Position numbers and translations under genes: made by a program
Notes under the pieces: model-generated
Told to the model about the DNA's origin: nothing
Seen by the model: only the letters and a program-made list of their open reading frames with translations
The model's database searches: none
Shown: piece by piece, positions 1 through 64,000 of the stretch
Layout: the number at the start of each line of letters is the position of its first letter
Numbering within the stretch: the stretch's first letter is position 1
Assembly (NCBI GenBank): GCA_903881545.1
Contig: CAIRTQ010000094.1
Span: forward strand, 1,479 to 65,478
Source of the DNA: an uncultured Elusimicrobia bacterium
GTDB taxonomy: Bacteria; Elusimicrobiota; Elusimicrobia; UBA1565; UBA9628
Reading direction: 5' to 3'
Length of the DNA stretch: 64,000 nucleotides

Positions 1-98
1 GCTTGCGCTCCACCAGCCCCCGGGCGATATCTCCCGCCACCTTCACATCGGGCGCTGTCACGAGGACGACGCGGAAATGCGTGCCTGGGATCATAACT

Positions 99-1124
99 TC
101 ATCCCACCACTTTCTTAAGATTGCGCCCCTGGGCCGGCCGCACGATGCCCCGGTCCGTCACGATGGCCGTCACCAGGTCGTGCGGCGTAACATCAAAAGC
201 GAAATGCCGGGCCCGCGCGCCCACCGGAGCGATAGGATGCCCGAAGATGCGCAGGACCTCGTCGGAACTCCTCTCCTCGATAGGGATGCGCGACCCGTCC
301 GGCGTGGTCATGTCCACGGTCGTAGCCGGCGCCACCACGAAGAACGGAATGCCGTGATGCCGCGCCAAGATTGCCAGGCCGTAAGTCCCGATCTTGTTGC
401 ACACATCCGCGTTGGCCGCTATGCGGTCCGCGCCCACGATCACCGCGTCTATGCCGCAGGTCTTCATCACATGGGCCGCCATGTTGTCCGTGATCAAAGT
501 GGCGGGCACTCCCCCTTGCATCAGCTCCCACATGGTCAGGCGGCTGCCTTGCAGGTAAGGCCGGGTCTCGCAGGAGAATACCTCGCTTACCTTGCCCACA
601 TGATGCGCGTAGCGGATGACGCCCACCGCGGTGCCCAGACCACCCGTGGCCAAAGCGCCGGCGTTGCAATGGGTCATGACGCGGGAGCCCCGGCGCAGAA
701 GAGAGGCCCCGAGCACGGCCATGCGCTGGTTGCCGGCGATGTCCTCCCGGTGGAAGGCTTCGGCGGCGCGCGTCACCCTGCGGACCAGGTCTTGCTCTGA
801 GGCCAGCGCCGCGGCGGCCAGCATCGCGTCTACGCCGTGCATCAGGTTGACCGCGGTGGGGCGGGCGCGGCGCAGGATGCGGCCGGCGCGGGCCAGCTCC
901 CGGCGGCCGCATCTAGCGGCCAAGGCCATGCCGTAGGCCGCGGCCACGCCGATGAGCGGCGCGCCCCGCAAGGCCATGCAGCGGATGGCGCGGGCGACCG
1001 CGCCTGCGTTGCGGCAGGTGAGATAGTGGATGCGCCGCGGCAGGAGCCGCTGGTCGAGCATGAGCAAGCGGTCCCCCTTCCAGGTGATGTGCGCGATCGG
1101 GTCCTTCAGGGGGAATGGCTTCAT
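99..1124 (-). CDS. mtnA: S-methyl-5-thioribose-1-phosphate isomerase (eIF-2B alpha/beta/delta-like family)
   Basis: 341 aa. N-terminus MKPFPLKDPIAHITW...LDQRLLP and the PLIGVAAAYG motif are typical of MtnA/eIF-2B-like isomerases. Confidence 0.85.
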   Translation of the reverse strand: MKPFPLKDPIAHITWKGDRLLMLDQRLLPRRIHYLTCRNAGAVARAIRCMALRGAPLIGVAAAYGMALAARCGRRELARAGRILRRARPTAVNLMHGVDAMLAAAALASEQDLVRRVTRAAEAFHREDIAGNQRMAVLGASLLRRGSRVMTHCNAGALATGGLGTAVGVIRYAHHVGKVSEVFSCETRPYLQGSRLTMWELMQGGVPATLITDNMAAHVMKTCGIDAVIVGADRIAANADVCNKIGTYGLAILARHHGIPFFVVAPATTVDMTTPDGSRIPIEERSSDEVLRIFGHPIAPVGARARHFAFDVTPHDLVTAIVTDRGIVRPAQGRNLKKVVG

Positions 1125-1140
1125 ATGCGAGTATTTATAT

Positions 1141-1191
1141 CAAAAATGCGGACGCCCGCGCGGGATTCGGCGTCTTCCCGCGCGGGCGTCC
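1141..1191 (-). terminator. Rho-independent terminator candidate downstream of the DUF167 gene (14-bp perfect GC stem, 13-nt loop, then a T5 tract on the minus strand)
   Basis: Inverted repeat GGACGCCCGCGCGG / CCGCGCGGGCGTCC at about 1150-1191. On the minus strand it is followed by GCATTTTTGATA (plus strand AAAAA at 1142-1146). Confidence 0.5.
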
Positions 1192-1220
1192 GGCCGTGCC
1201 CGTCGTCTGTGGCAGGCTTT

Positions 1221-1484
1221 TTACGGAATCGACTCCATGACCCGCTTGAGCTGCTCCTCGGTCCGGCCCACGATTTCCACGGTCTTCTCGCGGCCGTTGG
1301 CGCCGCGCAGGATGTTGACCCGCCGCGCCGGAACATCGAAGAATTCGGCTAGGTAGTTCTTCAGCATGACGTTGGCCTTCTCGTCTATCGCGGGGGCCGT
1401 GACCTTGACCCTAAGAACGCTTCCAATGCGGCTGACCACCTCGTTGTCTTCTGCGTTTGGGATGACACGGACTTTCACCATCAT
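1221..1484 (-). CDS. DUF167 (YggU-like) small protein
   Basis: 87 aa with a YggU-like sequence (VKVTAPAIDEKAN...L..YLAEFF). It lies immediately downstream of yggS, as in many bacteria. Confidence 0.7.
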   Translation of the reverse strand: MMVKVRVIPNAEDNEVVSRIGSVLRVKVTAPAIDEKANVMLKNYLAEFFDVPARRVNILRGANGREKTVEIVGRTEEQLKRVMESIP

Positions 1485-1508
1485 TTGGCCGACCTCCCTA
1501 TTCGTAAT

Positions 1509-2195
1509 CTATTGCGAAAAAACGGCCGACCCGACCCGGACCAGCGTGGCGCCTTCCTCTACCGCAATCTCGAAGTCGCCGCTCATGCCCATGGAAAGCT
1601 GGGTGTCTTCGCGGTCCGCGAAAAATCTGTCGAAGAGCTGTCGCATCCTGCGGAAGTGCGGCCGAGCGCTCTCCGGATTGTCCCCCTGCGGGGCGATGGC
1701 CATCAGTCCACGCAGTTCCAAGTGCGGATAAGCGGGCAAGGTTTCCAGAAGAGCCGGAAGTTCTTCCGGGCGCACGCCCGATTGCGTCTCGCTTTCGCTG
1801 AGTTTGACCTGGACCAGGACTGGAATGCGCCGGTCGAGCGCCGCCAGGGCCTTTTCCAGCGCCTGTGCCGTGCGCAAGGCGTCCAGCGAGTCCACGGTGT
1901 CGAAGATCTCCGCCGCCTTGGCGGCCTTGTTGGTCTGCAGGTGGCCGATGAGCCTCCAGCGGACTTGCGCTGACGACTCGGCCAGGGCCAGCTTCTGGGC
2001 CTGGGCCGCCTGGATCCGGCTTTCGCCGACCTCCGAAACCAATCCTGTCGCGATCGCCTCTCGGACTTGCTGGGGCGACGCATACTTCGTCACCACCACC
2101 AAGCTGACGCGTTTGGGATCCCGGCCGGAGTGTTCTGCCGCGGCGCTGATCCGATAGCGTATTTTTTTTAAGTTGTCAAGGATCAAGCAGGACAC
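1509..2195 (-). CDS. yggS: YggS-family pyridoxal-phosphate homeostasis protein (PLPBP)
   Basis: 228 aa. The NLKKIRYRISAAAEHSGRDPKRVSLVVVTKYASPQQV region aligns with the E. coli YggS N-terminus. GTG start. Confidence 0.85.
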   Translation of the reverse strand: MSCLILDNLKKIRYRISAAAEHSGRDPKRVSLVVVTKYASPQQVREAIATGLVSEVGESRIQAAQAQKLALAESSAQVRWRLIGHLQTNKAAKAAEIFDTVDSLDALRTAQALEKALAALDRRIPVLVQVKLSESETQSGVRPEELPALLETLPAYPHLELRGLMAIAPQGDNPESARPHFRRMRQLFDRFFADREDTQLSMGMSGDFEIAVEEGATLVRVGSAVFSQ

Positions 2196-2229
2196 TATTA
2201 TACCACAGAAATCCCCTCTAGAAACAACC

Positions 2230-2257
2230 GCCCCCGGTCCCTGACGGGACCGGGGGC
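2230..2257 (-). terminator. Strong GC hairpin (12-bp perfect stem, 4-nt loop) downstream of groEL; likely groESL terminator
   Basis: GCCCCCGGTCCC-tgac-GGGACCGGGGGC. On the minus strand it is followed by GGTTGTTTCT. Confidence 0.45.
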
Positions 2258-2307
2258 GTGAGCTGCCGCAACGCCTTGCGATGTCGCAAGGCGCTGGCGC
2301 GTCTCGC

Positions 2308-3944
<1,637 letters not shown>

Positions 3945-3969
3945 TTACCTCTCTTCTAAATAAAGGAAT

Positions 3970-4281
3970 CTACTTAAGGATGCCGAGGATGTCGTCCTGA
4001 TGCATGATCAGGTGCTCGACATCGTCCATCTTGATCTCGTTGCCCGAGTACTTGCCGTAAAGGATGCGGTCCCCAGGCTTGACTTCCATGGCCAGGACCT
4101 TGCCGTCTTCGGTCACTTTGCCTTTACCCACGGCGACGACTTCGCCCTCTTGGGGCTTTTCCTTGGCCGTGTCGGGGATGATGATCCCTCCCCGCTTGGT
4201 TTCCTTCTGTTCCACTGGCTTGACCAGAACGCGGTCGCCCAGCGGCTGAATTTTTACTTTGCTCAGCGTTGCTTCTGCCAT
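3970..4281 (-). CDS. groES: Co-chaperonin GroES (Hsp10)
   Basis: 103 aa with a canonical GroES sequence ([13 protein letters not shown]...GKVTEDGKV). A GGAGG Shine-Dalgarno sits 8 nt upstream. Confidence 0.95.
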
Positions 4282-4325
4282 TTTTCTTTACCTCCGGATG
4301 TTCGACTTAGTTCTGCGAGCCTCAT

Positions 4326-4352
4326 CCTGGCACTCGACTGGATACACTGCTA
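4326..4352 (-). promoter_or_regulatory. Degenerate CIRCE-like inverted repeat (HrcA operator candidate) with a 9-nt spacer upstream of groES
   Basis: CTGGCACTC-N9-CACTGCTAT versus the CIRCE consensus TTAGCACTC-N9-GAGTGCTAA (13/18 match). It is positioned 45-70 nt upstream of the groES ATG. Confidence 0.3.
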
Positions 4353-4429
4353 TCATAGCAATAGGATATTAAAGTTGTCAATCGATTTGTTCGATTGCTA
4401 ATTATGAATGATGGCCCTGATTCTAATCC

Positions 4430-4458
4430 TTGCCAGGGTTGGACATTTGATATATAAT
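4430..4458 (+). promoter_or_regulatory. Sigma70-type promoter for the leaderless mRNA of the 4467 gene (-35 TTGCCA, 17-nt spacer, -10 TATAAT, 8 nt to ATG)
   Basis: TTGCCA at 4430-4435 and TATAAT at 4453-4458, with the ATG at 4467 and no Shine-Dalgarno. Confidence 0.45.
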
Positions 4459-4466
4459 CCAGAAGG

Positions 4467-5630
4467 ATGCTGAACAGAAAGGCGCTGCTCACTCTGGCGG
4501 GCTTGGCGTTGGGGCTGGTTTCCCGATGCTTCGCCATCCAGCCGGAAACGGACAAACGCATCATCGCTGGCCTTGACGCGGCCTACAGCATGGACTTTGA
4601 CCGGGCCGCCGAGCTGTTTTCGGAGGCGGACAGCCTGGAGCCCGAGCATCCGGCCGGCCCGTTCTTCCTCGCCTCGCTACAGTGGTTCAAATATTCGCAG
4701 AACGTGGATGTCCCCAAGATGGCGGGCGAGTTCGAGCCGAGGTTCAACCAGCTCATCAATCAGGCCTTGGACCGAGCGCATAAGATGTACGCGAAAAACC
4801 ACGACGACCCCGAGGCGAACTTCTACCTGGGCGCGGTCTACGGCATGAAGGGGCGCTGGCTGATGCTGCAGCGCAGGTGGATACGCGCGGCGCACTACGG
4901 CTACAAGGGTTACAAGTACTTCAAGAAGACGATTGACCTCGACCCCGAGTATTACGACGCCTATCTGGGATTGGGGATGTACGATTATTATTCGGACACC
5001 TTGCCCACGGTGTTGAAATTCACCGCTCGTCTCATCGCCCGCGGGGACAAGAAACGAGGGCTGCGCTATATAGAGACCACCCTGCAGAAAGGGCACTACA
5101 GCGTCACGGAAGCCAAATTATTCATGATCAGCATTCTGGTCGGCTACGAAAAGAAGCCCGAACAGGCTTTGTCCCTTATCTTTGATCTGCGCCGGGAAAG
5201 GCCGGCGAACCTCTTCTTCATCCTGATGGAAATGCCAGCGCGCATGGTCGCGCGGGATTGGGACGGGGCCGCCGCTTTCGGGGAGTACCTGGCCACCCGC
5301 GTGCGCGAGACCGCTTCCGCCAAGCCCCATGTCAGCCTCTTCGACCTTTATTTGGGCGAGGCTTATCTGGGGGCCAAGGATAATGCGCGGGCGCTGGTCA
5401 TTTTCAACCGCTGCATCGATCAGGCGCCCGAGCCCCAGAAGGCGTCAGTCACGTTCTGCCATCTGCGCCGCGCCCAGCTCTTCGACCTGTTGGGCCGGCG
5501 GGACGATGCGCTCGAGGACTATTCTTTCGTCAAGAAACGGCCGGACTTCTTCGATTCCCAGGATAAGGCCGCGCGCGGCCTCAAGGAACAGGCCACATAC
5601 GAGGAAGTCGTCAAGCAGATGCAGGAGTGA
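4467..5630 (+). CDS. Secreted TPR-like hypothetical protein (signal peptide)
   Basis: 387 aa with an N-terminal signal peptide (MLNRKALLTLAGLALGLVSRCFA). Helical repeat-like composition (YYDAYLGLGMYDYY). No family recognised with certainty. Confidence 0.55.
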   Translation: MLNRKALLTLAGLALGLVSRCFAIQPETDKRIIAGLDAAYSMDFDRAAELFSEADSLEPEHPAGPFFLASLQWFKYSQNVDVPKMAGEFEPRFNQLINQALDRAHKMYAKNHDDPEANFYLGAVYGMKGRWLMLQRRWIRAAHYGYKGYKYFKKTIDLDPEYYDAYLGLGMYDYYSDTLPTVLKFTARLIARGDKKRGLRYIETTLQKGHYSVTEAKLFMISILVGYEKKPEQALSLIFDLRRERPANLFFILMEMPARMVARDWDGAAAFGEYLATRVRETASAKPHVSLFDLYLGEAYLGAKDNARALVIFNRCIDQAPEPQKASVTFCHLRRAQLFDLLGRRDDALEDYSFVKKRPDFFDSQDKAARGLKEQATYEEVVKQMQE

Positions 5631-5674
5631 CGGCCCGACTCAGGCCTTGTCGCTGAACTGTCGGCTGGACGCGC

Positions 5675-6565
5675 TCAGGGCTTGCGCTCGTGCACCTTGT
5701 GCTCCTTCCAGAAATTCTGGATGAAAGCCCAGCCTTCCTCGGCTTTCTCCACCATTTTGAACAGGCGCGTATCCTCCCAGCTGATCATCCCGGTCTCGGC
5801 CAGAAAGTCGAAGTCGATGGCGCGCTCCCAGAATTCCCGGCCGAAAAGCACGATGGGGATGGGCCGCTTCTTGCCGGTCTGCACCAAGGTCAAGGTCTCG
5901 AAGAGCTCGTCTAAGGTGCCGTAGCCGCCCGGAAACGCCACCAGCGCCTTGGACCGCATCATGAAGTGCATCTTGCGCAAGGCGAAGTAGTGGAATTGGA
6001 AGGAGAGCTCGGGCGTGATGTAAGGGTTGGGGTACTGCTCATGGGGCAATGTGATGTTGAGTCCGATGGAGCGGCAGCCGGTCTCGAACGCCCCTCGGTT
6101 GGCCGCCTCCATGATGCCCGGCCCCCCCCCGGTCACGATGACGAACTCCAGGCGCTTGTCCGATCGCTGGGCGCGGGAGATGATGGCGGCGAAGCGGCGC
6201 GCCTCCTCGTAGTAGGCGGAGAACCCTACCTTCATCCGGGCGGCCTTTACCGCCTGGGCCAGGTCGTAGTCGCCGGGAGCGGCCTTGGCCTTGCCCTGAG
6301 CCTCGGCCAGTTCCTTGCGGGCCTGGTCGGGCGGGACCACCCGCGCCGAGCCGAAGACCACGATCGTGGACTTGACCTTGTTCTGGGTCAGGACCATCTC
6401 GGGTTTGAGCAGCTCCAGCTGTAGGCGGATCGGGCGAAGTTCATGGCGCTGCATGAACTTAGGGTCCTCATAGGCCTTGAGATAGGCCGGAGAGGACTGG
6501 ATGCGGTCCAGCAGCCTCTTTTTTTCCGCCGGATCCAAATTGCTGTTTCGTGATATCGGTTTCAT
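5675..6565 (-). CDS. LOG-family / PpnN-like Rossmann-fold nucleotide 5'-monophosphate nucleosidase (TIGR00730 family)
   Basis: Contains VIVTGGGPGIMEAANRGA and the PGGYGTLDEL motif. The start is taken at the ATG (MKPISRNS) that overlaps the dctM TGA stop as ATGA. The longer 410-aa ORF N-terminus is antisense-like nonsense overlapping dctM. Confidence 0.75.
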   Translation of the reverse strand: MKPISRNSNLDPAEKKRLLDRIQSSPAYLKAYEDPKFMQRHELRPIRLQLELLKPEMVLTQNKVKSTIVVFGSARVVPPDQARKELAEAQGKAKAAPGDYDLAQAVKAARMKVGFSAYYEEARRFAAIISRAQRSDKRLEFVIVTGGGPGIMEAANRGAFETGCRSIGLNITLPHEQYPNPYITPELSFQFHYFALRKMHFMMRSKALVAFPGGYGTLDELFETLTLVQTGKKRPIPIVLFGREFWERAIDFDFLAETGMISWEDTRLFKMVEKAEEGWAFIQNFWKEHKVHERKP

Positions 6566-7833
6566 AGTATCCTCAGTAGGTCGGGTAGCCAAAGGCTCAG
6601 GCGCGGCAGGTAAGTGACCAGGGCCAATGCGACGACGAGTATGGCCCAGAACGGCATTGTGGCGCGGTAAAGCGACGGCAAGGATTTGTTGAAGCGTCGG
6701 CTGGACAGGAAGAGGTTGAGGCCCAAGGGCGGAGTCATGTAGCCTATTTCCAGATTGAGCAGGAACAGAGTTCCCAGGTGTATGGGATCGATGCCGTACT
6801 GCGCCGCCACCGGCACGATGATGGGCACCACGATGATGATGGCCGAGAATATCTCCACCATGTTGACCACCAGAAGGAAAACATTGAGCGCCGCCAGGAA
6901 GGCCCACTGGCCGTGCAAGTGGGCGCTCAGGAAGCGGAAGAGGAGCGCCGGGACTTCCGCGTCGACGAGATAGTTGGTCAGTCCCAGGGCGGTGCCCAGG
7001 ACGATGAGGATGGCGCCCACCAGCATCATGCTGCGGCGCACGATGCGGGGCAGTTCCCGCCAGTCCAGGTCGCGGTAGACCAGGACTTCCACGGCGACCA
7101 CGTAGAAAGCCATCACGGCGGCGGCTTCAGACGCAGTGAACTTGCCGCTGTAGATGCCGCCGATGATGACGAAGGGCAGAGGGATCTCATAGGCCGCCTC
7201 GCGCGCGGCCTTCCAGACCGCGGCAGCGCAAAACGGCGCGCGGGTCGCGCCTTGCCGCGAGGCCACCAGCATGGCATAGGCCGCCAGCACCGCCAGCAGG
7301 ACCAGCCCGGGCACCGCTGCCGCAGCGAAGAGCCGGTCGATGGAGACCTTGCCTACCAAGGAGTAGAGGATGATGGGCAGGCTCGGCGGGAACAACAGCC
7401 CCAGGCTGCCGGTGGTGGTCACCAGTCCCAAGGAGAAATCCTCGGGATAATTCTGCCGCCGCAGGAGTGGGTAGATGAGTCCGCCCAGCGCGATGATGGT
7501 GACGCCGGAAGCGCCCGTGAAGGCGGTGAAGAGCGCGCAGGACAAGAGCGCCGCGATGGCGACCCCCCCTGGGAGCCAGCCGGTCAGCGCTTCGGCCAGG
7601 GCCACGAGCCGCCGCGGCGCCCCGCTCTCGGCCAGGGCGAAGCCGGCGAAGGTGAAGAGCGGTATGGCGATCAACGACGGCAAGGTGGCGAGGCGGTAGA
7701 GCTCGATGATGACCGCGGTGGATGATATCTGAGCGCCGTGGAAGAGCCACAGGGCCAGCCCGCCCATGAGCGTAAAGATGGGCGCGCCGAGCAGCGCCAA
7801 GGCCAGGAACAAGGAGGCCGCGAGCCAGGTCAT
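6562..7833 (-). CDS. dctM: TRAP transporter large permease subunit (DctM family)
   Basis: 423 aa from MTWLAASLFLALALLG, with about 12 predicted TM helices and a DctM-like sequence. Upstream ORF extension judged spurious. Its start overlaps the dctQ stop as ATGA. Confidence 0.85.
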   Translation of the reverse strand: MTWLAASLFLALALLGAPIFTLMGGLALWLFHGAQISSTAVIIELYRLATLPSLIAIPLFTFAGFALAESGAPRRLVALAEALTGWLPGGVAIAALLSCALFTAFTGASGVTIIALGGLIYPLLRRQNYPEDFSLGLVTTTGSLGLLFPPSLPIILYSLVGKVSIDRLFAAAAVPGLVLLAVLAAYAMLVASRQGATRAPFCAAAVWKAAREAAYEIPLPFVIIGGIYSGKFTASEAAAVMAFYVVAVEVLVYRDLDWRELPRIVRRSMMLVGAILIVLGTALGLTNYLVDAEVPALLFRFLSAHLHGQWAFLAALNVFLLVVNMVEIFSAIIIVVPIIVPVAAQYGIDPIHLGTLFLLNLEIGYMTPPLGLNLFLSSRRFNKSLPSLYRATMPFWAILVVALALVTYLPRLSLWLPDLLRIL

Positions 7834-8333
7834 GAGGCCGGATCCTCGGAGGCGACCCGCGCCAGGCCGAGGCGCAATCCGGCGTGGATGGCCACAAGGG
7901 CGAACCCGACCGGCAGGATGGAAGCGAACGGCCAGCCCGGCACGGCGCTGTTGCCGATGCTGAATAAGGAACCGCCCGCAGCTCTCTCTTCGACCATGAA
8001 GGACCAGGAGGCCTTGGCGAGGACGAGCGACACCGCCACGGCGCTTAGACGCGCCAGCAGAGCCGCGGCGCCTCTGAGCCTGCCGGGCAGGCGGTCGGCC
8101 ATGGCCTCGAAGGAAAAGTGCTTCTCCTCGGCCGCGGCGCGCGCCGCGCCCAGGAAGCCGACCCAAAGGACGAGGTGGCGCAGCAAGGTGTCGCACCAGA
8201 GGATGCCGCCGCCGAAGAACTGGCGCAGGATGACCTGAAGGAAGGACATGGCCAACAGGAAGAATACGATGGCCACCAAGGCCGCGCTCTCAAGGCCGAG
8301 TAGGACGGACTCGGCCTTCTTCAATCTTTCCAC
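7830..8333 (-). CDS. dctQ: TRAP transporter small permease subunit (DctQ family)
   Basis: 167 aa with 4 TM segments, sitting between dctP and dctM. Confidence 0.75.
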   Translation of the reverse strand: MERLKKAESVLLGLESAALVAIVFFLLAMSFLQVILRQFFGGGILWCDTLLRHLVLWVGFLGAARAAAEEKHFSFEAMADRLPGRLRGAAALLARLSAVAVSLVLAKASWSFMVEERAAGGSLFSIGNSAVPGWPFASILPVGFALVAIHAGLRLGLARVASEDPAS

Positions 8334-8344
8334 AGCCGTTGGCC

Positions 8345-9349
8345 CTACCGGCGTCCCGTCCGGCGCTGGGCCAGAGCCGCTTCCACCCGTTCGAGGAGCT
8401 GGGCCGGGTAGAGCTTTCCCGCCAGTTCCCTTCGGGCTTGGCGGCCCAATTCGTCATAGCGCTTGAGGGTTTCGGGCGTGGGTTTTTGGGAAAGGAGGAG
8501 CCCCTGGTGCTGCAGGGCGACGAGCGCCTCGGTATTCTCTCGGCGGGAGAGGAGGTTCAGGCGCTTGAGGTGCTTGGCGCTGGTCTCGATGAGGGCCTTG
8601 CGGTCGGCCGGAGCCAGGCCGTCGCAGGCCTTGCGGGAGATGAGCACCGCGCCCGCGGAGTCCGCCATGGGGACGTCATAGATATACTTGGTGCGGCGGA
8701 ACCACTGCAGGGCGGTCACTCCCATGGGCGGGCCGTAGACGCCGTCCACCATCCCGGTTTCCAAGGAAGACATGACGTCCACCACGGACAGCGGCCGGGG
8801 AGTGACGTCGAGGACCTTGTAGGCGGCCTGGGCGATGGGGTCGCCCTCCCAGACCCACATCTTGGAACTCTTCATGTCCTCGGGGGTGTTGATGGGCTTC
8901 TTGCTGAAGACGTAGACCCAGCCCAGGTCGATCCAGCCGAGCAGGACGAACCCGCCTTTTTCGATAGCCCCGTCCAAGTCCTTGGCGAAGGATTGGCGGA
9001 TAAAGTCCGCCTCGGCGTTGTCCCGGAACAGCCAGGGCGCGTCAAGGATGCGCACCTCGGGAGCGATCTGGCCCAGGCCTACGCCCGTGAAGCCCGCCGC
9101 CTGAAGCTGGTTGATGCGTATCTTCTTGACCACGTCCATCTCGTCGCCCTGGACTCCGCCCGCGTAGATCTTGAATCTGACCCGGCCTTCCGTCTTGGCC
9201 TGGAGTTCCGCGTTGAGATCGTTTATGACTTTCAGCCAGGTAGAGCCTTCCGGCGCCAAGGTCGCGAATTTGATGACCTGGGTATCGGCCGCGCGCGCGG
9301 AGCCAGGCAGCCAGAGGCAGAAGATCAGAGCGAGGCTAGAAAAGGTCAT
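8345..9349 (-). CDS. dctP: TRAP transporter substrate-binding protein (DctP family; TatP(T)-type)
   Basis: 334 aa with a signal peptide and a DctP-like sequence (IKFATLAPEGSTW...). Confidence 0.85.
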   Translation of the reverse strand: MTFSSLALIFCLWLPGSARAADTQVIKFATLAPEGSTWLKVINDLNAELQAKTEGRVRFKIYAGGVQGDEMDVVKKIRINQLQAAGFTGVGLGQIAPEVRILDAPWLFRDNAEADFIRQSFAKDLDGAIEKGGFVLLGWIDLGWVYVFSKKPINTPEDMKSSKMWVWEGDPIAQAAYKVLDVTPRPLSVVDVMSSLETGMVDGVYGPPMGVTALQWFRRTKYIYDVPMADSAGAVLISRKACDGLAPADRKALIETSAKHLKRLNLLSRRENTEALVALQHQGLLLSQKPTPETLKRYDELGRQARRELAGKLYPAQLLERVEAALAQRRTGRR

Positions 9350-10202
9350 TGGCTTTCTCCAGGAGAGCGGCGGCCTTGAGCTTGGCCACCTCGTCGGCCA
9401 AGCGGGCCTGGGGCAGGCTGCCAGCGGGAGTCTCCCGCACTTTGGCGAGGAGGCTTTCGAACAGCGCCCTGTCCTGTAGGGCCACGGCCAGCGTCTTGGC
9501 CTTCAGGACGTAGGTCATGAGGTATTTGCCATCGGTGATTCTTTCGGCGGCGGCGAAACGGGCCTTGGCCTGTTCCGGGTCCCCCCCCAGAAGCCTGGGC
9601 CGGGAAGCGAAGTAGACGCCGAAAAAAAGGTCCGGCCCCGCGAAATAGTACGCCGGGTCCAGCTCATGGACCCGTTGCATCATGGCCACGGCTTGGGGCA
9701 GTTGCGCCAAGGCTTCGGGAGAATCCTTGGACAGGTTGATGAAGCTGGACCAGCAGAAGGCGGCCCAGAACAGGGCGGGCACGTCGGCCTTGGCGGCGGA
9801 CTTGAGGGCTTGGTCCAACTCATCAGCGGTGGACGCGGCGATCTTGGAGAAGCCGGGCCTGCGGCTCAGACTGCGCAGGGCGTAATCACGGCCCCGCAGG
9901 TAGAAGCCTTTGGCCCGTTCCGGTTGGGAATCCTCCACGAACAGGAATGCATAGCCGCCGAAGCCTTCCGCCGCGAGGCGGTTGAGGCGCTCGTCTTGCG
10001 GCGCGTTCTGGAGCAGGACCTCGATGAGTTTGAGCTGCGAGGCCATGGACTCGCGGGCGAATTGGGGGTCGGGCTCGTCGTAGACCGCCGAGGCGCCGCG
10101 GTCCAGCAATTGGCTGGTCGAACGCAAGGCCAGGGAATTGAAGCTGCACCCTGCCAGAGCAAAAAATGGAAGCAGGAGCGCGATTTTCTTCAAGCGGGCC
10201 AT
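9336..10202 (-). CDS. tatT: TatT-like TPR lipoprotein (T component of a TPAT, TPR-protein-associated TRAP transporter)
   Basis: 288 aa with a lipoprotein signal (LLLPFFALAGC) and helical TPR-like repeats. It overlaps the dctP start by 14 nt, matching TatT-TatP(T) organisation. Confidence 0.65.
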   Translation of the reverse strand: MARLKKIALLLPFFALAGCSFNSLALRSTSQLLDRGASAVYDEPDPQFARESMASQLKLIEVLLQNAPQDERLNRLAAEGFGGYAFLFVEDSQPERAKGFYLRGRDYALRSLSRRPGFSKIAASTADELDQALKSAAKADVPALFWAAFCWSSFINLSKDSPEALAQLPQAVAMMQRVHELDPAYYFAGPDLFFGVYFASRPRLLGGDPEQAKARFAAAERITDGKYLMTYVLKAKTLAVALQDRALFESLLAKVRETPAGSLPQARLADEVAKLKAAALLEKANDLF

Positions 10203-11293
10203 TCTAGCAAATTGGCTGCGTAATCAGCGATGGCGGGGCTGGCGGTCAGGCCCGGGGATTCGATGCCGATGAGGTTGACCCAGCCGGGCCAGCCGCGGGC
10301 CGATTCTTCCGCGATGACGAAGTCCCTAAACGAGCCGTCGGATGAGAGCTTTGGCCTGATTCCGGCCGTTCCGGGGGTGAGGTCTTCCAGCTTGAGTTCC
10401 GGCAGGTAGCGGGACGCCGCCTCATGAAAGCTCCGGCGGAGTCCGAGGTCTATGTCATAATCGAGGGAGCTGACGGCGAAGGCATTCGGGCCGAGGCGGT
10501 GGCGCCCCTGGCGGTCGATGGTGAGGTGGATGCCCAGGCTATGGGTCGCCGGGACAGGATAGACCAACGGTTGGATCGGCAGAGTGCGGCGCAGGTTGAA
10601 GTACTCGCCTTTGAACCAATGGAGCCGATAGCCGGCGGCGGCGGTGTCCATGCCGGCCAGGGCGGCGACGCGGTCGCTCGTTAGGCCGGCTGCGTTGATC
10701 ACGCAGCGCGCGAGGATGGGGTCGGCCATGCCGTTGATTTTGAGAAGATAGTGTCCCGCTTTACGCTCCACCGCGACGAGTTCGGAGTTCCAGAGAAAGA
10801 TGGCGCCGGAGTCCTGGGCCTGGGCCAGGAAGTGACGCATGAGCTCCTCGGAATCCACGATGCCCGTCTCGGGCGACCAGAGGCCCGCGACCGCCCGGAC
10901 TCCGGGGGCCAGTCCGGGAATGTCGGAAGGACCCACCATCTCCAGGCCCGCGACGCCGTTGGCCTGCCCTTGGGCGAGCAGGCTTTCGAGCTTGGCGACC
11001 TCCTCGGCGGCGCAGGCGACCAGGAGCTTACCGGTGCGGCGGCAGAAGACGCCGTGCCGGCGGCCGATTTCGTATATCCGCCCGCGACCCGCGACGCAGA
11101 GCCTGGCCTTCAGGCTGCCCGGCGGATAGTAGAGGCCCGCATGGAGGACTTCGCTGTTGCGCGAGGAGGTCTCCAGCCCGTGGCGCGGGTGGCGTTCGAG
11201 GACGACGACGTTGTTGTCGGGCCGGGCGAGCCGGGCGGCGACGGCCAGGCCTACGACTCCGGCCCCGATTACGACCGCGTCAATGGTTTCCAT
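10190..11293 (-). CDS. lhgO: FAD-dependent oxidoreductase, L-2-hydroxyglutarate oxidase/dehydrogenase-like (LhgO/YgaF family)
   Basis: 367 aa. N-terminal FAD-binding GxGxxG (VVIGAGVVGLAVA) and overall LhgO-like sequence. Confidence 0.7.
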   Translation of the reverse strand: METIDAVVIGAGVVGLAVAARLARPDNNVVVLERHPRHGLETSSRNSEVLHAGLYYPPGSLKARLCVAGRGRIYEIGRRHGVFCRRTGKLLVACAAEEVAKLESLLAQGQANGVAGLEMVGPSDIPGLAPGVRAVAGLWSPETGIVDSEELMRHFLAQAQDSGAIFLWNSELVAVERKAGHYLLKINGMADPILARCVINAAGLTSDRVAALAGMDTAAAGYRLHWFKGEYFNLRRTLPIQPLVYPVPATHSLGIHLTIDRQGRHRLGPNAFAVSSLDYDIDLGLRRSFHEAASRYLPELKLEDLTPGTAGIRPKLSSDGSFRDFVIAEESARGWPGWVNLIGIESPGLTASPAIADYAANLLEWPA

Positions 11294-11314
11294 GGTCCAT
11301 CGGCCGTTGCCGGT

Positions 11315-12187
11315 TTAAGCGTTCTGCCGGTCTTTCCTGAGCGTGCCTAGTATCTCGACGGCGGAGCGGGAGCGGTTGAGTGTGTAAAAATGGATCCCCG
11401 GCGCCCCTCCCTCTAGGAGCTCCCGGCATTGCTGCGTCGCCCACTCGATGCCGTAGCGCACCACCGCTTCGCCGTCGTTCTGTATTCGTTCCAGGTCCGC
11501 GGCCATCCGCGCGGGGATCGTCGTCCCGCAGAGCGTGGTGAAGCGCTTGAGCTGCGCGAAGCCCGTCACCGGCATGATCCCCGGCACGATCGGCACGGTC
11601 ACCCCCGCGCCGCGCGCCGAGGCTACGAAGTCGAAGTAATGCCGGTTGTCGAAGAAGAGCTGGGTCACCACCATCTCTCCCCCGGCCTGTACCTTGGCCA
11701 CCAGGTGCTCCAGGTCCTCCTGGCGGCTGCGCGCCTCCGGATGCCCTTCCGGATAGCCCGCCACCGCCATGTGGAATCCGCCGGCTTGCCGGATGAAGCG
11801 GACTAGGTCGGCCGCGTGCGGGAAATCCCCGGGCAGGGCCCCTGGCCAGTCCTGCGGCTGGTCGCCGCGCAAGACCATGATGTTGCGTATTCCCGCCGCC
11901 TCGATGCGCTCGAGGTTGCGGAACATCTCGGCGCGGGTATGCGTGATGCCGGTCAGGTGGCAGACGGTTTCGATGCCCACTTCCCGCTGCATGCGCTCGA
12001 CCATGTCTATGGTCCGGTCCCGTGCCGAGCCGCCCGCGCCGTAGGTCAGGGACACGAACGACGGCGCCAGATCTTTGAGCCGCCGCACAGAGTCCAGGAA
12101 GGAGTCCGTCCCCACGGGCGTCTTGGGCAGGAAGAATTCAAAGGAGAATACGGGTTCCGAGCGCGTGAACAAGGCCGGAATATCCAC
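11315..12187 (-). CDS. metF: 5,10-methylenetetrahydrofolate reductase
   Basis: 290 aa with a MetF-like sequence (SFEFFLPKT...SLTYGAGGS...). Confidence 0.85.
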   Translation of the reverse strand: MDIPALFTRSEPVFSFEFFLPKTPVGTDSFLDSVRRLKDLAPSFVSLTYGAGGSARDRTIDMVERMQREVGIETVCHLTGITHTRAEMFRNLERIEAAGIRNIMVLRGDQPQDWPGALPGDFPHAADLVRFIRQAGGFHMAVAGYPEGHPEARSRQEDLEHLVAKVQAGGEMVVTQLFFDNRHYFDFVASARGAGVTVPIVPGIMPVTGFAQLKRFTTLCGTTIPARMAADLERIQNDGEAVVRYGIEWATQQCRELLEGGAPGIHFYTLNRSRSAVEILGTLRKDRQNA

Positions 12188-12220
12188 GCGGCTATAGTAG
12201 CAAATGAGTCCGCGAAGGGC

Positions 12221-15124
12221 TCAGGTCTTGCCGGGGCCGGTCTGGGATTCGGCGGCCTTGATGAGCTTCTGGTATTCATCCGCGGCGTTCGGGTCGGTGT
12301 TGACCCGGCTGGCGCTCTTGAATTCGGTCGCGGCGTCCAGGAATTGGTGCATGGCCGTGTAGGTCGCGGCGCGGTTGCGGTAATAGCGGTCAACGGATGG
12401 GCCCAGCTCGATGGCGCGGCTGAAATTTTCCAACGCCTCGGGATACTTGCGCAGGGCCAAATTCGCCATGCCTACCCCGTTATAGGCCGCGGCCAAGCTG
12501 GGGTCGTATTTGGCCGCGACTAGATAATTCTCCAGGGCTCTTTGGTAGGCGCCCTGGAAGTAGTACGCGTGGCCGGCGCGCAGGTAGGCCTCGGGGCCTT
12601 TCAGGTCGAGCTTGATGGCGGCCATGATCTCCGCCAGGGCGCTTTTGTAGTTGCGCCGGGTGGTTAGCACCGTGGCCAGGCGCAGATGCGCTTGAGTGCT
12701 CTTGGGATCGAGCTCGATGGCCCGGAGGAAATCCTGCTGGGCCGCGTCAAAGGCTTCCTGCGCGAGAAGGCAGCTGCCGCGGCCGAGATACGCCTCGACT
12801 ACGGTTCCGTCGATCTCCATGGCATGGGTGTACTCGTTGACGGCCTTGTCGTAGCGCCCGACGCTGTGCAGAGCGTCGGCGCGCAGGATGAAGGCGTACG
12901 GGTCGGTGACATCCTTCGCCATGAGGGGCGCGATGTCGGCCACGGCCGTGAAGTAATCATCGGCCTCTCCGCGAGGAGCGCCGAATCCGGCTTGGAAGGT
13001 CCGGGCGCTGGGGTCTAATGCCATGGCTGCCCAATAGGCCCGGTCCGCCTCCTTGTATTGCTTGGCCAGGGCGTGGCCGTAAGACTGGCCCAACAGTCCC
13101 TCGGCGCGATGGATGCCGAACTGATAGGCGCTGTTGATGTCGGCTATGGCGCGGTCGGCCTGGCGCAAGCGCAGGTAAGCTAATCCCCTTTGCAGGTAGG
13201 CGGGACCATGGCTGGCGTCGATCGTCAAGACACGCGTACAGTCCTTCACGGCTATCTCGTATTTCTGCCCCAGGCGGCGGGCCGTACACAGGCCGGTCCA
13301 GGCCTCCCGGGATGCGCTGTTGAGCCGCGCGGCCCGGCTGAAATCCTTGAGGGCTTCCTGCCACGAGCCCAGGCCGCCTTCGGCCTGCCCGCGGTGGATG
13401 AGCGCGGGCACGAAGTCCTCGTCATAGCGCAAGGCTTGGTTGAAGGCGCCTACGGCGGCTTCATAATCGTGCCCGGCCATGCGGATGCCGCCGAGCGTGT
13501 CGTATACGGCTGGGTTCCGCGCGTCTTTTTCAATGGCCACCTGGATGTCGTGCAGGGCGCCGGCATGCTCCCCGATCTTGGCGCGGGCCTGGGCCCGCGC
13601 CTGCAGGATGCGCGAGGGAGGGCCTTTGAGGCTGAGCGCCGTGGTGAAGGCCTCGATGGCTTTATGGTAGAGGCGCGCCCGCATCCGGAGCATCCCCAGA
13701 TTGAACTGGAAGTCGAAATTCCCGGGCTCCAGCGTCACGGCGGCGATGATGTCGCTGAGGGCTTTGTCCGGATCGTTCAAGGCATTGGCGTAGAGCGCGC
13801 CGCGGTTGTTGTAGGCATCGGCCAGCTTCGGGTCGCTGGCGAGCGCGGCGTTGAAATCGTCCAAGGCCAGCGCCGATTTCCCCGTGCGCGCGTAGAACCT
13901 GCCCCGCGCCACCCGGACTCCGGGCGCCTTCGGGTCCAATTTAACGGCGTGCGAGAGGTCCGTGAGGGCCTGTTCCTGTAGATCGAGTTCCAGTTCCAAT
14001 AGCCCGCGTGCGCTCCAGGCCGCGGTGGAGGCGGGCTCCGCTTTCACCGCCGTATCGAGATCCCTCATCGCGGCCTTGGTGTTTTTGAGCGCCTCCCAGG
14101 CCCTGGCGCGGCTTACCAGAGGCGCGGCGCCGCGGCCCAAGGCCGCGGCCAGGGTGTAGGCCTCGATGGCCTCGCTCCAAAGGAGTTGGCCGGCAAAACG
14201 GTCACCCACGGCCAGGGCGAATCGGGCGTCATCCGGCTTGGAGGAAAGGACCTTGCGATAGTCGGCCAACGCTTCGTCGCGCCGGCCCAGGCGCCAATAG
14301 GCTTCGGCCCGATTGAACCAAGCCGAATAATCGCGCGGGCCCACCCGGACGGCCTCTCCAAAATCTTTGAACGCGGCGTCGTTGTCCCCGTGCGCCAGGC
14401 GGAGGGCGGCCCGGCCCAGGTAGGCGTAGGTGTATTCTGGGTTAAGAGCCAACGCCTTGTCATAGGCTTTGGTGGCGCGTGCCGCGTCGCCCTTGTGCGC
14501 CAAGACGGTCCCCAACAGGGCGAAGGAGATGGAGGCGCCCTTGTTGAGCCTAAGCGCAGAGAAGAGGTCCGCGACGGCTTTGTCGTCGTGCCCCAGGTCG
14601 AAATAGGCGTGGGCCCGGTTGTGATAATAAAGGGCCTGGGGGTTGCCCTGGATGGCGAGGTCGAGATCCGCGGCCGCCGCCGCGAAATCCCCCTTGGCGC
14701 GCCAGGCCCGGGCGCGGGCGGCAAAGGCCTCGGGGGATCTTTCCGCCTGCAAGGCAGCGGTCAAGTCGCTCATGGCCTCGTCTGCGGCGCCCTTGAGCAG
14801 AAGCGCCGACCCCCGAGCGATGAGTTCCTCCGCGCTGCGGGGCCGGCGTCTGGCCAACACTTGGGCGCAGTCCTCTTCCATCCGGATCGGGTCCGCGAGA
14901 GCCGAGGCAATCCTGGCCCGCAGGGCAAGGGCCGGCGTGAAGCGGGAATCGTGCACGATGGCCGCGTCAGCCGCGGTCAGGGCGATCTGGAAATCCTCAT
15001 GCAGATAGGCGGCCAAGGCCCGATTATAGGAACGCCGAGCTAATTCCGTATCACGGGCCAAGCCGGGCTGGGCCAGGGCTAAGGAGAAAACGATGAGTGT
15101 CAGGAGCGTGAGGGGCCTCATCAT
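12221..15124 (-). CDS. Secreted TPR repeat protein (about 25 TPR units)
   Basis: 967 aa with a signal peptide and a repeated W-LG-Y-A-P-NP TPR pattern throughout. Confidence 0.7.
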   Translation of the reverse strand: MMRPLTLLTLIVFSLALAQPGLARDTELARRSYNRALAAYLHEDFQIALTAADAAIVHDSRFTPALALRARIASALADPIRMEEDCAQVLARRRPRSAEELIARGSALLLKGAADEAMSDLTAALQAERSPEAFAARARAWRAKGDFAAAAADLDLAIQGNPQALYYHNRAHAYFDLGHDDKAVADLFSALRLNKGASISFALLGTVLAHKGDAARATKAYDKALALNPEYTYAYLGRAALRLAHGDNDAAFKDFGEAVRVGPRDYSAWFNRAEAYWRLGRRDEALADYRKVLSSKPDDARFALAVGDRFAGQLLWSEAIEAYTLAAALGRGAAPLVSRARAWEALKNTKAAMRDLDTAVKAEPASTAAWSARGLLELELDLQEQALTDLSHAVKLDPKAPGVRVARGRFYARTGKSALALDDFNAALASDPKLADAYNNRGALYANALNDPDKALSDIIAAVTLEPGNFDFQFNLGMLRMRARLYHKAIEAFTTALSLKGPPSRILQARAQARAKIGEHAGALHDIQVAIEKDARNPAVYDTLGGIRMAGHDYEAAVGAFNQALRYDEDFVPALIHRGQAEGGLGSWQEALKDFSRAARLNSASREAWTGLCTARRLGQKYEIAVKDCTRVLTIDASHGPAYLQRGLAYLRLRQADRAIADINSAYQFGIHRAEGLLGQSYGHALAKQYKEADRAYWAAMALDPSARTFQAGFGAPRGEADDYFTAVADIAPLMAKDVTDPYAFILRADALHSVGRYDKAVNEYTHAMEIDGTVVEAYLGRGSCLLAQEAFDAAQQDFLRAIELDPKSTQAHLRLATVLTTRRNYKSALAEIMAAIKLDLKGPEAYLRAGHAYYFQGAYQRALENYLVAAKYDPSLAAAYNGVGMANLALRKYPEALENFSRAIELGPSVDRYYRNRAATYTAMHQFLDAATEFKSASRVNTDPNAADEYQKLIKAAESQTGPGKT

Positions 15125-15212
15125 CGGAGAAGATTAGTGGATGCGTGTTACAATTTCAAGTCACGCGGTCGGCGCGGGTTCCAGAAAGGCTAGAATCATC
15201 TGCTCCTAATAT

Positions 15213-17267
15213 ATGTCCATAGGTTCTGCGGAGGATCTTTTTGCGCCAGAAGGGCCGCTGGCCCGTGAAGCGCCTGATTTTGAGCTTCGGCCGCAGCAGG
15301 TTCGTATGGCTATTGCGGTCGCGGAGGCGCTGCAGCGCAACGGCCGCCTCGTGGTGGAAGCCGGCACGGGCGTAGGCAAATCCTTGGCTTACCTCCTGCC
15401 CGGGGCGTTGTGGGCGTCGGAGCAGGGGCGCCGTTTGACGGTTTCCACTCACACCCGTGCTCTTCAGGAACAGATAATGGGCCGGGAACTTCCCGTCGTC
15501 TCCCGAGTGCTCGGCCGCCTGGGGCGCACCCTGCGCACCGCCCTGCTCATGGGCGGGGAGAACTATCTCTGCGTACGGCGGCTGGAGCGTCTGGCCCGGT
15601 CTCCGGCTTTCTCTCTTGAGCCGGCCGCTCTTGTTTTGGAAGAACTCCGCTTTTGGACCCGGACCGCGGACACCGCGCTGCGATCGTGCATTCCGTTTTC
15701 CGTGCCGCAGGATATTTGGCGGCGCGTTTGCCGGGATGCGGAGTTTTGCGGGCGCCGGGGGCGGATTTGCGGCCGCTGCCTCTATCGTCTCGACCGTAGG
15801 CGCGCGGAGAACTCCCAGGTCCTGGTGGTCAACCACGCCCTGCTCCTCTCCGGCGCGCGTCTGCCGCCCGCCGGGGCATTGGTCATCGACGAAGCCCACA
15901 GCCTGCTCGATGCCGCCGCCGGGCATTTAGGGGCATGCGTGACCGTGGGTCGATTCCTGTCGCTGGGCGAGACGGCGGCGGACCTGGCGCGCCGCATCGC
16001 GTCCGCGGGCGGCGACGCGGAGGGCGCCTTGGCGGCGGCGGAGCGCCGGGCCCGTCTTCTGGTCGAAGCTGCCCCTGGCTTCCTGGGGCGGGTAGCCGCC
16101 GACCATGGGTTCCGGGAGCGCTCCGCGGATGCCGGCGCGGCGCCTCTGGAAGGGATCCCGGAGGAGGTGGAACCCGCGGCGCTGCCCGAGTTGGAGGGCT
16201 GCCTGGTCGAGGTCCTGCGCCGCTGTCCGGATGCCGAGTCAGATTCCGAGGTCCGCTCCCTTCAGGCGAATGTCGCGGCCTTGCGCCGGGACTTGCGGGA
16301 GATTCTGTCCCGTGAGTCCCTTGATGTGGCGCGCTGGGTGGAATGGCGGCCGGTTGCCGCGCGCGCTGACGGTGAAGACGCGGTCTCTGGCGCTGACCGG
16401 GCGCCGCGCCGATTCGCCTTCTCTCTGCGCGCCGAGCCTTTGGAAGTCTCCGGCGCTCTCGCTGAAAGGCTCTGGGCCCAGGACATTCCATTGGTGCTGA
16501 CTTCAGCCACGCTTTCCGCCGGCCGCGGTTTGGGTGAATTCAAGGCGGCCGTGGGACTGCCCGAGGCGCGTGCTTTGGCGCTGGATTCCCCCTTCGATTT
16601 TCGTAGCCAGGCCGGACTGCTCATTCTGGACGGACTCCCTGAACCCGCGGATGAGGCGGGGTATGCCGCGGCCGTGGCGCAGCGCTGCCGCGAGCTGATC
16701 CCCCACGTCTCCGGCGGAGTCTTTATCCTCTTCTCCAGCTGGAGGATGCTACGCCAGGTTCATGGCTTGCTGCGCCTCAGTTTCAAGGACCGTCTGCTGG
16801 CGGTGCAGGGAGACTCTGGAAGCGAGGCTCTCCTCAACGAGTTCAAAGCTGCCGGCAACGCCGTGCTTCTGGGCGTGGATACATTCTGGCAAGGGGTGGA
16901 TGTCCCGGGAGCGGCGCTTTCCTGCGTGATGCTGGCCAAGCTGCCGTTCCCGAACTACGCCTCTCCCTTGGAAGCGGCGCGCCGGCGCTGGTATGAATCC
17001 TGCGGCCGGTCCTATTTCGAGGACTGGAGCTTGCCCCGAGCCGTCATGAAGCTGCGCCAGGGCTTCGGCCGGCTCATCCGTGGCGCGTCGGACCGCGGCG
17101 CCGTGGTCATCCTGGATTCGCGCATTCTGCACAAGGGCTATGGCGATGTTTTCTTGGACGCCTTGCCTTCCTGCCGGAGGCTCTCCGGCGTGGAGGATTT
17201 CGCCGCGTTCTTCTCCAAACCCGACCGCGAGACTCCGGGCGGCAAGCGTAGCAAGCGGGCAAAATAA
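15213..17267 (+). CDS. dinG: ATP-dependent DNA helicase, DinG/XPD (Rad3) family
   Basis: 684 aa. Walker A (AGTGVGKS), the DEAH-region VVNH, a four-Cys Fe-S cluster (C..C...C..C in RRVCRDAEFCGRRGRICGRC), and C-terminal helicase motifs. Confidence 0.8.
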   Translation: MSIGSAEDLFAPEGPLAREAPDFELRPQQVRMAIAVAEALQRNGRLVVEAGTGVGKSLAYLLPGALWASEQGRRLTVSTHTRALQEQIMGRELPVVSRVLGRLGRTLRTALLMGGENYLCVRRLERLARSPAFSLEPAALVLEELRFWTRTADTALRSCIPFSVPQDIWRRVCRDAEFCGRRGRICGRCLYRLDRRRAENSQVLVVNHALLLSGARLPPAGALVIDEAHSLLDAAAGHLGACVTVGRFLSLGETAADLARRIASAGGDAEGALAAAERRARLLVEAAPGFLGRVAADHGFRERSADAGAAPLEGIPEEVEPAALPELEGCLVEVLRRCPDAESDSEVRSLQANVAALRRDLREILSRESLDVARWVEWRPVAARADGEDAVSGADRAPRRFAFSLRAEPLEVSGALAERLWAQDIPLVLTSATLSAGRGLGEFKAAVGLPEARALALDSPFDFRSQAGLLILDGLPEPADEAGYAAAVAQRCRELIPHVSGGVFILFSSWRMLRQVHGLLRLSFKDRLLAVQGDSGSEALLNEFKAAGNAVLLGVDTFWQGVDVPGAALSCVMLAKLPFPNYASPLEAARRRWYESCGRSYFEDWSLPRAVMKLRQGFGRLIRGASDRGAVVILDSRILHKGYGDVFLDALPSCRRLSGVEDFAAFFSKPDRETPGGKRSKRAK

Positions 17268-17351
17268 CAGGCCGGCGTAAATCAGAACAAGGTGTTTACC
17301 TGTGGGGTTCTATATTATAGAATCGCAGGGTCGCGCAGTTGAAGGAGGCTT

Positions 17352-18284
17352 ATGAAGAAATTCCTGGCTGGCTTCGTTCTGTTGTTTACGCCCATCTCTC
17401 TGAGCGCCGCATATTTTGAGGGCGGCGTGGATCAGACCTCCGGGTCGAACGGATATTCTGGCACTGCCGGCTATGTGCAGTTCGCGTCTAACAAAGGGCT
17501 CTACTTCAAGCCTCGGTTCAACATCCTGCAGACGAACCAATCCAGCACGAAATACGGCTCGTATTTCGGGCGCGTAGGCTACGACCAGTTCGGCTTCATC
17601 GGTAACGAGCAGCTTCTGCATCTGGGTCTCGAGGGCGGCGGCACGCCGATGGCCAACGGCTACGGCAACGCTTCGGCCAGCGCGGACATGACCGTGAGCC
17701 TGATCGGCGGTAAAGCCGGCGCTGTCCTCGCCGGTCCCGGTTCCAGGGGCGAGAAGGGACGTTTGGGCGTGGGCTTGACCCGGGTCGACGTGGGCCTCAT
17801 GGGAACGCTCACCGAGCATCGCGATGACGCGCCGGCCGCTACGCCGACCCATGTCGGGCAGGCCGATTGGGGTGCGTTTGCCGGGGTGAATCTATTGTCC
17901 CTCCAAGGCAGCGTCCAGGTCACGAAGAGTTCGTATCAAAGGGCCATCCCGACCAACGCCGCGTTCCAGCCGAACCTGGAGCTGGTGGGCGTGAGCAACA
18001 TGGTCTCCGGGTTCCCGGACCTCAGCTACAATGTAAAGGTCCAGACGAACGAGCTGATTCTTTTCTCTCCTTTCGTTTCGTACACCTATACCACGTTCAA
18101 TCAATACCAGGCGGCGGGCAACAACCTGTCGGCCTCCCATGCCATGCAGTTCGGCGTGAGCGCGAACCTGGCCATGCTGGAGCTGCGCGGTTCTTACCAA
18201 TATTACGATCCGGGCAAGGGCCACGCGACGCGCAATTACATCTCTTTGGGCGCGTCCTTGAATTTCGGGGCCGCGGGCAGCTAA
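17352..18284 (+). CDS. Hypothetical outer-membrane beta-barrel protein
   Basis: 310 aa with a signal peptide, alternating hydrophobic beta-strand pattern and Gly/aromatic-rich composition. GGAGG Shine-Dalgarno 5 nt upstream. Confidence 0.5.
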   Translation: MKKFLAGFVLLFTPISLSAAYFEGGVDQTSGSNGYSGTAGYVQFASNKGLYFKPRFNILQTNQSSTKYGSYFGRVGYDQFGFIGNEQLLHLGLEGGGTPMANGYGNASASADMTVSLIGGKAGAVLAGPGSRGEKGRLGVGLTRVDVGLMGTLTEHRDDAPAATPTHVGQADWGAFAGVNLLSLQGSVQVTKSSYQRAIPTNAAFQPNLELVGVSNMVSGFPDLSYNVKVQTNELILFSPFVSYTYTTFNQYQAAGNNLSASHAMQFGVSANLAMLELRGSYQYYDPGKGHATRNYISLGASLNFGAAGS

Positions 18285-18383
18285 GCTTCGCGCCTCGGAG
18301 GATCATTCCGCGCAGTCGGGTTCCCGGATATGTGCTATCATTCTTATTGGTTACCGATGGCCGAATCGGGCCTAAACGATCTT

Positions 18384-18473
18384 GGAGAGGTGGCCGAGCG
18401 GCTGAAGGCGACGGTTTGCTAAACCGTTATATCCTGTAAAGGGGTATCGAGGGTTCGAATCCCTCCCTCTCCG
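18384..18473 (+). tRNA. tRNA-Ser (anticodon GCT), long variable arm
   Basis: GGAGAGG acceptor stem, anticodon loop TT-GCT-AA, long variable arm, T-arm GAGGG-TTCGAAT-CCCTC. No encoded CCA. Confidence 0.85.
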
Positions 18474-18533
18474 TATCTTTTTCTTCTGCGATGAAATATT
18501 TCTGTAAAGGCCAGACTCAACCCTAATCGCGTC

Positions 18534-21500
18534 ATGCGCCGCAATCCGAATTGGAGTCGCAGTGCTCGGGTCTTCGCGGGCGCGGCCTTCCTGGTCGCGG
18601 CCGTTGCCGGCGCGCCGGAGGCTTGGGCCATAAGGGTGCCCGCCGGGGCCGCCGTGGACGCCCGGCGCTTCGGCCTGGACCAGTTCCGCCAGCCGGCGCG
18701 CCACGCGTCTTCCCGGAGGGCCCGCGCCGCTTTCGCCGCTTTCAACAAAAGCCATGGCGGCAGATGGAATATCCGTTTCGACCCCGTCACCGGCGCCGCG
18801 TCGGCCCTGGTCGGGGGGCAGGGTTCCCCCCGCCCGGGCAAGCGCGAGGACGCGGCCCGCTCGTTCCTTGCCGAACAAGGCGAGCTCTTGGATATCGATT
18901 CTGCCGCTTTGTCCGTGGAGAAGGTCATCCCCGGAAAGGGTCACGGCCATGTCCTGTTCCGGCAGACTTATCGGGGAATTCCGGTGGAGTTCTCCCGCGT
19001 CAAGGTCCATTTTGACGGCCGCGGGGCCGTGACCGGACTGCATTCGAACTTCAAGCCTGGCTTGAGCTTGGATGTGACTCCCAGCATCACCTCGGCGCAG
19101 GCCGCGGCCGCGGTGCGCCGCGACGCGGGGGTGCCGCCTTCAAGCCGAGGCGCCCTGGTGATCTTTATGGACCCGCGCACCGCGCAGGCGCGCTTGGCCT
19201 GGAAGTTCACCGCGCGGTCAAAGCAGGCGCTGTGGCGGTATTACATCGACGCCCTCACCGGCGGCGTCATCTTCCGTTATAACGATCTGCGTTTCGCCTG
19301 CCTCTCGCAAGGCACGATATCAGGCCAAGTCTATGACGTCGATCCGACCAGCACGCCCGGCCCAGTTGTGCGGCCGTTCAACCATGAGCGGGTCTATGTG
19401 GTGGATGCCAGCACTTTCGCCGAGACCTATAACGATTCCACCAACGGGCAGGGCTTCTTCTGTAGCAGCCAATCGGGCGCGATGTTTACCCAATTGCAGG
19501 GACCGTTCGTCAACGTTTCCAATTTCCGGGGGCCGAGCGCGCACTTCGATAACAACGGAGGGCTATGGCGGACGGTGGCAACGCCTGTTTCCTCACCGCA
19601 TCCCTATCCCCTCAACGCGCGTCTGACCTCGGCAGTCAATGTGTCTGATTCCAATGGCGAGACAGTGGTCAAGGTTTTGCCGATCTTCACGAAGTTTATG
19701 GTGGGCGCGGTAGGCAGCGGCAATGGGCAGGAAGCTAACGACATCACCATCGATGATTCGGTCAGCATACTCGATTCCTTCAGCAACCCCGTGGGCGCAT
19801 TCATCGGGAGCCTGGGCGCGTTCAACGGGACCGCCGTGGCCGGCGCCTCCTACAGCCTGCGCTTGAAGTCGGGCGGCAGCGGGACCGGCCAGCAGTACGG
19901 CTACGATGTGAGCTCCTCCAGTTACCTTGTTCTGCCCAGCCCCAGCACCGTCGGCAACAACCTCCTGACTTGGACCACCGACTACACTTTCCCCTTTCCC
20001 CGCGTGGGGACACGGATGCACAGCGAGATGTCCCTCTTCTATCATTTGAACCTCATGCATGATTTCTTCACCGACGGCGTCGTCTATGACCCGCTCGCAC
20101 CTCCGGCTTCTCCAGACGGGCTTGCCCCCCTCTATTCGCCAGGAGTGTACGCCTCGGGCGCGGCCGACATCAACAGCGCGCCGGTTAATGCCTTGGTCCT
20201 GGTGGGTCCGAACATGGCTGGCCCGTTCTACAACCCGGACGACGACAACTTCATCTTCGGCGACGGGCAGGATGCGTCGCCCAACGACATGCAGACGGAC
20301 GACGCGACCGCGAGCCACCATGAGTACACCCATTACGTGGTGCAGAAGATCTGGAACATCCAGAATTTCGGCCAGGCCGGCGCGATTTCCGAAGGCAACG
20401 CCGACTATTTCGCGGCCACATCCTTGAACAACAGCGCCATCGGGTCCTACCTCAACGGTGGGACGCCCCTGCGGGACATCGATTGCCAGAAGCCGGGCGT
20501 CACCTGCGCGGTGCTCTGCCCCACGACAAGCGTGACTTCCAACTGCAACGCCAATTGGAGCGGAGAGATACACACGGACGCGATATTCCTCAGCCAAGCG
20601 CGCTGGGACATCCGTCGCGACCAGATAGCGCGCCTGGGTGCCGCAGACGGGCAGGCCTGCGCGGATGGCCTCATGTTCCAGGCCTTGACTTACTTCCCCG
20701 AGAGCTTTCAGGAATACATGGACGCCATGCTGGATATTGACGCCTTGGGCGCGGTCACGGCGTGCGGCGGCGTCGGCGTGGCTAACAGTTCCATCGTCAA
20801 TAATTTTAGCCTGCACGGCCTGCCTTTCGGCGCCGGCAATAGCGGCTTTGAGAGCGCTTTGGACGTCAGCACCATGAGTTCTACCTCCGGCGCGATCTAC
20901 CCCGCGGGCGCCGAGAACTTCTACACTTTCGCCGCGGGCCCGGGGCCCATCCGGATCGCCATGACCTTGCCTCCCCATAGGCAGCCTTCCGACGGCTACT
21001 ACATGGGCTATTACCTGACCTTGTTTTCCCGGAACCATGAGGTGGTGGCGACCGCCCAACCGCAGCTCGGTTCTTGCGACGCCGTTGACTGCGAGTCGCT
21101 ACAGCAGGATGTCGTGCTCACCTACGTCAACTCCTCGGGCGGGGGCGGGCAATTCTACTTGATGGTCTCGGCTGAATATACGGCCGACGGCTCCAACAGC
21201 GGCGCCAACTCCCTATGGCCTTACACCCTCGATTTTAGCTATGTCAAGGCCGGCGCCTTTACGGGCGGGGTGGCCGTCCATTCCTTCGACAACGACATCA
21301 TAAGCTTCTCGGTCAACGTGACCACTTTAGGGGTGGCGCAAACCCCGAACTTTACCTTCGCCTACGCCCAGCTGCGCGACCACAACCAGAGCCCCCTAGC
21401 GGAAACGCGGACCGATGTCCCCGGGGGGTACCTGACCTTAGTCTTCAGCTCCGCCGCGGGCGCCGCGATCTCGGGCCAATTGCAATTGCAGCAGGCGCTG

Positions 21501-21953
21501 GGGCCGGGCAGCAACTTGCAGGGATTCTCCACGCGCTACCCGGCCGTCGGCACGGTCTATCTGGAGGTCTTCGGCTATAATCGGTACAGCCTCAGTTCCA
21601 ATCCGGTCGTGGCGGGCAGCACGGTGTCCTTGGGCCTCTCCAGTCCCATCAACCTGACCGCCAATGCGAGCGCCCTGACCGCGTACAACAATATCTTTAA
21701 TCCGGCGCTGGGCCAGAAGGCGACGATCCGCTACGAGCTGCAGACCGCGGGCCATGTCACGCTCAAGCTCTACACGCTCAACGGGAACCTGGTCGCCACC
21801 CTCCTGGATGCGGACGAACCCGTGGGTAAAGGCAATTCCGTGGATTGGGACGGCAGCAACCGCGCCGGAGTGCGGGTCGCCAGCGGGATCTATCTGCTGC
21901 ACATGCGCGGCCCGGGCATCTCCAAGACGCAGAAGATCGTCGTCGTGAAATAG
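18534..21953 (+). CDS. Secreted zinc metalloprotease (M4/M36 thermolysin/fungalysin-like: HEYTH ... EGNADYF) with a T9SS/FlgD-Ig-like C-terminal domain
   Basis: 1139 aa with a signal peptide, HExxH (HEYTHYVVQ) and a downstream E-G-x-x-D Glu ligand. The C-terminal 85 aa (IRYELQTAGHVTLKLYTLNGNLVATLLD...ASGIYLLHM...KIVVVK) match the Por/T9SS-type CTD fold. Confidence 0.7.
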   Translation: MRRNPNWSRSARVFAGAAFLVAAVAGAPEAWAIRVPAGAAVDARRFGLDQFRQPARHASSRRARAAFAAFNKSHGGRWNIRFDPVTGAASALVGGQGSPRPGKREDAARSFLAEQGELLDIDSAALSVEKVIPGKGHGHVLFRQTYRGIPVEFSRVKVHFDGRGAVTGLHSNFKPGLSLDVTPSITSAQAAAAVRRDAGVPPSSRGALVIFMDPRTAQARLAWKFTARSKQALWRYYIDALTGGVIFRYNDLRFACLSQGTISGQVYDVDPTSTPGPVVRPFNHERVYVVDASTFAETYNDSTNGQGFFCSSQSGAMFTQLQGPFVNVSNFRGPSAHFDNNGGLWRTVATPVSSPHPYPLNARLTSAVNVSDSNGETVVKVLPIFTKFMVGAVGSGNGQEANDITIDDSVSILDSFSNPVGAFIGSLGAFNGTAVAGASYSLRLKSGGSGTGQQYGYDVSSSSYLVLPSPSTVGNNLLTWTTDYTFPFPRVGTRMHSEMSLFYHLNLMHDFFTDGVVYDPLAPPASPDGLAPLYSPGVYASGAADINSAPVNALVLVGPNMAGPFYNPDDDNFIFGDGQDASPNDMQTDDATASHHEYTHYVVQKIWNIQNFGQAGAISEGNADYFAATSLNNSAIGSYLNGGTPLRDIDCQKPGVTCAVLCPTTSVTSNCNANWSGEIHTDAIFLSQARWDIRRDQIARLGAADGQACADGLMFQALTYFPESFQEYMDAMLDIDALGAVTACGGVGVANSSIVNNFSLHGLPFGAGNSGFESALDVSTMSSTSGAIYPAGAENFYTFAAGPGPIRIAMTLPPHRQPSDGYYMGYYLTLFSRNHEVVATAQPQLGSCDAVDCESLQQDVVLTYVNSSGGGGQFYLMVSAEYTADGSNSGANSLWPYTLDFSYVKAGAFTGGVAVHSFDNDIISFSVNVTTLGVAQTPNFTFAYAQLRDHNQSPLAETRTDVPGGYLTLVFSSAAGAAISGQLQLQQALGPGSNLQGFSTRYPAVGTVYLEVFGYNRYSLSSNPVVAGSTVSLGLSSPINLTANASALTAYNNIFNPALGQKATIRYELQTAGHVTLKLYTLNGNLVATLLDADEPVGKGNSVDWDGSNRAGVRVASGIYLLHMRGPGISKTQKIVVVK

Positions 21954-21973
21954 CTCCGGGCGCCGGAGCCCGC

Positions 21974-24900
21974 CTAGGCGGCGGGGCGCAGGGCCGCGGC
22001 CACGGGTTGGCCGCAGATCTCCAGTTCTTTGCGCGTGGCCGTGCCGTCCAGATCCGCGTCCAGCAGGCGGACCGCAAGGAGCTCCTCGGCGATGTGCTCG
22101 CGGTGCGCGGCGACGGCCTGGCGCAGTTTCGCGCTGGAGGTCGCCAGGCCCAGTTCCACGCGCTGGGTGACTTCCAGGCCCGCGTCCTTGCGCAGGACTT
22201 GCAGGTGGCGCACCAGGTCGCGCGCCAGGCCCTCCAGCTCCAACGGCTCGTCGATGGCCGTGTCGAGGGCCAAGGTGACTTCCCCCTCCGTCGCCACCTG
22301 TAGGCCGGGAGTCATCGCCTTCTCCCGCGTGAAGACGGCCGGCGGCAGGTAGGCTTCGTGGCCCGCGATGCGGCACGGCTGACCGGCGTCAAACTTTGCC
22401 ACCATTCCCGCCATGTCGGCGGCGGAGATTCCCTCCAGGAGCCCCTTGACCTTGCCCATGTCGCCCCGCAGGATCGGCCCCGCCGTGCGGAGATTGAGCG
22501 CGAGCTTGGGCATATAGAGAGACGCGGTATCGGAAAGGAACCGGACTTCCTTGACGTTGAGCTCGGAGAGCACGACCGGGAGCTGCTCCTGCAAGGCCCG
22601 GACCGCTTCCTCCGGCCCGTGCACCAATAGCGCCCGCAGGGGCTGGCGCACCCTTATATCGGCGTCCTCGCGCAGGTGCAGGGCCCGGCTGATGGCCCGG
22701 CGCGCCAAGGCCGTGCGTTCGAGGAGGCCCGGGTCGGCCCAGGATTGGGACGCGGCCGGCCAATCCGCGTGATGGACGGATTCCGGCGCGTCCGCGACGA
22801 GCGGCCGGACCGCGTTCTGCCATATCTCCTCGGTGATGAAGGGCGTGATGGGCGCCAAGACCTTGACCACGGCCTGCAAAGCCTGGTGCAGGGCCTGATA
22901 CGCCGCGGTCTTGTCCTGGGTGGCCCCGGACCGCCAGAAGCGGCGGCGGTTGATCCGGACATACCAGTTGGAGACGTCCTCCAGGTACTCGTCCACGGCG
23001 CGGACCACGGCGTTGACGGCGTAGCCGTCGTAGCCCTGCGCGGCCGCGGCCAGCAGTTCGTGGGTGCGCGCCAGCAGCCAGCGGTCCGCCACGGTGCAAG
23101 ACGAAGGCCGCACCGCGGCCTGCAAGTCCGGCTTGTCCACCAGCGCGTAGGTGACGAAGAAGACATAGATGTTCCAAAGGGCGCAGAGCTTGCGGCCGGC
23201 CAGCTCGCCGAGGTTGAAGCCGAAGCGCATCTCCAGGGCCACGGGCTGGGCGCAGTAGAGATAGCGCATGGCATCGGCGCCGAGCTTCTCCACGGCCTCG
23301 TCGAGATGGATCATGTGCCCGGTCTTCGAGAACTTGGTCCCTTCCTCCGAGATCATGCGCTCGTAGGCGAGCACTTTCTCATAAGGAGCCCGGTCGCTGA
23401 TGGTCACCCCCATGAACAGCATGGAGTAGAACCACAGCCGGACCTGCTCGCGCATCTCGCAGACCCATTCGATGGGGAATTGCTTCTCCCAGTTCGGCCG
23501 GTCGCTGAAATAGCCCAAGGTCGTGTAGGGCACGATGCCGGCGTCGAGCCAGCAGTCCCCCACCTCGACCTCCCGGCGCACCGGCTGGCCGCATTTCGGG
23601 CAGCGGATGGCGACCGAGTCGATCCAGGGCTTGTGCAGTTCCGGCAGGGCGTCCACCTGCGCCGGATCGACGGCCAGGGCGCGCAGTTCCTCGCGGGAGC
23701 CGGCCACGGTGAGTTCGCCGCAGGCGCAGGCGAAGAAGGGCAGGGGCATGCCCCAATAGCGTTTGCGGGAGATGCACCAATCCCCCATGTTTTCGAGCCA
23801 GTCCTCCATGCGCTTGCCCAGGTGTTCCGGCAGCCATTGCACGGCGGCGGCCGCTTTTTTGAGCCGGGGTTTGATGTCCGCAGTCTTGATGAACCATTCG
23901 TCCACCAGCCGGAAGATGACCTCGCTCTTGCAGCGCCAGCAGACCGGGTAGGAGTGGGTGTAGAGTTCGGCCTGGAGCAGCTTGCCGGCTTTCTCCAGCG
24001 CCTTGGCCACATCGTCGGCCACCTCGCCCGCGGCGCGCCCGGTCAGCCAGCCGAAGCCCTTGAGGAAGACCCCGTTGTCGTCGACGGGTCCGATGGCGCT
24101 CAGGCCCTGTTCCAGCCCCAGCTCGTGGTCCTCGCGGCCGCAGCCCGGGGCGATGTGCACGATGCCGGAGCCCTCCGCCGCGTCCACCGCGGCCCAGGGC
24201 ACGACCTTGTGGTCCACGCCCTTCTGCGCCTCGAATTCAGGGAAGAACGTCTCGTAGCGCAGGCCCAACAGCTCCCGGCCCGGGAACATCCGCTCCACCT
24301 TGGGCGCGAAGGGCTTGAGCTTGCCCAGGGCGTCCTTGCACAAGATGAGGCGGTGCGGCCATTTCGGCGAGGAGACCTCGCAGTACTGGAGGTCGGGGTT
24401 GACGGCCGCGGCCGTGTTGGATGAGAGGGTCCAGGGCGTGGTGGTCCACAGGAGCAGCCGCCGCTGGGGGTCGTCCTTGAGCGGCAGGTGGACGAAGACC
24501 GAGAGATGCTGGAGGTCCTTGTGTGCTCCCGACATCTCATGCTCGGAGAGGCTGGTGCCGCAGCGCGGGCACCAGGGCATGGGCAGGGCCTTGCGGGCGA
24601 GCCAGCCGTTCTCCTTGCAGAGCTTGAGAAAATGCCAGATGCCTAGGATGTTCCCGTCGTCGTGGGTATAATAGGAATGCTCCCAGTCCATCCATTGCCC
24701 CAGGCGCACGGATTGCTCGGTCTGGATGCGGGAGAACTTCTCCACGCGCTCCCGGCACTTGCGGGAGAAATTGGCGATGCCGAAGCGCTCGATGTCGGGC
24801 TTGCCTTTGAAGCCGAGTTCCTTCTCCACCTCGACCTCCAGCCAGAGGCCCTGGCAGTCGAAGCCGTTCTGATAGCGGCAGGAATGGCCGCGCATGGCCT

Positions 24901-25132
24901 GGTAGCGGAGGAAGGCGTCCTTGAGCGTGCGGCCCCAGGCGTGATGCACGCCCATGGGGTTGTTGGCCGTGATGGGTCCGTCGACGAAGCGGAACGGCGT
25001 CCCTTCCCGCCGCAGTTCGCGCAGCTTCTCGAAGGCGCGCCGCTGCTTCCAGAAGTCCAGGATGCGGCATTCTATGTCGACCAGCGCCGGCACGGCCGGC
25101 GCGGGGCGCATGGTCGGTTGGTCTTCGTTCAT
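21974..25132 (-). CDS. ileS: Isoleucyl-tRNA synthetase (type 2, long form)
   Basis: 1052 aa with the HIGH motif (P..NPMGVHHAWG) and KMSKS (KFSKT). IleRS-like sequence. Confidence 0.9.
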   Translation of the reverse strand: MNEDQPTMRPAPAVPALVDIECRILDFWKQRRAFEKLRELRREGTPFRFVDGPITANNPMGVHHAWGRTLKDAFLRYQAMRGHSCRYQNGFDCQGLWLEVEVEKELGFKGKPDIERFGIANFSRKCRERVEKFSRIQTEQSVRLGQWMDWEHSYYTHDDGNILGIWHFLKLCKENGWLARKALPMPWCPRCGTSLSEHEMSGAHKDLQHLSVFVHLPLKDDPQRRLLLWTTTPWTLSSNTAAAVNPDLQYCEVSSPKWPHRLILCKDALGKLKPFAPKVERMFPGRELLGLRYETFFPEFEAQKGVDHKVVPWAAVDAAEGSGIVHIAPGCGREDHELGLEQGLSAIGPVDDNGVFLKGFGWLTGRAAGEVADDVAKALEKAGKLLQAELYTHSYPVCWRCKSEVIFRLVDEWFIKTADIKPRLKKAAAAVQWLPEHLGKRMEDWLENMGDWCISRKRYWGMPLPFFACACGELTVAGSREELRALAVDPAQVDALPELHKPWIDSVAIRCPKCGQPVRREVEVGDCWLDAGIVPYTTLGYFSDRPNWEKQFPIEWVCEMREQVRLWFYSMLFMGVTISDRAPYEKVLAYERMISEEGTKFSKTGHMIHLDEAVEKLGADAMRYLYCAQPVALEMRFGFNLGELAGRKLCALWNIYVFFVTYALVDKPDLQAAVRPSSCTVADRWLLARTHELLAAAAQGYDGYAVNAVVRAVDEYLEDVSNWYVRINRRRFWRSGATQDKTAAYQALHQALQAVVKVLAPITPFITEEIWQNAVRPLVADAPESVHHADWPAASQSWADPGLLERTALARRAISRALHLREDADIRVRQPLRALLVHGPEEAVRALQEQLPVVLSELNVKEVRFLSDTASLYMPKLALNLRTAGPILRGDMGKVKGLLEGISAADMAGMVAKFDAGQPCRIAGHEAYLPPAVFTREKAMTPGLQVATEGEVTLALDTAIDEPLELEGLARDLVRHLQVLRKDAGLEVTQRVELGLATSSAKLRQAVAAHREHIAEELLAVRLLDADLDGTATRKELEICGQPVAAALRPAA

Positions 25133-25151
25133 GGGGCTGGGGATAAAGTGG

Positions 25152-25224
25152 TGGGCGGACCGGGATTCGAACCCGGTACCTCCGTGTTATCAGCACGGCG
25201 CTCTACCAACTGAGCTATCCGCCC
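25152..25224 (-). tRNA. tRNA-Ile (anticodon GAT)
   Basis: Reverse complement GGGCGGATAGCTCAGTTGGTAGAGCGCCGTGCTGATAACACGG...GGTTCGAATCCCGGTCCGCCCA. Anticodon loop CT-GAT-AA. Confidence 0.85.
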
Positions 25225-25297
25225 GTACGCATCTTCCGAAAAACGAGAAGCCATTGTACAAAATTTCTGAACCGCGGTTTTTTACTATAATGAAATC

Positions 25298-25735
25298 ATG
25301 ACGGATGGAGAAGCGGGGCCGCGCCAGAAGAGCATCCTCGTCGTTGACGACGATGCCGACGTGCGCCGGGGCCTCGCGATGCTGCTGGGAGGCGAGTACG
25401 AGGTCCGGGAAGCCGCGGATGGAGAGTCCTGCCTGCGCGCCGTGGCGCAGGCTTGCCCCGACCTGGTCCTTCTCGACGTGGCGATGCCCGGGATGACGGG
25501 CATCGAGGTGCTGCGCCAGATGCGTTCCAGATGCCCGAATACTCCCGTCCTCATGCTGACCGCGCAGACGGATATCGGCCTGGCCAAGCAGGCTCTGGAT
25601 CTGGGCGCCACGGCGTATATCACCAAACCCTTCGATTTCGGCGAACTGCGCGTGGAAGTGCGGCGCATCTTTGCAGGACCCTCCCCGGAAAACGGCAGCC
25701 AAGGTTACCGTCCTTGGCGCGTGACCGGTTCCTGA
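25298..25735 (+). CDS. Stand-alone response-regulator receiver domain protein (CheY-like)
   Basis: 145 aa with DD...D57-like (VLLDVAMPGMTG), T/K motifs. TATAAT 6 nt before the ATG (leaderless-type). Confidence 0.8.
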   Translation: MTDGEAGPRQKSILVVDDDADVRRGLAMLLGGEYEVREAADGESCLRAVAQACPDLVLLDVAMPGMTGIEVLRQMRSRCPNTPVLMLTAQTDIGLAKQALDLGATAYITKPFDFGELRVEVRRIFAGPSPENGSQGYRPWRVTGS

Positions 25736-25771
25736 CAATCCCCCGTCCCCTTCTTCCTTGATTCCTGCGAA

Positions 25772-26467
25772 CTAAAGGGTCTTCAGCGTGACGTGGATCT
25801 TAAGGAAGGGGTCCTTGAATCCCCGGGGCAGAGGCGGATAGGGCGCCCCGTCCTGGACCGCGCTCAACGCGGTCAGGTCGAAAGCGGAGTCCCCCGCGCT
25901 TTCCTCGGTGCGCAGGTCCACGATGCCGCCGTTGCGCAGCAAGGTGAAGACCACCACGCATTCGCCCGTATCCTTGGGCATGCGCGCCGACCATTGGTTC
26001 CAAAGGATCTGGCGGATCTGGCTGATGTACCAGGGATATGGGAAATTGGGCAGGTCCGTGGCGACGCCCGCCTGGCCGGGCGTCCCCGCCGGCGCTCCGT
26101 TGCCGGGAGCGGATCGCGCGGCGGAGGCCGGGGCCGCCGCGCGATCCGGCGCGGCAGGAGCGCGCTTTTCATGCCAGCCGCGCAGGAGGCTGGGCCTGGG
26201 CAACGGGGCGCTGCGGTGCCGGCGAGTCGCGAATTCCGCAGCCTCGGACCGGGGCGCCGGCGCGGCGGCCGGCTTTCCCGGCTGGGCCAGGCCGGCGCTG
26301 TCGATGATGAGCGCGGACGGCCCCACGAAATCGATCATGTAGACCGCGGCGGTCTTGGCCGTCACGCCGCGATAGAGCATCAGCGCCAGGGCCGCCCCGC
26401 TCAGGTGCAGGCCCAGGGAATAGGTCAGGTAGGGCCGCAGGCCGGCCGGGGCCGGGCGAACGCTCAC
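25772..26467 (-). CDS. tonB: TonB-family energy transducer (N-terminal TM, Pro/Ala-rich linker, TonB C-terminal domain)
   Basis: 231 aa from a GTG that overlaps the exbD TGA as GTGA. C-terminal domain (PNFPYPWYISQIRQILW...VVVFTLLRNGGIVDLR). The long upstream ORF extension is spurious. Confidence 0.7.
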   Translation of the reverse strand: MSVRPAPAGLRPYLTYSLGLHLSGAALALMLYRGVTAKTAAVYMIDFVGPSALIIDSAGLAQPGKPAAAPAPRSEAAEFATRRHRSAPLPRPSLLRGWHEKRAPAAPDRAAAPASAARSAPGNGAPAGTPGQAGVATDLPNFPYPWYISQIRQILWNQWSARMPKDTGECVVVFTLLRNGGIVDLRTEESAGDSAFDLTALSAVQDGAPYPPLPRGFKDPFLKIHVTLKTL

Positions 26468-26880
26468 GGCTTGGGCTCGTTCTGGCCGGTGACTCCGATG
26501 CCGAGCTTGCCCACGCCCAGGCGCTTGGCCGTGTCCAGGACGATGACCACCTTCTCCACCGCGACGTTGCGGTCCGCTTGGACCAGCAAGGTCTTCTGCG
26601 CGGATCTCGGGCAGAGCAGGGCCAGTTCCCGCTCCAGGTCGTCCCATCTGACCGGCCGGCCTTCCACGAGCACGGCCCCGGAGCGGCTGACCTGAACGTT
26701 GACCGTCGTGTCCGCTGCCGCCGGGGTCCCGGATTGGGCCCGAGGCAGCTTCACGGTGAGCTGGGATTGCACGAGTATGGGGGTGAGCACCATGAAGATA
26801 ATGACCAGGATGAGCGAGATGTCGATGAGCGGGATGAGGTTCATCTCGGCGAAGGTCCGGCGGCCGGGAGCGGCTTTCAT
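26464..26880 (-). CDS. exbD: Biopolymer transport protein ExbD/TolR
   Basis: 138 aa with a single TM and an ExbD-like sequence (NLIPLIDISLILVIIFMV). Confidence 0.85.
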   Translation of the reverse strand: MKAAPGRRTFAEMNLIPLIDISLILVIIFMVLTPILVQSQLTVKLPRAQSGTPAAADTTVNVQVSRSGAVLVEGRPVRWDDLERELALLCPRSAQKTLLVQADRNVAVEKVVIVLDTAKRLGVGKLGIGVTGQNEPKP

Positions 26881-27503
26881 TTCTGCGCTCCGACCGTGAG
26901 GCGGTCGAGGATGTCGTCGCTGGCCCAGCCCATCTCGTCGCCGAACCGGGCGGCTTGGTGGTTGAGGTAGTTATAGGCCGCGACGGCCGGGATGGCCACG
27001 AAGATGCCGGCCGCGGTGCACACCAAGGCCTCGGAGATGCCGATGGCGACGATGCCGGGCCCGGCGCCCGCGGCTCCGGCCAGGTCGCGGAAGGCGCGCA
27101 TGACGCCGATGACCGTGCCGAAGAGCCCGATGAACGGCGAGACGGTGGCGATGGTGCCCAGCGCGGTCGTGCCGCGCTGGAGCTGGGCGACGGCCTGGAC
27201 GACGCAGCGGTCGACGGCGCGCCGGCGCTCGTCCCGGCTGGTCGAGCCGGCCAGGCTGGCGGCGAGGATGGGCGCGGCGAGGCCTGGATGCTTTTGGCAG
27301 AGTTGGACTGCCTGGGCGAGTTCGCCGGCCGCCAGGGCCTGGCGCAGCTGTTCCAGGAGCGGGTCCAGCCCATGGGTGGCGCGCCGCAGGGCGCGCCAGC
27401 GCTGCCATATGAGCGCGATGGAGTAGATGGAGAGCGCGATGAGCAGCCACAAAGTGACGCCGCCCGAGACGAGGATGTCCTTGACGCTGACATGGAAGGT
27501 CAT
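26877..27503 (-). CDS. exbB: MotA/TolQ/ExbB proton-channel protein
   Basis: 208 aa with 3 TM segments and the conserved C-terminal region (LGTIATVSPFIGLFGTVIGVMRAF). Confidence 0.85.
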   Translation of the reverse strand: MTFHVSVKDILVSGGVTLWLLIALSIYSIALIWQRWRALRRATHGLDPLLEQLRQALAAGELAQAVQLCQKHPGLAAPILAASLAGSTSRDERRRAVDRCVVQAVAQLQRGTTALGTIATVSPFIGLFGTVIGVMRAFRDLAGAAGAGPGIVAIGISEALVCTAAGIFVAIPAVAAYNYLNHQAARFGDEMGWASDDILDRLTVGAQK

Positions 27504-27556
27504 GGCCAGATTATGTCAAATCGCCGCCGGTGATTCAATTTTGGTAGACTTGCCCG

Positions 27557-28627
27557 ATGAGCCCGGCGGCGGCCCTCATAGCGCTGTCCGTGACGGCCGC
27601 TCCGGCGTTGGCGATGGATGCGGCCGTGTCCTTCAGTATCGAGCCCCCTCCGGGATGGTCCCAACAGTCGTCCTCCGGCGACGGGGGCCAGATCCTGGCG
27701 CTCAAGGGGCCCGAGCAGAGTTCCTTCGTCCTGACGCGCATCGCGCCGGTGAGCTGGGAGAATCGCGCCGCCGTGCGCGGACTGCTGACCGAAGCCGTCA
27801 ACGGCGTCAACGCCCGTGAGCGTCTGGGCTACCGGGCGGCCGCGAATCTGGAGACCGCCACCTACGGCAACGGCTTGACTGCCCGATTCCTCCGTGCCGA
27901 TATCGACGGCAGGCCACGCCTGGCTCTGGCGGTCATGGAGCTCGACGGCGTCTACCTGCTCGGCACCTTGCGCAGCGCGGTGCCCGACACCTTGCTGCCC
28001 GCGATCCTGGGCGCGTTGAAAGGATCCGGCGTGCCGGCCGCCGCAGTTTCGGGCGCGGCGCTGAGCCGCGATGGGGAGCTGAGCTTCCGTCTTCCCGCCG
28101 GGGTGCGGCCCCGGCCGCCTTCGGAGCAGGAATTGAAGGCGGGGTGCGTGGCGGTCTTGTCCGGCCCGGGCGCCCAGCTGCTGGTCATGAAACTGACTGA
28201 CGACGACACGCCGGCCCAGCGACGGGCCGCGGTCGTCAAGAGCACGGTCCGGGCCGGCCCGGGCGTGGATCCCAAGAGCGCCGGTCCCGTCGAGTACCTG
28301 CTGAGCTCGGCCGGTCCGGACTTCATCTACGCCGTGGCGCGCTGCGCGGACGCCGCGGGGCCGAGCCTGTATCTGGCCGGCTATATGCCCTGGGGCTACT
28401 GGGGTTATTCTTTCCTCGCCAAGGGGCCGCAGGCGCCGGAGATGACCAGGGAGCTGTTGAGCTCCCTGTCTCTCGGGCCGTCGGCCGTTCCCAAGCTGGT
28501 CGCGGCGTCGCCCCGGCTGTCGGTGCGGCGGGACTTGAGCTGGGTCGCCTCTTGGTCGAGCAATCTTATTCTGGCGCTGCTGGCGGTCGTGGTGGTCTGG
28601 TTCTGGTGGCGCAACCGGGGGGATTGA
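27557..28627 (+). CDS. Hypothetical exported protein with a C-terminal TM anchor, first gene of the MoxR operon
   Basis: 356 aa with a signal peptide and a C-terminal hydrophobic segment ([15 protein letters not shown]). It ends 5 nt before moxR. Confidence 0.45.
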
Positions 28628-28631
28628 GAGC

Positions 28632-29624
28632 ATGGGTCATATCGCTACAGAGGGCGACGTGCAGGCCGCCGAGCGGCTGGGGCAGGCCAAGGCGGATATG
28701 CTGCGCGGCATCCGTTCGGTCATCATCGGTCAGGAGCAGGTGATCGAGGAGATCCTGATCGCGCTCTTCGCGCGCGGGCATTGCCTGCTCGAAGGCGTGC
28801 CCGGTCTGGCCAAGACCTTGATGATATCGAGCCTGGCGCGGCTCCTGGATCTGAAGTTCTCACGCATCCAGTTCACGCCGGACCTGATGCCTTCGGACTT
28901 GACGGGAACCGAGATCCTGCACGAAGACCCTCAGACCCGGCAGCGCACCTTCCGCTTCCTGCCGGGGCCGATCTTCGCCAACATGATCCTCGCCGATGAG
29001 ATCAACCGCACCCCGCCCAAGACCCAGTCCGCGGTGCTCGAGGCGATGCAGGAGAACCAGGTGACGTCGGCCGGCGCGACCCGGCCCTTGCCGCGGCCCT
29101 TCTTCGTGATGGCGACGCGCAATCCCATCGAGCAGGAGGGCACCTACCCTCTGCCCGAGGCCCAGCTCGACCGTTTCTTCCTGCAGATCGCGGTGGACTA
29201 CCCGTCGGCCGACGAGGAGCGCCGCATCGTGACGGAAACGACGGGGGACAAGGAGGTGCGGCTGACGCCGGTGCTGGGCGCCGCCGAGGTCGTGGCTCTG
29301 CAGGACCTGGTGCGCCGGGTCCCGGCGCCGGATTCGGCCGTGGACTATGCGGTGCGTCTGGCGCGGCGGACCCGGCCGGAGGCGGCGGGCGCCCCCGACG
29401 AGGTGAAGAAGTGGGTGGCTTGGGGCGCGGGGCCGCGGGCCAGCCAGGCTTTGGTGGTGGGGGCCAAGGCACGGGCCTTGCTGAACGGGCGCTTCGCTGC
29501 TTGTCTTGACGACGTGAAGGCCGTGGCCAAGCCGGTCCTGCGGCATCGCTTGGTGCTCAATTTTCAGGCCGAAGCGGAAGGGGTCAAGGCGGACTCCCTG
29601 GTCGAGCGGCTCCTGAGGGACTGA
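28632..29624 (+). CDS. moxR: MoxR-family AAA+ ATPase
   Basis: 330 aa with Walker A (GVPGLAKT), Walker B (ILADEINR) and a MoxR-like sequence throughout. Confidence 0.85.
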
Positions 29625-29629
29625 GCCGG

Positions 29630-30946
29630 ATGAGGATCTTCAGTTTGGACGGCCATAGGACGAACGTCCGCACCGAGCTGGCGGCCGGCCTGACCACTTT
29701 CCTGACCATGGCCTACATCATCTTCGTCCAGCCGCAGGTTCTGGGCGCGGCGGGGATGAACGAAGGGGCGGTCTTCACGGCGACCTGCCTGGCCAGTGCC
29801 CTGGGTTGCTTCCTCATGGGCTTGCTGGCGAATTATCCCATCGCCCAGGCTCCGCTCATGGGCGAGAATTTTTTCTTCACCTACACGGTCGTCCTAGGGA
29901 TGGGCGTCACATGGCAGCGGGCCTTGGCCCTGATCCTCATCTCGGGCCTCGTGTTCTTGGTCTTGACCCTGACCAAGATGCGCGAGGCCTTGGTGAACTG
30001 CGTGCCGGCGTCTTTGAAATTGGCCATCGCCGCCGGCATCGGCCTGTTCGTGGCGCTCATCGGCTTGCAAGGGGCGGGCCTGGTGATCGCGAATCCTTCC
30101 ACCTTGGTCAAATTGGGGCCGATCACGGCCAAGCCGGTGCTCTTGGCCCTCTTCGGCTTCGGCGTGACCGCCGCCCTGTCCGTGAGGAAGGTGCGCGGCG
30201 CGATCCTGGCCGGGATATTGTCCACGGCAGTCCTGGGATCCTGTCTGGGCCTGGTGAAGTTCAACGGTGTCTTCAGCGCGCCGCCGTCCTTGGCTCCGAC
30301 CTTCTTCAAGTTCGACCTGACGGGACTGCTCTCGTGGAATTCGGCCTCGATCGTGATCATCTTCCTCTTCATGACTCTTTTCGACACGCTGGGAACCTTG
30401 GTGGGCGTGGCCGTGCAAGCCGGGCTGTTGGTGGATGGGAAACTGCCCCGGGCGTCGCGGGCCCTTTTGTGCGACGCGGTCTCCACGACGGCGGGCGCGT
30501 GTCTGGGCACGTCCACGGTCTCCAGCTACATCGAGAGCGCGACGGGCGTGGCGCAGGGCGGCCGGACGGGTCTGACCGCGGTGACGGTGGGGGTTCTGTT
30601 CCTGGCAAGCCTGTTCTTCTCTCCGCTCGTGCGGTCGGTGAGCGCGGGTATGGCTTTGGACGCTCGCACCTTCATCCATCCGGTGACGGCGCCGGCCTTG
30701 ATCCTGGTGGGCGCGCTCATGATGGGCGTGGTCAAGAGGATCGCTTGGGACGATCTGACCGAGGGCCTGCCCGCGTTCTTGACCATCGCCACGATCCCTT
30801 TCACCTTCAACATCGCCGACGGGATCGCCGCAGGCTTTGTGAGCTATCCCATGCTCAAGGCCTGCGCAGGCAAAGGGCGCGAGGTCCCGGCGCTGATGTG
30901 GGTGCTGGCGGCGGTCTTCTTGCTGCGCTACGCTTTCTTGGCGTAG
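29630..30946 (+). CDS. NCS2-family nucleobase permease (AzgA / guanine-hypoxanthine permease-like)
   Basis: 438 aa. The N-terminus (LAAGLTTFLTMAYIIFVQPQVLGAAGM) aligns with AzgA/PbuG-type permeases. About 12 TM segments. Confidence 0.8.
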   Translation: MRIFSLDGHRTNVRTELAAGLTTFLTMAYIIFVQPQVLGAAGMNEGAVFTATCLASALGCFLMGLLANYPIAQAPLMGENFFFTYTVVLGMGVTWQRALALILISGLVFLVLTLTKMREALVNCVPASLKLAIAAGIGLFVALIGLQGAGLVIANPSTLVKLGPITAKPVLLALFGFGVTAALSVRKVRGAILAGILSTAVLGSCLGLVKFNGVFSAPPSLAPTFFKFDLTGLLSWNSASIVIIFLFMTLFDTLGTLVGVAVQAGLLVDGKLPRASRALLCDAVSTTAGACLGTSTVSSYIESATGVAQGGRTGLTAVTVGVLFLASLFFSPLVRSVSAGMALDARTFIHPVTAPALILVGALMMGVVKRIAWDDLTEGLPAFLTIATIPFTFNIADGIAAGFVSYPMLKACAGKGREVPALMWVLAAVFLLRYAFLA

Positions 30947-30963
30947 AGCAGCCTCGGCGCCGC

Positions 30964-31557
30964 TCAGCCGAGGCAGAGCGATACTAAGGTGTAGATGCCC
31001 AGCCCCGTGAAGATGAGGCCGCCGATTCCGCGGATGACCTTGAGCGGCAGGAATCTCTGGAGCATCCTTCCCCCGTAGGCGCCCAGCACGGTGACGCACA
31101 CGAGCGCGGCGCTCGATGCGGCGAAGACTTGGTAGGGCTGGTGGGTCTTGGCGGCTAAGTTGGCAGCCTGGATCTGGGTGAGGTCGCCGAATTCGCCGAT
31201 GAAGATGATCCCAAAGGCGGTGGCGATTTCTCTCCAGCGCCCGGCGGCATGCTCGGGCTCGGCCTCGCGCGCGCCTTCGGCTTCCTCCCTTTCTTCGGGC
31301 ACGAAGAAGAGATAGGCCGCACCTCCCAGGAACAACAGTCCGACGATGGTGTCCTTGATGTGGCCGGGCAGCAGGGTGAGCAGGCCGCCTGCGGTAACGG
31401 CGATGGCCATATGCACGATGAAAGCGCTCGATGCGCCGAGGATCACCGAGGATGGCCGGGCGCGCGTGCTCATGACGATGGTGGCGATCATCGTCTTGTC
31501 GGGAAGTTCGAGCAGGAACATCAGGGCGAAGATACCCAGCATGGCCCCGATGTTCAT
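30964..31557 (-). CDS. UPF0016/GDT1-family membrane protein (putative Mn2+/Ca2+:H+ transporter)
   Basis: 197 aa with two E-x-G-D-(K/L)-T-like motifs (ELPDKT, EFGDLTQ) in a duplicated 3-TM architecture. Confidence 0.7.
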   Translation of the reverse strand: MNIGAMLGIFALMFLLELPDKTMIATIVMSTRARPSSVILGASSAFIVHMAIAVTAGGLLTLLPGHIKDTIVGLLFLGGAAYLFFVPEEREEAEGAREAEPEHAAGRWREIATAFGIIFIGEFGDLTQIQAANLAAKTHQPYQVFAASSAALVCVTVLGAYGGRMLQRFLPLKVIRGIGGLIFTGLGIYTLVSLCLG

Positions 31558-31582
31558 CCTGTCCCCCTAAGACCGCCTACGG

Positions 31583-32725
31583 CTATCGGTTGACGTGCAC
31601 GACCTTCGCCGGCGGGAATCCGTTGAAGTGCGTGGACGAGGCGTGGCTGTAGGCCCCGATGTCCGGGCTGTAGAGCAACTCTCCGAGCTCTAAGTCCTCG
31701 GGCAGGTTCTCCGCCATGGAGATCACATCCAGCGCGTCGCAGGTTGGCCCGAACACCGAGCAGATTTGTTCCCGCCCCTTGCGGAACGCCTTCATGTGGT
31801 AGTGGCAATGGTCGAAGATGATGCCGGAGTAGGTGTGGTACACCCCGTCGTTGACGTAGTAGCAGAGCTTGCCGTCGCGCACCGCCTTGCCGATGATCTT
31901 CACCACCGAGGTCCCCGCGGTCGCGATCATGAACCGGCCGGGCTCGGCCAGGATCTCGATGTCCGGCGGGAACAGCCGGTCCAGCTCCTTGTTGATGGTC
32001 CGGGCCAAGTCGCGGAACGGCTTGACGGTGTTGTCGTACGGGGCCGGGAATCCCCCCCCGATGTCGAGCAGGTTCATCTTGTTGTAGCCGCGCTCGCGCG
32101 TCTCCTTGAAAATGTTGGCCGCCAGGTTGATGGCCTGGACGTAGTTCTCGAAGTTCGTGGTCTGGCTGCCCACGTGGAAGCTCAGGCCCTCCACGACCAG
32201 CCCGGCCTTCACCGCCGCGAGGATGAGGTCCACGGCCTCGCCCGGCGCGGCGCCGAACTTGGAGGACAGCTCCACCATGGCGCCCGTGTTGGCCACCTTC
32301 AGGCGCAGGGCGAGTCCCGCGTGCGGCGCGTGCTTCTTGATCTTGCGGACCTCTTCGATGTTGTCGAAGGTCACCAGGGGGCGGTACTGGTCGAGCTGCT
32401 CCAGGGTCTCGGTGGCCTTGATCGGGTTGGCGTAGATGATCTTGTCCCAGATGTAGTCCTGGCGCCGGCGCGCGGACAGGTTCTTGATGTTCTCATGGAC
32501 GATGAGGAACTCCGGGAAGGAGGCCACATCGAAGCTCGCCCCCGCCTTGTACAGCGTCTCCACGATCTCGGGCAGGGGTTCGGCCTTGACCGCGTAGTAG
32601 GCCTGCACCCGCGGCAGGTGCTTCTTGAACTCCGCGTAGTTGCGGCGGATCTGGTCGTGGTCCACCACGAAGAGCGGCGTGCCGTGCCGCGCGGCGAGCT
32701 TCTGCAGGCGGTTGAGCGGTAGCAA
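31583..32725 (-). CDS. Type III PLP-dependent decarboxylase, ornithine/lysine decarboxylase-like
   Basis: 380 aa from a TTG start preceded by GGAGGA and a 6-nt spacer. Motifs FHVGSQ, DIGGGFP and GPTCDALD. Confidence 0.8.
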   Translation of the reverse strand: MLPLNRLQKLAARHGTPLFVVDHDQIRRNYAEFKKHLPRVQAYYAVKAEPLPEIVETLYKAGASFDVASFPEFLIVHENIKNLSARRRQDYIWDKIIYANPIKATETLEQLDQYRPLVTFDNIEEVRKIKKHAPHAGLALRLKVANTGAMVELSSKFGAAPGEAVDLILAAVKAGLVVEGLSFHVGSQTTNFENYVQAINLAANIFKETRERGYNKMNLLDIGGGFPAPYDNTVKPFRDLARTINKELDRLFPPDIEILAEPGRFMIATAGTSVVKIIGKAVRDGKLCYYVNDGVYHTYSGIIFDHCHYHMKAFRKGREQICSVFGPTCDALDVISMAENLPEDLELGELLYSPDIGAYSHASSTHFNGFPPAKVVHVNR

Positions 32726-32748
32726 GGTTTTCCTCCGGGCGCGGTGGA

Positions 32749-34206
32749 TTAGTCTCCGTCCGTGATCAGGAAGTTCGTGAACTGCCAGGGATCCTTCCTG
32801 TCGACGGCCGGGTTGTTGAAGCCGTGGAACGCGTTGGTGTAATGCTCCAGCGGCGTCCAGGACGAGGGCGTCGAGATGAACTTGCCCAGGTACGGCTTGG
32901 CGGTCTTCAGGATGGGCTCGTGGGGCAGGTCGTCGGGCACCAGCACGCCCCGGCTCGGGTTCTCGATCATCCAGAGGGAGGCGGCGACCACCGAGATGGC
33001 GACCTGCATGGTGGTGGCGTTCTGGTGCGGGACCAGGCGGCGGGACTCCGCGATGCTGAGGTCGCTGCCCACCCACCAGGAGTTGTAGGGATGGCCCATG
33101 ATCAGCGCGCCGAGGACGTCGGATCCGGTCGTGATCTCGTCGGTCATGATGCGCAGCTTGGGCTGCAGGCGGTAGTCGTCGCCGCGCAGCTCGTTGAGCG
33201 AGACGATGGCCGCGTCGCTGGGGCAGTAAGCATAGTGCACCGTAGGGCGGTACACGGCCTTGCCGCCCTTCCACACCGTCAGCTTGTCGGAGATGGTGAA
33301 GGCCTCGCCGTGGCGCACCACCATGCCGTGGATGCAGTAGTTCGGCACCCAGGAGCAGACCCAGGTGTTGATGCCCATGCGCGCCAGGCAGATCTGGTTG
33401 CGCGGGCCTTGCTTGTGCTCGAAGGCATAGGGCGGGAGCTTCTTCTCGTGCGTGCCCCAGCCCAGCTCCGCCGTGGTGGTGCCTTCCTCGCGGAAGCCCT
33501 CGATGCTCCAGGTGTTGACGAACTCGTTGACGCGCTTGGGCTGGTCGGAGATCTGCGTGTCGCGCTCGCTGCAGTGGATGACCTTGACGCCCAACTGCAT
33601 GGCGAGCCGGTTGAAGGTCCGGTCCTTGATGAGCTGGCGCAGCTCATCGGCGGCCCGGCCCTTGACCTTCTTCTCCGCGAGGAGGCGCTCGCCGATGGCG
33701 ATGAGCCCGTACTTGGTGAAGTGCGAGATCAGGCCGGGGTTGGCGCCGTGCTCGAGCACGGCAGTCGGTCCGGGGCGGTCCCACTTGGCGATGAGGCGCC
33801 GGACTTTCATGTGCCGCCAGTAGAGGGTACGCTCGGTGGGATGCTTGTTCAAGGCGCCGGCGTAGGGGTCCCAGACCTCGGTGGAGGTGTTGATGTAGAG
33901 CACGCCGCGGTCGTGGCACCACTGCAGGAGCTCCTCGCAGTCGATGTTCCAGGCCAGGTCGATGAGCAGGTCGCCGGCGGCGAGATGCTTCTTCAGCACG
34001 GAGCCGAGGTTGGCGCGCGTGATGCGCTGGCGCACGAAGCGCACGCCCTTGGCGGTGAAGGGCTTAAGGGCCTGCCGGCGGTCCTCGAAGTCCATGACGG
34101 TGATGTTGCGCGCCGGGACCTTCAGGAGCTTGAGCAGGATGGGCAGGGCGCATTGGGCCACGGCGCCGTAGCCCAGGAACAGAACCTTGTTGTCGAATTC
34201 GATCAT
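32749..34206 (-). CDS. Homospermidine synthase-like enzyme (saccharopine dehydrogenase NAD-binding family)
   Basis: 485 aa from the ATG (MIEFDNKVLFLGYGAVAQ) with an AAGAGGA Shine-Dalgarno. Size and N-terminal Rossmann motif are consistent with bacterial HSS. Carboxynorspermidine dehydrogenase is not excluded. Confidence 0.6.
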   Translation of the reverse strand: MIEFDNKVLFLGYGAVAQCALPILLKLLKVPARNITVMDFEDRRQALKPFTAKGVRFVRQRITRANLGSVLKKHLAAGDLLIDLAWNIDCEELLQWCHDRGVLYINTSTEVWDPYAGALNKHPTERTLYWRHMKVRRLIAKWDRPGPTAVLEHGANPGLISHFTKYGLIAIGERLLAEKKVKGRAADELRQLIKDRTFNRLAMQLGVKVIHCSERDTQISDQPKRVNEFVNTWSIEGFREEGTTTAELGWGTHEKKLPPYAFEHKQGPRNQICLARMGINTWVCSWVPNYCIHGMVVRHGEAFTISDKLTVWKGGKAVYRPTVHYAYCPSDAAIVSLNELRGDDYRLQPKLRIMTDEITTGSDVLGALIMGHPYNSWWVGSDLSIAESRRLVPHQNATTMQVAISVVAASLWMIENPSRGVLVPDDLPHEPILKTAKPYLGKFISTPSSWTPLEHYTNAFHGFNNPAVDRKDPWQFTNFLITDGD

Positions 34207-34444
34207 TTCAATCCTCTTGCCGGCCTCGTGGGAATTTGGGCTCATGAATAATAGCATGATTGAGGCGCGAGGGAAAACCGCGCATCAAATCATATGAAAC
34301 ATTAAGAGTGTCCCTAAGTCGTACGTGGCGTGGTTTTTGTACGCCCGCTCGCCGATGTTGGCGAGCGGAACCGGAGGCCGAAGGCCGACGGAGCTGTGGC
34401 CGTCATTTGGATACGCTCCCGGCTTCGTTTCCGGGATATATCAA

Positions 34445-34516
34445 GTTATCTCCGACCTTATCTCCGACCTTATCTCCGACCTTATCTCCGACCTTATCTC
34501 CGACCTTCTCCCGCGC
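34445..34516. repeat. 12-nt direct tandem repeat (C/G)TTATCTCCGAC x5 plus a degenerate 6th unit
   Basis: Read directly from the sequence: gttatctccgac followed by four copies of cttatctccgac, then cttctcccgcgc. On the minus strand it encodes (KVGD)n. Confidence 0.85.
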
Positions 34517-34660
34517 CTTTAACGAACGCTCTGGCGAGCGATGAAACACGGCTCGGAAAAATCCGTTCGCTTCGAACTCAGGCGCCTTGAGCCCCGCCTC
34601 GGCCATGGCGTCCTTCATCCGCTTCATGCGCTGCGCCACTTTATGAAAGAGTTGCTGACA
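34445..34660 (-). pseudogene. Remnant of a RecG-like/AlbA_2-HATPase_c_4 'putative transcriptional regulator' gene (C-terminal fragment only)
   Basis: Minus-strand frame encodes ...AQRMKRMKDAMAEAGLKAPEFEANGFFRAVFHRS followed by the (KVGD)5 repeat. The GL.xPEFE...F.V.F.R motif matches the C-terminal region of this regulator family. No N-terminal ATPase part is present. Confidence 0.35.
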
Positions 34661-34792
34661 CCTTGCTGCGACATAGGCACAAGAGCGCAGCTGGGGCTTG
34701 CGGGGAGCAGCCGCTTAGGTGCATTCCGCTAACAGTACAAGCTGCATCTTTCGTCGAGAGAGTTGGTTTCAGGGCCGACTTGTTGGCGCAAA

Positions 34793-37700
34793 CTACTCCT
34801 TCTCAAACCCATGATTTTCGAACTTGAGGGTACGGCAATTCTCGGTGACGGTACGGACTACATGGTCTGGAACACCGAATGGGATATTCGCCTCGACCTC
34901 CAGGGTGACCTTGACCTCGGAGCCCACGATCCCGGCGAGGTGCGCGATAACCTCGTCGGCAATGCGGCCGGCGTCGCGGCCGACCCGCGTTGTTTCAAGC
35001 GTTACGCTCCCATGGAAACGCTTCGGTGGCGCCGCCACTACAGCAACCTTGGCGCTGGGAGTGCTGCTTCCCGACACCGCGATTGATGGGCCGCCGGACC
35101 CATTGGAAGGTTTCGCCGCCTCGTCCGGCGCTTGAGGGGCTTCGACTGCCAGTTGACGTTGGGCAGCATCTGGACGTACTATCAGGCCCAATGGACTGTC
35201 CTCGGCAATCCAGATGTGTTGACCGAAACGGAGACCACGATAACGGCCTGCGGTTTCGTCAAAACTCTCGGCATAAGCGAAAGAGTCTTGCATCCAGGTC
35301 AACAGAGCAAGGCCGCTCAAGATCGCATCGATGAGAACGGCTGAATCCTTTAGCCGCGGTAGATAGAGATACCGAGCGAAGTCCTCAGCTAATTGCTGGA
35401 TCGCCACATGATCCCCGCCGGCCTGTGCCGTATCCCGCGATGCGGCTGGCGCGCGCCACAGAGGGACCTGATCCAATTCCAATCGCAACCGGCTGGCCGC
35501 TAGCCCCGTAATCAAGAGTTCATCTTTACACAGCTTCTTGCTTGCACGAACCGCCAACGCATCCTGGCCTGTAAGACGGAAGGACTGCCATTCGACTGGT
35601 CCTTGTGGGGTTGCCTGTGTAGGCACAATCAACCACTGGTAGGTTTCTGGCAATCGGGCCGCAACCGCGCTGCTGGCGTTTTCCTTCTGTGCTACAGCCT
35701 GCTTGCTCTGGTGTGGGTCAAGATTGAGCGTTTCCGCTTCGTCGACGATGGAGGACCACGCCAGAAATCGGCGGATGGCCTCGTCCAGGTCTTGAAGCCG
35801 GTTTTTATCGGGCGCGAGAAAAACCAGGGCGTTACGGTAGATGCGCGGAGCGGTCCCGCGATTCTGCACCATCTCTTTCGCGGCCGCGATGGCCGGGCTC
35901 TCCGTGTCCTTAGTGTGCGGATACTCAATGCCGAATACGACCAGCCGAGCGTCCTTATCATCAGGCACGTCACCCGATGTCTTCGGCAATGGATGGATGC
36001 GGCTGAAGTCTCCGGCCTTGCGCAAATCATTGCGGAGCCACTTGCCGACTTCTTCCGCCACGGCATCCGGGTCCGACTTGAGTTGCTCGGCTCGGTCATC
36101 GGCCAGTTTCGTCACCGTCGGCTGTGTCGAATACCAATAGCGAGCAGAATCCTGGTAAAGAAAGGTTGCGGCACCGGCGAGCCGGCGCAAAGCATCGCCG
36201 AAGATGGCCGGCGACTCACCCGGCATCACGCAGCCCAACTTAATCCACCTGTCCTCCAGGCCCTTGTGGGCCGCCTTGGCTGTTGGGGCCGAACCAAGAT
36301 AGACTGTTCGCGCCACACGGCGGCAGGCGGAGTACTTGCCGAGGTTCGGCGTTTCCGCGTCAATGCGCAGCGGAACCGAGTTGGGGCCATCCACATCCTT
36401 TTCGATCACCGGCACCCAGTTGTCGGAGAGATAGCGGGTCAATTCGAACTGCACGCGAGGGTCGTCAATCGGGATATTTGAAGGCAGGATCAACGGACTG
36501 CGGTCGCCTTTCTCCCAGAGGCTGTGGATCACGGTGGCCATCAGACGCAGGACGCCCCGGGTGCGCTGGAACTTCACCAGCGTGGACCAGTCGTTGTACA
36601 GCCGATCAAAGACCTCTGGATGAATAGGATAGGCGGCCTTCAGCCGCCTCTCGTAGTCGCTATCGTGGCACTCCGGTGGAAACTCCGCCTGCTGGGTGCG
36701 ATAGAGGTCGAAGAACGCCTTTGCCACGGTGTCGCGGGCGACAAACTGGTCCTGCTCGATCAAGGGCTCGAACAGCCGCCGGCGCACGATCTCGAACCCC
36801 TCTTCGGCGCTGGCCGGCCGCCAAGATGCTTCCACGCGGCCAATCGAATTGCGCAGGCGGTCAAGCGCGGCCCGGCCGCGCTCACCGCCCACCTCTATGT
36901 CATCGGCCTGCGCGTGTGGCGACCCGGTCGTATCGGACGCCGGCAGACTAACCACCAGCAAGCACTGCTTCGCAAGCTTGGCGGATTCCGTGAGCGCCTG
37001 GGCGAAGGTGAAGTGCGTCTCGAAGTTGCCGCCTGGCAGGTCGCCCTGATCGTGGAGTTGGCGGGCGTAGGCTACCCATTCGTCAATGAGGATCAGGCAC
37101 GGACCGTAGTCGTTGAACAGGGCACGCAGTGCATCCCCGGGATTCGTGGCTCTCTCATCGTCCGCCTGAATGCGCTTAAAAGCCTTCTTAGCTTCTTTCT
37201 CACCGCCAGCCGAGTAGCCGAGCTGCCAAGCGATTTCCCCCCACAAGGTGCGGATCACGGTTCCGCCTGGCTTGGTCACCGGGTTGCCGGGGGAAATCTT
37301 GTTGCCCACCAAAACAACTCGATTGACCTTCGGCAGCTTGGTCACTTCGGCGTGCTGGAGGACCGAGTCCACACCAAGAAGCTCTCCGGGCGCGATGCCG
37401 GAGAAGAGGTGATAGAGGGCCAGCATGGAATGGGTTTTGCCCCCCCCGAAGTTCGTCTGGAGCTGAACGACCGGATCGCCACCCATGCCGCTAAGCCTCT
37501 GGGCGGCACTGGCCAGCAAGCCCCGCAAACTTTCCGTGAGGTAGGTGCGGCGGAAGAATTCCTTCGGTTTGCGGTACTCGTCCGAACCTTCGCCTAAATG
37601 AACCTGCCATAGGTCGGCGGCGAACTCCGCCTGCTGATACTTCCCGCTGGCCACGTCCTTGTGGGGACTCGCAACCTCCTTCCAAGGTTTAAGCCCGGCT

Positions 37701-38194
37701 TGCGCCTGTGTCTCGATGGTTGTGCTGGCGCTCTTGCGCTTTTCCGTGCGCACTTGCTCGTCGAAGCGTACGCGGAGCAATTCCATCTTCATCTTTTCGA
37801 CTTCGTCCGCCTCCGGTGCGGATACGGAAGCCAGAAGCCGGGCGGCGCTGTCCAGGGCGCGGTAGGCGTCGTCGGTGCTGAAGGGCCGCTGATGCGCCCA
37901 GCGATTGCGGGTTTCCCGCAACTCGCTGACTAGCGTGCGTTCGGCCTGCCCCAAGGTTTTGCGGAAAACATCGTTCCACTGGTTCCACATCGTAACGAGG
38001 ATGGCGGATGCATCCCACTGCGGCGCCTCCGGGGTTCCTAGGAGTTGAAGCTGGGAATCGGCGAGGGTGCGCTTTGTGTCAGCGAACCAGTTCGGCGGAT
38101 TGGTGTTTTTTAGCTCGCGCTCGACGAAGGGTTTTAGGCCTGACGACAGCAACTCCAACATCTTGCCGACGCGTTCGTGATTGGTAATGGCCAT
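34793..38194 (-). CDS. DUF499-family P-loop ATPase (BrxC/PglY/HmaC-like) with an N-terminal Swt1-like HEPN domain
   Basis: 1133 aa. The N-terminal ~130 aa carry a HEPN R-x4-H motif (RNRWAHQ). Walker A (NFGGGKTHS) and Walker B (CLILIDEWVAY). Size and architecture fit DUF499 defence ATPases. Confidence 0.8.
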   Translation of the reverse strand: MAITNHERVGKMLELLSSGLKPFVERELKNTNPPNWFADTKRTLADSQLQLLGTPEAPQWDASAILVTMWNQWNDVFRKTLGQAERTLVSELRETRNRWAHQRPFSTDDAYRALDSAARLLASVSAPEADEVEKMKMELLRVRFDEQVRTEKRKSASTTIETQAQAGLKPWKEVASPHKDVASGKYQQAEFAADLWQVHLGEGSDEYRKPKEFFRRTYLTESLRGLLASAAQRLSGMGGDPVVQLQTNFGGGKTHSMLALYHLFSGIAPGELLGVDSVLQHAEVTKLPKVNRVVLVGNKISPGNPVTKPGGTVIRTLWGEIAWQLGYSAGGEKEAKKAFKRIQADDERATNPGDALRALFNDYGPCLILIDEWVAYARQLHDQGDLPGGNFETHFTFAQALTESAKLAKQCLLVVSLPASDTTGSPHAQADDIEVGGERGRAALDRLRNSIGRVEASWRPASAEEGFEIVRRRLFEPLIEQDQFVARDTVAKAFFDLYRTQQAEFPPECHDSDYERRLKAAYPIHPEVFDRLYNDWSTLVKFQRTRGVLRLMATVIHSLWEKGDRSPLILPSNIPIDDPRVQFELTRYLSDNWVPVIEKDVDGPNSVPLRIDAETPNLGKYSACRRVARTVYLGSAPTAKAAHKGLEDRWIKLGCVMPGESPAIFGDALRRLAGAATFLYQDSARYWYSTQPTVTKLADDRAEQLKSDPDAVAEEVGKWLRNDLRKAGDFSRIHPLPKTSGDVPDDKDARLVVFGIEYPHTKDTESPAIAAAKEMVQNRGTAPRIYRNALVFLAPDKNRLQDLDEAIRRFLAWSSIVDEAETLNLDPHQSKQAVAQKENASSAVAARLPETYQWLIVPTQATPQGPVEWQSFRLTGQDALAVRASKKLCKDELLITGLAASRLRLELDQVPLWRAPAASRDTAQAGGDHVAIQQLAEDFARYLYLPRLKDSAVLIDAILSGLALLTWMQDSFAYAESFDETAGRYRGLRFGQHIWIAEDSPLGLIVRPDAAQRQLAVEAPQAPDEAAKPSNGSGGPSIAVSGSSTPSAKVAVVAAPPKRFHGSVTLETTRVGRDAGRIADEVIAHLAGIVGSEVKVTLEVEANIPFGVPDHVVRTVTENCRTLKFENHGFEKE

Positions 38195-38197
38195 GGA

Positions 38198-40027
38198 TTA
38201 CTCCGTTTGGGACAGCTTTGGCGTGTCCAACACCACAATGTCCTTAAAGTGTTCCGCCAGCCGATCTAACTTCTCGGCCACTTCAGGAGGCAAGTCGCTG
38301 GATGCGACGTCCTCGATCATTTGGCAATATTCGCCCTTTCGCAGAAGGACTGGCTGCTTTTGCCGCCGCGCGAACTCCTCGAACACGCCTTCGGCGAATT
38401 CGCTCATCTTGAGGTTACTGAGTAATGTCTTCTGCAAGCTGGCACTGGCCGTCTTATACTCGTCAAGCTGCTGGCGATCTCCAGCAAACACCTTCTTCAG
38501 AAGATGCTCATCCAGCACCTCCTGCATCGTTTTGACGTTCGACTCGGTGAACAAACCGCCTTCCTGATCGAAGACGCCGACAACAAATTTCAGAATGAGA
38601 TCAGGAGTAATATAGTAATTCTCAATCTCATAGCGTTGCCAATAAAGGATATCCAGGCCCTCCCCGCTTTCATCAGACAAGTCCCGCGCATCCTTGTCCA
38701 GAATGGCCAATCCCTTAAACTCCGGCACCAGTCCCTTCATGGCATGAAAATGGCGCTTAATGTTTTCCTGGAATGCCCCGCCCAGCCGATCTAGTTGATT
38801 GTCGAGCGTGTCGGCGGGCCCGACATTACGCGTGTAGTAGTAGTTGATGCGCCCCGCGAGCACCCCTGACGCAGGATGTTTAAGCTTCGCCGCGAGCGCC
38901 TTGAGCGTGTCAAAATCCGTGGATCCTTCGATATAGAGGATTCGGGGACACACTCGCGCTTTGTAGTAATGCTCGACCCCGAATGTCCGCAACGAGTTTC
39001 GCACGTTCTGCATCGTTGCAAGGTCGGCGGCCGTCCCATTAATAAGCAACGTCAGGTTGGTCTCGATCGCGTCGTCCAGAATGACTTCCGAATGTGTGGC
39101 CACCACAACTTGACTATTGTTCTCCGCCGCCACGTCCTTAAGCATCTCATAAACTTGTTTCTGCCGTAAAACTTCGAGATGAGCATCCGGTTCGTCAATC
39201 AGAAGCACGCTGCCCTTATTTGTGTAGAGATAGGAAAGGATCAACAGCATTTGCTGGAACCCACGCCCTGCCAGCGCGATGTCCATGTCGGCGTCAGTAT
39301 CTGGCTGGCTATAGCGCACGACCAATTCGCCGCGCTTCTCGTCTAGGCGTGGTCTGCCGAGCGCAACACCGAACAGTTTCTGGATCAGACGACCGATGCG
39401 GTCCCAATCTTCTGTTCTCTTTTCCTTGTCGTTCTCAACGACCTTGAAGCAGAGGTTGCGGAGCACCTGCGCCGTCTGGCCTTGCCCCAGCAGGACGTTA
39501 ACGCGGCCCTCGGGCACGAGGGTTTCGACCGGCTCAATTCCTGACATCGGGTAGAGCAAATGAAATGGGATGCTGCTCGCATGCGCAATTAGAGCATCGT
39601 CCTTCAGCGTCTCCTCACACGGCCGGCAGTAAAGGACCTCGCTGTCACGCACGGTAAACTCCATGCGACAGTCCTTGACCAGTCCGCCGTGCTCGACGCC
39701 CACATTGACCGTCAAGCGAATGGAGGCATTGTCCTTCCGCACCCGCATTCGGTTCCACAAAAAGCGATTCTCGGAGACCGGCACCTCAAGGATGCTCAGC
39801 CGGTTGATGCCTGCTGCGACCCGCTCTCTCTTTTCCTTCTGCCGAGGCCGGCCCTTGCGCTCGTACCATGCCTGCACGCCGCGGCTCCATAGGGCGAGGG
39901 CCTGGATCACGCTGGTTTTCCCGGCATTGTTTGGTCCGATCAGTACGGCAGGATGTCCCAGGTCCACATGAATTTTCCCACCAAATATCTTAAAGTTCTC
40001 GATTTCGACATAACGAATGCCTCGCAT
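38198..40027 (-). CDS. ABC-type (AAA_15/AAA_21, OLD-family-like) ATPase fused to a C-terminal DUF4435/TOPRIM-like domain (single-polypeptide PARIS AriA-AriB-like)
   Basis: 609 aa with Walker A (GPNNAGKTS), Walker B (VLLIDEPDAHLE) and H-loop (VVVATHS). The C-terminal ~200 aa carry YIEGSTDFD and DKDARD motifs resembling DUF4435 (YVEG ... DRD). Confidence 0.7.
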   Translation of the reverse strand: MRGIRYVEIENFKIFGGKIHVDLGHPAVLIGPNNAGKTSVIQALALWSRGVQAWYERKGRPRQKEKRERVAAGINRLSILEVPVSENRFLWNRMRVRKDNASIRLTVNVGVEHGGLVKDCRMEFTVRDSEVLYCRPCEETLKDDALIAHASSIPFHLLYPMSGIEPVETLVPEGRVNVLLGQGQTAQVLRNLCFKVVENDKEKRTEDWDRIGRLIQKLFGVALGRPRLDEKRGELVVRYSQPDTDADMDIALAGRGFQQMLLILSYLYTNKGSVLLIDEPDAHLEVLRQKQVYEMLKDVAAENNSQVVVATHSEVILDDAIETNLTLLINGTAADLATMQNVRNSLRTFGVEHYYKARVCPRILYIEGSTDFDTLKALAAKLKHPASGVLAGRINYYYTRNVGPADTLDNQLDRLGGAFQENIKRHFHAMKGLVPEFKGLAILDKDARDLSDESGEGLDILYWQRYEIENYYITPDLILKFVVGVFDQEGGLFTESNVKTMQEVLDEHLLKKVFAGDRQQLDEYKTASASLQKTLLSNLKMSEFAEGVFEEFARRQKQPVLLRKGEYCQMIEDVASSDLPPEVAEKLDRLAEHFKDIVVLDTPKLSQTE

Positions 40028-40039
40028 AGCTTTACCCCT

Positions 40040-41506
40040 TTAGAACAGCTCTGCCTGCGGTGTCTGAGATTCCCCGTCCTTGCGTGATAGGCGGGCCAAT
40101 TCCGGCCAGCCCATCACCAGCGCATTATAGCTTTGAGCGCCCTTACTCCACTGCTTCTTCTCGCAGACGGTGAACAGTTTATAGGCCAGGTCGCGGGCCA
40201 CATCCGCTTTACCGCCCAACTTGCGCAAGAGCGCCGCTGTGGCCGCGTCGCCTCGCTTCTCGGATACATACACGCGCAGCAGGTGATGGGTCATCTCCCA
40301 TACTGTCAGGCGCTTGTCCGTAGTGGGATCCCAGTCAGCCGGCAACTCCTCCGGACGAAGAAGACGGACCTGGTTGCCCTTGACCTCCACGATGCCAGCG
40401 GCGACGAGGCCATTCATGGCAGTGGCCTGCGCATTGGCCAGCAGGTTGGCCTGTCCGGCCTCGCCCCATTCAAATCCCGTGCCGGCGAACCAGGTCACCG
40501 CCCACCGCGTGTCCTTGTCGAGTTCCTCAACGGCCTCACCAAGCAATTCATCCTTCATGCCGTTGATGAGGGCCAGCGCGGTGCGAACGGCCATCGGCTT
40601 GCCATTGCTCTCCAACACGGCGGAGTAGCGGGAAAAGACCGCCATGCCGGGACCGATGGCCGCTTGCGCAAAGTCCACCGGGGCCACGTTGCCCTGTTGT
40701 AGATGGTGTAGCGCTGGCGGTAGCTCGCGTTTTAACTCTGCCACGAACGCATTCCGGCCGACTCGTAGCGCATCCGCCGGGCGCGGCCTACAGGCGAGCA
40801 CGATGTAGGAGGCTAGAGCGTTGGAACCCATCGCGCGCATTCGCCATGCTTGCGATGCGCGTACCGGCCACGTCCCAGTAATCTGGAAGTTGCTTGAGAT
40901 CAGTGCGTCAAGGAGCGTCTCCCAGCCTGTTGTGAGATCAATTCCCGCGGCCTCCGTCGATGCTTCATCCGCACCGCTTCCCTCGTCGTCTTGCTTGAAA
41001 GCGTAGTAAACGGTAAGCGGGAAGTGCGGATCCATCTCGTCCCGCAGGGCCGTGAAAGCCTTCCGGAATCCCGTCTCAAAATGTTGCTTAGCCCTTTCCT
41101 TGTCGCCCTCGAACCGGTCGGGAGAGGCGATCAGTTCCGTCATCTTGGGGACGAGCACGGTACGGAAAATGTCCGGATAATGTTCTCCGATTGTGCGTCT
41201 CAGCCAGACATAGGAGAAGTCCGACAGCGCGCCGTAGCTAATATTGTCGTAGTAGGGCGGATCGGTGCTGACCAGCAAGTTGCGGAGGCCGTTTGCGCCG
41301 GGGCAGCGTCGGCTTGGTGGACTGTCGCTACGGCTTCCGGATTCGGCGTTATCGTCTGAATGGCATCTGCGCATATGTCGACCGCGGTGTGCCAGCACAC
41401 GGCTTTTTCGCCCATTATGTTTGGCTCGACGAAGTCCCAGACCAACCGAATGACCTGTAGTCCGAAGAGATCCATTGACTGCTGACCACTCGCTTTCCAC
41501 CGGCAC
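40040..41506 (-). CDS. DUF1156-family N6-adenine DNA methyltransferase, C-terminal part (real portion begins near nt 41300, containing DPPYYDN motif IV)
   Basis: LLVSTDPPYYDNISY... and the downstream C-terminal domain. Upstream of about 41300 this frame is R/S-rich nonsense. Confidence 0.75.
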   Translation of the reverse strand: MPVESEWSAVNGSLRTTGHSVGLGLRRAKHNGRKSRVLAHRGRHMRRCHSDDNAESGSRSDSPPSRRCPGANGLRNLLVSTDPPYYDNISYGALSDFSYVWLRRTIGEHYPDIFRTVLVPKMTELIASPDRFEGDKERAKQHFETGFRKAFTALRDEMDPHFPLTVYYAFKQDDEGSGADEASTEAAGIDLTTGWETLLDALISSNFQITGTWPVRASQAWRMRAMGSNALASYIVLACRPRPADALRVGRNAFVAELKRELPPALHHLQQGNVAPVDFAQAAIGPGMAVFSRYSAVLESNGKPMAVRTALALINGMKDELLGEAVEELDKDTRWAVTWFAGTGFEWGEAGQANLLANAQATAMNGLVAAGIVEVKGNQVRLLRPEELPADWDPTTDKRLTVWEMTHHLLRVYVSEKRGDAATAALLRKLGGKADVARDLAYKLFTVCEKKQWSKGAQSYNALVMGWPELARLSRKDGESQTPQAELF

Positions 41507-42870
41507 AGAGCATTATTGAAGTCTGCGCAGCGATCAACCGCGAGGGCAAGAAACGTCGCCACCGACTGGGCATAGGCACCGGCCTCTGCATGGGTCCAAC
41601 CCGCCGCAATAGCATCGCGCCGCACGTCCGCGTCGATCTCCTTTACTAGGTCACTCAAAGTCACCATTGCCGTGAGCTGCCGGGGAGTAAAAAGCTGCCA
41701 GTGCTTCCGAATGCCGTAGTTCTGAACCCGGAAGCCTAGTGCTTCATCGGGAAGATCTGTATCTGGGAAGCCCTGCGGTTTGGCTGAATTAGCGGCCTCG
41801 ACCTGCTCCGGGCTTATCGGGATATAAGTACGACCGCGGGGGAGCTCAGCTACAACTGCGAGCATGACGCATCCCAGCCGACCACTTTGCCCTTCACTGC
41901 GAATGTACTCAAATGGGATGGGTGCGTCGGTGAGCAGGCACCGAAACCCCCCCCTGCCTCCCTTCGTTCCCTCATCAATTTGTGTCCGATTTACGGGCGC
42001 TCCCGTCCGCACCACAAACCGGTAAGTACACTTGGCCTTGTCCACCACCGGCTCCATCCAGTGATAAGGCGGCTTCTTGTCCTTCCTTGGGGAATTCAGC
42101 CAATACGTGCTGATGAGCGGCACATGGATGCCTCGTGCCGCAGGGTTCGGGCTAGCAACCGTGCGAGCCCAAATCCATGCGATGACGTTGGCCTCGCCGC
42201 TTCCATTTTCCTTAGGCAGGTGCACCTTAGGGTAAAGACTTCCAATCTTCGCATACGCTCTATGGCGAACCAGCCGCCCGTAGTAGCGTACGTCGGCTGC
42301 GAGTCCGTTCGCGCCGTGCCAAGACTGTGTACCTCCAATCCGCTTACGGTCCTCCGAATTTACGGGCGGTCTATTCACCCAGCGCGGCGCAAGCTCCAGA
42401 TTGCACTTGTTGAGCATCACTGCGATAGGATTTAGGTCGCCTGCGTGGGCTTCAAATCCAAGTCGGTTAGCCTCAAGAGGGATGGATCCACCGCCGGCAA
42501 ACGGGTCAAGCACGGGCGGGAGCTTTCCGTCGCAGTGCTTGAGCATCTCCTCCTGTGCCTCAGCATAGACCTCCGGATGTTCATGGAGTTTCTTGCCCAT
42601 GAGTCGCCGGATGATCCCGAACAGTCGCTCCCGCTCAGCATCCTGCTTGGCCTCGCTCTTGCCCGCCCACGCCGGATTATCCGAAGGATCGGTCACGACC
42701 GAAGCGAACAGCACCGCCCGCGCGGTCGGCAGCGGCAACCGCGCCCACCAGTGGTGGATGCCCTTCGGATGCGGCCCGATTCCCGGCATCTTGTCGTAGG
42801 ACGACGCATCGTTGATCTCTGGCAGCGGGAGCGCCACCTCGATAAGCTTCTTTTTATACGGAACCGTCAT
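41200..42870 (-). CDS. DUF1156-family N6-adenine DNA methyltransferase, N-terminal part (real portion 42870 down to about 41300; frameshifted relative to the C-terminal part)
   Basis: Starts MTVPYKKKLIEVALPLPEIN (DUF1156 signature N-terminus) with SAM-binding DPFAGGGSIP (motif I). The frame degenerates after about 41300. Its ATG overlaps the PIN gene's TGA stop as ATGA. Confidence 0.75.
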   Translation of the reverse strand: MTVPYKKKLIEVALPLPEINDASSYDKMPGIGPHPKGIHHWWARLPLPTARAVLFASVVTDPSDNPAWAGKSEAKQDAERERLFGIIRRLMGKKLHEHPEVYAEAQEEMLKHCDGKLPPVLDPFAGGGSIPLEANRLGFEAHAGDLNPIAVMLNKCNLELAPRWVNRPPVNSEDRKRIGGTQSWHGANGLAADVRYYGRLVRHRAYAKIGSLYPKVHLPKENGSGEANVIAWIWARTVASPNPAARGIHVPLISTYWLNSPRKDKKPPYHWMEPVVDKAKCTYRFVVRTGAPVNRTQIDEGTKGGRGGFRCLLTDAPIPFEYIRSEGQSGRLGCVMLAVVAELPRGRTYIPISPEQVEAANSAKPQGFPDTDLPDEALGFRVQNYGIRKHWQLFTPRQLTAMVTLSDLVKEIDADVRRDAIAAGWTHAEAGAYAQSVATFLALAVDRCADFNNALCRWKASGQQSMDLFGLQVIRLVWDFVEPNIMGEKAVCWHTAVDICADAIQTITPNPEAVATVHQADAAPAQTASATCWSAPIRPTTTILATARCRTSPMSG

Positions 42871-43418
42871 GGGCACGCTCTGAGCAGGCGCGGATGAGAG
42901 GTCAAAACATCGATCCCGCCAGAGGTGAAATCGCCATCGTTGGTGACCAGTTTCCAGCCATGATGACGGCAAGTCTCGGCGAGGAGGCCGTCGTTGAAGT
43001 CATTCACTCCAGTCTCAAAGTCAGCAAGTACTTGCGTGACGTTGGCGGCGGAAAATGGATGGTCGTGCCTAGTGCAGAGTTTAAGCATTTCTCGTGCGTA
43101 CGTGGCGGCGCCTGCCCCCACAGACTTAAAAGCGGGGGATTTGCGGAACATTTTAAAGTCCGGCTGCGCCGCCTTGTGTAATGCAATCCACTCGATCCGG
43201 CAGTAGCGGTTGAGGTACTCGCTGAGGATCAGTGCATCCATAACCAGGCGTGATCCAGCGGTCAGTATGCCCTTCAGGGCGTTCGAATAGCTGGCAGCAC
43301 GCCAATCGGGCTTATTGGACGGGGCCGGATAGAGGTAGAGCCAGACATTGGCATCCAGCAAAAAGGGCTCGTTCTTCTGGAAAGCATACTTGGAGAGGTC
43401 GTGAGCTTTATTCTTCAT
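42867..43418 (-). CDS. PIN-domain nuclease (VapC-like)
   Basis: About 183 aa from MKNKAHDL. Conserved acidic residues in LLDANVWL, DALILSEY and TNDGDF. Confidence 0.7.
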   Translation of the reverse strand: MKNKAHDLSKYAFQKNEPFLLDANVWLYLYPAPSNKPDWRAASYSNALKGILTAGSRLVMDALILSEYLNRYCRIEWIALHKAAQPDFKMFRKSPAFKSVGAGAATYAREMLKLCTRHDHPFSAANVTQVLADFETGVNDFNDGLLAETCRHHGWKLVTNDGDFTSGGIDVLTSHPRLLRACP

Positions 43419-43767
43419 TATTGCCCACCTCTTCCTTCCACGCCGCATCAAATCGTTTCGGGGCTTTGAAATACGCCTTAGCGTTTTCGACCACGCGCTT
43501 GAGGACTATGCGGTCTTCCTCATCCATGTCGCGGACCGAAAGCAGTTCCCTAATTCGGTCTTCAGGGAACTTGCCGTAGAGCTGCCCAATCGCGGCGTTG
43601 AGGAAAGACGAGATCATCGTCTCCACCTGCTCAAAGGAGAGGGAAACTTTCTTCCCCTCGCTCAGCAGGAGAGCGATCTTGTCGTAAACGCGTTGGCCAT
43701 CATCGGCAGATACGCCCAACGGACCACCGACGATATCGAATACACGAACCACAATTGGCTCACTCAT
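43408..43767 (-). CDS. DUF4325-like (STAS-like) small protein
   Basis: 119 aa (MSEPIVVRVFDIVGG...GKKVSLSFEQVETMISSFLNAAIGQLYGKF) resembling the STAS-like DUF4325 family. Overlaps the PIN gene by 11 nt. Assignment is from memory of the family and is unverified. Confidence 0.45.
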   Translation of the reverse strand: MSEPIVVRVFDIVGGPLGVSADDGQRVYDKIALLLSEGKKVSLSFEQVETMISSFLNAAIGQLYGKFPEDRIRELLSVRDMDEEDRIVLKRVVENAKAYFKAPKRFDAAWKEEVGNNEE

Positions 43768-43785
43768 CTTTCCACTCCATTCTGT

Positions 43786-44655
43786 TTAGAAAATGCTCTC
43801 TGGCGGTATCTCCGACGCCAGAACATAGGATTCTGTGTCGGCAGTGTTGATCTCGATGGTCACGGCCGTACCAGGGAAATCTGCAGCCATCTTCGCGAAG
43901 GACTCCTGGCCATCGCCGAACTCGTAAAATCCGAATCGGGAGGCGATCTGAATTCGGCCCTTGTTCAGCCGGACGAATTCCTGAAGAAACTTCAGGCCCA
44001 ATCCCCCCGGTTGAGGCCCTCTCTTCGTGGTATGGCCCTCCTGCAATGCCCAGCGAATCGCATCAACAGAAGACATTTTGCCGCCGAGAAATCGGCGGAC
44101 GCTTTCCCTAATGCCAATGCCCGCATCCACAATCGTCAGATCGAGTCTTTGCTTCTGCGGGAAGAACTGTCCGCAAACGAAGATCCCGAGTTCTGACTCG
44201 GAATGAATCACGGCATTCTGGAAGACCTCAAAAATCTTCTTCTTAAACACTTTGCCGAGCCCTTCGGACATGCGAGGAATGCCCTTGCCTCTCAGGTGCC
44301 GTTCCACGTAATCGGCAAAGAGCCCTTCGTCCGAACGCTGGAGGCGGCGAAACGGAATGGTGGTTCGGTTCACGTCGTCCAACGCCGGGTAACGGTATTG
44401 CGTCAAGAAACCGTTTTTCCGCAAGATGTGTTCCACCATTTCCGGAACGCTGACCACTTCAATGGCATTGAAGCGATCTGCTACTCGCGCCAGCACCGCC
44501 CCGAGAGGGGCAGCCATGTTGGCGGCGAAAAAACCGACTTGGGACAGATCGAGTTCCAAACGACTGGCCGAAAGCATAGCAGTTTCTCTGGCCAACTCCG
44601 CCAGCCGTTCGTATCCATCCCGGCCGCTTTGGACTGTTGGCAAGCGGGAGATCAT
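43786..44655 (-). CDS. GHKL-superfamily ATPase (histidine-kinase/RsbW-like ATP-binding domain) with an unknown N-terminal domain
   Basis: 289 aa with N-box (EVFQNAVIHS), G1 (IVDAGIGI) and G2 (GGLGLKF). Its ATG overlaps the helicase TGA as ATGA. Confidence 0.7.
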   Translation of the reverse strand: MISRLPTVQSGRDGYERLAELARETAMLSASRLELDLSQVGFFAANMAAPLGAVLARVADRFNAIEVVSVPEMVEHILRKNGFLTQYRYPALDDVNRTTIPFRRLQRSDEGLFADYVERHLRGKGIPRMSEGLGKVFKKKIFEVFQNAVIHSESELGIFVCGQFFPQKQRLDLTIVDAGIGIRESVRRFLGGKMSSVDAIRWALQEGHTTKRGPQPGGLGLKFLQEFVRLNKGRIQIASRFGFYEFGDGQESFAKMAADFPGTAVTIEINTADTESYVLASEIPPESIF

Positions 44656-47600
44656 GATGGCGCTCCAGCCCGCTCTAGCAAATCTGCAAAATTGTAATTT
44701 ACGCTGGTCACGCCGAAGTCTGGCTCCCGCCGGAAAGGGTGGCGGACATAATGAACCCGCTGTTTCTCGCCGTCGAATTCAACGATGGCGAGAATGAAGT
44801 CATCGGGTTTGTTGAGCGAGTACAGGATTTCATTCTTGGTGACGGTGATCGTGGCGGCGCCCGTGACGCGTCCCTTCACCTCAATAAAGCGCAGCCGCCC
44901 GGTGCCAGGCACGCGGCTCTCGATGTCGTAGCCCAGCTTCTCGGTCTCGCGGTCGGCGGGGATGAAGCCCAGGCCGCGCTCGACCATCATCACGGCCTCG
45001 CGTGCTCGCGCTGCCGCGGCCAAGGTGTCGGCTGCGACGCGTGGGAGTTCGGCGGAATGACCTGTCATGGCGGCAAGCAGGCCCGCAGGTATCACCACAA
45101 GGCCGCCCAACACGACCGGGGGCAAAGGGGCGATCTGCCGTTCGAGTTTGAGTTCCTCCATCCGCTTCTGCAACCGTCCCTGAAGGGCATCCGCGCGTTT
45201 CCGCGCTTCATCCGAGTTAAGTCGCGCATTAGGCCTGCCCGCCTGTTCCTGGAGCTTAAGCTCTTCGGCGCGGTGGTCCCAATAGCTGATCTCCTTCGTC
45301 AATCGGTCCTGCACCGCCGCCTCGGTCTTAGCAATGAGATCGAGCTTGCGCGCGCGAACCTCATTAAGGTGTTCGGGCACGACATTCGCGACGGCGTACC
45401 CCTGCGCTTTTTGCTCCAGTTCTCGGGTTATCCAAGCGCATTCCGGTCGGGCCAATATCGCGTCCACCGCCGGTTCGCCGTCCGCCAACGGGCGATAATC
45501 CAGGTAGGGCGCATAATGCGGATTGCGCGCGTTGCCGTCCGCCTCCAGTTCCACATAAAGCATCCGCTTGGATATGACGCGACGCTCCCCCGCCGCCATG
45601 GCGGCGGCAGGCAGGCCCGTCCGTGCCAGGCTTGCGTCCTGAATGGCATGCTCCAGATAAAAGAGTACGCGAGGGCGTGTCCCGCAGTCGCGCTCGTCGA
45701 CCAGCACCGTGCCGCGGCGCAGCAAATCGCGATGGCGTTCAAGGGTGAGGTCTATGGTGACGTCCAGTAACGGGTGCCCCGGGCACAGGAATGCGGCCAG
45801 TGGCTGGCCCTGCGGAGCGACCAGGGATTTCTCAAAGGCAACCCGCTCGTAGCGCGACAACAACGGCTCGGCGATTCCAATGAGCCGGTCGCGATTGCGC
45901 AGAGGAGATGGGACATGCGCGATCTCATAGCGGCGCGGTTCGCGCTGCTTAACCGAACCCCCCAAACGCTGGAAGGCATCGAGGAAGAAAGATTCAACGT
46001 AATGGGGTTGCAAACGACGCGCCTCGGCTCGCTCCATCTCCTCGCGAATGCGGTACACGCGAGTGGCGTCCATCGCGTCGTGCGCGAGAGCATGTTCTTC
46101 GAGCAAATCGCGCAACTTGGCAGGGTCCACGGAATTGGCGACCACTTGCGTAAGCTTGGCGCGAACATCGGGGCGTTCCCCGTAACGAATCGCCTCGATC
46201 AAGAGCTCACGCAGAGGTTTTCCCCCAAATTGGAGCTTCCCTAGCACATCAAAGACTTGGCCTCCCAGGGTTTCCCGGGCCTGTTCCAGCTTTTCCAGCA
46301 GAGTTCGGTATACGTCTCCCTCGCGGGTTTCTTCGGCGACGAGATTCCAAAGATGACAGACTTCGGTCTGTCCAATGCGATGAATACGGCCGAACCGTTG
46401 CTCGATACGGTTCGGATTCCATGGCAGATCATAATTCACCATCAGGTGCGCCCGCTGGAGGTTAATCCCTTCGCCAGCGGCATCCGTCGCCAAAAGGACC
46501 TGAACTGCGGGATCGTGTTTGAATGCTTCCTGCGCCTTCATCCGCTCCTCACGGCCCATGCCGCCATGAATCATCACTACTGCTTCCTTTCGCCCAAGAA
46601 GGGTCGTAATTCGATTCTCTAAGTAGTTGAGGGTGTCGCGGTGCTCGGTGAAGAGGACAAGTTTCTGGCGCGGGGACGAAGTCGGCGGCGGGATTGTCGC
46701 AGACCCGTGAGTGAGTGGGCGCTCAGCCACCTGGGTGGCATGGATGGCGGACGTGAAGATTTCGTTTAACAGTTGGGAGAGCTCACGCCACTTCTTATCC
46801 TCACCGCTCCGGCGGAGCGTGAGCGCCAGCGCTTCAAGGCGCTTTAGCGTCGTGATTTCCGCTTTCAGTTCCGAGATTGTTCGCGCCGCGGTCGACTGGT
46901 CGAGAATCTCCTCTTCCGCCGTCTCGACCTCATTATCAGGGGCGTCTTCGAGATCTTCAACATCCTCATCATCCAGCACCGGGATCCCGGCCGCCATGGC
47001 AGGCGCGGTTACGCTCCCCCGCTGGAGTAATTTCAACTCTTCCAGTTTGCTTTCCAACCGTTCGCGACGACGACGCAACGACTGATAGATGGCTTCAGGC
47101 GACGAGGCCAAACGGCGCTGCAAAATAGTGAGCGCAAAACCGACGGTGCCGGCGCGCTTATCGTTCTGAAGCGCATCAGCCCGGTTGAACTCCTCGCGAA
47201 CGTAGTCGGTCACTTCCTTGTAGAGTTGCGCCTCCGCATCGGAGAGCTTGTATGGAACAGTGTAGGCTATCCGTTCCGGAAACAGCGGAGTCGCATCGAA
47301 CTTGAGCAGCCCTTCCTTGACCATGCGCCGCATCAGATCAGAGGCGTCAGAGGCGTGAACGCCATCACGGAAGCGTCCCTCGAATCTATCCCCATCGAGG
47401 AGCGCCATGAAAAGCTGAAAATCCTCTTCCTTGCCATTGTGCGGCGTCGCGGTCATCAGCAAGAAATTCCGGGTCATAGTGGAGAGAAGCTGACCGAGCT
47501 TGTAGCGCTTCGTATACTTGACCTCGCCATTGAATATGCTGGCGGACATCTTATGCGCCTCGTCGCATACGATGAGATCCCATCGGCAGTCGGGAGCTCT

Positions 47601-48257
47601 CAGCTTGTCTTGAACATCCTCATTGCGCGAGAGCTTGTCGAGCCGGGCGATGACCAGGTTTGTCTCAAGGAACCAGTTGCCAGTGCGAGCGGATTCCAGC
47701 TTGTCATTGGTCAATATCTCAAAAGGCAGGTGAAATCGACGATAGAGCTCATCTTGCCATTGCTCGGCCAGACTGCCTGGACAGACCACCATACAACGAT
47801 GCAGGTCTCCTCGGGCAATTAACTCCTTCATGAGGAGCCCTGCCATGATTGTCTTGCCCGCGCCAGGGTCGTCGGCCAACAAAAAGCGCAGGGGTTGACG
47901 CGGCAGCATCGTGTCGTAGACCGCCGTGATCTGGTGCGGGAGTGGCTCAACTACTGAGGTGTGGACGGCAAGGACCGGGTCAAACAAATGGGCCAATCGG
48001 ATCCGATGAGCTTCGGAGACTAGGCGAAACAGCGCGCCATCCCCATCAAAACTCCATGGCCGTCCTTGAAGGGCCACCTCGACACGCGCTTCGTCCTGAC
48101 GATATAAAAGCTCGTTAGACACTTTACCGGCTGGGTCTTTGTAGGTTAACTCAAGGGCGTCCGAGCCGAACCACTGAACATTGACGACAGAGACAAGGCA
48201 TTCCGGTAAAATGCCTCTTACTGAAGCGTTCGGTTTTAGTTCCTCTAGCTTGCTCAT
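44652..48257 (-). CDS. SNF2/DEAD-like superfamily-2 helicase with C-terminal DUF3883 (HmaA-like)
   Basis: 1201 aa from MSKLEELKPN. Motif I (LADDPGAGKT), motif II (DEAH), helicase C-terminal motifs (LLATDAAGEGINLQ, QRFGRIHRIGQ). C-terminal domain (IEVKGRVTG...TKNEILYSLNKPDDFILAIVEF) typical of DUF3883. Confidence 0.85.
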   Translation of the reverse strand: MSKLEELKPNASVRGILPECLVSVVNVQWFGSDALELTYKDPAGKVSNELLYRQDEARVEVALQGRPWSFDGDGALFRLVSEAHRIRLAHLFDPVLAVHTSVVEPLPHQITAVYDTMLPRQPLRFLLADDPGAGKTIMAGLLMKELIARGDLHRCMVVCPGSLAEQWQDELYRRFHLPFEILTNDKLESARTGNWFLETNLVIARLDKLSRNEDVQDKLRAPDCRWDLIVCDEAHKMSASIFNGEVKYTKRYKLGQLLSTMTRNFLLMTATPHNGKEEDFQLFMALLDGDRFEGRFRDGVHASDASDLMRRMVKEGLLKFDATPLFPERIAYTVPYKLSDAEAQLYKEVTDYVREEFNRADALQNDKRAGTVGFALTILQRRLASSPEAIYQSLRRRRERLESKLEELKLLQRGSVTAPAMAAGIPVLDDEDVEDLEDAPDNEVETAEEEILDQSTAARTISELKAEITTLKRLEALALTLRRSGEDKKWRELSQLLNEIFTSAIHATQVAERPLTHGSATIPPPTSSPRQKLVLFTEHRDTLNYLENRITTLLGRKEAVVMIHGGMGREERMKAQEAFKHDPAVQVLLATDAAGEGINLQRAHLMVNYDLPWNPNRIEQRFGRIHRIGQTEVCHLWNLVAEETREGDVYRTLLEKLEQARETLGGQVFDVLGKLQFGGKPLRELLIEAIRYGERPDVRAKLTQVVANSVDPAKLRDLLEEHALAHDAMDATRVYRIREEMERAEARRLQPHYVESFFLDAFQRLGGSVKQREPRRYEIAHVPSPLRNRDRLIGIAEPLLSRYERVAFEKSLVAPQGQPLAAFLCPGHPLLDVTIDLTLERHRDLLRRGTVLVDERDCGTRPRVLFYLEHAIQDASLARTGLPAAAMAAGERRVISKRMLYVELEADGNARNPHYAPYLDYRPLADGEPAVDAILARPECAWITRELEQKAQGYAVANVVPEHLNEVRARKLDLIAKTEAAVQDRLTKEISYWDHRAEELKLQEQAGRPNARLNSDEARKRADALQGRLQKRMEELKLERQIAPLPPVVLGGLVVIPAGLLAAMTGHSAELPRVAADTLAAAARAREAVMMVERGLGFIPADRETEKLGYDIESRVPGTGRLRFIEVKGRVTGAATITVTKNEILYSLNKPDDFILAIVEFDGEKQRVHYVRHPFRREPDFGVTSVNYNFADLLERAGAPS

Positions 48258-48553
48258 TTGAGAAGACGCATCCCAGCATCCCATCGCCCGGTAGAAAATG
48301 ATTCTATAAAACCAGCACTAGGCCGGGCTAAGCGCAAGGGCACCATTCAGTCGAGTAGGAGATTTTAGCATGATTGGGCCATCGGGATGCGGCAGACTGA
48401 CAATAGTGCTGGCCGAACTCGACGGCGATAGGACGTAAACTGGTCTCCTCGGCGGCACCTGCGCTTCGCTTAGTGCCGCCGGTTGCGCCCGGCATACGGC
48501 CGCCGGGCGCTCGCTACGGCAAAGCCCGAACTTTATTGTCCCTTATCCGGCGG

Positions 48554-49462
48554 ATGGCATTTGGTAAAATCCTTGCCACCGTGCGTTACCTCGACCCGGT
48601 CGCCCTGGCCAAGCTGCGCAGATTCGACCTCACCATGCGGCGCGTCCTGGCCGAAGGCCACCTCGTCGGCCGCCACCGCAGCGCCGCCAAAGGCCTCTCC
48701 CACGAGTTCGCCCAGCACCGCGCCTACGTCCCCGGCGACGAGATCAAGTCCCTCGACTGGAAGGTCTTCGCCCGGCAGGAGCGCTTCTATGTCCGGCAGT
48801 ACCAGACCGAGAACATACTGGCCAGCGCGGTCCTCCTGGACGCCTCCGGCTCCATGGGGTTCTCCGCGGCCGGCCGCCCGAGCAAATGGGAGCTCGCCTG
48901 CCGCCTCGCCATGGCCGTCTCCTATCTCGTCCTCGCCGGCGGCGACGCGGTCGGCTTGACGACCTTCGATACCGAGCCGCGCGACTACTCCCCCTCCCGC
49001 GCCAGCTTCGGCCAGCTCGCGGTCCTCGACTCGCTGCTGGACCGCTCCCGGCCCCGGGGAGAGACCGATCTCGCTAGCGCCCTGGAGGCCGCGGCCGCGC
49101 GCATCCGCAGGCGCTCCTTGCTCATCCTCATATCCGATCTCCTCGGTGACGCCGGCGCCATCATCAAGGCCATCAAGAGCCTGCGCGCCCGGCGCCATGA
49201 GGTCATGGTCCTGCAGGTCCTCGACCCGGCCGAGAAGAATTTCAGCTTCGACGGCCCCACGTTGTTCCGCGGACTGGAGGACGGCCGCGAGATCTACTGC
49301 GACGCCGCGGCTCTGCAGGACGCCTACCGCGAGGCCTTCGGCCGCCAGCAGAGGCTCTACGAAGCAGGCTGCCATGCCGCGTCCATCCCCTTCTGGTCCT
49401 TCCTTAATGACCGGAGTTGGGAAGACGAGCTGGCCCGATTCCTGGGGCGCGGGCTGTCATGA
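48554..49462 (+). CDS. DUF58 protein (MoxR-associated, VWA-like)
   Basis: About 302 aa from MAFGKILATVRYLDP. DUF58 core (DWKVFARQERFYVRQYQTENILASAVLLDASGSMGF). Confidence 0.8.
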   Translation: MAFGKILATVRYLDPVALAKLRRFDLTMRRVLAEGHLVGRHRSAAKGLSHEFAQHRAYVPGDEIKSLDWKVFARQERFYVRQYQTENILASAVLLDASGSMGFSAAGRPSKWELACRLAMAVSYLVLAGGDAVGLTTFDTEPRDYSPSRASFGQLAVLDSLLDRSRPRGETDLASALEAAAARIRRRSLLILISDLLGDAGAIIKAIKSLRARRHEVMVLQVLDPAEKNFSFDGPTLFRGLEDGREIYCDAAALQDAYREAFGRQQRLYEAGCHAASIPFWSFLNDRSWEDELARFLGRGLS

Positions 49463-52230
49463 CCTTCGCCAATCCGGCCGTGCTCTGGGCTTTGCCTCTG
49501 GCCGCGGCGCCGTTGCTCCTGCACCTGCTCTCCCGGCGCCGGGCCAGGCGCGTGGAGTTCTCGGACCTGACACTGCTGCGGCAGGTGCAGGTCCAGGCCT
49601 TGCCGCGCACCCGGCTGCGCCAGTGGCTTCTGGCCGCGGCGCGCTGCGGCATCATTCTGTTCTTGCTCCTCGCCTATGCCGGCCCGGTCCGGCAAACCCG
49701 CGGCGGGGCCGCGGCGGCCGGGGCCGGCGAGGGCATCGACCTCGTCCTGTTACTGGACAGCTCTTATTCCATGGGCGTCATGGACCGGGGCGTCGCGCGC
49801 CGCGCCGCGGCCCGGTCCGCCGCCGAGGACCTTTTGCGCAGCCTGCGGCCTGCGGACAGGGTGGCCTGCGCCGCTTTTTCGGACCGGTTGGAGGGCGCTC
49901 CGGGAGGCCGGCTGGCCTGGAGCACGCCTCAAGCCTGCCGGGATTTCTTCGACCACAGCCCGGCGGGCTATCGCGGCACTGATTACGCTCCGGCGCTCCA
50001 GGCGGCCTACGCGCTGTTGGCGGGCTCCCGCAACAAGCGCTCCGTGGTGCTCCTGAGCGACGGCGCGGCCCACGGGCTGCGCGGCGCCTTGCCGCCTCCA
50101 GAGCCGGGGACGGCTCTTTACTGCCTTTCCTGGCCGGGCACTCCTTTCAACGCCACGGCGCTCTCGGCCGCACCAGCCCGGGAGAGCTCGGCGCTCCAGC
50201 CGTCCCTGCGCGTCGTGCTATGGGGTTCGGCCAAGGCGGAGACCGCAGTCGACCTTTGGCTCGGCCGAGCGCACCTGGCCACCGCCAAGTCAGCGCTGGG
50301 TCCGGATGGTCCGGCCGCTCTGTCATTGCCGCTGCCCCCGGCTCGGCCCGGGGCCAAGCCGGCCTGGTCAGGCCGGGTGGAACTTCGCCCCGACGCCCTG
50401 GTCGCGGACGACTCCTATTTCTATTCCTTCGAGCATCCCCGGCAGCCGCGCCTACTGGTGCTCTATGGGGCGCCCGGATTCCTTAAAGCTCCGCAAGCGG
50501 GCTATTTTCTCAAGGAACTTTTCGCGAGACGGCCGGGCGGCGCGGCGCAGGGAGGGCCCCTGGATTGGGATGCGGATTTTAGGGCGATGGATGGACTTGC
50601 CAGGGACGCGTTCTCGGACTATGACGCCGCAGCCTTGGCCGACTTCCAGGCGATTCCCGGCCCCCTGGCCGCGGAGGTCGAGCTCTTCGTGCGCCGGGGC
50701 GGCGGGCTTTGGCTCATTCCGGGAAGCCGCACCACGGCCGAATCCTGCGCCGCTTTGGCGGACTGGCTGCCCGCGCGCCTGGGTCCGGCTCCCGATGCCG
50801 GAGCGGCCCGCGGCTTACGGGCGGAGACGGCCGCGGGGCCGTTCGCGTCATGGAAGAACTTCGAACTGGAAAAGGCCGCGGTGACGCGCCGGTTGAGTCT
50901 GGAGCCCAAGCCGGGCTCGGCGGTGTGGCTGCGGACCGCCTTGGGCGATCCGCTCCTCGTCACGGGAGGCCACGGCAAGGGCCGCATCGCGCTTTGGGCC
51001 GCGCCGCTCGACGCCGCTTCGGGCAATCTGCCGGTCAAGCCCGTGTTCGCGGCATTGGTGTCGGCCGTCACCGGCCTCCTGCGCCAGAGCGCGGCCGGGA
51101 CGCAGAGCTTCGCGGTGAAGGTCGGCGAGCCCATCGTCAGGGCCTGGACGGAAAAGGAGGCCGCGCCCGCCAGCGTGAGGCTGCGCTCTCCCGAGGGCCG
51201 GACCACCGGCCTTTGGATCAAGGACCGCCGGGTGGAATTCGCGGAGACCGGCAAGCCCGGCCTTTATGAGATGGAGGACGACTCGGGCGACCGGCGAGTC
51301 TACGCCGTCAACCTCGACCGCGGCGCGGGCGAGAGCGATATGTCCCCCCCGGCCCGCCCGCCCTGGCAGGGACTTGCTGCCGACAAACTGCGCGATGAGT
51401 TCTGGCTCAAGATGCGCGGCCAGGACGCGCGCGCCGCCGCGCTCTGCGCCGCGGCCGCATTAGTGCTATTGGAATTGGCCTTGGCGCTGCCCCGTTCCTT
51501 TTTCGTGCTTCTCCTCTTGGCCGGGCTGGCCGCGCCGGCCGCCTCCCAGCAGGGCGACCGCTTCGTCTGGACCCAGCTCCAGCTCGGGCCCACTTGGGAT
51601 CCCTATCCGGACGCGCCGGCCGAGGCGCTGGAGCTCTTCGCCACGGTCACCAGCGTCCTGGTGGCCCCGCAGCGCCGCGTCATCACCTTGGGCGACCCCG
51701 CCCTCTTTCAATCGCCGCTGGTCCTGCTCGCCGGGCGCGAGGCGCCGGAAGATTTGAAGCCGGGCGAGCAGCAGCGCCTGCGCGCTTATCTGGCCGCGGG
51801 CGGGACGCTGTGGATCGAGGATACCTCCGGCCTGGCCTCCGGCTCTTTCGACCGCTGGGTGCGGCGCACGCTCAAGGAGGTCGCGCCCGAGGCCGAACTC
51901 CAGGCCCTGGGCACCGATGATGTCGTCTTCAAGACCTTCTTCTTGCTGCGCCAGGCCGCGGGCCGGGTCATGACGCGGGCGACCTTGGAGGGCGTGTCCT
52001 GGGGCGGGCGCGCGGCCGTCATCTATTCGCGCAATGACCTCCTGGGAATCTGGATCAAGGACGCCCTGGGCCGGCCGCTCCTGCCCTGCGTCCCCGGCGG
52101 CGAGGCCCAGCGCCACAACGCCCGCAAGCTGACCCTCAACCTGCTCATGTACTCGCTGACCGGCAGCTACAAGGCGGACGCGGTGCACCAGCCTTATCTC
52201 ATGCAGCGGATGCGTTCAGGCGCGCCATGA
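49459..52230 (+). CDS. BatA-like aerotolerance-regulator N-terminal/VWA membrane protein with a C-terminal DUF4159-like domain
   Basis: About 923 aa with a BatA N-terminal TM domain (MTFANPAVLWALPLAAAPLLLHLLSRRR), a VWA-like DxSxS (LLLDSSYSM) and a DUF4159-like C-terminus. Its ATG overlaps the DUF58 stop as ATGA. Confidence 0.65.
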   Translation: MTFANPAVLWALPLAAAPLLLHLLSRRRARRVEFSDLTLLRQVQVQALPRTRLRQWLLAAARCGIILFLLLAYAGPVRQTRGGAAAAGAGEGIDLVLLLDSSYSMGVMDRGVARRAAARSAAEDLLRSLRPADRVACAAFSDRLEGAPGGRLAWSTPQACRDFFDHSPAGYRGTDYAPALQAAYALLAGSRNKRSVVLLSDGAAHGLRGALPPPEPGTALYCLSWPGTPFNATALSAAPARESSALQPSLRVVLWGSAKAETAVDLWLGRAHLATAKSALGPDGPAALSLPLPPARPGAKPAWSGRVELRPDALVADDSYFYSFEHPRQPRLLVLYGAPGFLKAPQAGYFLKELFARRPGGAAQGGPLDWDADFRAMDGLARDAFSDYDAAALADFQAIPGPLAAEVELFVRRGGGLWLIPGSRTTAESCAALADWLPARLGPAPDAGAARGLRAETAAGPFASWKNFELEKAAVTRRLSLEPKPGSAVWLRTALGDPLLVTGGHGKGRIALWAAPLDAASGNLPVKPVFAALVSAVTGLLRQSAAGTQSFAVKVGEPIVRAWTEKEAAPASVRLRSPEGRTTGLWIKDRRVEFAETGKPGLYEMEDDSGDRRVYAVNLDRGAGESDMSPPARPPWQGLAADKLRDEFWLKMRGQDARAAALCAAAALVLLELALALPRSFFVLLLLAGLAAPAASQQGDRFVWTQLQLGPTWDPYPDAPAEALELFATVTSVLVAPQRRVITLGDPALFQSPLVLLAGREAPEDLKPGEQQRLRAYLAAGGTLWIEDTSGLASGSFDRWVRRTLKEVAPEAELQALGTDDVVFKTFFLLRQAAGRVMTRATLEGVSWGGRAAVIYSRNDLLGIWIKDALGRPLLPCVPGGEAQRHNARKLTLNLLMYSLTGSYKADAVHQPYLMQRMRSGAP

Positions 52231-54443
52231 GCATGGGCCTGGAATTCGAAGGCGGCGCCGCCGGCGCCGCGGCGGCGCTGGCGCTGGCGGCCGGCCTGGT
52301 CTGGCACTGCCGCCGCGCGCGGGCCGGCAAGGCCCTGCTGGCCCTGCGCGTCCTGGCCGTTTCGGCCGTGGCGTGCTCCCTGCTGCGGCCGGCCGTGACG
52401 GTGAGCGGTCAACGCCTGGCCAAGCCCCCCCTTCTGGTCCTCCTCGACGCCGGCCATGCCATGGCCGCCCGGAAGGATGCGGGTGGGCGTCTCGAGGCGG
52501 CCCGGGACTGGCTGCTGCGCCGGCGCCAGGCCATCGATGAGCGCTGCGCGCCCAGGTTCTTCGCCCTTTCCGACCGGGGCCGCGGGCTTTCCGGCTGGGA
52601 GGAGCTTTCGTCCTTGACGGCTTCGTCCGCCGGGCTGCATCCCTCCGCGTCCCTGCGCGACGTCGCAGACGACCTGGCGGCGCGGCGCGAGCGGCCGCAG
52701 CGCGCCTGGCTCTTGAGCGACGGCAACGCCGAGCCTGACCCGGATCTGGATGCGGCGCTGGCCGAGCTGCGCCTGCCCGTGGACGTGGTGGGGGTCGGTC
52801 CCTCGCGGCGCGAGCGCGGCGCGGCCATCGTGGACCTGAGGACGCCGGACTTCGCCTTCCTGCACGGCCGGGTGGCGGTGGCCGTCGATCTGGAAGCCTC
52901 TGCGCTGGCCGGCCAGGCCCTGGAGCTTACCCTGTCCAAGCGGGGGCCGCAAGCCGCGTCGGGCTGGGAGGTCGCGGACCGGCGCCGCATCGAGGTCCGC
53001 TCCGACCTGGAGACGGTGGCCGCGACCTTCACGGCTACGGCCCAATCCTTGGGCACGGAGCGCTACCGCGTCGAGGCGCGCGCGGCGGGCGTCCAGGTCG
53101 CGGCGCGCGAGTTCCGCGTCGAGGTCATCCGGCAGAAATACCGCATCATGTATCTTTCGGGCCGGCCCAGCGCGGAATATGCCAACTTGAGGGAGTTCCT
53201 CAAGTCCGACCCCAACCATGAGCTGGTCTCCTTCGTCATCCTGCGCAATCCCGAGAACCCGAGCCTGGTGCCGGAGGACGAGCTGTCCCTCATCCCGTTC
53301 CCGGCATCCGAGATCTTCGTCGATACCCTCCCCCAGTTCGACCTGTTCATCCTGGAGAATTTCTCCTACGCGCGCTTCCATCTGCCCACCGCCTACCTGG
53401 CTTCGCTCAAGAGCTTCGTGGCCGCGGGCGGAGCGTTGCTCGTCATCGGGGGAGAGAACGCCTTCGCCTTGGGCGGCTATCAGGGCACGCCGTTGGAGGA
53501 CGTGCTCCCGGTCACGCTGTCGGACCGGAGCCCGGATTTCGTCCCCGGCCTGTTCCGGGCCAAGCCCGCCGCGCCCGAACACCCCTTGGTCCGCCTCTAC
53601 GACACGGCGGAGCGTTCGCGCGCGGCCTGGGAGGCGCTGCCGGAACTCGACGGCTACGCCCGGTTCGCCTCGGTGCGTCCCGGAGCCAGCGTCCTGGCCG
53701 TCCACCCGGAGGCGCGCACTGGCGCGGGCCAGGCCATGCCCCTGTTCGCGGTGCGCGAGTACGGGCGGGGCAAGGTGATGCTGGTCAGCACGGATTCCAC
53801 CTGGCGCTGGCGGCTGGGCGCAGCCCTGGATTGGAGGACCGCCGATTTTTACGGCCGGTTCTGGACCCGCGCCGTGGAGTACCTTACGGGCAGCCTGGAG
53901 CTCTCCAAGGTCAAGTTCGCGCCCTTGCCGGACCGCCTGCCCGCCCGCGAGCCGGCTGTGTTCTCCATCCGCGTCTTCGACGAGAACTTCCAGCCCGCGG
54001 CCGAGGATGCGACCGCGCTCAGCGTGCTGTGGACCGCGCCCGGCGGCCAGGCGCGCGAGGTCTCGCCCCGGCTCATCGGGCCGGGCAGCTACAGCGTGGA
54101 GCTGACGGGCTTGGCGCCGGGCTGGCATCGGCTCCGGGCCTTGGCGCGCCTGCGCGGCAAGCCCTGGGGCGAGGACGAGGTGCGCTTCGCCTGGGCTAAG
54201 GCGCCTCCGGCCGCGCCCATGGACCTGCGCTGGCTGCGTCACGCGGCCCAGGCCACGGGCGGCTCCTTCACGGAGCTCTCCGGGCTCGAGGCGCGGGCGC
54301 TCCTGGACAAGCTCCCCCCCGTCGCGCGGCAAAGCGAGGTCACGAGCCGGCGGCGGCCGACGGCCTCGCTCTGGTGGCTGGCGGCGGCCTTGGCGCTGCT
54401 CCTGTCCGAATGGGCCTGGCGCAGATGGCGGGGACAGCCGTGA
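52227..54443 (+). CDS. Membrane protein with a VWA-like region and a class-I glutamine-amidotransferase-like (ThuA/DJ-1-like) domain; Bat-operon member
   Basis: 738 aa with an N-terminal TM and a central GATase1-like segment (YARFHLPTAYLASLKSFVAAGGALLVIGGENAF). ATGA overlap with the upstream gene. Confidence 0.5.
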   Translation: MSMGLEFEGGAAGAAAALALAAGLVWHCRRARAGKALLALRVLAVSAVACSLLRPAVTVSGQRLAKPPLLVLLDAGHAMAARKDAGGRLEAARDWLLRRRQAIDERCAPRFFALSDRGRGLSGWEELSSLTASSAGLHPSASLRDVADDLAARRERPQRAWLLSDGNAEPDPDLDAALAELRLPVDVVGVGPSRRERGAAIVDLRTPDFAFLHGRVAVAVDLEASALAGQALELTLSKRGPQAASGWEVADRRRIEVRSDLETVAATFTATAQSLGTERYRVEARAAGVQVAAREFRVEVIRQKYRIMYLSGRPSAEYANLREFLKSDPNHELVSFVILRNPENPSLVPEDELSLIPFPASEIFVDTLPQFDLFILENFSYARFHLPTAYLASLKSFVAAGGALLVIGGENAFALGGYQGTPLEDVLPVTLSDRSPDFVPGLFRAKPAAPEHPLVRLYDTAERSRAAWEALPELDGYARFASVRPGASVLAVHPEARTGAGQAMPLFAVREYGRGKVMLVSTDSTWRWRLGAALDWRTADFYGRFWTRAVEYLTGSLELSKVKFAPLPDRLPAREPAVFSIRVFDENFQPAAEDATALSVLWTAPGGQAREVSPRLIGPGSYSVELTGLAPGWHRLRALARLRGKPWGEDEVRFAWAKAPPAAPMDLRWLRHAAQATGGSFTELSGLEARALLDKLPPVARQSEVTSRRRPTASLWWLAAALALLLSEWAWRRWRGQP

Positions 54444-54470
54444 AATTCCTAAGATGGATTTGAAGATCCC

Positions 54471-57400
54471 ATGAGAATCGCGCTCATACAATGTCCGCTT
54501 TGGGGGACGTTCGACCCTCCCATAGGCTTGGCGCAGATGGCCTCGTTCATGAAGAGCCAGGGTCATGAGGTCGCCGCCTGGGACATCAACATCAAGGCGT
54601 TCTTGAGCCAGCCGGAGGAGCGCAAGAGCCTCTGGGCCTGGGAAAAGACCGAGCTGTGGACCTTCCCGGACCAGGTCCAGAGGATATTCTCGGAGAATCT
54701 GGGGGTCGTGGACCGCTGCATCGACCAGGTGCTCGGACGCGGGATCCGCTTGCTCGGCATCTCCGTCAATTCGGCTTCTTACCTGTTCAGCCTGGAATTC
54801 GCCCGGCGGCTCAAGTCCCGGGAAGGCCGCATCCGCATCGCGCTGGGCGGGCCGTTCTTCCTGAAGCCGGCCGCGACGGCCGACGCCCTGCGGGAGGACT
54901 GCGTCGATTTCGTCATCGCCGGAGAGGGCCTCGCGGCTTTCGCGGAGCTGGCCCGCAGGCTCGACTCCGGCGCGGATGCCTCCGGCTGTCCGGGAGTGGC
55001 AGGCAAGGGCGCCGGACTGGAGGTGAGCAATCCCCCGCCGCCGCCCGCGGACTTGGACGCCCTGCCGTTCCTGGACTTCAGCGATCTTCCTCTCGGCGAT
55101 TACGACACCGGCAATCATCTCTCGCTGATGACGAGCCGCGGCTGTCCCAGGCAGTGCCACTTCTGCAGCTGCGCGCCCTGCTGGCCGGGCTACCGGGTCA
55201 TGAGCGGGCGGCGCATCTTCGAGGAGGTCAGGCACCACAAGGAGCGGTTCGGGCACGGGCTGGGGCATGTGGATTTCGTGGACCTGGCCTTCAACGGGAA
55301 CATGGAGTCGCTGTCGCAGTTCTGTGCCCTGATGGACCGCGCCGACCTCGACCTCAGCTGGACGGCCAACATGTACGTGCGCCCGGAGATGAAGGCTCCC
55401 GTCATCGCGGCGATGGCGCGCGCCCGCTGCCGGCACGTCATCCTGGGCATCGAGTCGGGGTCGGAGCGCGTGCTCAAGCTGATGAACAAGCATTATCGGA
55501 TCGCGGACGCCGAGCGGATGCTGCGCGAGCTGTTCCAGGCCGGGATATGCGTCACCGCGAACTTCATGTTCGGATTCCCCGGTGAGACCGAGGCGGATTT
55601 CCAGCTCACGCTGGACTTCCTGCGGCGCAACGCCCGTTACATGGGAGTCTATCCCAGCCGGACTTACTGCGCCCTCGAGGAGAACAGCCTCCTGGCCGCG
55701 CACCCGGAGCGGTTCGCGATCAAGCCATCTTCCGCGAGCCACATCTTCTGGGAAAGCAGCGACGGCCGGAACACCTATCCCGTCCGCATGGACCGCTGCC
55801 AGCGCTTCTGCCGGCTGGCGGCCAAGCTGGGCGTCGGGACCAGCGCCGGGGTGCAGACCACGGTGCCGCTCGAGGAATGGCTCACGCTGGGGGCCTATTA
55901 CGAGTTCAAGGGCGACATCCCCAAGGCCATCCAGAGCCTGGCCAAATACTTGAGGCGCGACCCGTGCAATCAGGAAGCGAGGCGGCGCCTCGAGGGCCTG
56001 CGCGGCCGCATCCCGTCCTTGGGCCTGGACCGCAAGAAGTCGGACGGCTTGCGCTCATTGGCGGAGCAAACCCTTTCGCGCCGGCCCACGGCCAAGGCGG
56101 TGCGCAGGGACAGGCCCCTTTCTCCCGTGTTCCTGTCCGTCCGGATGACTTGGCTGGCGGCGCGGCTGGGACGGCTCTCTAAGCGCCGGATCTCCTATCC
56201 GGAGACCATGGCAGTCAAGAAGATCATCACCGAGATCGTCCAGATCGCCAGGCTCCAGAAGCGGTTCCCCCCCAAGGTGTCCCGGGGCTTGCTGCGCCAG
56301 ATGGAGCGGCTGCGGCGTCAGGCCCGCGCCCTGCCGATGGCAAGGGGTCTGAAACTAGAGGAAGGCCTGGCCGGCGACGACCCCTCTTATGTTCAGCTGG
56401 GCATCGCCTCCAGCGAACGGGGCGAATTCCCCCAGGCGTTGAGATTTCATGCCAAAGCCATCGCCATCAATCCCTATAATGACGACGCCTATTGTTATAT
56501 GGGCAACATCCTGCGCAAACAGGGTCAGATGAAGGAATCCGACGCGGCTCTCCAGAAAGCCTTGGAGATTAATCCAAGCAACGACACGGCACGCAGCGGT
56601 TTGGGCTGCTTGTACTTCAGCCAGGGCAAGATTGCAGAGGCCTTGGAGGAGCTCACGAAGGCTATCGGGATAAACCCCAGGAATGACTGGGCTCATAACA
56701 TCCGTGCGGACATCTATCTTAGTCAAGGCCGATTATCCGATGCGGAGGCTGATGCTGTAGCGTCCATAAGAATAGATCCCAGGAACGACGGGGCGCATTG
56801 CAAATCAGGTAAGATCCTCCGGCTCCAGGGCCGTCTGGCCGAGGCGGAAGCGGCATTTGAGAAGGCGTTGGAGGTGAACCCGCGCTGCGTTGAAGCCTGC
56901 ACCGCATTGGGAGACATGCTTCAGTCCCAGCATAGGATCGCGGAGGCTGAAGCGGCGTTCCAACAGGCCGTCGCCATGGATCCGAATGATTATGGGGCGC
57001 ACTTATTTTTGGGCCATATCCGTCGCGAGCAAGGAAGATTGGCGGAGGCCGAAGCGCTCTTCAAACGGGCCTTCGCGATAGACCCCCGTAGCGAGGGCAT
57101 CTGCACGGATCTGGGACAGTTCTATCTTGCGCAAGGCCGGCTTTTGGAGGCGGAAGAAGAGATTCGGAAAGCCATAGAGATTAATCCCAAGAATATCTGG
57201 GATTATCTCATCAGGTCGGATATCCACTGCGGTCTGGGCCGGCTGCCCGAGGCCGAGGCGGACATCCGGAAAGCCACGGAGATCGATCCGCGGAACGACG
57301 GGGCGCATTGCAAATTAGGCAATATCCTCCGGCTCCAGGGCCGCCTGGCCGAGGCGGAAGCCACATTTGAGAAGGCGCTGGAGGTGAACCCGTGCTGTGT

Positions 57401-59594
57401 CGGAGCCTGCACCGCATTGGGAGAAATGCTCAAGTCCCAGCAGAGGATTGCAGAGGCTGAGGCGGCGTTCCAACAGGCCGTCGCCATGGATCCGAACGAT
57501 TACGGGGCGCACCTGTTCTTGGGACAGATCCGTCGCGAGCAGGGACGATTGGCGGAAGCCGAGGCGCTCTTCAAACGGGCCTTCGCGATAGACCCCCGCA
57601 GTTATGGCGTCTGCACGGAGCTGGGGCAGTTCTATTTCGCTCAAGGCCGGCTCTTGGAAGCGGAAGAAGAGATACGGAAAGCCATAGAAATAAATCCCAG
57701 GAATATCTGGAGCTATCTCATCGGGTCGGACATCCATTGCGGCCTGGGCCGGCTCCCCGAGGCAGAGGCGGACATCCGGAAAGCCACGGAGATCGATCCG
57801 CGGAATGCCGGGGCGCAGTATTGTTTGGGAAGAATCCGGCGCAGGCAGGGTAGGCTGGAGGAATCCGAGGCGGCTTTCTTGACGGCCGCCGAGATAGATC
57901 CTTCCAGCGATGGGGTTCATACGGAATTAGGCGATCTTTATAGCATCCAGGAGCGGATGCCGGAAGCTGAACTTGAGTTCAAGAAGGCCGCGGAGATCAA
58001 TCCGCGGAACAGTATGGCGTTCTTCTGTCTGGGGAAAATCCACCGGATCCAACGCCGGTTCGCGGAGGCCGAAGCGGCCTTCAGGATGGTCCTGGAAATC
58101 GATCCGCGCCGGGACGACGCGCTCACGGAATTGGGCTCCCTGTATCTGGGGCGGGGCGCGTTCCAGGAGGCGGAGGCCGCCGTCAGGAGCGCCATCGAGA
58201 TCAATCCCAAGAATGACTGGGCTTATCTTATATGCGGGGAAGCCTGTTGCGGCCGGGGCAGTTTCGCGGAGGCGGAGGACAGCGTCAAGAAGGCCATCGT
58301 GATCAACCCGCGCAATGCCGGGGCGCTCCGCGATTTGGGCAAGGTTTATCGCAAGCAGGGCCGGCTGCCGCAAGCCGAAGCGGCGCTCCGGCAGGCGAAG
58401 GCCCTGGACCAGGCGAGCGACGGCGCCTGGGCCGACCTGGGGGACCTTTACCTCGGCCAGGAGAGATTCCCGGAGGCCGCGGTGGAACTCCAGCAAGCCG
58501 TAGCGATGAATCCGAAGAATAGCGCGGCTCATGCCAGCCTAGGATGCGTCTATCGCAAGCTGGGCCGCCTGCCGGAGGCAGAGGTTTCTTTCAAGATGGC
58601 CGTGGCGGCGGACCCGAACAGCGATTGGGCCCGCGCCGAATTGGGAGACATCTACCGCGTCCAGGACAGATTCCCGGAAGCCGAGGCGGCGTTCACTGAA
58701 GCCGTCAAGATGAACCCGAGGAATGAAGGAGCGCTCCGTGATTTGGGTCGGCTCTACCGCCAGCAGGGCCGGTTGCAGGAGGCCGAGGCGGCCTACTGCA
58801 AGGCCTTGGAGATGAACCCCGCCAGCGCTGGCGCCCACACCGAATTGGGCGAGCTCTACCGCGGCCAGAACAGGCTCGCGGAGGCCGCGGCGGAACTAGG
58901 CAAGGCGATAGCGCTCAACCCGAATCAGGGCGAGGCGCATTTCTTGCTAGGATTGGCCTATCGCGCGCAGGGCCTGTCGGCGGAGGCGGAAGCGTCCTTC
59001 CAGAAGGCGTTGGCCTCGGACGCGAGAAGCGATTGGGCCTGCGCCGAATTGGGCGATCTTTATCTGTCCCAGGACAGGCTGTTGGAAGCCGAGGCGGCGT
59101 TCCAGAAAGCCGTCGCTATCGATCGGAAGAATGACCGTGCCCATTTCCTCTTGGGAAGGACCTATGGCAGACAGGGCAAGGTGCAAGAGGCTGAAGCGGC
59201 TCTGAAGAAAGTTCTGGAGCTCAATCCCGGAGCCGATTGGGCCTGCGTTGAAATGGGAGAGCTCTTTCTCTTCCAGGGCCGGCTGGCCGAGGCTGAAGCG
59301 GTGGTCGAGACGGCTATGCGATTGAACCAGAGGAATGACTGGGCGCACTATGTTCGGGCGAAGATATGCTGTCGTCAGGGCCGCTGGCTCGAGGCTGAGG
59401 CAGACGCCAGGAAAGTCATAGAGATTGCCCCGAGGCACGAGCATGCTTATTGCGTTCTGGGGAAGAGCTGCAGCATGCAGGGACGCCAGCCGGAGGCTGC
59501 GGCGGCTTACCAGAAGGCCCTCGAACTGGCCCCGGACAATGCCGAGGCGCGTTCATTCTTGGGCAGCCATGGCGGCGTCGAACTGCGCCCGTAA
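54471..59594 (+). CDS. B12-binding-domain radical SAM enzyme (class B) fused to about 33 C-terminal TPR repeats
   Basis: 1707 aa. N-terminal cobalamin-binding-like domain (MRIALIQCPLWG...), radical SAM CxxxCxxC (SRGCPRQCHFCS), then about 1150 aa of 34-residue TPR units. Confidence 0.8.
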   Translation: MRIALIQCPLWGTFDPPIGLAQMASFMKSQGHEVAAWDINIKAFLSQPEERKSLWAWEKTELWTFPDQVQRIFSENLGVVDRCIDQVLGRGIRLLGISVNSASYLFSLEFARRLKSREGRIRIALGGPFFLKPAATADALREDCVDFVIAGEGLAAFAELARRLDSGADASGCPGVAGKGAGLEVSNPPPPPADLDALPFLDFSDLPLGDYDTGNHLSLMTSRGCPRQCHFCSCAPCWPGYRVMSGRRIFEEVRHHKERFGHGLGHVDFVDLAFNGNMESLSQFCALMDRADLDLSWTANMYVRPEMKAPVIAAMARARCRHVILGIESGSERVLKLMNKHYRIADAERMLRELFQAGICVTANFMFGFPGETEADFQLTLDFLRRNARYMGVYPSRTYCALEENSLLAAHPERFAIKPSSASHIFWESSDGRNTYPVRMDRCQRFCRLAAKLGVGTSAGVQTTVPLEEWLTLGAYYEFKGDIPKAIQSLAKYLRRDPCNQEARRRLEGLRGRIPSLGLDRKKSDGLRSLAEQTLSRRPTAKAVRRDRPLSPVFLSVRMTWLAARLGRLSKRRISYPETMAVKKIITEIVQIARLQKRFPPKVSRGLLRQMERLRRQARALPMARGLKLEEGLAGDDPSYVQLGIASSERGEFPQALRFHAKAIAINPYNDDAYCYMGNILRKQGQMKESDAALQKALEINPSNDTARSGLGCLYFSQGKIAEALEELTKAIGINPRNDWAHNIRADIYLSQGRLSDAEADAVASIRIDPRNDGAHCKSGKILRLQGRLAEAEAAFEKALEVNPRCVEACTALGDMLQSQHRIAEAEAAFQQAVAMDPNDYGAHLFLGHIRREQGRLAEAEALFKRAFAIDPRSEGICTDLGQFYLAQGRLLEAEEEIRKAIEINPKNIWDYLIRSDIHCGLGRLPEAEADIRKATEIDPRNDGAHCKLGNILRLQGRLAEAEATFEKALEVNPCCVGACTALGEMLKSQQRIAEAEAAFQQAVAMDPNDYGAHLFLGQIRREQGRLAEAEALFKRAFAIDPRSYGVCTELGQFYFAQGRLLEAEEEIRKAIEINPRNIWSYLIGSDIHCGLGRLPEAEADIRKATEIDPRNAGAQYCLGRIRRRQGRLEESEAAFLTAAEIDPSSDGVHTELGDLYSIQERMPEAELEFKKAAEINPRNSMAFFCLGKIHRIQRRFAEAEAAFRMVLEIDPRRDDALTELGSLYLGRGAFQEAEAAVRSAIEINPKNDWAYLICGEACCGRGSFAEAEDSVKKAIVINPRNAGALRDLGKVYRKQGRLPQAEAALRQAKALDQASDGAWADLGDLYLGQERFPEAAVELQQAVAMNPKNSAAHASLGCVYRKLGRLPEAEVSFKMAVAADPNSDWARAELGDIYRVQDRFPEAEAAFTEAVKMNPRNEGALRDLGRLYRQQGRLQEAEAAYCKALEMNPASAGAHTELGELYRGQNRLAEAAAELGKAIALNPNQGEAHFLLGLAYRAQGLSAEAEASFQKALASDARSDWACAELGDLYLSQDRLLEAEAAFQKAVAIDRKNDRAHFLLGRTYGRQGKVQEAEAALKKVLELNPGADWACVEMGELFLFQGRLAEAEAVVETAMRLNQRNDWAHYVRAKICCRQGRWLEAEADARKVIEIAPRHEHAYCVLGKSCSMQGRQPEAAAAYQKALELAPDNAEARSFLGSHGGVELRP
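56775..57794 (+). repeat. Intragenic tandem duplication: two 510-nt (5-TPR, 170-aa) units, about 90% identical, inside the rSAM-TPR gene
   Basis: Protein segment DPRNDGAHCKSGKILRLQGRLAEAEA...ADIRKATEI is repeated as DPRNDGAHCKLGNILRLQGRLAEAEA...ADIRKATEI. The DNA aligns base-for-base with mostly synonymous differences. Confidence 0.75.
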
Positions 59595-60572
59595 GAAGGG
59601 CAGGTGCCGGTAGAAGACCTCCGCCGGATCCTTCGCGTCTATTTCAGCCGCCGGGCGCCGAAGTTCCTCGGCGGCCATGCGTTCTAGCCAGGGCCGCGTT
59701 TCCGGGAAATGCTCCTGATATGCTTCGCAAGTCTGGTCGAAGTCTTCCGGGTCGCACGCCTCGCCCCGGCCGAAATACAGGCGTAGTCCGAGCACGCGGG
59801 TATATAGGAAAAAGAGCCGGTAGGTATTGCATCCCGCCCACGAGCGCAGGCCGAAATGTCGTAGGGAAAGCGCCAACTCCGCCGCAGCTTGGCGGGCGCC
59901 GCGCTGCAATTGCGCCGGCGAGGGACGCCGCAGCCGGCCGGGGTCGAACCCGCAGCGCAATCGGTAGTGGCCGGCCCACAGGGGATGGCGGCTCAAGGCC
60001 CGAATCCACAGTCCGTCGCCACGGTCCGGCCCGCCCAAGGCCCATGCAAAGAAGGGCGTATCCAGATGCGGTGAGAGCAGCAGCCCCTGGAGGACATTCC
60101 TCGTGATCAGCCAGCCGGCGCTGCGGAACCGGGTTTCCTCCCTATGCCAAAAGTCCATCAATAAGGAGACCTTGCGCAAGGCGTGGAGCCCCGGGGCCTC
60201 GGGTAGGACCACGTACCAATGCAGCATGGTGTCCATGAAGAAACCCGCCCCTGGGCCAATCTTTGCAATCCGCTCCAGCCATTCATCGGGATAGGAATTT
60301 TTTGGCGCGGCGTGCGGCAGTTCCGAAGCGCATGCCTCCTCGGGCCCATCGCCGAGTCCGGAGCAGAATCCGTCCAGCCGGCCCAGCGCGAAGCCCAGCA
60401 GGGCCATGGCTTGCTCGCGGTCCATCCGCTCCGGAAGCAGCAGGCTGCGCCGGATCTCTGGGGAGCATCCGCTGGCGATGCCGGCATGGGCGTGGCCGCG
60501 TTCCGCGGCCGACGGCAACCCCTGCTGCGCTGCCTCGATGTGGCGTAGCACGTCCAGGAACCCTTTGATCAT
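59553..60572 (-). CDS. Hypothetical protein; possibly the C-terminal portion of the upstream nucleotidyltransferase gene
   Basis: 339-aa ORF with ordinary protein-like composition. It overlaps the 60283..61125 ORF in another frame. Confidence 0.4.
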   Translation of the reverse strand: MIKGFLDVLRHIEAAQQGLPSAAERGHAHAGIASGCSPEIRRSLLLPERMDREQAMALLGFALGRLDGFCSGLGDGPEEACASELPHAAPKNSYPDEWLERIAKIGPGAGFFMDTMLHWYVVLPEAPGLHALRKVSLLMDFWHREETRFRSAGWLITRNVLQGLLLSPHLDTPFFAWALGGPDRGDGLWIRALSRHPLWAGHYRLRCGFDPGRLRRPSPAQLQRGARQAAAELALSLRHFGLRSWAGCNTYRLFFLYTRVLGLRLYFGRGEACDPEDFDQTCEAYQEHFPETRPWLERMAAEELRRPAAEIDAKDPAEVFYRHLPFLRAQFDAAMAAQE

Positions 60573-61125
60573 GCGGAAGCCGAAATCCGGAGCCGCGGGC
60601 GGTCGCGCGGACTCGGAATAGGTCTGGGTTAAAAAGAGGTAGGCGGCCAGCGCCTCGTGCAGGTGTTGGAGGCTGGCGTCGGAGCCCGGGCCTGCCGGCG
60701 CGGGGAGACCGGGTGCCCCGCAGGGGCTTCCAGGTGCGTGAGTCCATCCGGCGGATTCCGCCCCAGGCCAGGTAATCCGAAAATTCCGCCGGCGTGGCGA
60801 TTTGCAGTTCGCCCAGCATGGGCGAGAGAAGTTTGGCCCAGCCGTAACGGCGCCAGAGGCCCCGCAAAAGAGCGGTTTCCCGGCCGGCCGGAATATCGAG
60901 GACCATGAGCAGATCCATGTCGCTGACGCCAGGCGTCAGCCCGCGCCGGCTGAGCCCGCGGCGCAGGTAGAGAGCGACCAAGGAGCGGCCCAACGGCCAG
61001 GCTAGCAGCAGCGCCGCCAGGCGGAGCCCCCCAGCATAGGCGGCGCGGTAGCAGGCCCCTAGGACAGGCCAGTCACGGGTCCTTATCACGAGGCGTCGCA
61101 GTGCGGTTGCTCCGGGCATCGACAT
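60283..61125 (-). CDS. Nucleotidyltransferase-domain protein (Pol-beta superfamily, GS-x9-DxD: GVSDMDLLMVLD); only the first ~125 aa look real
   Basis: The N-terminal 125 aa are protein-like with the NTase motif. The remainder of the ORF is R/P/G-rich wrong-frame-like text overlapping the next ORF. Confidence 0.5.
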   Translation of the reverse strand: MSMPGATALRRLVIRTRDWPVLGACYRAAYAGGLRLAALLLAWPLGRSLVALYLRRGLSRRGLTPGVSDMDLLMVLDIPAGRETALLRGLWRRYGWAKLLSPMLGELQIATPAEFSDYLAWGGIRRMDSRTWKPLRGTRSPRAGRPGLRRQPPTPARGAGRLPLFNPDLFRVRATARGSGFRLPHDQRVPGRATPHRGSAAGVAVGRGTRPRPCRHRQRMLPRDPAQPAASGADGPRASHGPAGLRAGPAGRILLRTRRWARGGMRFGTAARRAKKFLSR

Positions 61126-61361
61126 GGAATCTTAAGTGATTCTATATAATTTGAGAAATTCTCTGGCTCGGAGCGATGACGGCAAGTATTACAAGCGTAG
61201 GTCATCCAAGTCAGCGCGCGAGCGGGTCTGTCTTTCGTTCGTATTTTTCCGTCGGGTGGTTGTGAAGTATCCCTCGCAGCTTGTGAAGGCAATTTCTCTG
61301 GCATTCCGGCACTTCTCCGTATATAATGGTTCTTGCCGTGCGCACTCAAGGCAACAAACAC

Positions 61362-64000
61362 ATGGCGGTGCCCATTTCTATGATTCGCAGTCGATTCCCC
61401 CGCGGCATTCTCTTGCGATGCCGGGCGGGGCTGCTGACGATCATTCTTGCGCTCCCCCCATCAGCGATGGCGGCATCCAAGAGTTGGGTCGGCGGTTCCA
61501 ATTCCAATTGGCAGACGGCGGCCAACTGGAGCCCTTCCGGAGTCCCAGGTTCCGCCGACGCGGTCACCATAGACGCCAACATCAGCGTCGTAGCGAACTC
61601 CTCAGCCATCAGCTTCTCGAGTTTGATATTGGGAGATGCCAACGGCACCTTCGCCTCGAACCTTTTCCTTTCAACCGGCCTGGCGAGCGCGGGGAGCGTA
61701 CTGATTTACAAGAAGTCAGGCCTGACCATCGATATCTCCCAGCAATTGTTCATCAACGGTAATTTTACGATGCAGCCGGGCTCGAGCATGACCACCACCG
61801 CAGTGACGGCCACGAATAATCCCGTCGACGCCCAGATTTATTTAACGCTCACCGGCACAGGCATTTTCAATCTCGTGAAGGGCTCGACCGTGAATCTTGC
61901 CGGTTTGGGCTTCGCTGGGGGCGCCAGCCGCGTCACTGGGAAAGGCCCTGGCGGCGGCGGCGGTTCCGGCGCTAACAATTACGGTGGCGGCGGCGGCGGG
62001 CATGGCGGCGCCGGCGGCGCGGGCTACGGAGGCACCGGAGGATTAGCTAATGATACGCCAACCGACCCTGCTTATCCGGGTTCGGGCGGCGGCGGAGGAA
62101 GGTCTTCCAGCGCCGGCTTGGCCGGCGGAGCGGGTGGCGGTGCGTTCATCCTGAATGCGACAAGCGCCACCATCGACGGCCTCATCACCGTGAATGGCGC
62201 CGCGGGAAAGCCCGGCGTCGGTCCTGGCGGAGGCGGAGCTGGAGGGACCGTGAATATGACGGCCGCCTACTTCACCGGCGTCGGGAGCATCAGCGCCAAT
62301 GGCGGGGGCGGAGGCGCGCCCTCCAGCGGAAGAGGAGGAGGAGGAGGAGGAGGAGGAGACATTTCCATTGATATCATGGGCTCGGGTTCGATCTCCGGCC
62401 TGAGCCTGAGCGTGGCCGGAGGCACTAGCTCGGCCACCACGGGATCGCTCGGCGTCATCAGCACGACCGTGACCGTGGCCGCGCCGACCTTGACCTCCGT
62501 CGGGGCGGCTTCCAGCTCTATTGAATGGGATTGGAACGGCGTTGTGGGCGGAGTGAACTACCAGATCTTTTCCTCAACGGGCGGCCTCGGCCAGTCCCCC
62601 CTTCTGGGGGCAGGTGCCACCTATTATGTCGAGTCTGCCTTGACCCCCAACACCACCTATACCCGTTATGTCGTTGTTACTGCCGGTGGATATTCCGCCA
62701 ATTCGACGGTTTTCAGCACAGCCACTCTGGCCGCGGCGCCCACTGCGGCAGCCAAGACATTCAACGCCGTGAACGCGGCGGACATGACTGTGGGCTGGTC
62801 CACCAACGGCAATCCTGTGGGCGTCACGACTTACACCGTGGTCTTAAGCACAGGATCGTCATATCCCAACAGCTACTCAGGGACAGTTTCCATCAGCACG
62901 GTCGCCCAAGGTGCTACTGCGGCCGCTACTTTGACCGGGCTCGCGGCTGATACAACCTACTACCTCTATGTCGCGGCCATGAATTACAACGGCATCCAGA
63001 CCGCTTTCATGCCATTAGGTTCTACCTCGACCTTGGCCAGCGCTCCGTCCAACCCGGTTTTCGTGGCTGTCCTTGCCGGCAGCATCATCGTCCACTGGAC
63101 CGCTCCCTCCGCGGGCACTGCGGCAGGCTACCTGCTCCAGGCCTCGACCGCTTCCAATTTCACTGGAACCATCTACTCCTCCGCCACGCCTAACGCCGTC
63201 TTGAGCACCTTGACCGTTTCCGGGCTCAGGGCCAACACCACCTACTATTTCCAGGTGGCCGGCTTGAACTGGAACTCCGTGCCCAGCTTCACGGTCTGGG
63301 GCGGTTCCACAGCGACGTTGGCCTCCCCCCCCTCGCGCCTAGCCAGCGACTACATCGCCGTCTACTATACCTCGGCCACCTTGCAATGGGCCGCCCTGCC
63401 CCAGTCGCCTTCCAGTCAGACCTGCGAAGGCTATCTGCTGATAGCCTCGACGGCTCCGGATTTCACTGGGACAATCTACTCCTCCGCCACGCCCAACACG
63501 GCCTTAAGCACCCTGACCATTTCCGGGTTGAACCTGGCCAATACCTATTATTTTCAGGTGGGCAGCCTTAACCCCGAATCGGTCTGGAATCCTGTATCTT
63601 TGACCCAGCTCAACATGCAGCTCAGCCAGTCCACGGCCGCCTTGAGCCTCGGCGCCATGGACCCGACGGTGTATTCCTCCACCATATCCATCAGCAGTTT
63701 CGTGGTGACCAACCAGGGCAGCCTGCCTGTCACGATCATGGTCTGGGCCTCGACCATGACCCAGCCGTCGAGCCCGTGGACCTTGGGACTGGCGCCGGAC
63801 AATGAGACCGTCCTGCTCCAGGGCGTCTGGAATTCGGTTGCCCCCTCCTCCGGGAAATTCAACACGGCCATCACCAACAGCACGACGACCTCGACCGGCT
63901 CTAACTACGCGGGCAATCAGACCGGGGTGAGCGTACCGCCGGGGCAGTCGCGGACCATGTGGTTCCAGTTCTGGCGGCCGTCGTCGACAGTCAGCAACGC
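61362..64000 (+). CDS. Large secreted surface protein with a Gly-rich beta-helix-like region and multiple fibronectin-III-like repeats (partial, continues past the window end)
   Basis: Uninterrupted reading frame from the ATG at 61362 to the window end (>870 aa); it is absent from the ORF track, presumably because no stop codon falls inside the window. Signal peptide (ILLRCRAGLLTIILALPPSAMAAS). Repeated ~95-aa Thr/Ser-rich modules (TTYYFQVAGLN...). Confidence 0.65.
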   Translation, partial: MAVPISMIRSRFPRGILLRCRAGLLTIILALPPSAMAASKSWVGGSNSNWQTAANWSPSGVPGSADAVTIDANISVVANSSAISFSSLILGDANGTFASNLFLSTGLASAGSVLIYKKSGLTIDISQQLFINGNFTMQPGSSMTTTAVTATNNPVDAQIYLTLTGTGIFNLVKGSTVNLAGLGFAGGASRVTGKGPGGGGGSGANNYGGGGGGHGGAGGAGYGGTGGLANDTPTDPAYPGSGGGGGRSSSAGLAGGAGGGAFILNATSATIDGLITVNGAAGKPGVGPGGGGAGGTVNMTAAYFTGVGSISANGGGGGAPSSGRGGGGGGGGDISIDIMGSGSISGLSLSVAGGTSSATTGSLGVISTTVTVAAPTLTSVGAASSSIEWDWNGVVGGVNYQIFSSTGGLGQSPLLGAGATYYVESALTPNTTYTRYVVVTAGGYSANSTVFSTATLAAAPTAAAKTFNAVNAADMTVGWSTNGNPVGVTTYTVVLSTGSSYPNSYSGTVSISTVAQGATAAATLTGLAADTTYYLYVAAMNYNGIQTAFMPLGSTSTLASAPSNPVFVAVLAGSIIVHWTAPSAGTAAGYLLQASTASNFTGTIYSSATPNAVLSTLTVSGLRANTTYYFQVAGLNWNSVPSFTVWGGSTATLASPPSRLASDYIAVYYTSATLQWAALPQSPSSQTCEGYLLIASTAPDFTGTIYSSATPNTALSTLTISGLNLANTYYFQVGSLNPESVWNPVSLTQLNMQLSQSTAALSLGAMDPTVYSSTISISSFVVTNQGSLPVTIMVWASTMTQPSSPWTLGLAPDNETVLLQGVWNSVAPSSGKFNTAITNSTTTSTGSNYAGNQTGVSVPPGQSRTMWFQFWRPSSTVSN
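62328..62357 (+). repeat. (GGA)n trinucleotide microsatellite (8 perfect units, 62334-62357) encoding poly-Gly inside the surface-protein gene
   Basis: Read directly: gga aga followed by eight consecutive gga codons. Confidence 0.8.

Follow-up and report, generated by a model that had tools for sequence, protein, structure and literature searches.

The Hma system, composed of the HmaA helicase, the HmaB methylase and the HmaC ATPase, takes its name from Payne et al. (2021), as cited in PMC11232893. In the latter study, Liu et al. (2024) tested the system and found that HmaA alone protects Escherichia coli from phage T4; protection was shown for the Halomonas HmaA only, in E. coli. The Snf2 helicase with a PD-(D/E)XK nuclease was recognized there as the effector of Hma, gene insertions were found in about two thirds of Hma loci, and hmaB was missing from ~15% of hmaA loci (PMC11232893). 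The methylase gene is probably dispensable. The Type-1 DUF499-centered BREX-related (BR) architecture has been described for 2446 taxa (NAR 2026, PMC12839542), and in the mode of action proposed for it the methylase marks self DNA, the ATPase scans for and recognizes invaders, and the helicase-nuclease restricts them (PMC12839542).

We analyzed a 64,000-nt stretch of DNA (the window) from an uncultured Elusimicrobia bacterium. The region between 34.8 and 48.3 kb encodes HmaA, a DUF1156-containing HmaB whose gene carries a 1-nt deletion, and an HmaC with DUF499 fused to HEPN. Judged by its predicted proteins, this region is a typical Hma (Type-1 DUF499-centered BREX-related) system and a standard member of a described defense family. 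Its genes and the features of hmaB discussed below are as follows:

44652–48257, minus strand: hmaA, Snf2 helicase with a C-terminal NOV_C / PD-(D/E)XK nuclease, 1201 aa, intact (PADLOC, Pfam)
43786–44655, minus strand: HATPase_c gene, 289 aa, between hmaA and hmaB (Pfam)
43408–43767, minus strand: DUF4325 STAS-like gene, 119 aa, between hmaA and hmaB (Pfam)
42867–43418, minus strand: PIN gene, 183 aa, between hmaA and hmaB (Pfam)
41302–42870, minus strand: N-terminal part of hmaB (DUF1156 N6-adenine methylase), codons 1–523, with the DUF1156 domain, motif I DPFAGGGS and the variable target-recognition region
41300–41303: frameshift site, GGGG on the plus strand (CCCC on the coding strand)
41200–41301, minus strand: out-of-frame tail of the N-terminal frame of hmaB, 32 junk residues in translation (PAQTASATCW...), TGA stop at 41202–41200
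40040–41299, minus strand: C-terminal part of hmaB, codons 525–943 and the stop codon, with motif IV DPPY and a C-terminal HTH-like region
38198–40027, minus strand: AAA_21/AAA_15 ATPase gene (AriA/GajA-like N-terminal ATPase), 609 aa, between hmaB and hmaC (Pfam, PADLOC)
34793–38194, minus strand: hmaC, DUF499 ATPase with an N-terminal Swt1-like HEPN, 1133 aa, intact (PADLOC, Pfam)

As in the described Hma loci, the core genes lie in the order hmaA, hmaB, hmaC and their three products match the PADLOC profiles over almost the full length. HmaA covers positions 1–1171 of 1176 (1697 bits) and contains the Pfam domains SNF2-rel_dom, Helicase_C and NOV_C, while HmaC covers positions 3–940 of 941 (1123 bits) and contains HEPN_Swt1 (E = 4e-37) and DUF499. 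Defense-type genes are inserted between the core genes here too, including the AAA_21 ATPase between hmaB and hmaC. The locus differs in its Elusimicrobiota host, in the N-terminal Swt1-like HEPN of HmaC, in the nature of the HATPase_c, DUF4325 and PIN inserts, and in the frameshift that hmaB bears in the record. The architecture is the same as in the Type-1 BR system, in which the DUF499 ATPase is fused to HEPN, the DUF1156 N6-methylase contains a TRD insert and the Swi2/Snf2 helicase bears a PD-(D/E)XK nuclease at its C terminus. The locus deviates from it only by the base missing from the methylase gene in this contig. A first-pass annotation of the same DNA had described the operon around the methylase as otherwise intact, which is correct for hmaA, hmaC and the accessory genes. 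The GC content of the island is 54–63%, vs. 63–74% in its flanks.

The trio of HATPase_c, DUF4325 and PIN genes (42867–44655) occurs with the same genes and the same lengths in a 37,261-bp ENA contig described below and in three close relatives (L079–L081). All close relatives found have the trio, which may represent an accessory sensor-effector module of this Hma variant. The gene for the 609-aa ATPase is absent from L079–L081, as seen both in their gene tables and by blastn. These three relatives, the flanks of which are ~98% identical to the window, carry a different hmaB allele of 934 aa in the region corresponding to 38198–42116. Its ends are at least 90% identical to those of the HmaB of the window, and much of its middle part, about residues 240–680, is 27–75% identical. 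Taken with the ATPase, this difference looks like a specificity cassette swapped within one population. Between hmaC and the saccharopine dehydrogenase gene, at 34446–34507, we also observed a perfect 12-nt tandem repeat, TTATCTCCGACC, in 5.2 copies, of which close relatives have 2–3 fewer.

The hmaB gene is a single DUF1156 methylase gene on the minus strand that runs from 42870 to 40040 and changes frame at GGGG 41300–41303. The ORF of its N-terminal frame occupies 41200–42972, with the true ATG at 42870, and its product begins MTVPYKKK... (MTVPYKKKLIEVALPL...). The ORF of the C-terminal frame occupies 40040–41506 and contains ...NLLVSTDPPYYDNISY, in which STDPPYY is motif IV. The two frames overlap by 307 nt. 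Pfam DUF1156 matches residues 13–85 of the N-terminal frame (E = 2.6e-18), and the PADLOC HmaB profile PDLC00660 (967 positions) is matched at positions 6–566 by the N-terminal frame (E = 1e-146) and at positions 568–960 by the C-terminal frame (E = 1e-143). As the two frames match consecutive parts of one profile, they represent one hmaB gene cut in two. Both N6-adenine methyltransferase motifs are present, the SAM-binding motif I (DPFAGGGS) in the N-terminal frame and the catalytic motif IV (DPPY) in the C-terminal one; since they lie on opposite sides of the break, neither fragment has a complete catalytic core.

Alignment with 40 homologs gave the consensus HQxDAA[T/S/A/N...]GANGLRNLLVSTDPPYY at the junction, of which the window provides HQADAA from one frame and GANGLRNLLVSTDPPYY from the other. 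Ala523 is encoded by GCC at 41304–41302 and Gly525 by GGC at 41299–41297, so that just CC (41301–41300) is left of codon 524 and exactly one base is missing. The first-pass annotation had proposed a DUF1156 methylase split by a frameshift near 41300, an overlap of about 300 nt between two open frames, and motifs I and IV divided between them. Translation and alignment bear out each of these points, the homologs fixing the junction to the base; the G run was seen correctly as well, although its coordinates, then read as 41301–41304, were one base off.

A single ORF is the conserved state of the gene. All of the best 120 homologs of HmaB are single ORFs of 919–976 aa, with 65–73% identity and ~100% coverage. 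The comparison with DUF1156 orthologs that the first-pass annotation called for thus located the junction and gave the length of the full-length proteins, while the idea, also raised there, that a methylase split into two ORFs might be the conserved state did not hold, as a near-identical assembly has one 943-aa ORF as well. Among the 78 hmaB loci on GTDB genome contigs, 58 gave one full-length tblastn match and most of the remainder were cut at contig ends; other exceptions were an in-frame insertion (L053), an in-frame deletion (L060) and an extra short match (L022), and splits into several frames were found only in L070 and L077. On JGI metagenome contigs one full-length match was obtained for 77 of 80 loci, with two contig-end cuts and one extra short match. 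The best match to the window among GTDB species representatives had 77% identity over its best-matching segment. A protein-guided scan of the JGI metagenome contigs detected no hmaB relative above 73% identity, and an exact-pattern scan of the same contigs, in which either hmaB allele was permitted, found nothing. A homolog search with 280 aa around the junction returned only fragments of other alleles and the C-terminal fragment of the window itself.

Broken hmaB genes recur across public assemblies. L070 and L077 each show several frame changes at different places, and L077 also contains a 1-kb insertion. Many DUF1156 fragments of 200–490 aa, located on contigs of 80 kb to 2.7 Mb, appeared in the search with the junction region. 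In L060 (JACRDO010000060.1, an Elusimicrobia MAG, 10001–12367), hmaB lacks residues 316–482, most of the variable region, in frame; the HmaC of this locus is at least 90% identical to that of the window.

By exact look-up of the 609-aa ATPase encoded beside hmaB, we found the 37,261-bp contig of ENA sample ERZ1426829 (here the sister contig). Its gene order equals that of the window from ~27.5 kb to the window end, and the contig runs on past position 64,000. It contains an intact DUF1156 gene of 2832 nt, vs. 2831 nt in the window, the 943-aa product of which (P0121) consists of the two hmaB frames of the window with one Ser between them, residues 1–523 and 525–943 being identical. When seven repairs of codon 524 were looked up exactly, only that with Ser was on record (P0121), and those with Pro, Thr, Ala, His, Leu and Arg were absent. 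Of the single-base insertions at 41296–41305, only an A after plus-strand position 41301 gives P0121 exactly. Parsimony, applied to the protein, gives GGAGG for the intact allele (GCC TCC GGC on the coding strand, Ala-Ser-Gly). The GGGG of the window was thus made by the loss of an A and not by the shortening of a homopolymer, contrary to the earlier idea that the G run had been the substrate of the indel.

About a dozen proteins match exactly between the window and the sister contig, once the frameshifts in HmaB and in a nucleotidyltransferase-like protein are allowed for. This match was confirmed directly for HmaA, HmaC, the 609-aa ATPase and DUF4325, and was deduced from cluster membership for PIN, HATPase_c, DUF58, BatA, OrnDC, GDT1 and a permease. 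Three proteins differ by a single residue: MoxR (Q18R), a GATase-like protein (S/T) and saccharopine dehydrogenase (Y/H). The two assemblies represent different, if very close, genotypes. The 66,187-bp contig deposited at both NCBI and ENA has on record the aberrant ORFs seen in the window, i.e., a 444-aa hmaB fragment (P0122), a 528-aa groEL product and a 339-aa fragment, so the indels belong to the public record and were not introduced later.

The first-pass annotation had counted the break in hmaB as the third apparent frameshift of the window, after groEL and a nucleotidyltransferase gene. All three were verified, and each is a single-base event. The two further sites are:

2308–3935, minus strand: groEL, with an A missing after plus-strand position 2665
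59553–61125, minus strand: nucleotidyltransferase-like gene, 523 aa, with an extra G at 60702 (GGGG 60699–60702) and a GVSDMDL motif

With E. coli GroEL as the query, tblastn hit groEL in two frames. The site falls on a Leu that is invariant in 28/28 close homologs (LLRAxxxL[D/E]KF), and the DNA of relatives that are ~96% identical (L172, L173, L175) reads CCAGGG where the window has CCGGG. The deletion removes the T of this Leu codon (LLRAASA-L-DKFEG), and restoring the base yields a GroEL of 542 aa. The best GroEL matches (92%) are from Elusimicrobia MAGs, in line with an Elusimicrobiota host. groEL is normally essential, and it is very unlikely that its truncated form is a real mutation. 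The ORFs at 5.6–8.2 kb encode LOG, DctM and DctQ and are not groEL. For the nucleotidyltransferase-like gene, a 3008-bp contig of sample ERZ18660621 (L168) aligned with the window over 3009 bp with 0 mismatches, the sole gap being GGG instead of GGGG. Without one G, the gene encodes exactly the 523-aa P0269 of the sister contig, and three assemblies other than L168 carry it intact (521–523 aa). A Pfam search with this protein, in which GVSDMDL was the motif noticed, gave no match.

At all three indels, GG on the plus strand stands directly 3′ of the junction, as it does at only 10% of the junctions of the window; a single context-dependent process is suggested. By eye, no methylation-type motif common to the three sites was found beyond this GG. 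Homopolymer runs of 6–9 nt in genes of the window were in frame in 33/33 cases, including the C8 of hmaB itself at 41947–41954 (plus strand). The contig is thus free of a general homopolymer-length problem and does not come from a grossly homopolymer-error-prone process. A classic homopolymer-length error was rejected on these grounds and because it was a lone A that was lost at two of the three sites. The systematic indel error suspected at first is still a serious explanation with regard to the three frameshifts, but not in the form of a general homopolymer fault. The window resembles draft and metagenome assemblies with frameshifted genes, in which single-base indels hit conserved genes, including the essential groEL, and are absent from other assemblies of the population; unlike in the classic 454, Ion Torrent or nanopore pattern, its indels do not sit at the longest homopolymers. 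Apart from these sites, the C8 runs at 41947–41954 (hmaB) and 37440–37447 (hmaC) on the plus strand keep the frame, and the sister contig encodes identical proteins. Such eight-base tracts could slip in principle, and their frequency in the window is not above that expected from base composition.

Methylases are classic phase-variable genes, and phase variation was among the explanations first offered for the break. In the phasevarions of Haemophilus, Neisseria and Helicobacter, however, the tracts that vary in length are long, with ~8 or more identical bases or with numerous tetra- or pentanucleotide repeats. The hmaB of the window shares with such genes an ORF interrupted at a G run, but this run is only 4 nt long, far too short, and was born of the loss of an A, so that the intact GGAGG allele has no tract and the two alleles do not differ in tract length; the G8 tract of hmaB (41947–41954) is in frame. 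Programmed −1 frameshifting at CCC-CGG could likewise restore the 943-aa protein in some ribosomes, as phase variation would in some cells, and a slip of tRNA-Pro from CCG to CCC at 41302–41299 would give ...DAAPGANG..., compatible with the pattern of the homologs. Against this, the junction lacks a slippery heptamer of the canonical X XXY YYZ form, a 121-nt RNA that spans the shift site and extends downstream to the stop of the N-terminal frame folds no better than shuffled sequence (z = −0.28), the two-frame arrangement is kept in none of the 120 homologs, and the frameshifted loci L070 and L077 break in several frames at other places. A programmed frameshift was therefore rejected, and regulated expression of either kind is very improbable. 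A naturally split enzyme, with the SAM-binding/TRD part and the catalytic part made as separate proteins, is still less credible and can practically be dismissed. Both halves are long ORFs, and an ATG at 41374 could start the second one, which gene callers do report (P0122). The 307-nt overlap, though, consists of junk on either side, and the break interrupts a conserved block, seven codons ahead of the motif IV Asp. Comparison with the homologs, none of which is split at that point, and with the single ORF of the sister contig led us to reject a two-subunit methylase.

The remaining choice is between a fault of the record and a mutation of the organism. We infer that the break in hmaB most likely stems from faulty assembly or consensus calling of this 66-kb contig and not from the organism itself, because the gene is intact in a near-identical public assembly. 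The intact hmaB would then be an ordinary single-ORF 943-aa DUF1156 N6-adenine methylase gene in the Hma locus of an Elusimicrobiota genome. One A, which corresponds to the T of the TCC codon of Ser524, is missing from the plus strand of the deposited contig between 41301 and 41302, probably owing to the assembly or consensus step, and its loss splits the reading frame. Between the gene products of the window and the sister contig, we counted three amino-acid substitutions vs. two frameshifts, both on the side of the window. This indel-to-substitution ratio is far above what selection normally leaves in coding DNA and favors an error. By contrast, a real single-base deletion that inactivated hmaB in the assembled genotype, by decay of the system or relief from its cost, with the gene intact in a co-occurring genotype, is unlikely, though it deserves consideration. 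Its product would be the N-terminal fragment of 523 aa followed by 32 junk residues. In its favor, the frameshift is on public record, with the 444-aa P0122 from the 66,187-bp contig, and the intact copy belongs to a genotype that is not quite the same (three amino-acid differences), so that a strain-specific hmaB mutation is conceivable; the hmaB site is covered by no independent assembly of the very genotype of the window. Moreover, the locus is a horizontally acquired, fast-changing island of lower GC, relatives 98% identical in the flanks have swapped the hmaB allele and the ATPase cassette, and disrupted hmaB genes exist elsewhere (L070, L077, and fragments on long contigs). The gene is seemingly dispensable for HmaA-mediated defense (PMC11232893), and a real loss would therefore probably be tolerated. 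The long homopolymers of the contig are in frame, and outside the three sites the window agrees almost perfectly with other contigs of the same strain (~4.2 kb, the nucleotidyltransferase site excepted, with 2 mismatches and 0 gaps), which also speaks against a faulty record. On the other hand, the groEL frameshift of the same contig is not plausibly real, and a sister sample has yielded a 100% identical contig in which the nucleotidyltransferase-like gene is intact. Natural divergence does not look like three fresh frameshifts within 64 kb, all one-sided, vs. three substitutions, and a lone A lost between pairs of G is not a typical slippage mutation.

If the deletion were nevertheless real, the 523-aa fragment would have motif I and the TRD but no motif IV, and would hence not methylate; the literature suggests that the system would then be disabled or merely altered and the cell not killed. 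It is doubtful that one Elusimicrobiota genotype with intact HmaA and HmaC but without the Hma methylase coexists with a genotype in which hmaB is intact. Were this true, it would be natural evidence that the Hma/BR effector spares unmethylated self DNA without a methylase, as in BREX and unlike in classic restriction-modification, and an instance of defense-gene polymorphism within one population; it would offer a modest natural experiment on whether an Hma/BREX-related nuclease needs the methylase for self-protection. Under the preferred explanation, an error in the contig, the best annotation is a single hmaB of 943 aa in which a sequence error is suspected, rather than a pseudogene or a pair of proteins. 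With at least three single-base indels in the contig, care is needed with other conclusions drawn from it.

Two further proteins of the window were noted. At 54471–59594 on the plus strand, a 1707-aa protein combines a radical SAM domain (residues 221–384) with a subsequent very long TPR array that contains near-identical internal repeats; its exact sequence is not on record, and the sister contig has a gene of equal length. The stretch at 61.1–64 kb was considered as ORF-poor and rich in frameshifts, and this was rejected, as it holds one intact ORF of ~893 aa (61362–64000, plus strand) that encodes a Gly/Ser/Thr-rich fn3-domain protein and runs off the window end.

Follow-up and report, generated by a model that had tools for sequence, protein, structure and literature searches.

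A probable VapKSC-type toxin-antitoxin module carried as a cassette within an Hma operon of an uncultured Elusimicrobia bacterium

Three adjacent genes in the window (the whole 64,000-nucleotide stretch of DNA that was analysed, from an uncultured Elusimicrobia bacterium) very probably form a VapKSC-type kinase-regulated toxin-antitoxin or abortive-infection module, carried as a cassette within an Hma operon (Table 1). This assignment follows from full-length homology, the K-S-C gene order, the folds and the experimentally tested residues, all of which are kept, and the trio is a further example of the known VapKSC system, not a new kind that needs a new category. A preliminary description of this DNA had proposed a toxin or abortive-infection switch, gated by phosphorylation, in which a GHKL protein and a STAS protein control a PIN nuclease; it was essentially right but already published, and homology to VapKSC of Escherichia sp. 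E4736 (Chambers, Rani, Min, Villa, Corbett, EMBO J 2026, PMC13373217; preprint Feb 2026) supports it. The working principle of a defence module whose experimental characterisation came only in 2026 had been recovered from sequence alone.

Table 1. Window positions of the trio and of the Hma operon that surrounds it
Feature	Position	Strand	Description
hmaA	44652..48284	minus	1210-aa SNF2 helicase, C-terminal NOV_C/DUF3883 nuclease domain
vapK	43786..44655	minus	289-aa STAS + GHKL Ser/Thr-kinase-like protein
vapS	43408..43767	minus	119-aa STAS-like (DUF4325) antitoxin candidate, short C-terminal tail
vapC	42867..43418	minus	183-aa PIN-domain toxin candidate, ATG at 43418
hmaB	40040..42870	minus	DUF1156 DNA methylase, two ORFs through a 1-nt frameshift
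hmaB frameshift site	41299..41303	minus	C4 run directly upstream of the DPPY catalytic motif
ABC/OLD-like ATPase	38198..40027	minus	609 aa, second embedded gene, between hmaB and hmaC
hmaC	34793..38194	minus	1133-aa HEPN_Swt1 + DUF499 ATPase

Escherichia VapKSC has been shown to be a toxin-antitoxin anti-phage module that functions in E. coli as a self-contained operon of three genes (Chambers et al., 2026; PMC13373217). In the published model, single-stranded DNA (ssDNA) switches on the kinase, the STAS antitoxin is phosphorylated and the PIN toxin is freed. Escherichia VapC is toxic and its D28A variant is not, VapS neutralises VapC unless it carries S48E or lacks its C-terminus, and the operon confers about 2 logs of protection against phage Bas42, which is lost in D28A, S48A and F54A mutants. 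The STAS protein is seen bound to the PIN toxin in the structure of Escherichia VapS2VapC2 (PDB 9z7o). Escherichia VapK is insoluble, and the biochemical demonstration of ssDNA-dependent phosphorylation is confined to the paralogous CapK/CapS, where the residue mutated was CapK N218, the counterpart of the VapK N-box Asn; for VapK, phosphorylation and the ssDNA trigger rest on an AlphaFold 3 model together with the lost phage protection of S48A and F54A (Chambers et al., 2026). The Escherichia reference sequences used here were taken from the supplement of that paper (an OCR table), and VapK was corrected with the AlphaFold 3 cif, against which the F54 numbering was also verified. The supplement-derived VapS and VapC sequences are consistent with independent PDB matches.

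The geometry given in the preliminary description (an 18-nt gap, an 11-nt overlap, and ORFs of 289 and 119 aa) proved exact. A GGAG-like ribosome-binding site lies in the spacer between vapK and vapS, and the overlap of vapS with vapC is counted from the vapC ATG. The ORF list opens vapC at a TTG (43451, 194 aa), but the ATG agrees with several homologues that are 183-184 aa long, with ORFs that leave no room upstream. At both ends the trio is joined to its neighbours: the vapK ATG overlaps the TGA of hmaA as ATGA, and the vapC stop overlaps the ATG of hmaB in the same manner (42870..42867). All three ORFs are intact and retain every catalytic and regulatory residue. A promoter and terminator scan of the operon performed no better than chance.

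Window VapK aligns over its full length with Escherichia VapK (BLASTP, 30% identity, E=5e-45). Its HATPase_c match in Pfam (E=8e-6, 26.7 bits) barely exceeds the cut-off of 26.4 bits, and a STAS_2 match over residues 16-82 is sub-threshold. The N, G1 and G2 boxes noted earlier are indeed present (N147 and H151; D177-x-G179-x-G181; G217-G218-x-G220), and N147, H151, D177, G179, G218 and G220 are invariant in 78 family sequences, including Escherichia VapK. In an ungapped BLASTP alignment, F42 corresponds to Escherichia F54 of the predicted ssDNA site; 69 of the 78 family members carry F or W at this position and nine carry another residue. In the AF2 model (pLDDT 81.8), a STAS domain at the N-terminus is followed by a C-terminal Bergerat fold, which the preliminary description had supposed. 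A fold search was required to place it among solved structures, the closest being SpoIIAB, RsbW, the RsbW domain of Rv1364c and UsfX; a sequence search of the PDB with VapK alone returned nothing meaningful. Neither Pfam nor the model reveals an N-terminal HTH in the 289 residues, which open straight into a STAS strand. VapK is the best conserved of the three proteins (62-93% among its best 120 matches).

The 119-aa protein is STAS-like, as had been proposed: DUF4325 (E=7e-19) is the only Pfam domain found in it, no wHTH was detected, and it is homologous to the crystallised antitoxin, with 9z7o_A ('Escherichia VapS') as its best PDB match (E=8e-12) and a full-length alignment to Escherichia VapS at 34% identity (E=4e-17). 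Its S53 aligns with S48, the Escherichia phospho-acceptor; of 76 homologues, 73 have Ser and three have Thr at this position. The tail begins after residue ~95.

VapC carries a PIN domain (Pfam, E=1.4e-9) and aligns with Escherichia VapC along its whole length at 24% identity (E=1e-7). Its best PDB match is 9z7o_C ('Escherichia VapC'), and this entry is the sole PDB match of the VapC family profile (E=2.7e-13). The acidic residues that had been picked out for mutation are real: D22 in LLDANVWL corresponds to Escherichia D28, and D161 and D163 lie in TNDGDF. D22, E67, D143 and D161 are invariant in 71 sequences, and D163 is kept in 70 of them. NCBIfam returned only histidine-kinase, SpoIIAB and VapC matches for the trio, all far below threshold (25.6 versus 73.6 bits for VapC). 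In PADLOC-DB v2, no system-level match was found for the trio and no model matches VapS or VapC, the sole hit being that of the GHKL domain to the N-terminal portion of a single DrmA model.

By analogy with the Escherichia system, VapC would be a PIN nuclease toxin, probably an RNase as VapC is, held inactive by the STAS antitoxin VapS within a VapS2:VapC2 complex. [quoted passage not shown] Toxicity, antitoxin function and phospho-mimic loss of VapC binding are thus attributed to the window proteins by homology, and because identity is no higher than 24-34%, they could respond to another trigger or act on another RNA than in Escherichia. The genomic context suggests that the adjacent HmaA helicase-nickase may supply the activating ssDNA, in which case the trio would be a second, suicidal layer behind Hma restriction.

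Hma (helicase-methylase-ATPase) is also named DUF499-centred BREX-related type 1, and inserted genes, many of them defence genes, occur in about 63-66% of Hma operons (Payne 2021, 2024; Liu 2024; NAR 2026 BREX survey). The placement of the trio between a helicase and a methyltransferase, which the preliminary description considered unusual, is therefore not so: its flanking genes are hmaA and hmaB, and the gap between these is a documented insertion hotspot. An HmaA with SNF2 and NOV_C, a DUF1156 HmaB and a DUF499 HmaC occur together in this locus. HmaA covers positions 1-1171 of the 1176 in the PADLOC profile (E=0; Pfam SNF2-rel_dom, Helicase_C and NOV_C), and HmaC is matched by PADLOC (E=0) and by HEPN_Swt1 (E=4e-37) and DUF499 (E=1e-26) in Pfam. 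The 609-aa ATPase (Pfam AAA_21, E=2e-22, and AAA_15; weak PADLOC matches to AriA, GajA, Old and HEC-01A) is missing from the closest Hma islands (L018, L008, L010 and L016). The island (34791..48389) has a GC content below that of its flanks and is common to unrelated phyla without flank synteny; no adjoining tRNA and no flanking direct repeats pointing to an integration site were found. The locus lacks an intact methylase reading frame: the HmaB profile is matched at 5-566 in the first ORF and 568-960 in the second (E=1e-146 and 1e-143), and tblastn with intact homologues places the frame switch between 41302 and 41299. Given this frameshift, the operon around the trio may be in decay or wrongly assembled; one inserted or deleted base within a short homopolymer also has the appearance of an assembly error, and the frameshift could be one.

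About 80 genome loci were collected by searching with two VapK peptide patterns. Nearly all of those long enough to show gene order, from many phyla, have the order K-S-C, so the trio is far beyond a chance association. One of them (~50% identity to window VapK) is from Nitrosomonas eutropha Nm57, a strain that is also in the published VapKSC list (Chambers et al., 2026). In the clade of the window trio, 28 of 33 loci are Hma-adjacent, a proportion that describes this sample and not the whole VapKSC family, since the sample over-represents relatives of window VapK. The ATGA junctions recur elsewhere, hmaA/vapK in ~16 and vapC/hmaB in ~20 other loci, and the divergence of VapK is correlated with that of HmaA (Mantel r=0.66, 0 of 2000 permutations). 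In a sister clade the trio occupies the space between the methylase and helicase genes of BREX type 3. Other trios stand beside type I HsdR, and near some no Hma, BREX type 3 or type I HsdR gene was detected. The published list of 289 loci has no 'hma' label and Hma embedding is unreported there. The loci examined here suggest that default PADLOC neighbourhood calls under-report the VapKSC-Hma association; the accessible part of the Payne 2024 supplements (376 Hma-embedded cassettes in that study) mentions neither DUF4325 nor STAS. The new points are modest: a mostly Hma-embedded clade that is large and highly conserved, its ATGA joins, the co-divergence of VapK and HmaA, and the BREX type 3 sister clade, with the trio of both clades always in the methylase-helicase gap.

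Tentatively, and with rather more doubt than confidence, VapKSC in this clade may form a built-in second line of Hma-type and BREX-type-3 immunity, not a free-riding cassette. VapK would then sense ssDNA produced when the neighbouring SNF2 helicase-nickase (HmaA or BrxH) acts on unmodified DNA or when a phage inhibitor stalls restriction, and failure or overload of restriction would lead directly to PIN-mediated abortive infection. The methylase-helicase placement in two system families, the ATGA coupling on both sides, the correlated divergence and the nature of HmaA, whose homologues are helicase-nickases, all argue in this direction. Similar cross-talk has been proposed only for CapKS located beside restriction-modification systems (Chambers et al., 2026). 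The arrangement offers a concrete, testable case of layered immunity in which restriction would make ssDNA and a kinase-released RNase toxin would stand behind it.

It is improbable that the trio is mainly an addiction module, with an unstable STAS antitoxin and a long-lived PIN toxin, that retains a horizontally acquired Hma island and has little or no direct anti-phage role. The GC content below that of the flanks and the phyletic scatter of the island would suit such a role, as would the toxin-antitoxin behaviour of VapS and VapC (Chambers et al., 2026), and the correlated divergence fits a trio travelling with Hma; a simple module, however, would not need a conserved kinase, and VapK is the most conserved component, with an invariant active site, while phage protection in Escherichia depends on the kinase site and the Ser. 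Stabilisation of the island is in any case compatible with a VapKSC-type switch and the two are not mutually exclusive. We consider it quite unlikely that the trio serves specifically to regulate Hma, for example through hma mRNA or protein levels or the licensing of restriction, and is not an autonomous toxin switch. The conserved ATGA coupling, the prevalence of Hma-adjacent loci and the transcriptional regulation of neighbouring immune operons by the related CapK/CapS (Chambers et al., 2026) would agree with regulation, but VapS lacks the wHTH that makes CapS a repressor, the catalytic acidic residues of the PIN domain are invariant, the trio also occurs without Hma, and three genes suffice as a stand-alone operon in E. 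coli.

The hmaB frameshift just ahead of the DPPY motif, together with decay in relatives (a truncated VapC in L006, L007 and L021 and fragmentation of the entire island in L048), raises the prospect of a non-functional remnant in which the trio has gone out of use. This also seems unlikely, as the trio ORFs and those of hmaA, hmaC and the ABC ATPase are intact and the lone indel resembles an assembly error as well. Very improbable, finally, is a classical RsbW/RsbV or SpoIIAB/SpoIIAA pair that controls a sigma factor and has the PIN gene merely as a neighbour. SpoIIAB and RsbW are the nearest structures to the GHKL domain, the STAS fold agrees with that of anti-sigma antagonists and there is the weak NCBIfam spIIAB match (E=0.004), but gene content effectively refutes it: all ORFs of the island are Hma genes, the ABC ATPase or the trio, with no sigma factor and no PP2C phosphatase gene among them. 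Moreover, the kinase is fused to a STAS domain, which is absent from anti-sigma factors, the PIN gene always accompanies vapS and overlaps it, and in the crystal structure the STAS protein binds the PIN toxin (Chambers et al., 2026). Of the RsbW/RsbV logic invoked in the preliminary description, the pairing of a GHKL kinase with a STAS protein stands, whereas classical partner switching does not, because the published model assigns the antitoxin role, with binding of the PIN protein, to the STAS protein itself and for the reasons of gene content and domain fusion just given.

Several known systems resemble the VapKSC-type trio in part. SpoIIAB/SpoIIAA and RsbW/RsbV operate with a sigma factor and a PP2C phosphatase, and sigma-factor partner switching was rejected as an assignment on that ground; its output is the release of a sigma factor, whereas that of VapKSC is the release of a nuclease. 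As in type II VapBC, a PIN VapC-like toxin would be neutralised by the product of an upstream overlapping gene, but the VapBC antitoxin is the DNA-binding VapB and here it is a STAS protein, with a third gene, for a kinase, that would control release; a plain VapBC pair was rejected since the upstream gene is STAS/DUF4325, not VapB, and the NCBIfam VapC match is sub-threshold. A PIN group 'transcriptionally coupled to DUF4325' had earlier been set apart as PIN.4 (Matelska et al. 2017). Like other Hma loci with embedded defence cassettes, the window has extra genes between hmaA and hmaB and between hmaB and hmaC; the cassette is not among the tested HEC-01..09 or PDC candidates, as VapS and VapC have no PADLOC match, and HEC-03 combines PIN with an ABC ATPase and no STAS protein, where the window has PIN with a GHKL kinase and STAS.

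CapK/CapS likewise pairs an ssDNA-activated STAS + GHKL kinase with a STAS partner that is phosphorylated on a conserved Ser, and often lies beside restriction-modification systems (Chambers et al., 2026). CapK has an extra N-terminal HTH, CapS is a transcriptional repressor with a C-terminal wHTH, and the pair has no PIN toxin; a CapKS-type repressor was rejected for the window, where the kinase has no HTH, the STAS protein no wHTH, and a PIN gene is present. Escherichia VapKSC equals the window trio in gene order and in domain architectures (STAS + GHKL; STAS + tail; PIN) and shares with it F54/F42, the N-box Asn (N147), S48/S53 and D28/D22, at only 24-34% identity. The Escherichia operon has no PADLOC match within 10 kb, whereas the copy in the window is built into an Hma operon by translational fusion.

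Every gene from 34793 to 48284 belongs, according to the ORF list and a reading of the sequence, to a single tightly packed minus-strand operon, and the coordinates, spacings and motifs given in the preliminary description were all correct. Its GHKL, DUF4325 and PIN genes are best interpreted as a VapKSC module (VapK, VapS and VapC, respectively).

Genes of the window operon and the corresponding cassette in BREX type 3 loci (L-numbers denote genome loci carrying VapK homologues)
Feature	Position	Strand	Remarks
Helicase	48284..44652	minus	1210 aa; TGA overlaps following ATG (ATGA)
GHKL protein	44655..43786	minus	289 aa; followed by 18-nt spacer with GGAG-like ribosome-binding site
DUF4325 protein	43767..43408	minus	119 aa; 11-nt overlap with PIN gene
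PIN protein	43418..42867	minus	183 aa; TGA overlaps methylase ATG (ATGA)
DUF1156 methylase	42870..40040	minus	two ORFs
ABC-type ATPase	40027..38198	minus	609 aa
HEPN_Swt1+DUF499 ATPase	38194..34793	minus	1133 aa
BREX type 3-embedded trio	L053 2470-17597; also L040, L046, L047, L049, L050, L051		between PglXI (methylase) and BrxH (helicase)

The 289-aa protein matched Pfam HATPase_c barely past the threshold (E = 8e-6), with a weak STAS_2 match within its N-terminal 80 residues, and the 119-aa and 183-aa proteins matched DUF4325 ("STAS-like"; E = 7e-19) and PIN (E = 1.4e-9), respectively. Against all PDB sequences, the best match of the 119-aa protein was 9z7o_A, "Escherichia VapS" (E = 8e-12), and that of the PIN protein was, over its full length, 9z7o_C, "Escherichia VapC" (E = 4e-4), which was also the sole PDB match of a 24-member VapC-family profile (E = 2.7e-13). 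BLASTP comparison with the Escherichia reference sequences, taken from the appendix of Chambers et al. and, for VapK, corrected and numbered according to the deposited AlphaFold 3 file, gave 30% identity over 287 residues for VapK (E = 5e-45), 34% for VapS (E = 4e-17) and 24% for VapC (E = 1e-7). Escherichia VapK F54 and the N-box Asn correspond to F42 and N147 in the window, VapS S48 to S53, and VapC D28 to D22. Among 71–78 non-identical homologues drawn from genome loci, N147, H151, D177, G179, G218 and G220 of VapK are invariant (78 homologues), and 69 of the 78 have F or W at position 42. Of 76 VapS homologues, 73 carry Ser and three carry Thr at position 53, in agreement with the "absolutely conserved serine or threonine" of Chambers et al. 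D22, E67, D143 and D161 are invariant in 71 VapC homologues, 70 of which also retain D163. The PDB matches, pairwise homology and residue conservation thus uphold both a Bergerat fold in the 289-aa protein and the STAS-like nature of the 119-aa protein. The anatomy, homology, folds and conserved residues of the window trio are established by the present analysis.

Searching the literature for GHKL and STAS proteins with a role in defence identified the work of Chambers et al. (EMBO J 2026; PMC13373217; preprint February 2026), who described CapK/CapS and the derived three-gene operon vapKSC, of which Matelska et al. had given an earlier hint. CapK is an ssDNA-activated kinase, and its substrate CapS is a STAS-wHTH repressor (PMC13373217). 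The crystal structure of VapS2VapC2 from Escherichia sp. E4736 is PDB 9Z7O; this VapC is toxic and its D28A variant is not, and VapS neutralises it unless altered by the phospho-mimic S48E or deletion of the C-terminus (PMC13373217). The Escherichia operon protects by approximately 2 logs against phage Bas42, and protection is lost in VapC D28A, VapS S48A and VapK F54A (PMC13373217).

Three other arrangements were considered and rejected: sigma-factor partner switching, for which there is neither a sigma factor nor a PP2C phosphatase; a CapKS-type pair, since the kinase has no HTH and the STAS protein no wHTH; and a VapBC-type pair, as there is no VapB-type antitoxin. The trio had been proposed from sequence alone to be a PIN toxin controlled by partner switching. 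That finding is real and its interpretation essentially right, because the trio matches the described VapKSC by homology and conserved residues. In the VapKSC scheme, VapS would bind VapC and block it; ssDNA would activate VapK to phosphorylate VapS at S53, and the released VapC would arrest growth of the infected cell. By analogy with the Escherichia system, the window VapC is probably toxic, VapS probably acts as its antitoxin, and a phospho-mimic would be expected to lose VapC binding. The biochemistry of CapK, the AlphaFold 3 model and the loss of protection in S48A and F54A suggest that VapK phosphorylates VapS in response to ssDNA. From its genomic context, the neighbouring HmaA helicase-nickase could hypothetically be the source of the activating ssDNA.

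PADLOC models identified the helicase as HmaA (E = 0), the methylase as HmaB in two halves (E approximately 1e-146 and 1e-143) and the large ATPase as HmaC (E = 0), in agreement with Pfam (SNF2-rel_dom, Helicase_C and NOV_C; DUF1156; HEPN_Swt1 and DUF499, respectively). The name Hma comes from Payne et al. (2021), and Hma-type loci have been renamed "DUF499-centred BREX-related" systems in a 2026 BREX survey. HmaA has been shown to combine helicase activity with a PD-(D/E)xK nickase domain and to defend against T4. The position of the trio between helicase and methyltransferase, previously considered odd, is instead a documented insertion hotspot, as 62.7% (Payne 2024) or 66.5% (Liu 2024) of hma operons have additional genes inserted between the hma genes, including many defence systems. 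A C4 run (minus strand, ~41299-41303) immediately upstream of the DPPY catalytic motif contains a single-base frameshift that splits the hmaB gene. Intact HmaB homologues are uninterrupted, and that of locus L016 aligns over residues 1-517 in one frame and 519-936 in the other; the frameshift may reflect either true inactivation or faulty assembly. In HmaC, DUF499 is preceded by a fused N-terminal HEPN_Swt1 domain (E = 4e-37), a potential second RNase effector of the operon; the 2026 NAR survey remarked on a HEPN_Swt1-type potential RNase effector in type 1 BREX-related systems.

At the nucleotide level, similarity to the nearest relatives, Elusimicrobia MAGs with VapK identities of 93% and 86%, is restricted to 34791..48389, and the flanks have none. 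This restriction, together with a GC content of 0.55–0.62 against 0.63–0.71 in the surroundings, indicates that the Hma island was acquired horizontally. Neither a tRNA nor a flanking direct repeat was found at its edges to mark an integration site. Just past the hmaC stop codon, the intergenic stretch at the island's low-coordinate edge contains about six copies of a 12-nt tandem repeat, TTATCTCCGACC (34434-34517). The 609-aa ABC/OLD-like ATPase between hmaB and hmaC matched Pfam AAA_21 and AAA_15, with a weak DUF4435 signal in its C-terminal 270 aa (E = 0.017) and weak matches to AriA, GajA, Old and HEC-01A models. Its gene has no counterpart in the most similar Hma islands (L018, L008, L010 and L016) and is therefore a second, separate embedded gene and a candidate defence gene.

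VapK has 906 relatives in a 90%-clustered collection, the best 120 with 62–93% identity, and 311 (E<=1e-30) or 1119 (E<=1e-10) clusters in a 50%-clustered library, nearly all of ~290 aa. We sampled 80 loci from species-representative genomes, added contigs with close homologues, and annotated them all by phmmer with the window proteins; the order vapK-vapS-vapC (K-S-C) is retained in nearly all loci of sufficient length. Hma genes are directly adjacent in 28 of the 33 distinct loci with VapK at least 58% identical to that of the window. Because loci were retrieved by VapK peptide patterns, with window relatives over-sampled, the context fractions given here are not estimates for the whole family. 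The usual layout in this clade is, as in the window, HmaA-K-S-C-HmaB-HmaC, and sometimes K-S-C-HmaB…HmaC-HmaA. In a sister clade with ~50% VapK identity, the trio lies within BREX type 3 in about 13 loci (BrxC-PglXI-[K-S-C]-BrxH-PglZ-BrxA), as assigned by PADLOC for L053 and by phmmer with L053 proteins for the others; thus, the cassette lies between a methylase and an SNF2 helicase in both families. Four loci adjoin type I HsdR. In the remainder, the available flanks were searched for genes of Hma, BREX type 3 and type I HsdR, and none was detected.

Within the otherwise Hma-embedded clade, four loci of Candidatus Multivorans and a gammaproteobacterium (L031, L032, L035 and L036, 10001-11815; 61–64% VapK identity) carry the trio and lack Hma genes for 9–10 kb around it, which suggests that the cassette is able to leave this context. 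Relatives also show signs of decay: VapC is truncated to 99–143 aa in Latescibacterota (L006, L007 and L021, 11106-11537), and in L048 (6444-14592) HmaA, the trio and HmaB are each split among numerous short ORFs next to an intact HmaC, a fragmentation that may reflect indel errors of long-read assembly.

ATGA/GTGA stop-start overlaps are kept at the hmaA/vapK junction in ~16 loci and at the vapC/hmaB junction in 20. Pairwise divergences of VapK and HmaA are correlated across 22 loci (Mantel r = 0.66, reached in 0 of 2000 permutations); outliers such as L079 (VapK 39%, HmaA 65%) point to independent capture or swapping. PADLOC labels in the published list of 289 vapKSC loci include brex_type_III, DMS_other and RM_type_I, with zero occurrences of "hma" in that list, and the Hma association of VapKSC is apparently unreported so far. 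Since VapKSC has already been described, the window locus represents a new, Hma-embedded example of a known system, and the sole new angle is that the cassette is systematically embedded in Hma and BREX type 3 and coupled to them.

Follow-up and report, generated by a model that had tools for sequence, protein, structure and literature searches.

Genes and features at the locus

The window (the whole stretch of 64,000 nucleotides analysed here) carries on its forward strand a Bat-type operon of three genes, which is followed after 27 nt by a complete open reading frame; the 3' end of this frame overlaps a convergent gene by 42 nt (Table 1). The frame is uninterrupted over all 1707 residues in direct translation, and its start codon was placed by homology, M1 being invariant in the enzyme family. 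The encoded protein consists of a B12-type radical SAM enzyme, a basic linker and a long TPR array, an anatomy that we consider near-certain. The union of a class-B-type radical SAM enzyme with a long TPR array in one ORF had been proposed in an earlier sequence-only reading of this DNA, and it stands, with the frame intact and both Pfam domains of the enzyme above their thresholds.

Table 1. Features of the 1707-residue protein gene and of its immediate surroundings in the 64-kb window.
Feature	Position (nt)	Strand	Residues and basis
Bat-type operon	48473..54443	+	
DUF58/VWA gene	48473-49462	+	Bat-type operon
BatA-VWA-DUF4159 gene	49417-52230	+	Bat-type operon
GATase1-like membrane protein gene	52227-54443	+	last gene of Bat-type operon
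Complete ORF	54471..59594	+	1-1707 and stop codon; enzyme, basic linker and 31 TPRs
N-terminal Rossmann-like (cobalamin-binding type) domain	54471..55010	+	1 to ~180; PF02310, model, Foldseek
Radical SAM core	55116..55640	+	216-390; PF04055 and family-invariant motifs
[4Fe-4S] ligand motif C225-P-R-Q-C229-H-F-C232	55143..55166	+	read in translation
Family-specific C-terminal extension	55641..56060	+	391-530; conserved in 520-550-aa stand-alone relatives
TPR-like hairpin in extension	55872-55991	+	468-507; TPR_14 match
Basic non-TPR linker	56061..56378	+	531-636 (106 residues); net charge +18, low pLDDT
44-nt segment	56161..56204	+	missing from scaffold L001; present in L013/L034 with 12 substitutions
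31 in-register 34-residue TPRs	56379..59540	+	637-1690
First five-repeat block (510 nt)	56787-57296	+	repeats 5-9; repeat matrix
Second five-repeat block (510 nt)	57297-57806	+	repeats 10-14; repeat matrix
Convergent gene	59553..61125	-	

Our analysis shows that this ORF is one real gene, and that it belongs to a high-GC lineage of uncultured Elusimicrobiota. A chance ORF is excluded by a GC3 of 0.69-0.89, by dN/dS values of 0.09-0.44 against an ortholog and by more than 1500 homologs, and the antisense ORF at 52194-55742 (1182 aa) is a high-GC shadow ORF. An intact 1707-aa ORF is also present in a second strain, represented by two JGI contigs (L013 and L033) and one ENA contig (L034), so that two strains, seen in four contigs of different projects and independent assemblies, have the fused frame unbroken. 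Exact-sequence look-up returned no record of an identical 1707-aa protein, and the nearest matches in a scan of a genome collection were Omnitrophota MAGs at 51% identity. The gene itself is confined to this lineage, in a region that varies between strains. Frameshifts are present in two other genes of the window, HmaB and the convergent gene of 523 aa.

Structure of the enzyme half

The first ~530 residues apparently constitute an intact member of a large class-B radical SAM family. In the core, PF04055 (Radical_SAM) matches residues 221-384 with 75 bits against a cutoff of 29.5, the family-invariant GIESGS (326-331) and NFMFGFP (364-370) motifs are both kept, and the Cys triad C225-x3-C229-x2-C232 is invariant across the 46-sequence family alignment. 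The AlphaFold model, which spans residues 1-600 with a pLDDT of 87.5, matches many radical SAM barrels in Foldseek. By its Cys motif, PF04055 match and barrel fold the protein belongs to the radical SAM superfamily.

In the N-terminal domain, PF02310 (B12-binding) scores 36.4 bits over residues 81-160, only ~4 bits above its gathering score of 32.1, and the model shows an alternating strand/helix pattern. Foldseek places the modelled enzyme in the OxsB/TsrM/MgmA/CysS/TokK fold (E 1e-13 to 1e-17; 1e-13 to 3e-17 for the OxsB, TsrM, TokK and CysS class), with the cobalamin-independent AprD4, which has the same fold, also among the best structural matches. The predicted Rossmann-like, cobalamin-type domain in front of the radical SAM core would place the enzyme in class B, and it is probably vitamin B12-dependent; we know of no sequence motif that is diagnostic of cobalamin-dependent class B. 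The N-terminal B12-binding domain and CxxxCxxC core of the sequence-only reading are thus borne out, with the enzyme ending at ~530, and its proposed check for a B12-binding fold is passed narrowly by PF02310 and by superposition of the model on OxsB, TsrM, MgmA, CysS and TokK.

The extension that follows the core is built of confidently modelled helices, and stand-alone relatives of 520-550 aa terminate where it ends. The TPR-like hairpin within it belongs to the enzyme family and lies outside the canonical TPR array. None of the curated functional subfamily models of NCBIfam reaches its cutoff. The best of them, TIGR03975 (RiPP C-methyltransferase), scores 113 bits against 281.85, followed by ApyD (110 against 750), TIGR04479 (PhpK, 106 against 600), TIGR03471 (HpnJ, 94 against 578), TIGR04014 (MgmA, 81 against 360) and TIGR02026 (BchE, 65 against 481). 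Since all of these scores are far below their cutoffs, C-methylation is proposed for this protein as the commonest reaction of the fold.

The linker and the enzyme-TPR junction

The TPRs had been described as directly continuing the enzyme; the long array is there, but the contiguity is not, as the non-TPR linker intervenes. In relatives with two modules, the linker between the modules is homologous to residues 531 to ~560. BLASTP aligns the linker to P0244 (E 1e-21), including an RDRPLSxxF motif, and finds no similarity to P0002, so that the homology is seen solely with P0244; in a local phmmer search with the linker alone, the sole match was P0001. In close relatives the homologous linker leads into a second radical-SAM/SPASM-like module in place of the TPRs. 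The linker homology to P0244 until ~560, together with a break in GC3 and a break in between-strain identity, both located at or just past the linker, shows that the fusion is a lineage-specific module swap.

Purifying selection spans the junction. The dN/dS ratio of residues 531-600 is 0.10, and residues 560-582 show nine synonymous against two nonsynonymous codon changes between strains. A separate TPR gene, which had been set as the finding that would speak against the fusion, is therefore not what is seen in either strain. It is barely credible that two real genes have been joined here through faulty assembly or a recent chance indel, without functional meaning: the 44 nt missing at the junction in L001 put the enzyme and TPR halves in different frames, an ATG (Met580, at 56208 within the linker) is available for the TPR part and other genes of the window do carry frameshifts, but the fused frame is intact in all four contigs, the 12 between-strain substitutions in the 44-nt segment are nearly all synonymous in that frame, and the enzyme ORF of L001 would be extended by 67 out-of-frame codons that overlap the TPR gene. 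Moreover, scaffold L001 has a run of 10 N and garbled letters in the neighbouring gene, 2 kb upstream, and elsewhere matches L013 at 99-100% identity. A natural 'Rosetta-stone' split in L001 was likewise ruled out, since L001 is a gapped scaffold of the L013 strain.

The TPR array and its evolution

The repeats follow the consensus DGAxxxLGxxYRxQGRLxEAEAAFxKAxEINPRN, which fits the canonical TPR positions L7, G8, Y11, A20, F24, A27 and P32. The TPR_1 and TPR_2 profiles score more than 500 bits, and helix pairs are modelled from residue 639 with pLDDT 76-96. The long array expected from the sequence-only reading is confirmed, but its count of ~33 repeats is not; we find 31 canonical repeats, or 32 with the TPR-like hairpin of the enzyme.

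The array is under purifying selection (dN/dS 0.29-0.44), and both strains have exactly 31 repeats, without indel, despite nucleotide divergence of up to 45%. The enzyme head is conserved between strains, whereas the repeat array diverges much faster, with 50-70% amino acid identity over the first two-thirds of the array (~20 repeats). GC3 is 0.89 in the enzyme, 0.69 in residues 637-1190 and 0.77 in residues 1191-1707. The lower GC3, the faster divergence and an internal repeat conversion show that the evolutionary history of the solenoid differs from that of the enzyme.

The conversion involves the two neighbouring five-repeat blocks, whose repeats are identical at 29-33 of 34 residues and which share 89% nucleotide identity at a spacing of 510 nt. 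This paralogy is absent from L013, in which repeats 5-9 are the best match of repeats 10-14 of the window. The block thus arose by conversion within the gene, in the window strain alone and without change of length. A length-adding tandem duplication of five repeats was ruled out, since L013 is equally long yet lacks the paralogy. Tandem Repeats Finder gave no match, the 510-nt period being above its limit; the blocks were resolved with find_repeats and a repeat-by-repeat matrix. Substitutions between strains are mildly enriched on the concave face, the putative binding face (7.0 against ~5 per position). A dN/dS of ~0.3 with elevated dS argues for recombination or conversion rather than positive selection. 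At this locus, module swapping and length-preserving repeat conversion are neatly illustrated on a small scale within a single ORF.

Genomic neighbourhood

The Bat operon lies immediately upstream on the same strand, as had been stated. The convergent gene downstream is real too; it is intact in L013 and has a single frameshift at ~60712-60716 in the window. However, the label 'nucleotidyltransferase' given to it earlier has no database support, as searches of Pfam, NCBIfam, PADLOC and PDB gave no match for the 523-aa product. A search of the neighbourhood for conserved partners or precursor peptides, suggested in the sequence-only reading, yielded none: the 64-kb window holds no precursor peptide, glycosyltransferase, sugar-nucleotide gene, flagellin or other radical SAM gene. 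Two tRNAs were the sole Rfam matches in the whole window; neither a cobalamin riboswitch nor any other RNA was found close to the gene.

A B12-radical SAM family of Omnitrophota and Elusimicrobia

Class-B radical SAM enzymes carry out the chemically difficult methylation of unactivated carbons, and most of their thousands of sequences have no assigned substrate. On sequence comparison, the enzyme belongs to a large uncharacterised family that is abundant in Omnitrophota and Elusimicrobia and has neither a curated model nor a characterised member. Our definition of this family requires ≥40% identity along the whole ~520-residue module, together with the conserved C-terminal extension and the TPR-like hairpin. 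The window protein shows 40-55% identity to its relatives over residues 1-530 (40-51% to the 45 aligned members), keeps 71 of the 71 invariant columns and matches 119 of the 137 columns that are conserved at ≥90% among relatives. Named relatives are P0002, P0028, P0098, P0113 and P0244, all of which share the C-terminal hairpin; P0244 additionally has the linker to ~560.

Relatives are either stand-alone proteins (~520-550 aa) or fused to rSAM/SPASM, GT2 or methyltransferase modules, with two to four tandem rSAM modules in 45 of the best 266 matches. They usually occur in arrays of at least 10 rSAM genes together with giant glycosyltransferase fusions, and others are GT2-methyltransferase-TPR-B12-rSAM-TPR-SPASM megaproteins, one of which adjoins FdtA, DegT and TylF genes and flagellin-FliS-FliD. 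A multi-rSAM and/or glycosyltransferase cluster was present at all six of the relatives' loci examined. This context suggests roles in glycan tailoring and in assembly lines of several rSAM enzymes, and not in RiPP synthesis. The relatives in question are 30-55% identical, and their context may not hold for the window protein.

In contrast to its clustered relatives, the window protein is solitary, with no other rSAM or GT gene in the 64-kb window, and it carries 31 TPRs where the relatives have short TPR blocks, 4-6-repeat spacers between catalytic modules. A 31-repeat array without partner enzymes was found in this lineage only, among the best 150 representatives listed, and the architecture is unusual. 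The earlier remark that no characterised enzyme has this fusion agrees with our searches of the literature and PDB. The literature searched describes no fusion of radical SAM, TPR and B12-binding domains and no member of this family, and the literature on Omnitrophota or Elusimicrobia radical SAM suites holds nothing on the family; a link to the nitrogenase-paralog rSAM clusters of Elusimicrobia (bioRxiv 10.1101/765248) is possible.

Comparison with known enzymes

The best sequence match among solved structures is MgmA/QCMT (PDB 9CCB; E 1.5e-15 over residues 95-383; Foldseek E 3e-16), the cobalamin-dependent radical SAM glutamine C-methyltransferase of methyl-coenzyme M reductase (PMC11796369; PMC12931638). 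Both proteins have the two-domain Rossmann and rSAM layout, and the substrate of MgmA is a folded protein (PMC11796369; PMC12931638). However, the structure-based identity is ~17%, and MgmA is an archaeal protein of 450 aa which lacks both the TPR array and the basic linker. OxsB, TsrM, TokK and CysS likewise combine a cobalamin Rossmann domain with a CxxxCxxC rSAM barrel (Foldseek TM 0.5-0.6), but at 14-17% identity; they act on small molecules or carrier-bound substrates, have no TPR array and differ in chemistry (ring contraction, polar or radical methylation). AprD4, which does not depend on cobalamin, matches our model equally well.

A TPR domain covalently attached to a modifying enzyme is also found in OGT and in FlmG, the Caulobacter flagellin glycosyltransferase, whose TPR domain is necessary and sufficient for binding its flagellin substrates (PMC7591256). 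The likeness is one of architecture; in both of these proteins the catalytic domain is a glycosyltransferase and the TPRs are N-terminal and much shorter (residues 1-313 in FlmG). Among the relatives, a GT-MTase-TPR-rSAM protein located beside flagellin genes includes a relative of the enzyme module described here. Eukaryotic OGT has ~13 TPR repeats. GenK and GenD1 are reported to be cobalamin-dependent radical SAM sugar C-methyltransferases of gentamicin biosynthesis. They are a precedent for class-B C-methylation of sugar carbons, the chemistry suggested by the glycan context of the relatives; the likeness is one of chemistry. Both are actinomycete secondary-metabolism enzymes without a TPR domain.

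Possible function of the fused protein

The reading that we favour, tentatively and at somewhat less than an even chance, is that of a cobalamin-dependent methylase whose TPR array recruits a macromolecular partner. A [4Fe-4S] cluster on C225, C229 and C232 would cleave SAM reductively, the resulting 5'-deoxyadenosyl radical would take a hydrogen from an unactivated carbon, and methylcobalamin held in the N-terminal domain would hand over a methyl group, giving C-methylation, the commonest chemistry of the fold. The flexible, strongly basic linker of ~100 residues would tether the solenoid to the enzyme, and the array might act as a docking platform that keeps a protein partner beside it. This partner would most plausibly be a protein or glycoprotein substrate, or else, from a pathway of glycan tailoring, the carrier or the partner enzymes. 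The docking role is proposed by analogy, as the TPR domains of FlmG and OGT work in this way.

A methylase with docking is favoured by MgmA, the best PDB match and a protein glutamine C-methylase, and by an array that is under selection and keeps exactly 31 repeats without indel. Against it, OxsB, BchE-type cyclases and AprD4 share the fold, the PF02310 margin is 4 bits, the 64-kb window contains no substrate or partner gene, and the enrichment of between-strain substitutions on the putative binding face is only mild. Recognition of one fixed partner also sits poorly with the weak between-strain conservation over the first two-thirds of the array. The modification may be directed at a protein or peptide, as the sequence-only reading suggested: MgmA as a protein C-methylase and the docking of a protein substrate by the FlmG TPRs are in its favour, but the curated models stay below cutoff and the context of the relatives is glycan and multi-rSAM. 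A bolder form of this idea, a radical SAM counterpart of OGT/FlmG in which a tethered 31-repeat TPR superhelix would pick the protein or glycoprotein targets and would be re-tuned in specificity from strain to strain by in-register repeat conversion, giving programmable protein-directed C-H methylation, seems to us unlikely. In this protein the enzyme comes naturally with a long protein-binding solenoid permanently attached, and if the TPR array binds a substrate or partner, it might be used as bait for finding the targets of the whole family.

It is possible, though we lean against it, that the enzyme tailors a small molecule, glycan or lipid (a nucleotide- or lipid-linked sugar, or a lipid) and that the TPR array is a scaffold, which would organise or localise a multi-enzyme complex in place of the covalent multi-module arrangement of the relatives, the substrate itself not being bound by the TPRs. 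The occurrence of relatives in multi-rSAM arrays and GT/methyltransferase megaproteins, with short TPR blocks between catalytic modules, and the tandem rSAM modules described above are consistent with such a role, as are the weak profile similarity to HpnJ, to a ladderane-lipid B12 rSAM and to PhpK, and the poor conservation of the first 20 repeats between strains. On the other hand, partner enzymes are not encoded nearby, 31 repeats far exceed the spacers of the relatives and the repeat number is exactly conserved. If the array were a mere scaffold, the protein would be an architectural curiosity of an uncultured lineage.

We consider it improbable that the protein is a RiPP or peptide maturase, in which a ribosomal peptide would be C-methylated and the TPR array would stand in place of a leader-peptide recognition element. 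TIGR03975 and ApyD are its top NCBIfam similarities, but both scores (113 and 110 bits) fall far short of 282 and 750, their respective cutoffs, the surroundings yielded no protease, transporter, RRE or small ORF resembling a precursor, and the family context is one of glycosyltransferases and not of RiPP genes.

A role in the Bat system (MoxR-DUF58-BatA-VWA), with the TPR part acting as Bat TPR proteins do and the enzyme modifying a Bat component, is very improbable. Bacteroides Bat operons include TPR proteins, and the gene begins 27 nt past the last Bat gene on a shared strand with no terminator-like site between them. Synteny largely refutes such a role, however: two sister Elusimicrobia lineages have the same three Bat genes, ~70% identical, with no rSAM-TPR gene after them, their operon ending at the GATase1-like gene and being followed by unrelated convergent genes. 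The Bat link is therefore incidental, and at the loci examined the relatives of the enzyme were never seen with Bat genes.

We give just as little credence to an immune or conflict protein, in which a fast-evolving TPR sensor would be coupled to an rSAM effector by analogy with TPR-sensor STAND proteins and viperin-like effectors. The conserved enzyme head with a hypervariable array between near-identical strains, the repeat conversion and the lineage-specific position in a strain-variable region would fit it, but there is no NTPase or other signalling domain, the relatives are biosynthetic and the substitution pattern of the array (dN/dS ~0.3 with elevated dS) indicates recombination or conversion rather than positive selection. 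PADLOC-DB 2.0 yielded generic TPR matches (≤51 bits) and a 23-bit rSAM match, with no system-specific model, and a known anti-phage defence system was rejected on these generic matches.

Fused reading frame and domain architecture

The frame encoding the B12-binding radical SAM (rSAM)-TPR protein (features are listed in the Table) is open without interruption, and homology settles where it starts: relatives share an MK/RIALIQCP N-terminus, and M1 is invariant. A separate Pfam scan of residues 1-620 placed the domains of the enzyme half, whose cluster motif reads C225-P-R-Q-C229-H-F-C232. Slicing of the translation reveals that the TPR array starts at residue 637 and consists of 31 repeats of 34 residues in perfect register with no indels. 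L7, G8, Y11, A20, F24, A27 and P32 of its consensus, DGAxxxLGxxYRxQGRLxEAEAAFxKAxEINPRN, fall on canonical TPR positions. Enzyme and array are joined by a non-TPR, basic linker (residues 531-636; K+R = 26 versus D+E = 8), which has low confidence in the structure model. The architecture proposed in the sequence-only reading (B12-binding domain, rSAM motif, TPR array) is right in substance, but its ~33 repeats are counted here as 31 + 1, and the supposedly uninterrupted TPR part is broken by the linker.

Coding-type GC3, more than 1500 homologs (E<=1e-10) and a dN/dS well below 1 against the ortholog mark the ORF as genuine coding sequence and not a product of high GC. A long ORF on the strand opposite the last Bat gene and the enzyme half was rejected as a shadow ORF, expected at ~70% GC. 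Consensus quality of the window is imperfect, as two other genes are frameshifted; the fusion ORF is intact and equal in length to independent assemblies.

Table. Features of the window and of the rSAM-TPR protein (nucleotide identities are to L013, a contig of a second strain)
Feature	Position	Strand	Remarks
rSAM-TPR gene	54471-59594	+	1707 aa
B12-binding, PF02310	residues 81-160		36.4 bits (gathering score 32.1)
Radical_SAM, PF04055	residues 221-384		75 bits
Single TPR match in enzyme half	residues 468-507
Last Bat gene and start of rSAM-TPR gene	52034-54733		99.3-100% identity
Remainder of enzyme	54734-56233		92-97% identity
About repeats 1-16	56234-58033		identity drops from 85% to 55%
Last 15 repeats	58034-59533		~90% identity
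Shadow ORF	52194-55742	-	1182 aa
Chaperonin-like ORF	2349-3935	-	528 aa; Cpn60_TCP1 169 bits, 384/490 profile positions
Second long TPR protein	12221-15124	-	967 aa; GC3 0.82 (host-like)
MoxR	28632-29624
Hma anti-phage system	34793-48284	-	low-GC island: GC 0.55-0.60, GC3 0.67-0.72 (host 0.85-0.91)
HmaC	34793-38194	-	1124 bits; Swt1-like HEPN domain at N-terminus
AriA/GajA-like ATPase	38198-40027		Hma island
HmaB, two overlapping ORFs	41200-42972, 40040-41506	-	profile positions 5-566, 568-960
DUF4325 protein	43408-43767		Hma island
HATPase protein	43786-44655		Hma island
HmaA	44652-48284	-	1698 bits
DUF58-BatA genes	48473-49462
Convergent gene	59553-61125	-	overlaps rSAM-TPR 3' end by 42 nt
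Sigma-70-like site	61298-61327		just upstream of secreted-protein gene
Secreted-protein gene	61326-64000		open at window end

The closest database protein, P0001, is 95% identical but departs past residue 563 into an R/P/G-rich tail. Its contig, L001, is without 44 nt matching window positions 56161-56204; the enzyme and TPR ORFs therefore lie in different frames there, the latter with its own ATG at Met580. However, the 1707-aa ORF is intact, of the same length and with the 44 nt present in L013 (JGI; duplicate L033) and in a separate ENA contig of that strain, L034, which differs from L013 by one mismatch. Within the 44-nt segment, 12 substitutions separate the window from L013, and in the fused frame residues 560-582 carry 9 synonymous codon changes and 2 nonsynonymous ones, with a dN/dS of 0.10 over residues 531-600. 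L001 belongs to the L013 strain by identity (99-100%) and is a scaffold with a 10-N run and garbled sequence within a neighbouring gene; its split state is the exception, in a poor assembly. The intact independent copies, the selection on the frame and the poor quality of L001 together show that the fused frame is genuine and under selection in two strains or more. The TPR region is hence not a separate gene, and an artefactual fusion, for which the L001 split might be taken, is highly improbable in view of the independent assemblies of the second strain.

The enzyme half belongs to an orphan family

An AlphaFold model of the enzyme half, built on a 46-sequence alignment (pLDDT 87.5, pTM 0.83), matches OxsB, TsrM, AprD4, MgmA, CysS, MiaB and TokK with E-values of 1e-13 to 3e-17 at 14-17% identity; of these, AprD4 shares the fold but lacks cobalamin. 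The best solved relative by sequence is 9CCB (E 1.5e-15), which is MgmA/QCMT, a cobalamin-dependent enzyme that C-methylates a glutamine of methyl-coenzyme M reductase (PMC11796369; PMC12931638). By sequence and predicted fold, the protein resembles a class-B rSAM enzyme with a predicted cobalamin domain. It does not qualify for any curated subfamily: all NCBIfam models stay below their cutoffs, the highest scores being TIGR03975 (113/282), ApyD (110/750), PhpK (106/600), HpnJ (94/578) and MgmA (81/360). Searches of NCBIfam, the PDB and the literature found no curated model, solved structure or publication for its clade. All 71 invariant family columns are kept, as are 119 of the 137 columns conserved in at least 90% of the relatives, most of the 18 deviations being conservative; on these grounds, the enzyme half looks catalytically intact.

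Two evolutionary tempos and a module swap

Protein identity between the window and L013 is 96-98% over most of the enzyme (86% in residues 101-200), 50-70% in residues 601-1200 and 82-88% in residues 1201-1700, with no indels over the whole protein. In residues 661-1200 dS is 0.64-1.2 against 0.11 in the enzyme. dN is raised in the array too, with dN/dS at 0.29-0.44; the divergence points to recombination or conversion, with purifying selection continuing, and not to positive selection or decay. Window repeats 10-14 are identical to repeats 5-9 at 29-33 of 34 residues. L013 is without such paralogy, its best match to window repeats 10-14 being its own repeats 5-9; a five-repeat, 510-nt tract was thus overwritten in place with its length kept.

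GC3 falls from 0.89 in the enzyme and 0.86 in the linker to 0.69 in residues 637-1190, with 0.77 in residues 1191-1707; host genes have 0.85-0.91 and the foreign defence island 0.67-0.72. TPR composition alone is insufficient to account for the low values of the array, since the second long TPR protein of the window is host-like. Linker residues 531-~560 show homology to the linker that joins the modules of P0244, a relative of the enzyme half (RRDRPLSPVFLSVRM vs RADRPLSSAFVKLQM), and in P0244 this linker runs into a second rSAM/SPASM-like module. Taken together, the identity split, substitution rates, repeat conversion, GC3 and linker homology indicate a module swap, in which an enzyme and linker of host-like composition would have been joined to a TPR array of other origin.

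Relatives and their gene contexts

Relatives are either stand-alone (~520-550 aa), two-module (~920-975 aa) or carry 2-4 tandem copies of the module. Six relatives' loci were inspected: L002/L003, L004/L005, L018 and L032 (Omnitrophota or unassigned), L037 (Elusimicrobia) and L038. In the first four the family gene lies within co-directional gene arrays. Those of L002-L005, L032 and L037 hold at least 10 co-directional rSAM, SPASM and B12-rSAM genes; in L002-L005 a GT2-GT4-GT1-rSAM-SPASM fusion protein of 1684-1764 aa adjoins the array, and the L037 array also has TPR-rSAM fusion proteins. The L037 array adjoins a 1902-aa NosD/beta-helix protein. Our literature search found no description of such Omnitrophota/Elusimicrobia multi-rSAM arrays; they may be linked to the rSAM suites reported near nitrogenase paralogs in groundwater Elusimicrobia (bioRxiv 10.1101/765248).

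Module and TPR blocks are combined in only 3 of 266 best matches among representatives (query residues 1-1200), namely P0247, P0250 and P0377. Their TPR blocks span 130-210 residues in the layout GT2 - class-I methyltransferase - TPR - B12-rSAM - TPR - (B12-rSAM) - SPASM-rSAM. P0377 (locus L038) is accompanied by FdtA, DegT/EryC1, TylF and further GT-TPR genes. These immediately precede flagellin, FliS and FliD, the arrangement of a flagellin-glycosylation island. From this gene context, drawn from relatives at 30-55% identity, the family appears as a rule to tailor glycans or glycoconjugates in several steps. TPR blocks recur in it as accessories, and the present protein is the extreme case, with 31 repeats and no further catalytic module. 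No other rSAM, GT or sugar gene was found in the 64-kb window.

Possible function

The data establish an intact rSAM motif, a cobalamin-type domain, a flexible basic tether and a regular TPR solenoid under purifying selection; what we say of function beyond domain identity is inferred. Hydrogen abstraction with methyl transfer from methylcobalamin is the commonest chemistry of this fold; the enzyme would accordingly cleave SAM reductively, abstract H from an unactivated carbon and pass on a methyl group from methylcobalamin. MgmA provides a precedent on protein side chains, and GenK and GenD1 provide one on sugars. By analogy, the array may keep a protein partner close to the active site: the TPR domain of FlmG is necessary and sufficient for flagellin binding, and the glycosyltransferase domain of FlmG depends on it to be effective (PMC7591256). 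A cobalamin-dependent methylase with a TPR-held protein partner is therefore our favoured reading, tentatively and at somewhat less than even chance. Rather unlikely, but next in order, is a reading in which the enzyme acts on a glycan, a lipid or a small molecule while the array serves solely as a scaffold for assembly or localisation, replacing the covalent multi-module design of the relatives. We give very little weight to a RiPP maturase, and as little to an immune-sensor protein.

Enzyme-TPR fusion is a known design, which the protein shares with OGT and FlmG, and short TPR blocks are known in the clade. Among the best 120-150 matches listed by the searches, this lineage alone showed a long array attached to a solitary enzyme. 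The protein may be of value chiefly as an experimental entry point to a large family of orphan enzymes.

Genomic surroundings

The window IleRS shares 80% identity with its counterpart in an Elusimicrobia MAG, and all named orthologs of the upstream GATase1-like gene come from Elusimicrobia or Elusimicrobiota; none of the GTDB species representatives carries the rSAM-TPR gene. As noted from the sequence, this gene lies directly downstream of a Bat-type operon (DUF58/VWA, BatA-VWA-DUF4159, GATase1-like membrane protein), 27 nt from its end. In two sister lineages with ~70%-identical Bat orthologs, the operon terminates at the GATase1-like gene and is followed by unrelated convergent genes (405-411-aa protein, PgpA), with no rSAM-TPR gene downstream. 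The gene is thus a lineage-specific addition, so that adjacency is no evidence of shared function, and a Bat-system component is most improbable.

In the window MoxR lies ~19 kb from the DUF58-BatA genes, with permease, GDT1 transporter, decarboxylase and saccharopine-dehydrogenase genes and the Hma island between them. The distance is ~2-4 kb in sister Elusimicrobia, which argues that the locus was pulled apart by insertions. One sister Bat neighbourhood (L035, GCA_026388095.1) has a distinct 473-aa B12-binding rSAM gene at 593-2014, two genes upstream of MoxR. HmaB is probably frameshifted near 41.2-41.5 kb, as two ORFs cover successive profile positions.

The convergent gene, earlier labelled a nucleotidyltransferase, is present, but no match to it was found in Pfam, NCBIfam, PADLOC or PDB sequences, which leaves the label without support; its GVSDMDLLMVLD stretch is putatively nucleotidyltransferase-like. 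Its L013 ortholog (8120-9691) is intact with 523 aa, whereas the window copy has one frameshift at ~60712-60716, leaving residues 1-138 and 139-523 in different frames. Beyond it is the gene of a large secreted protein that combines a signal peptide with a Gly-rich region and fn3 repeats. Its L013 ortholog (9827-14296, 1489 aa) has an additional N-terminal DUF2341 region of ~500 residues, missing from the window copy, and shared parts are only ~63% identical, which makes this another strain-variable gene adjoining the rSAM-TPR gene. Near the other end of the window, the chaperonin-like ORF may be divergent or disrupted.
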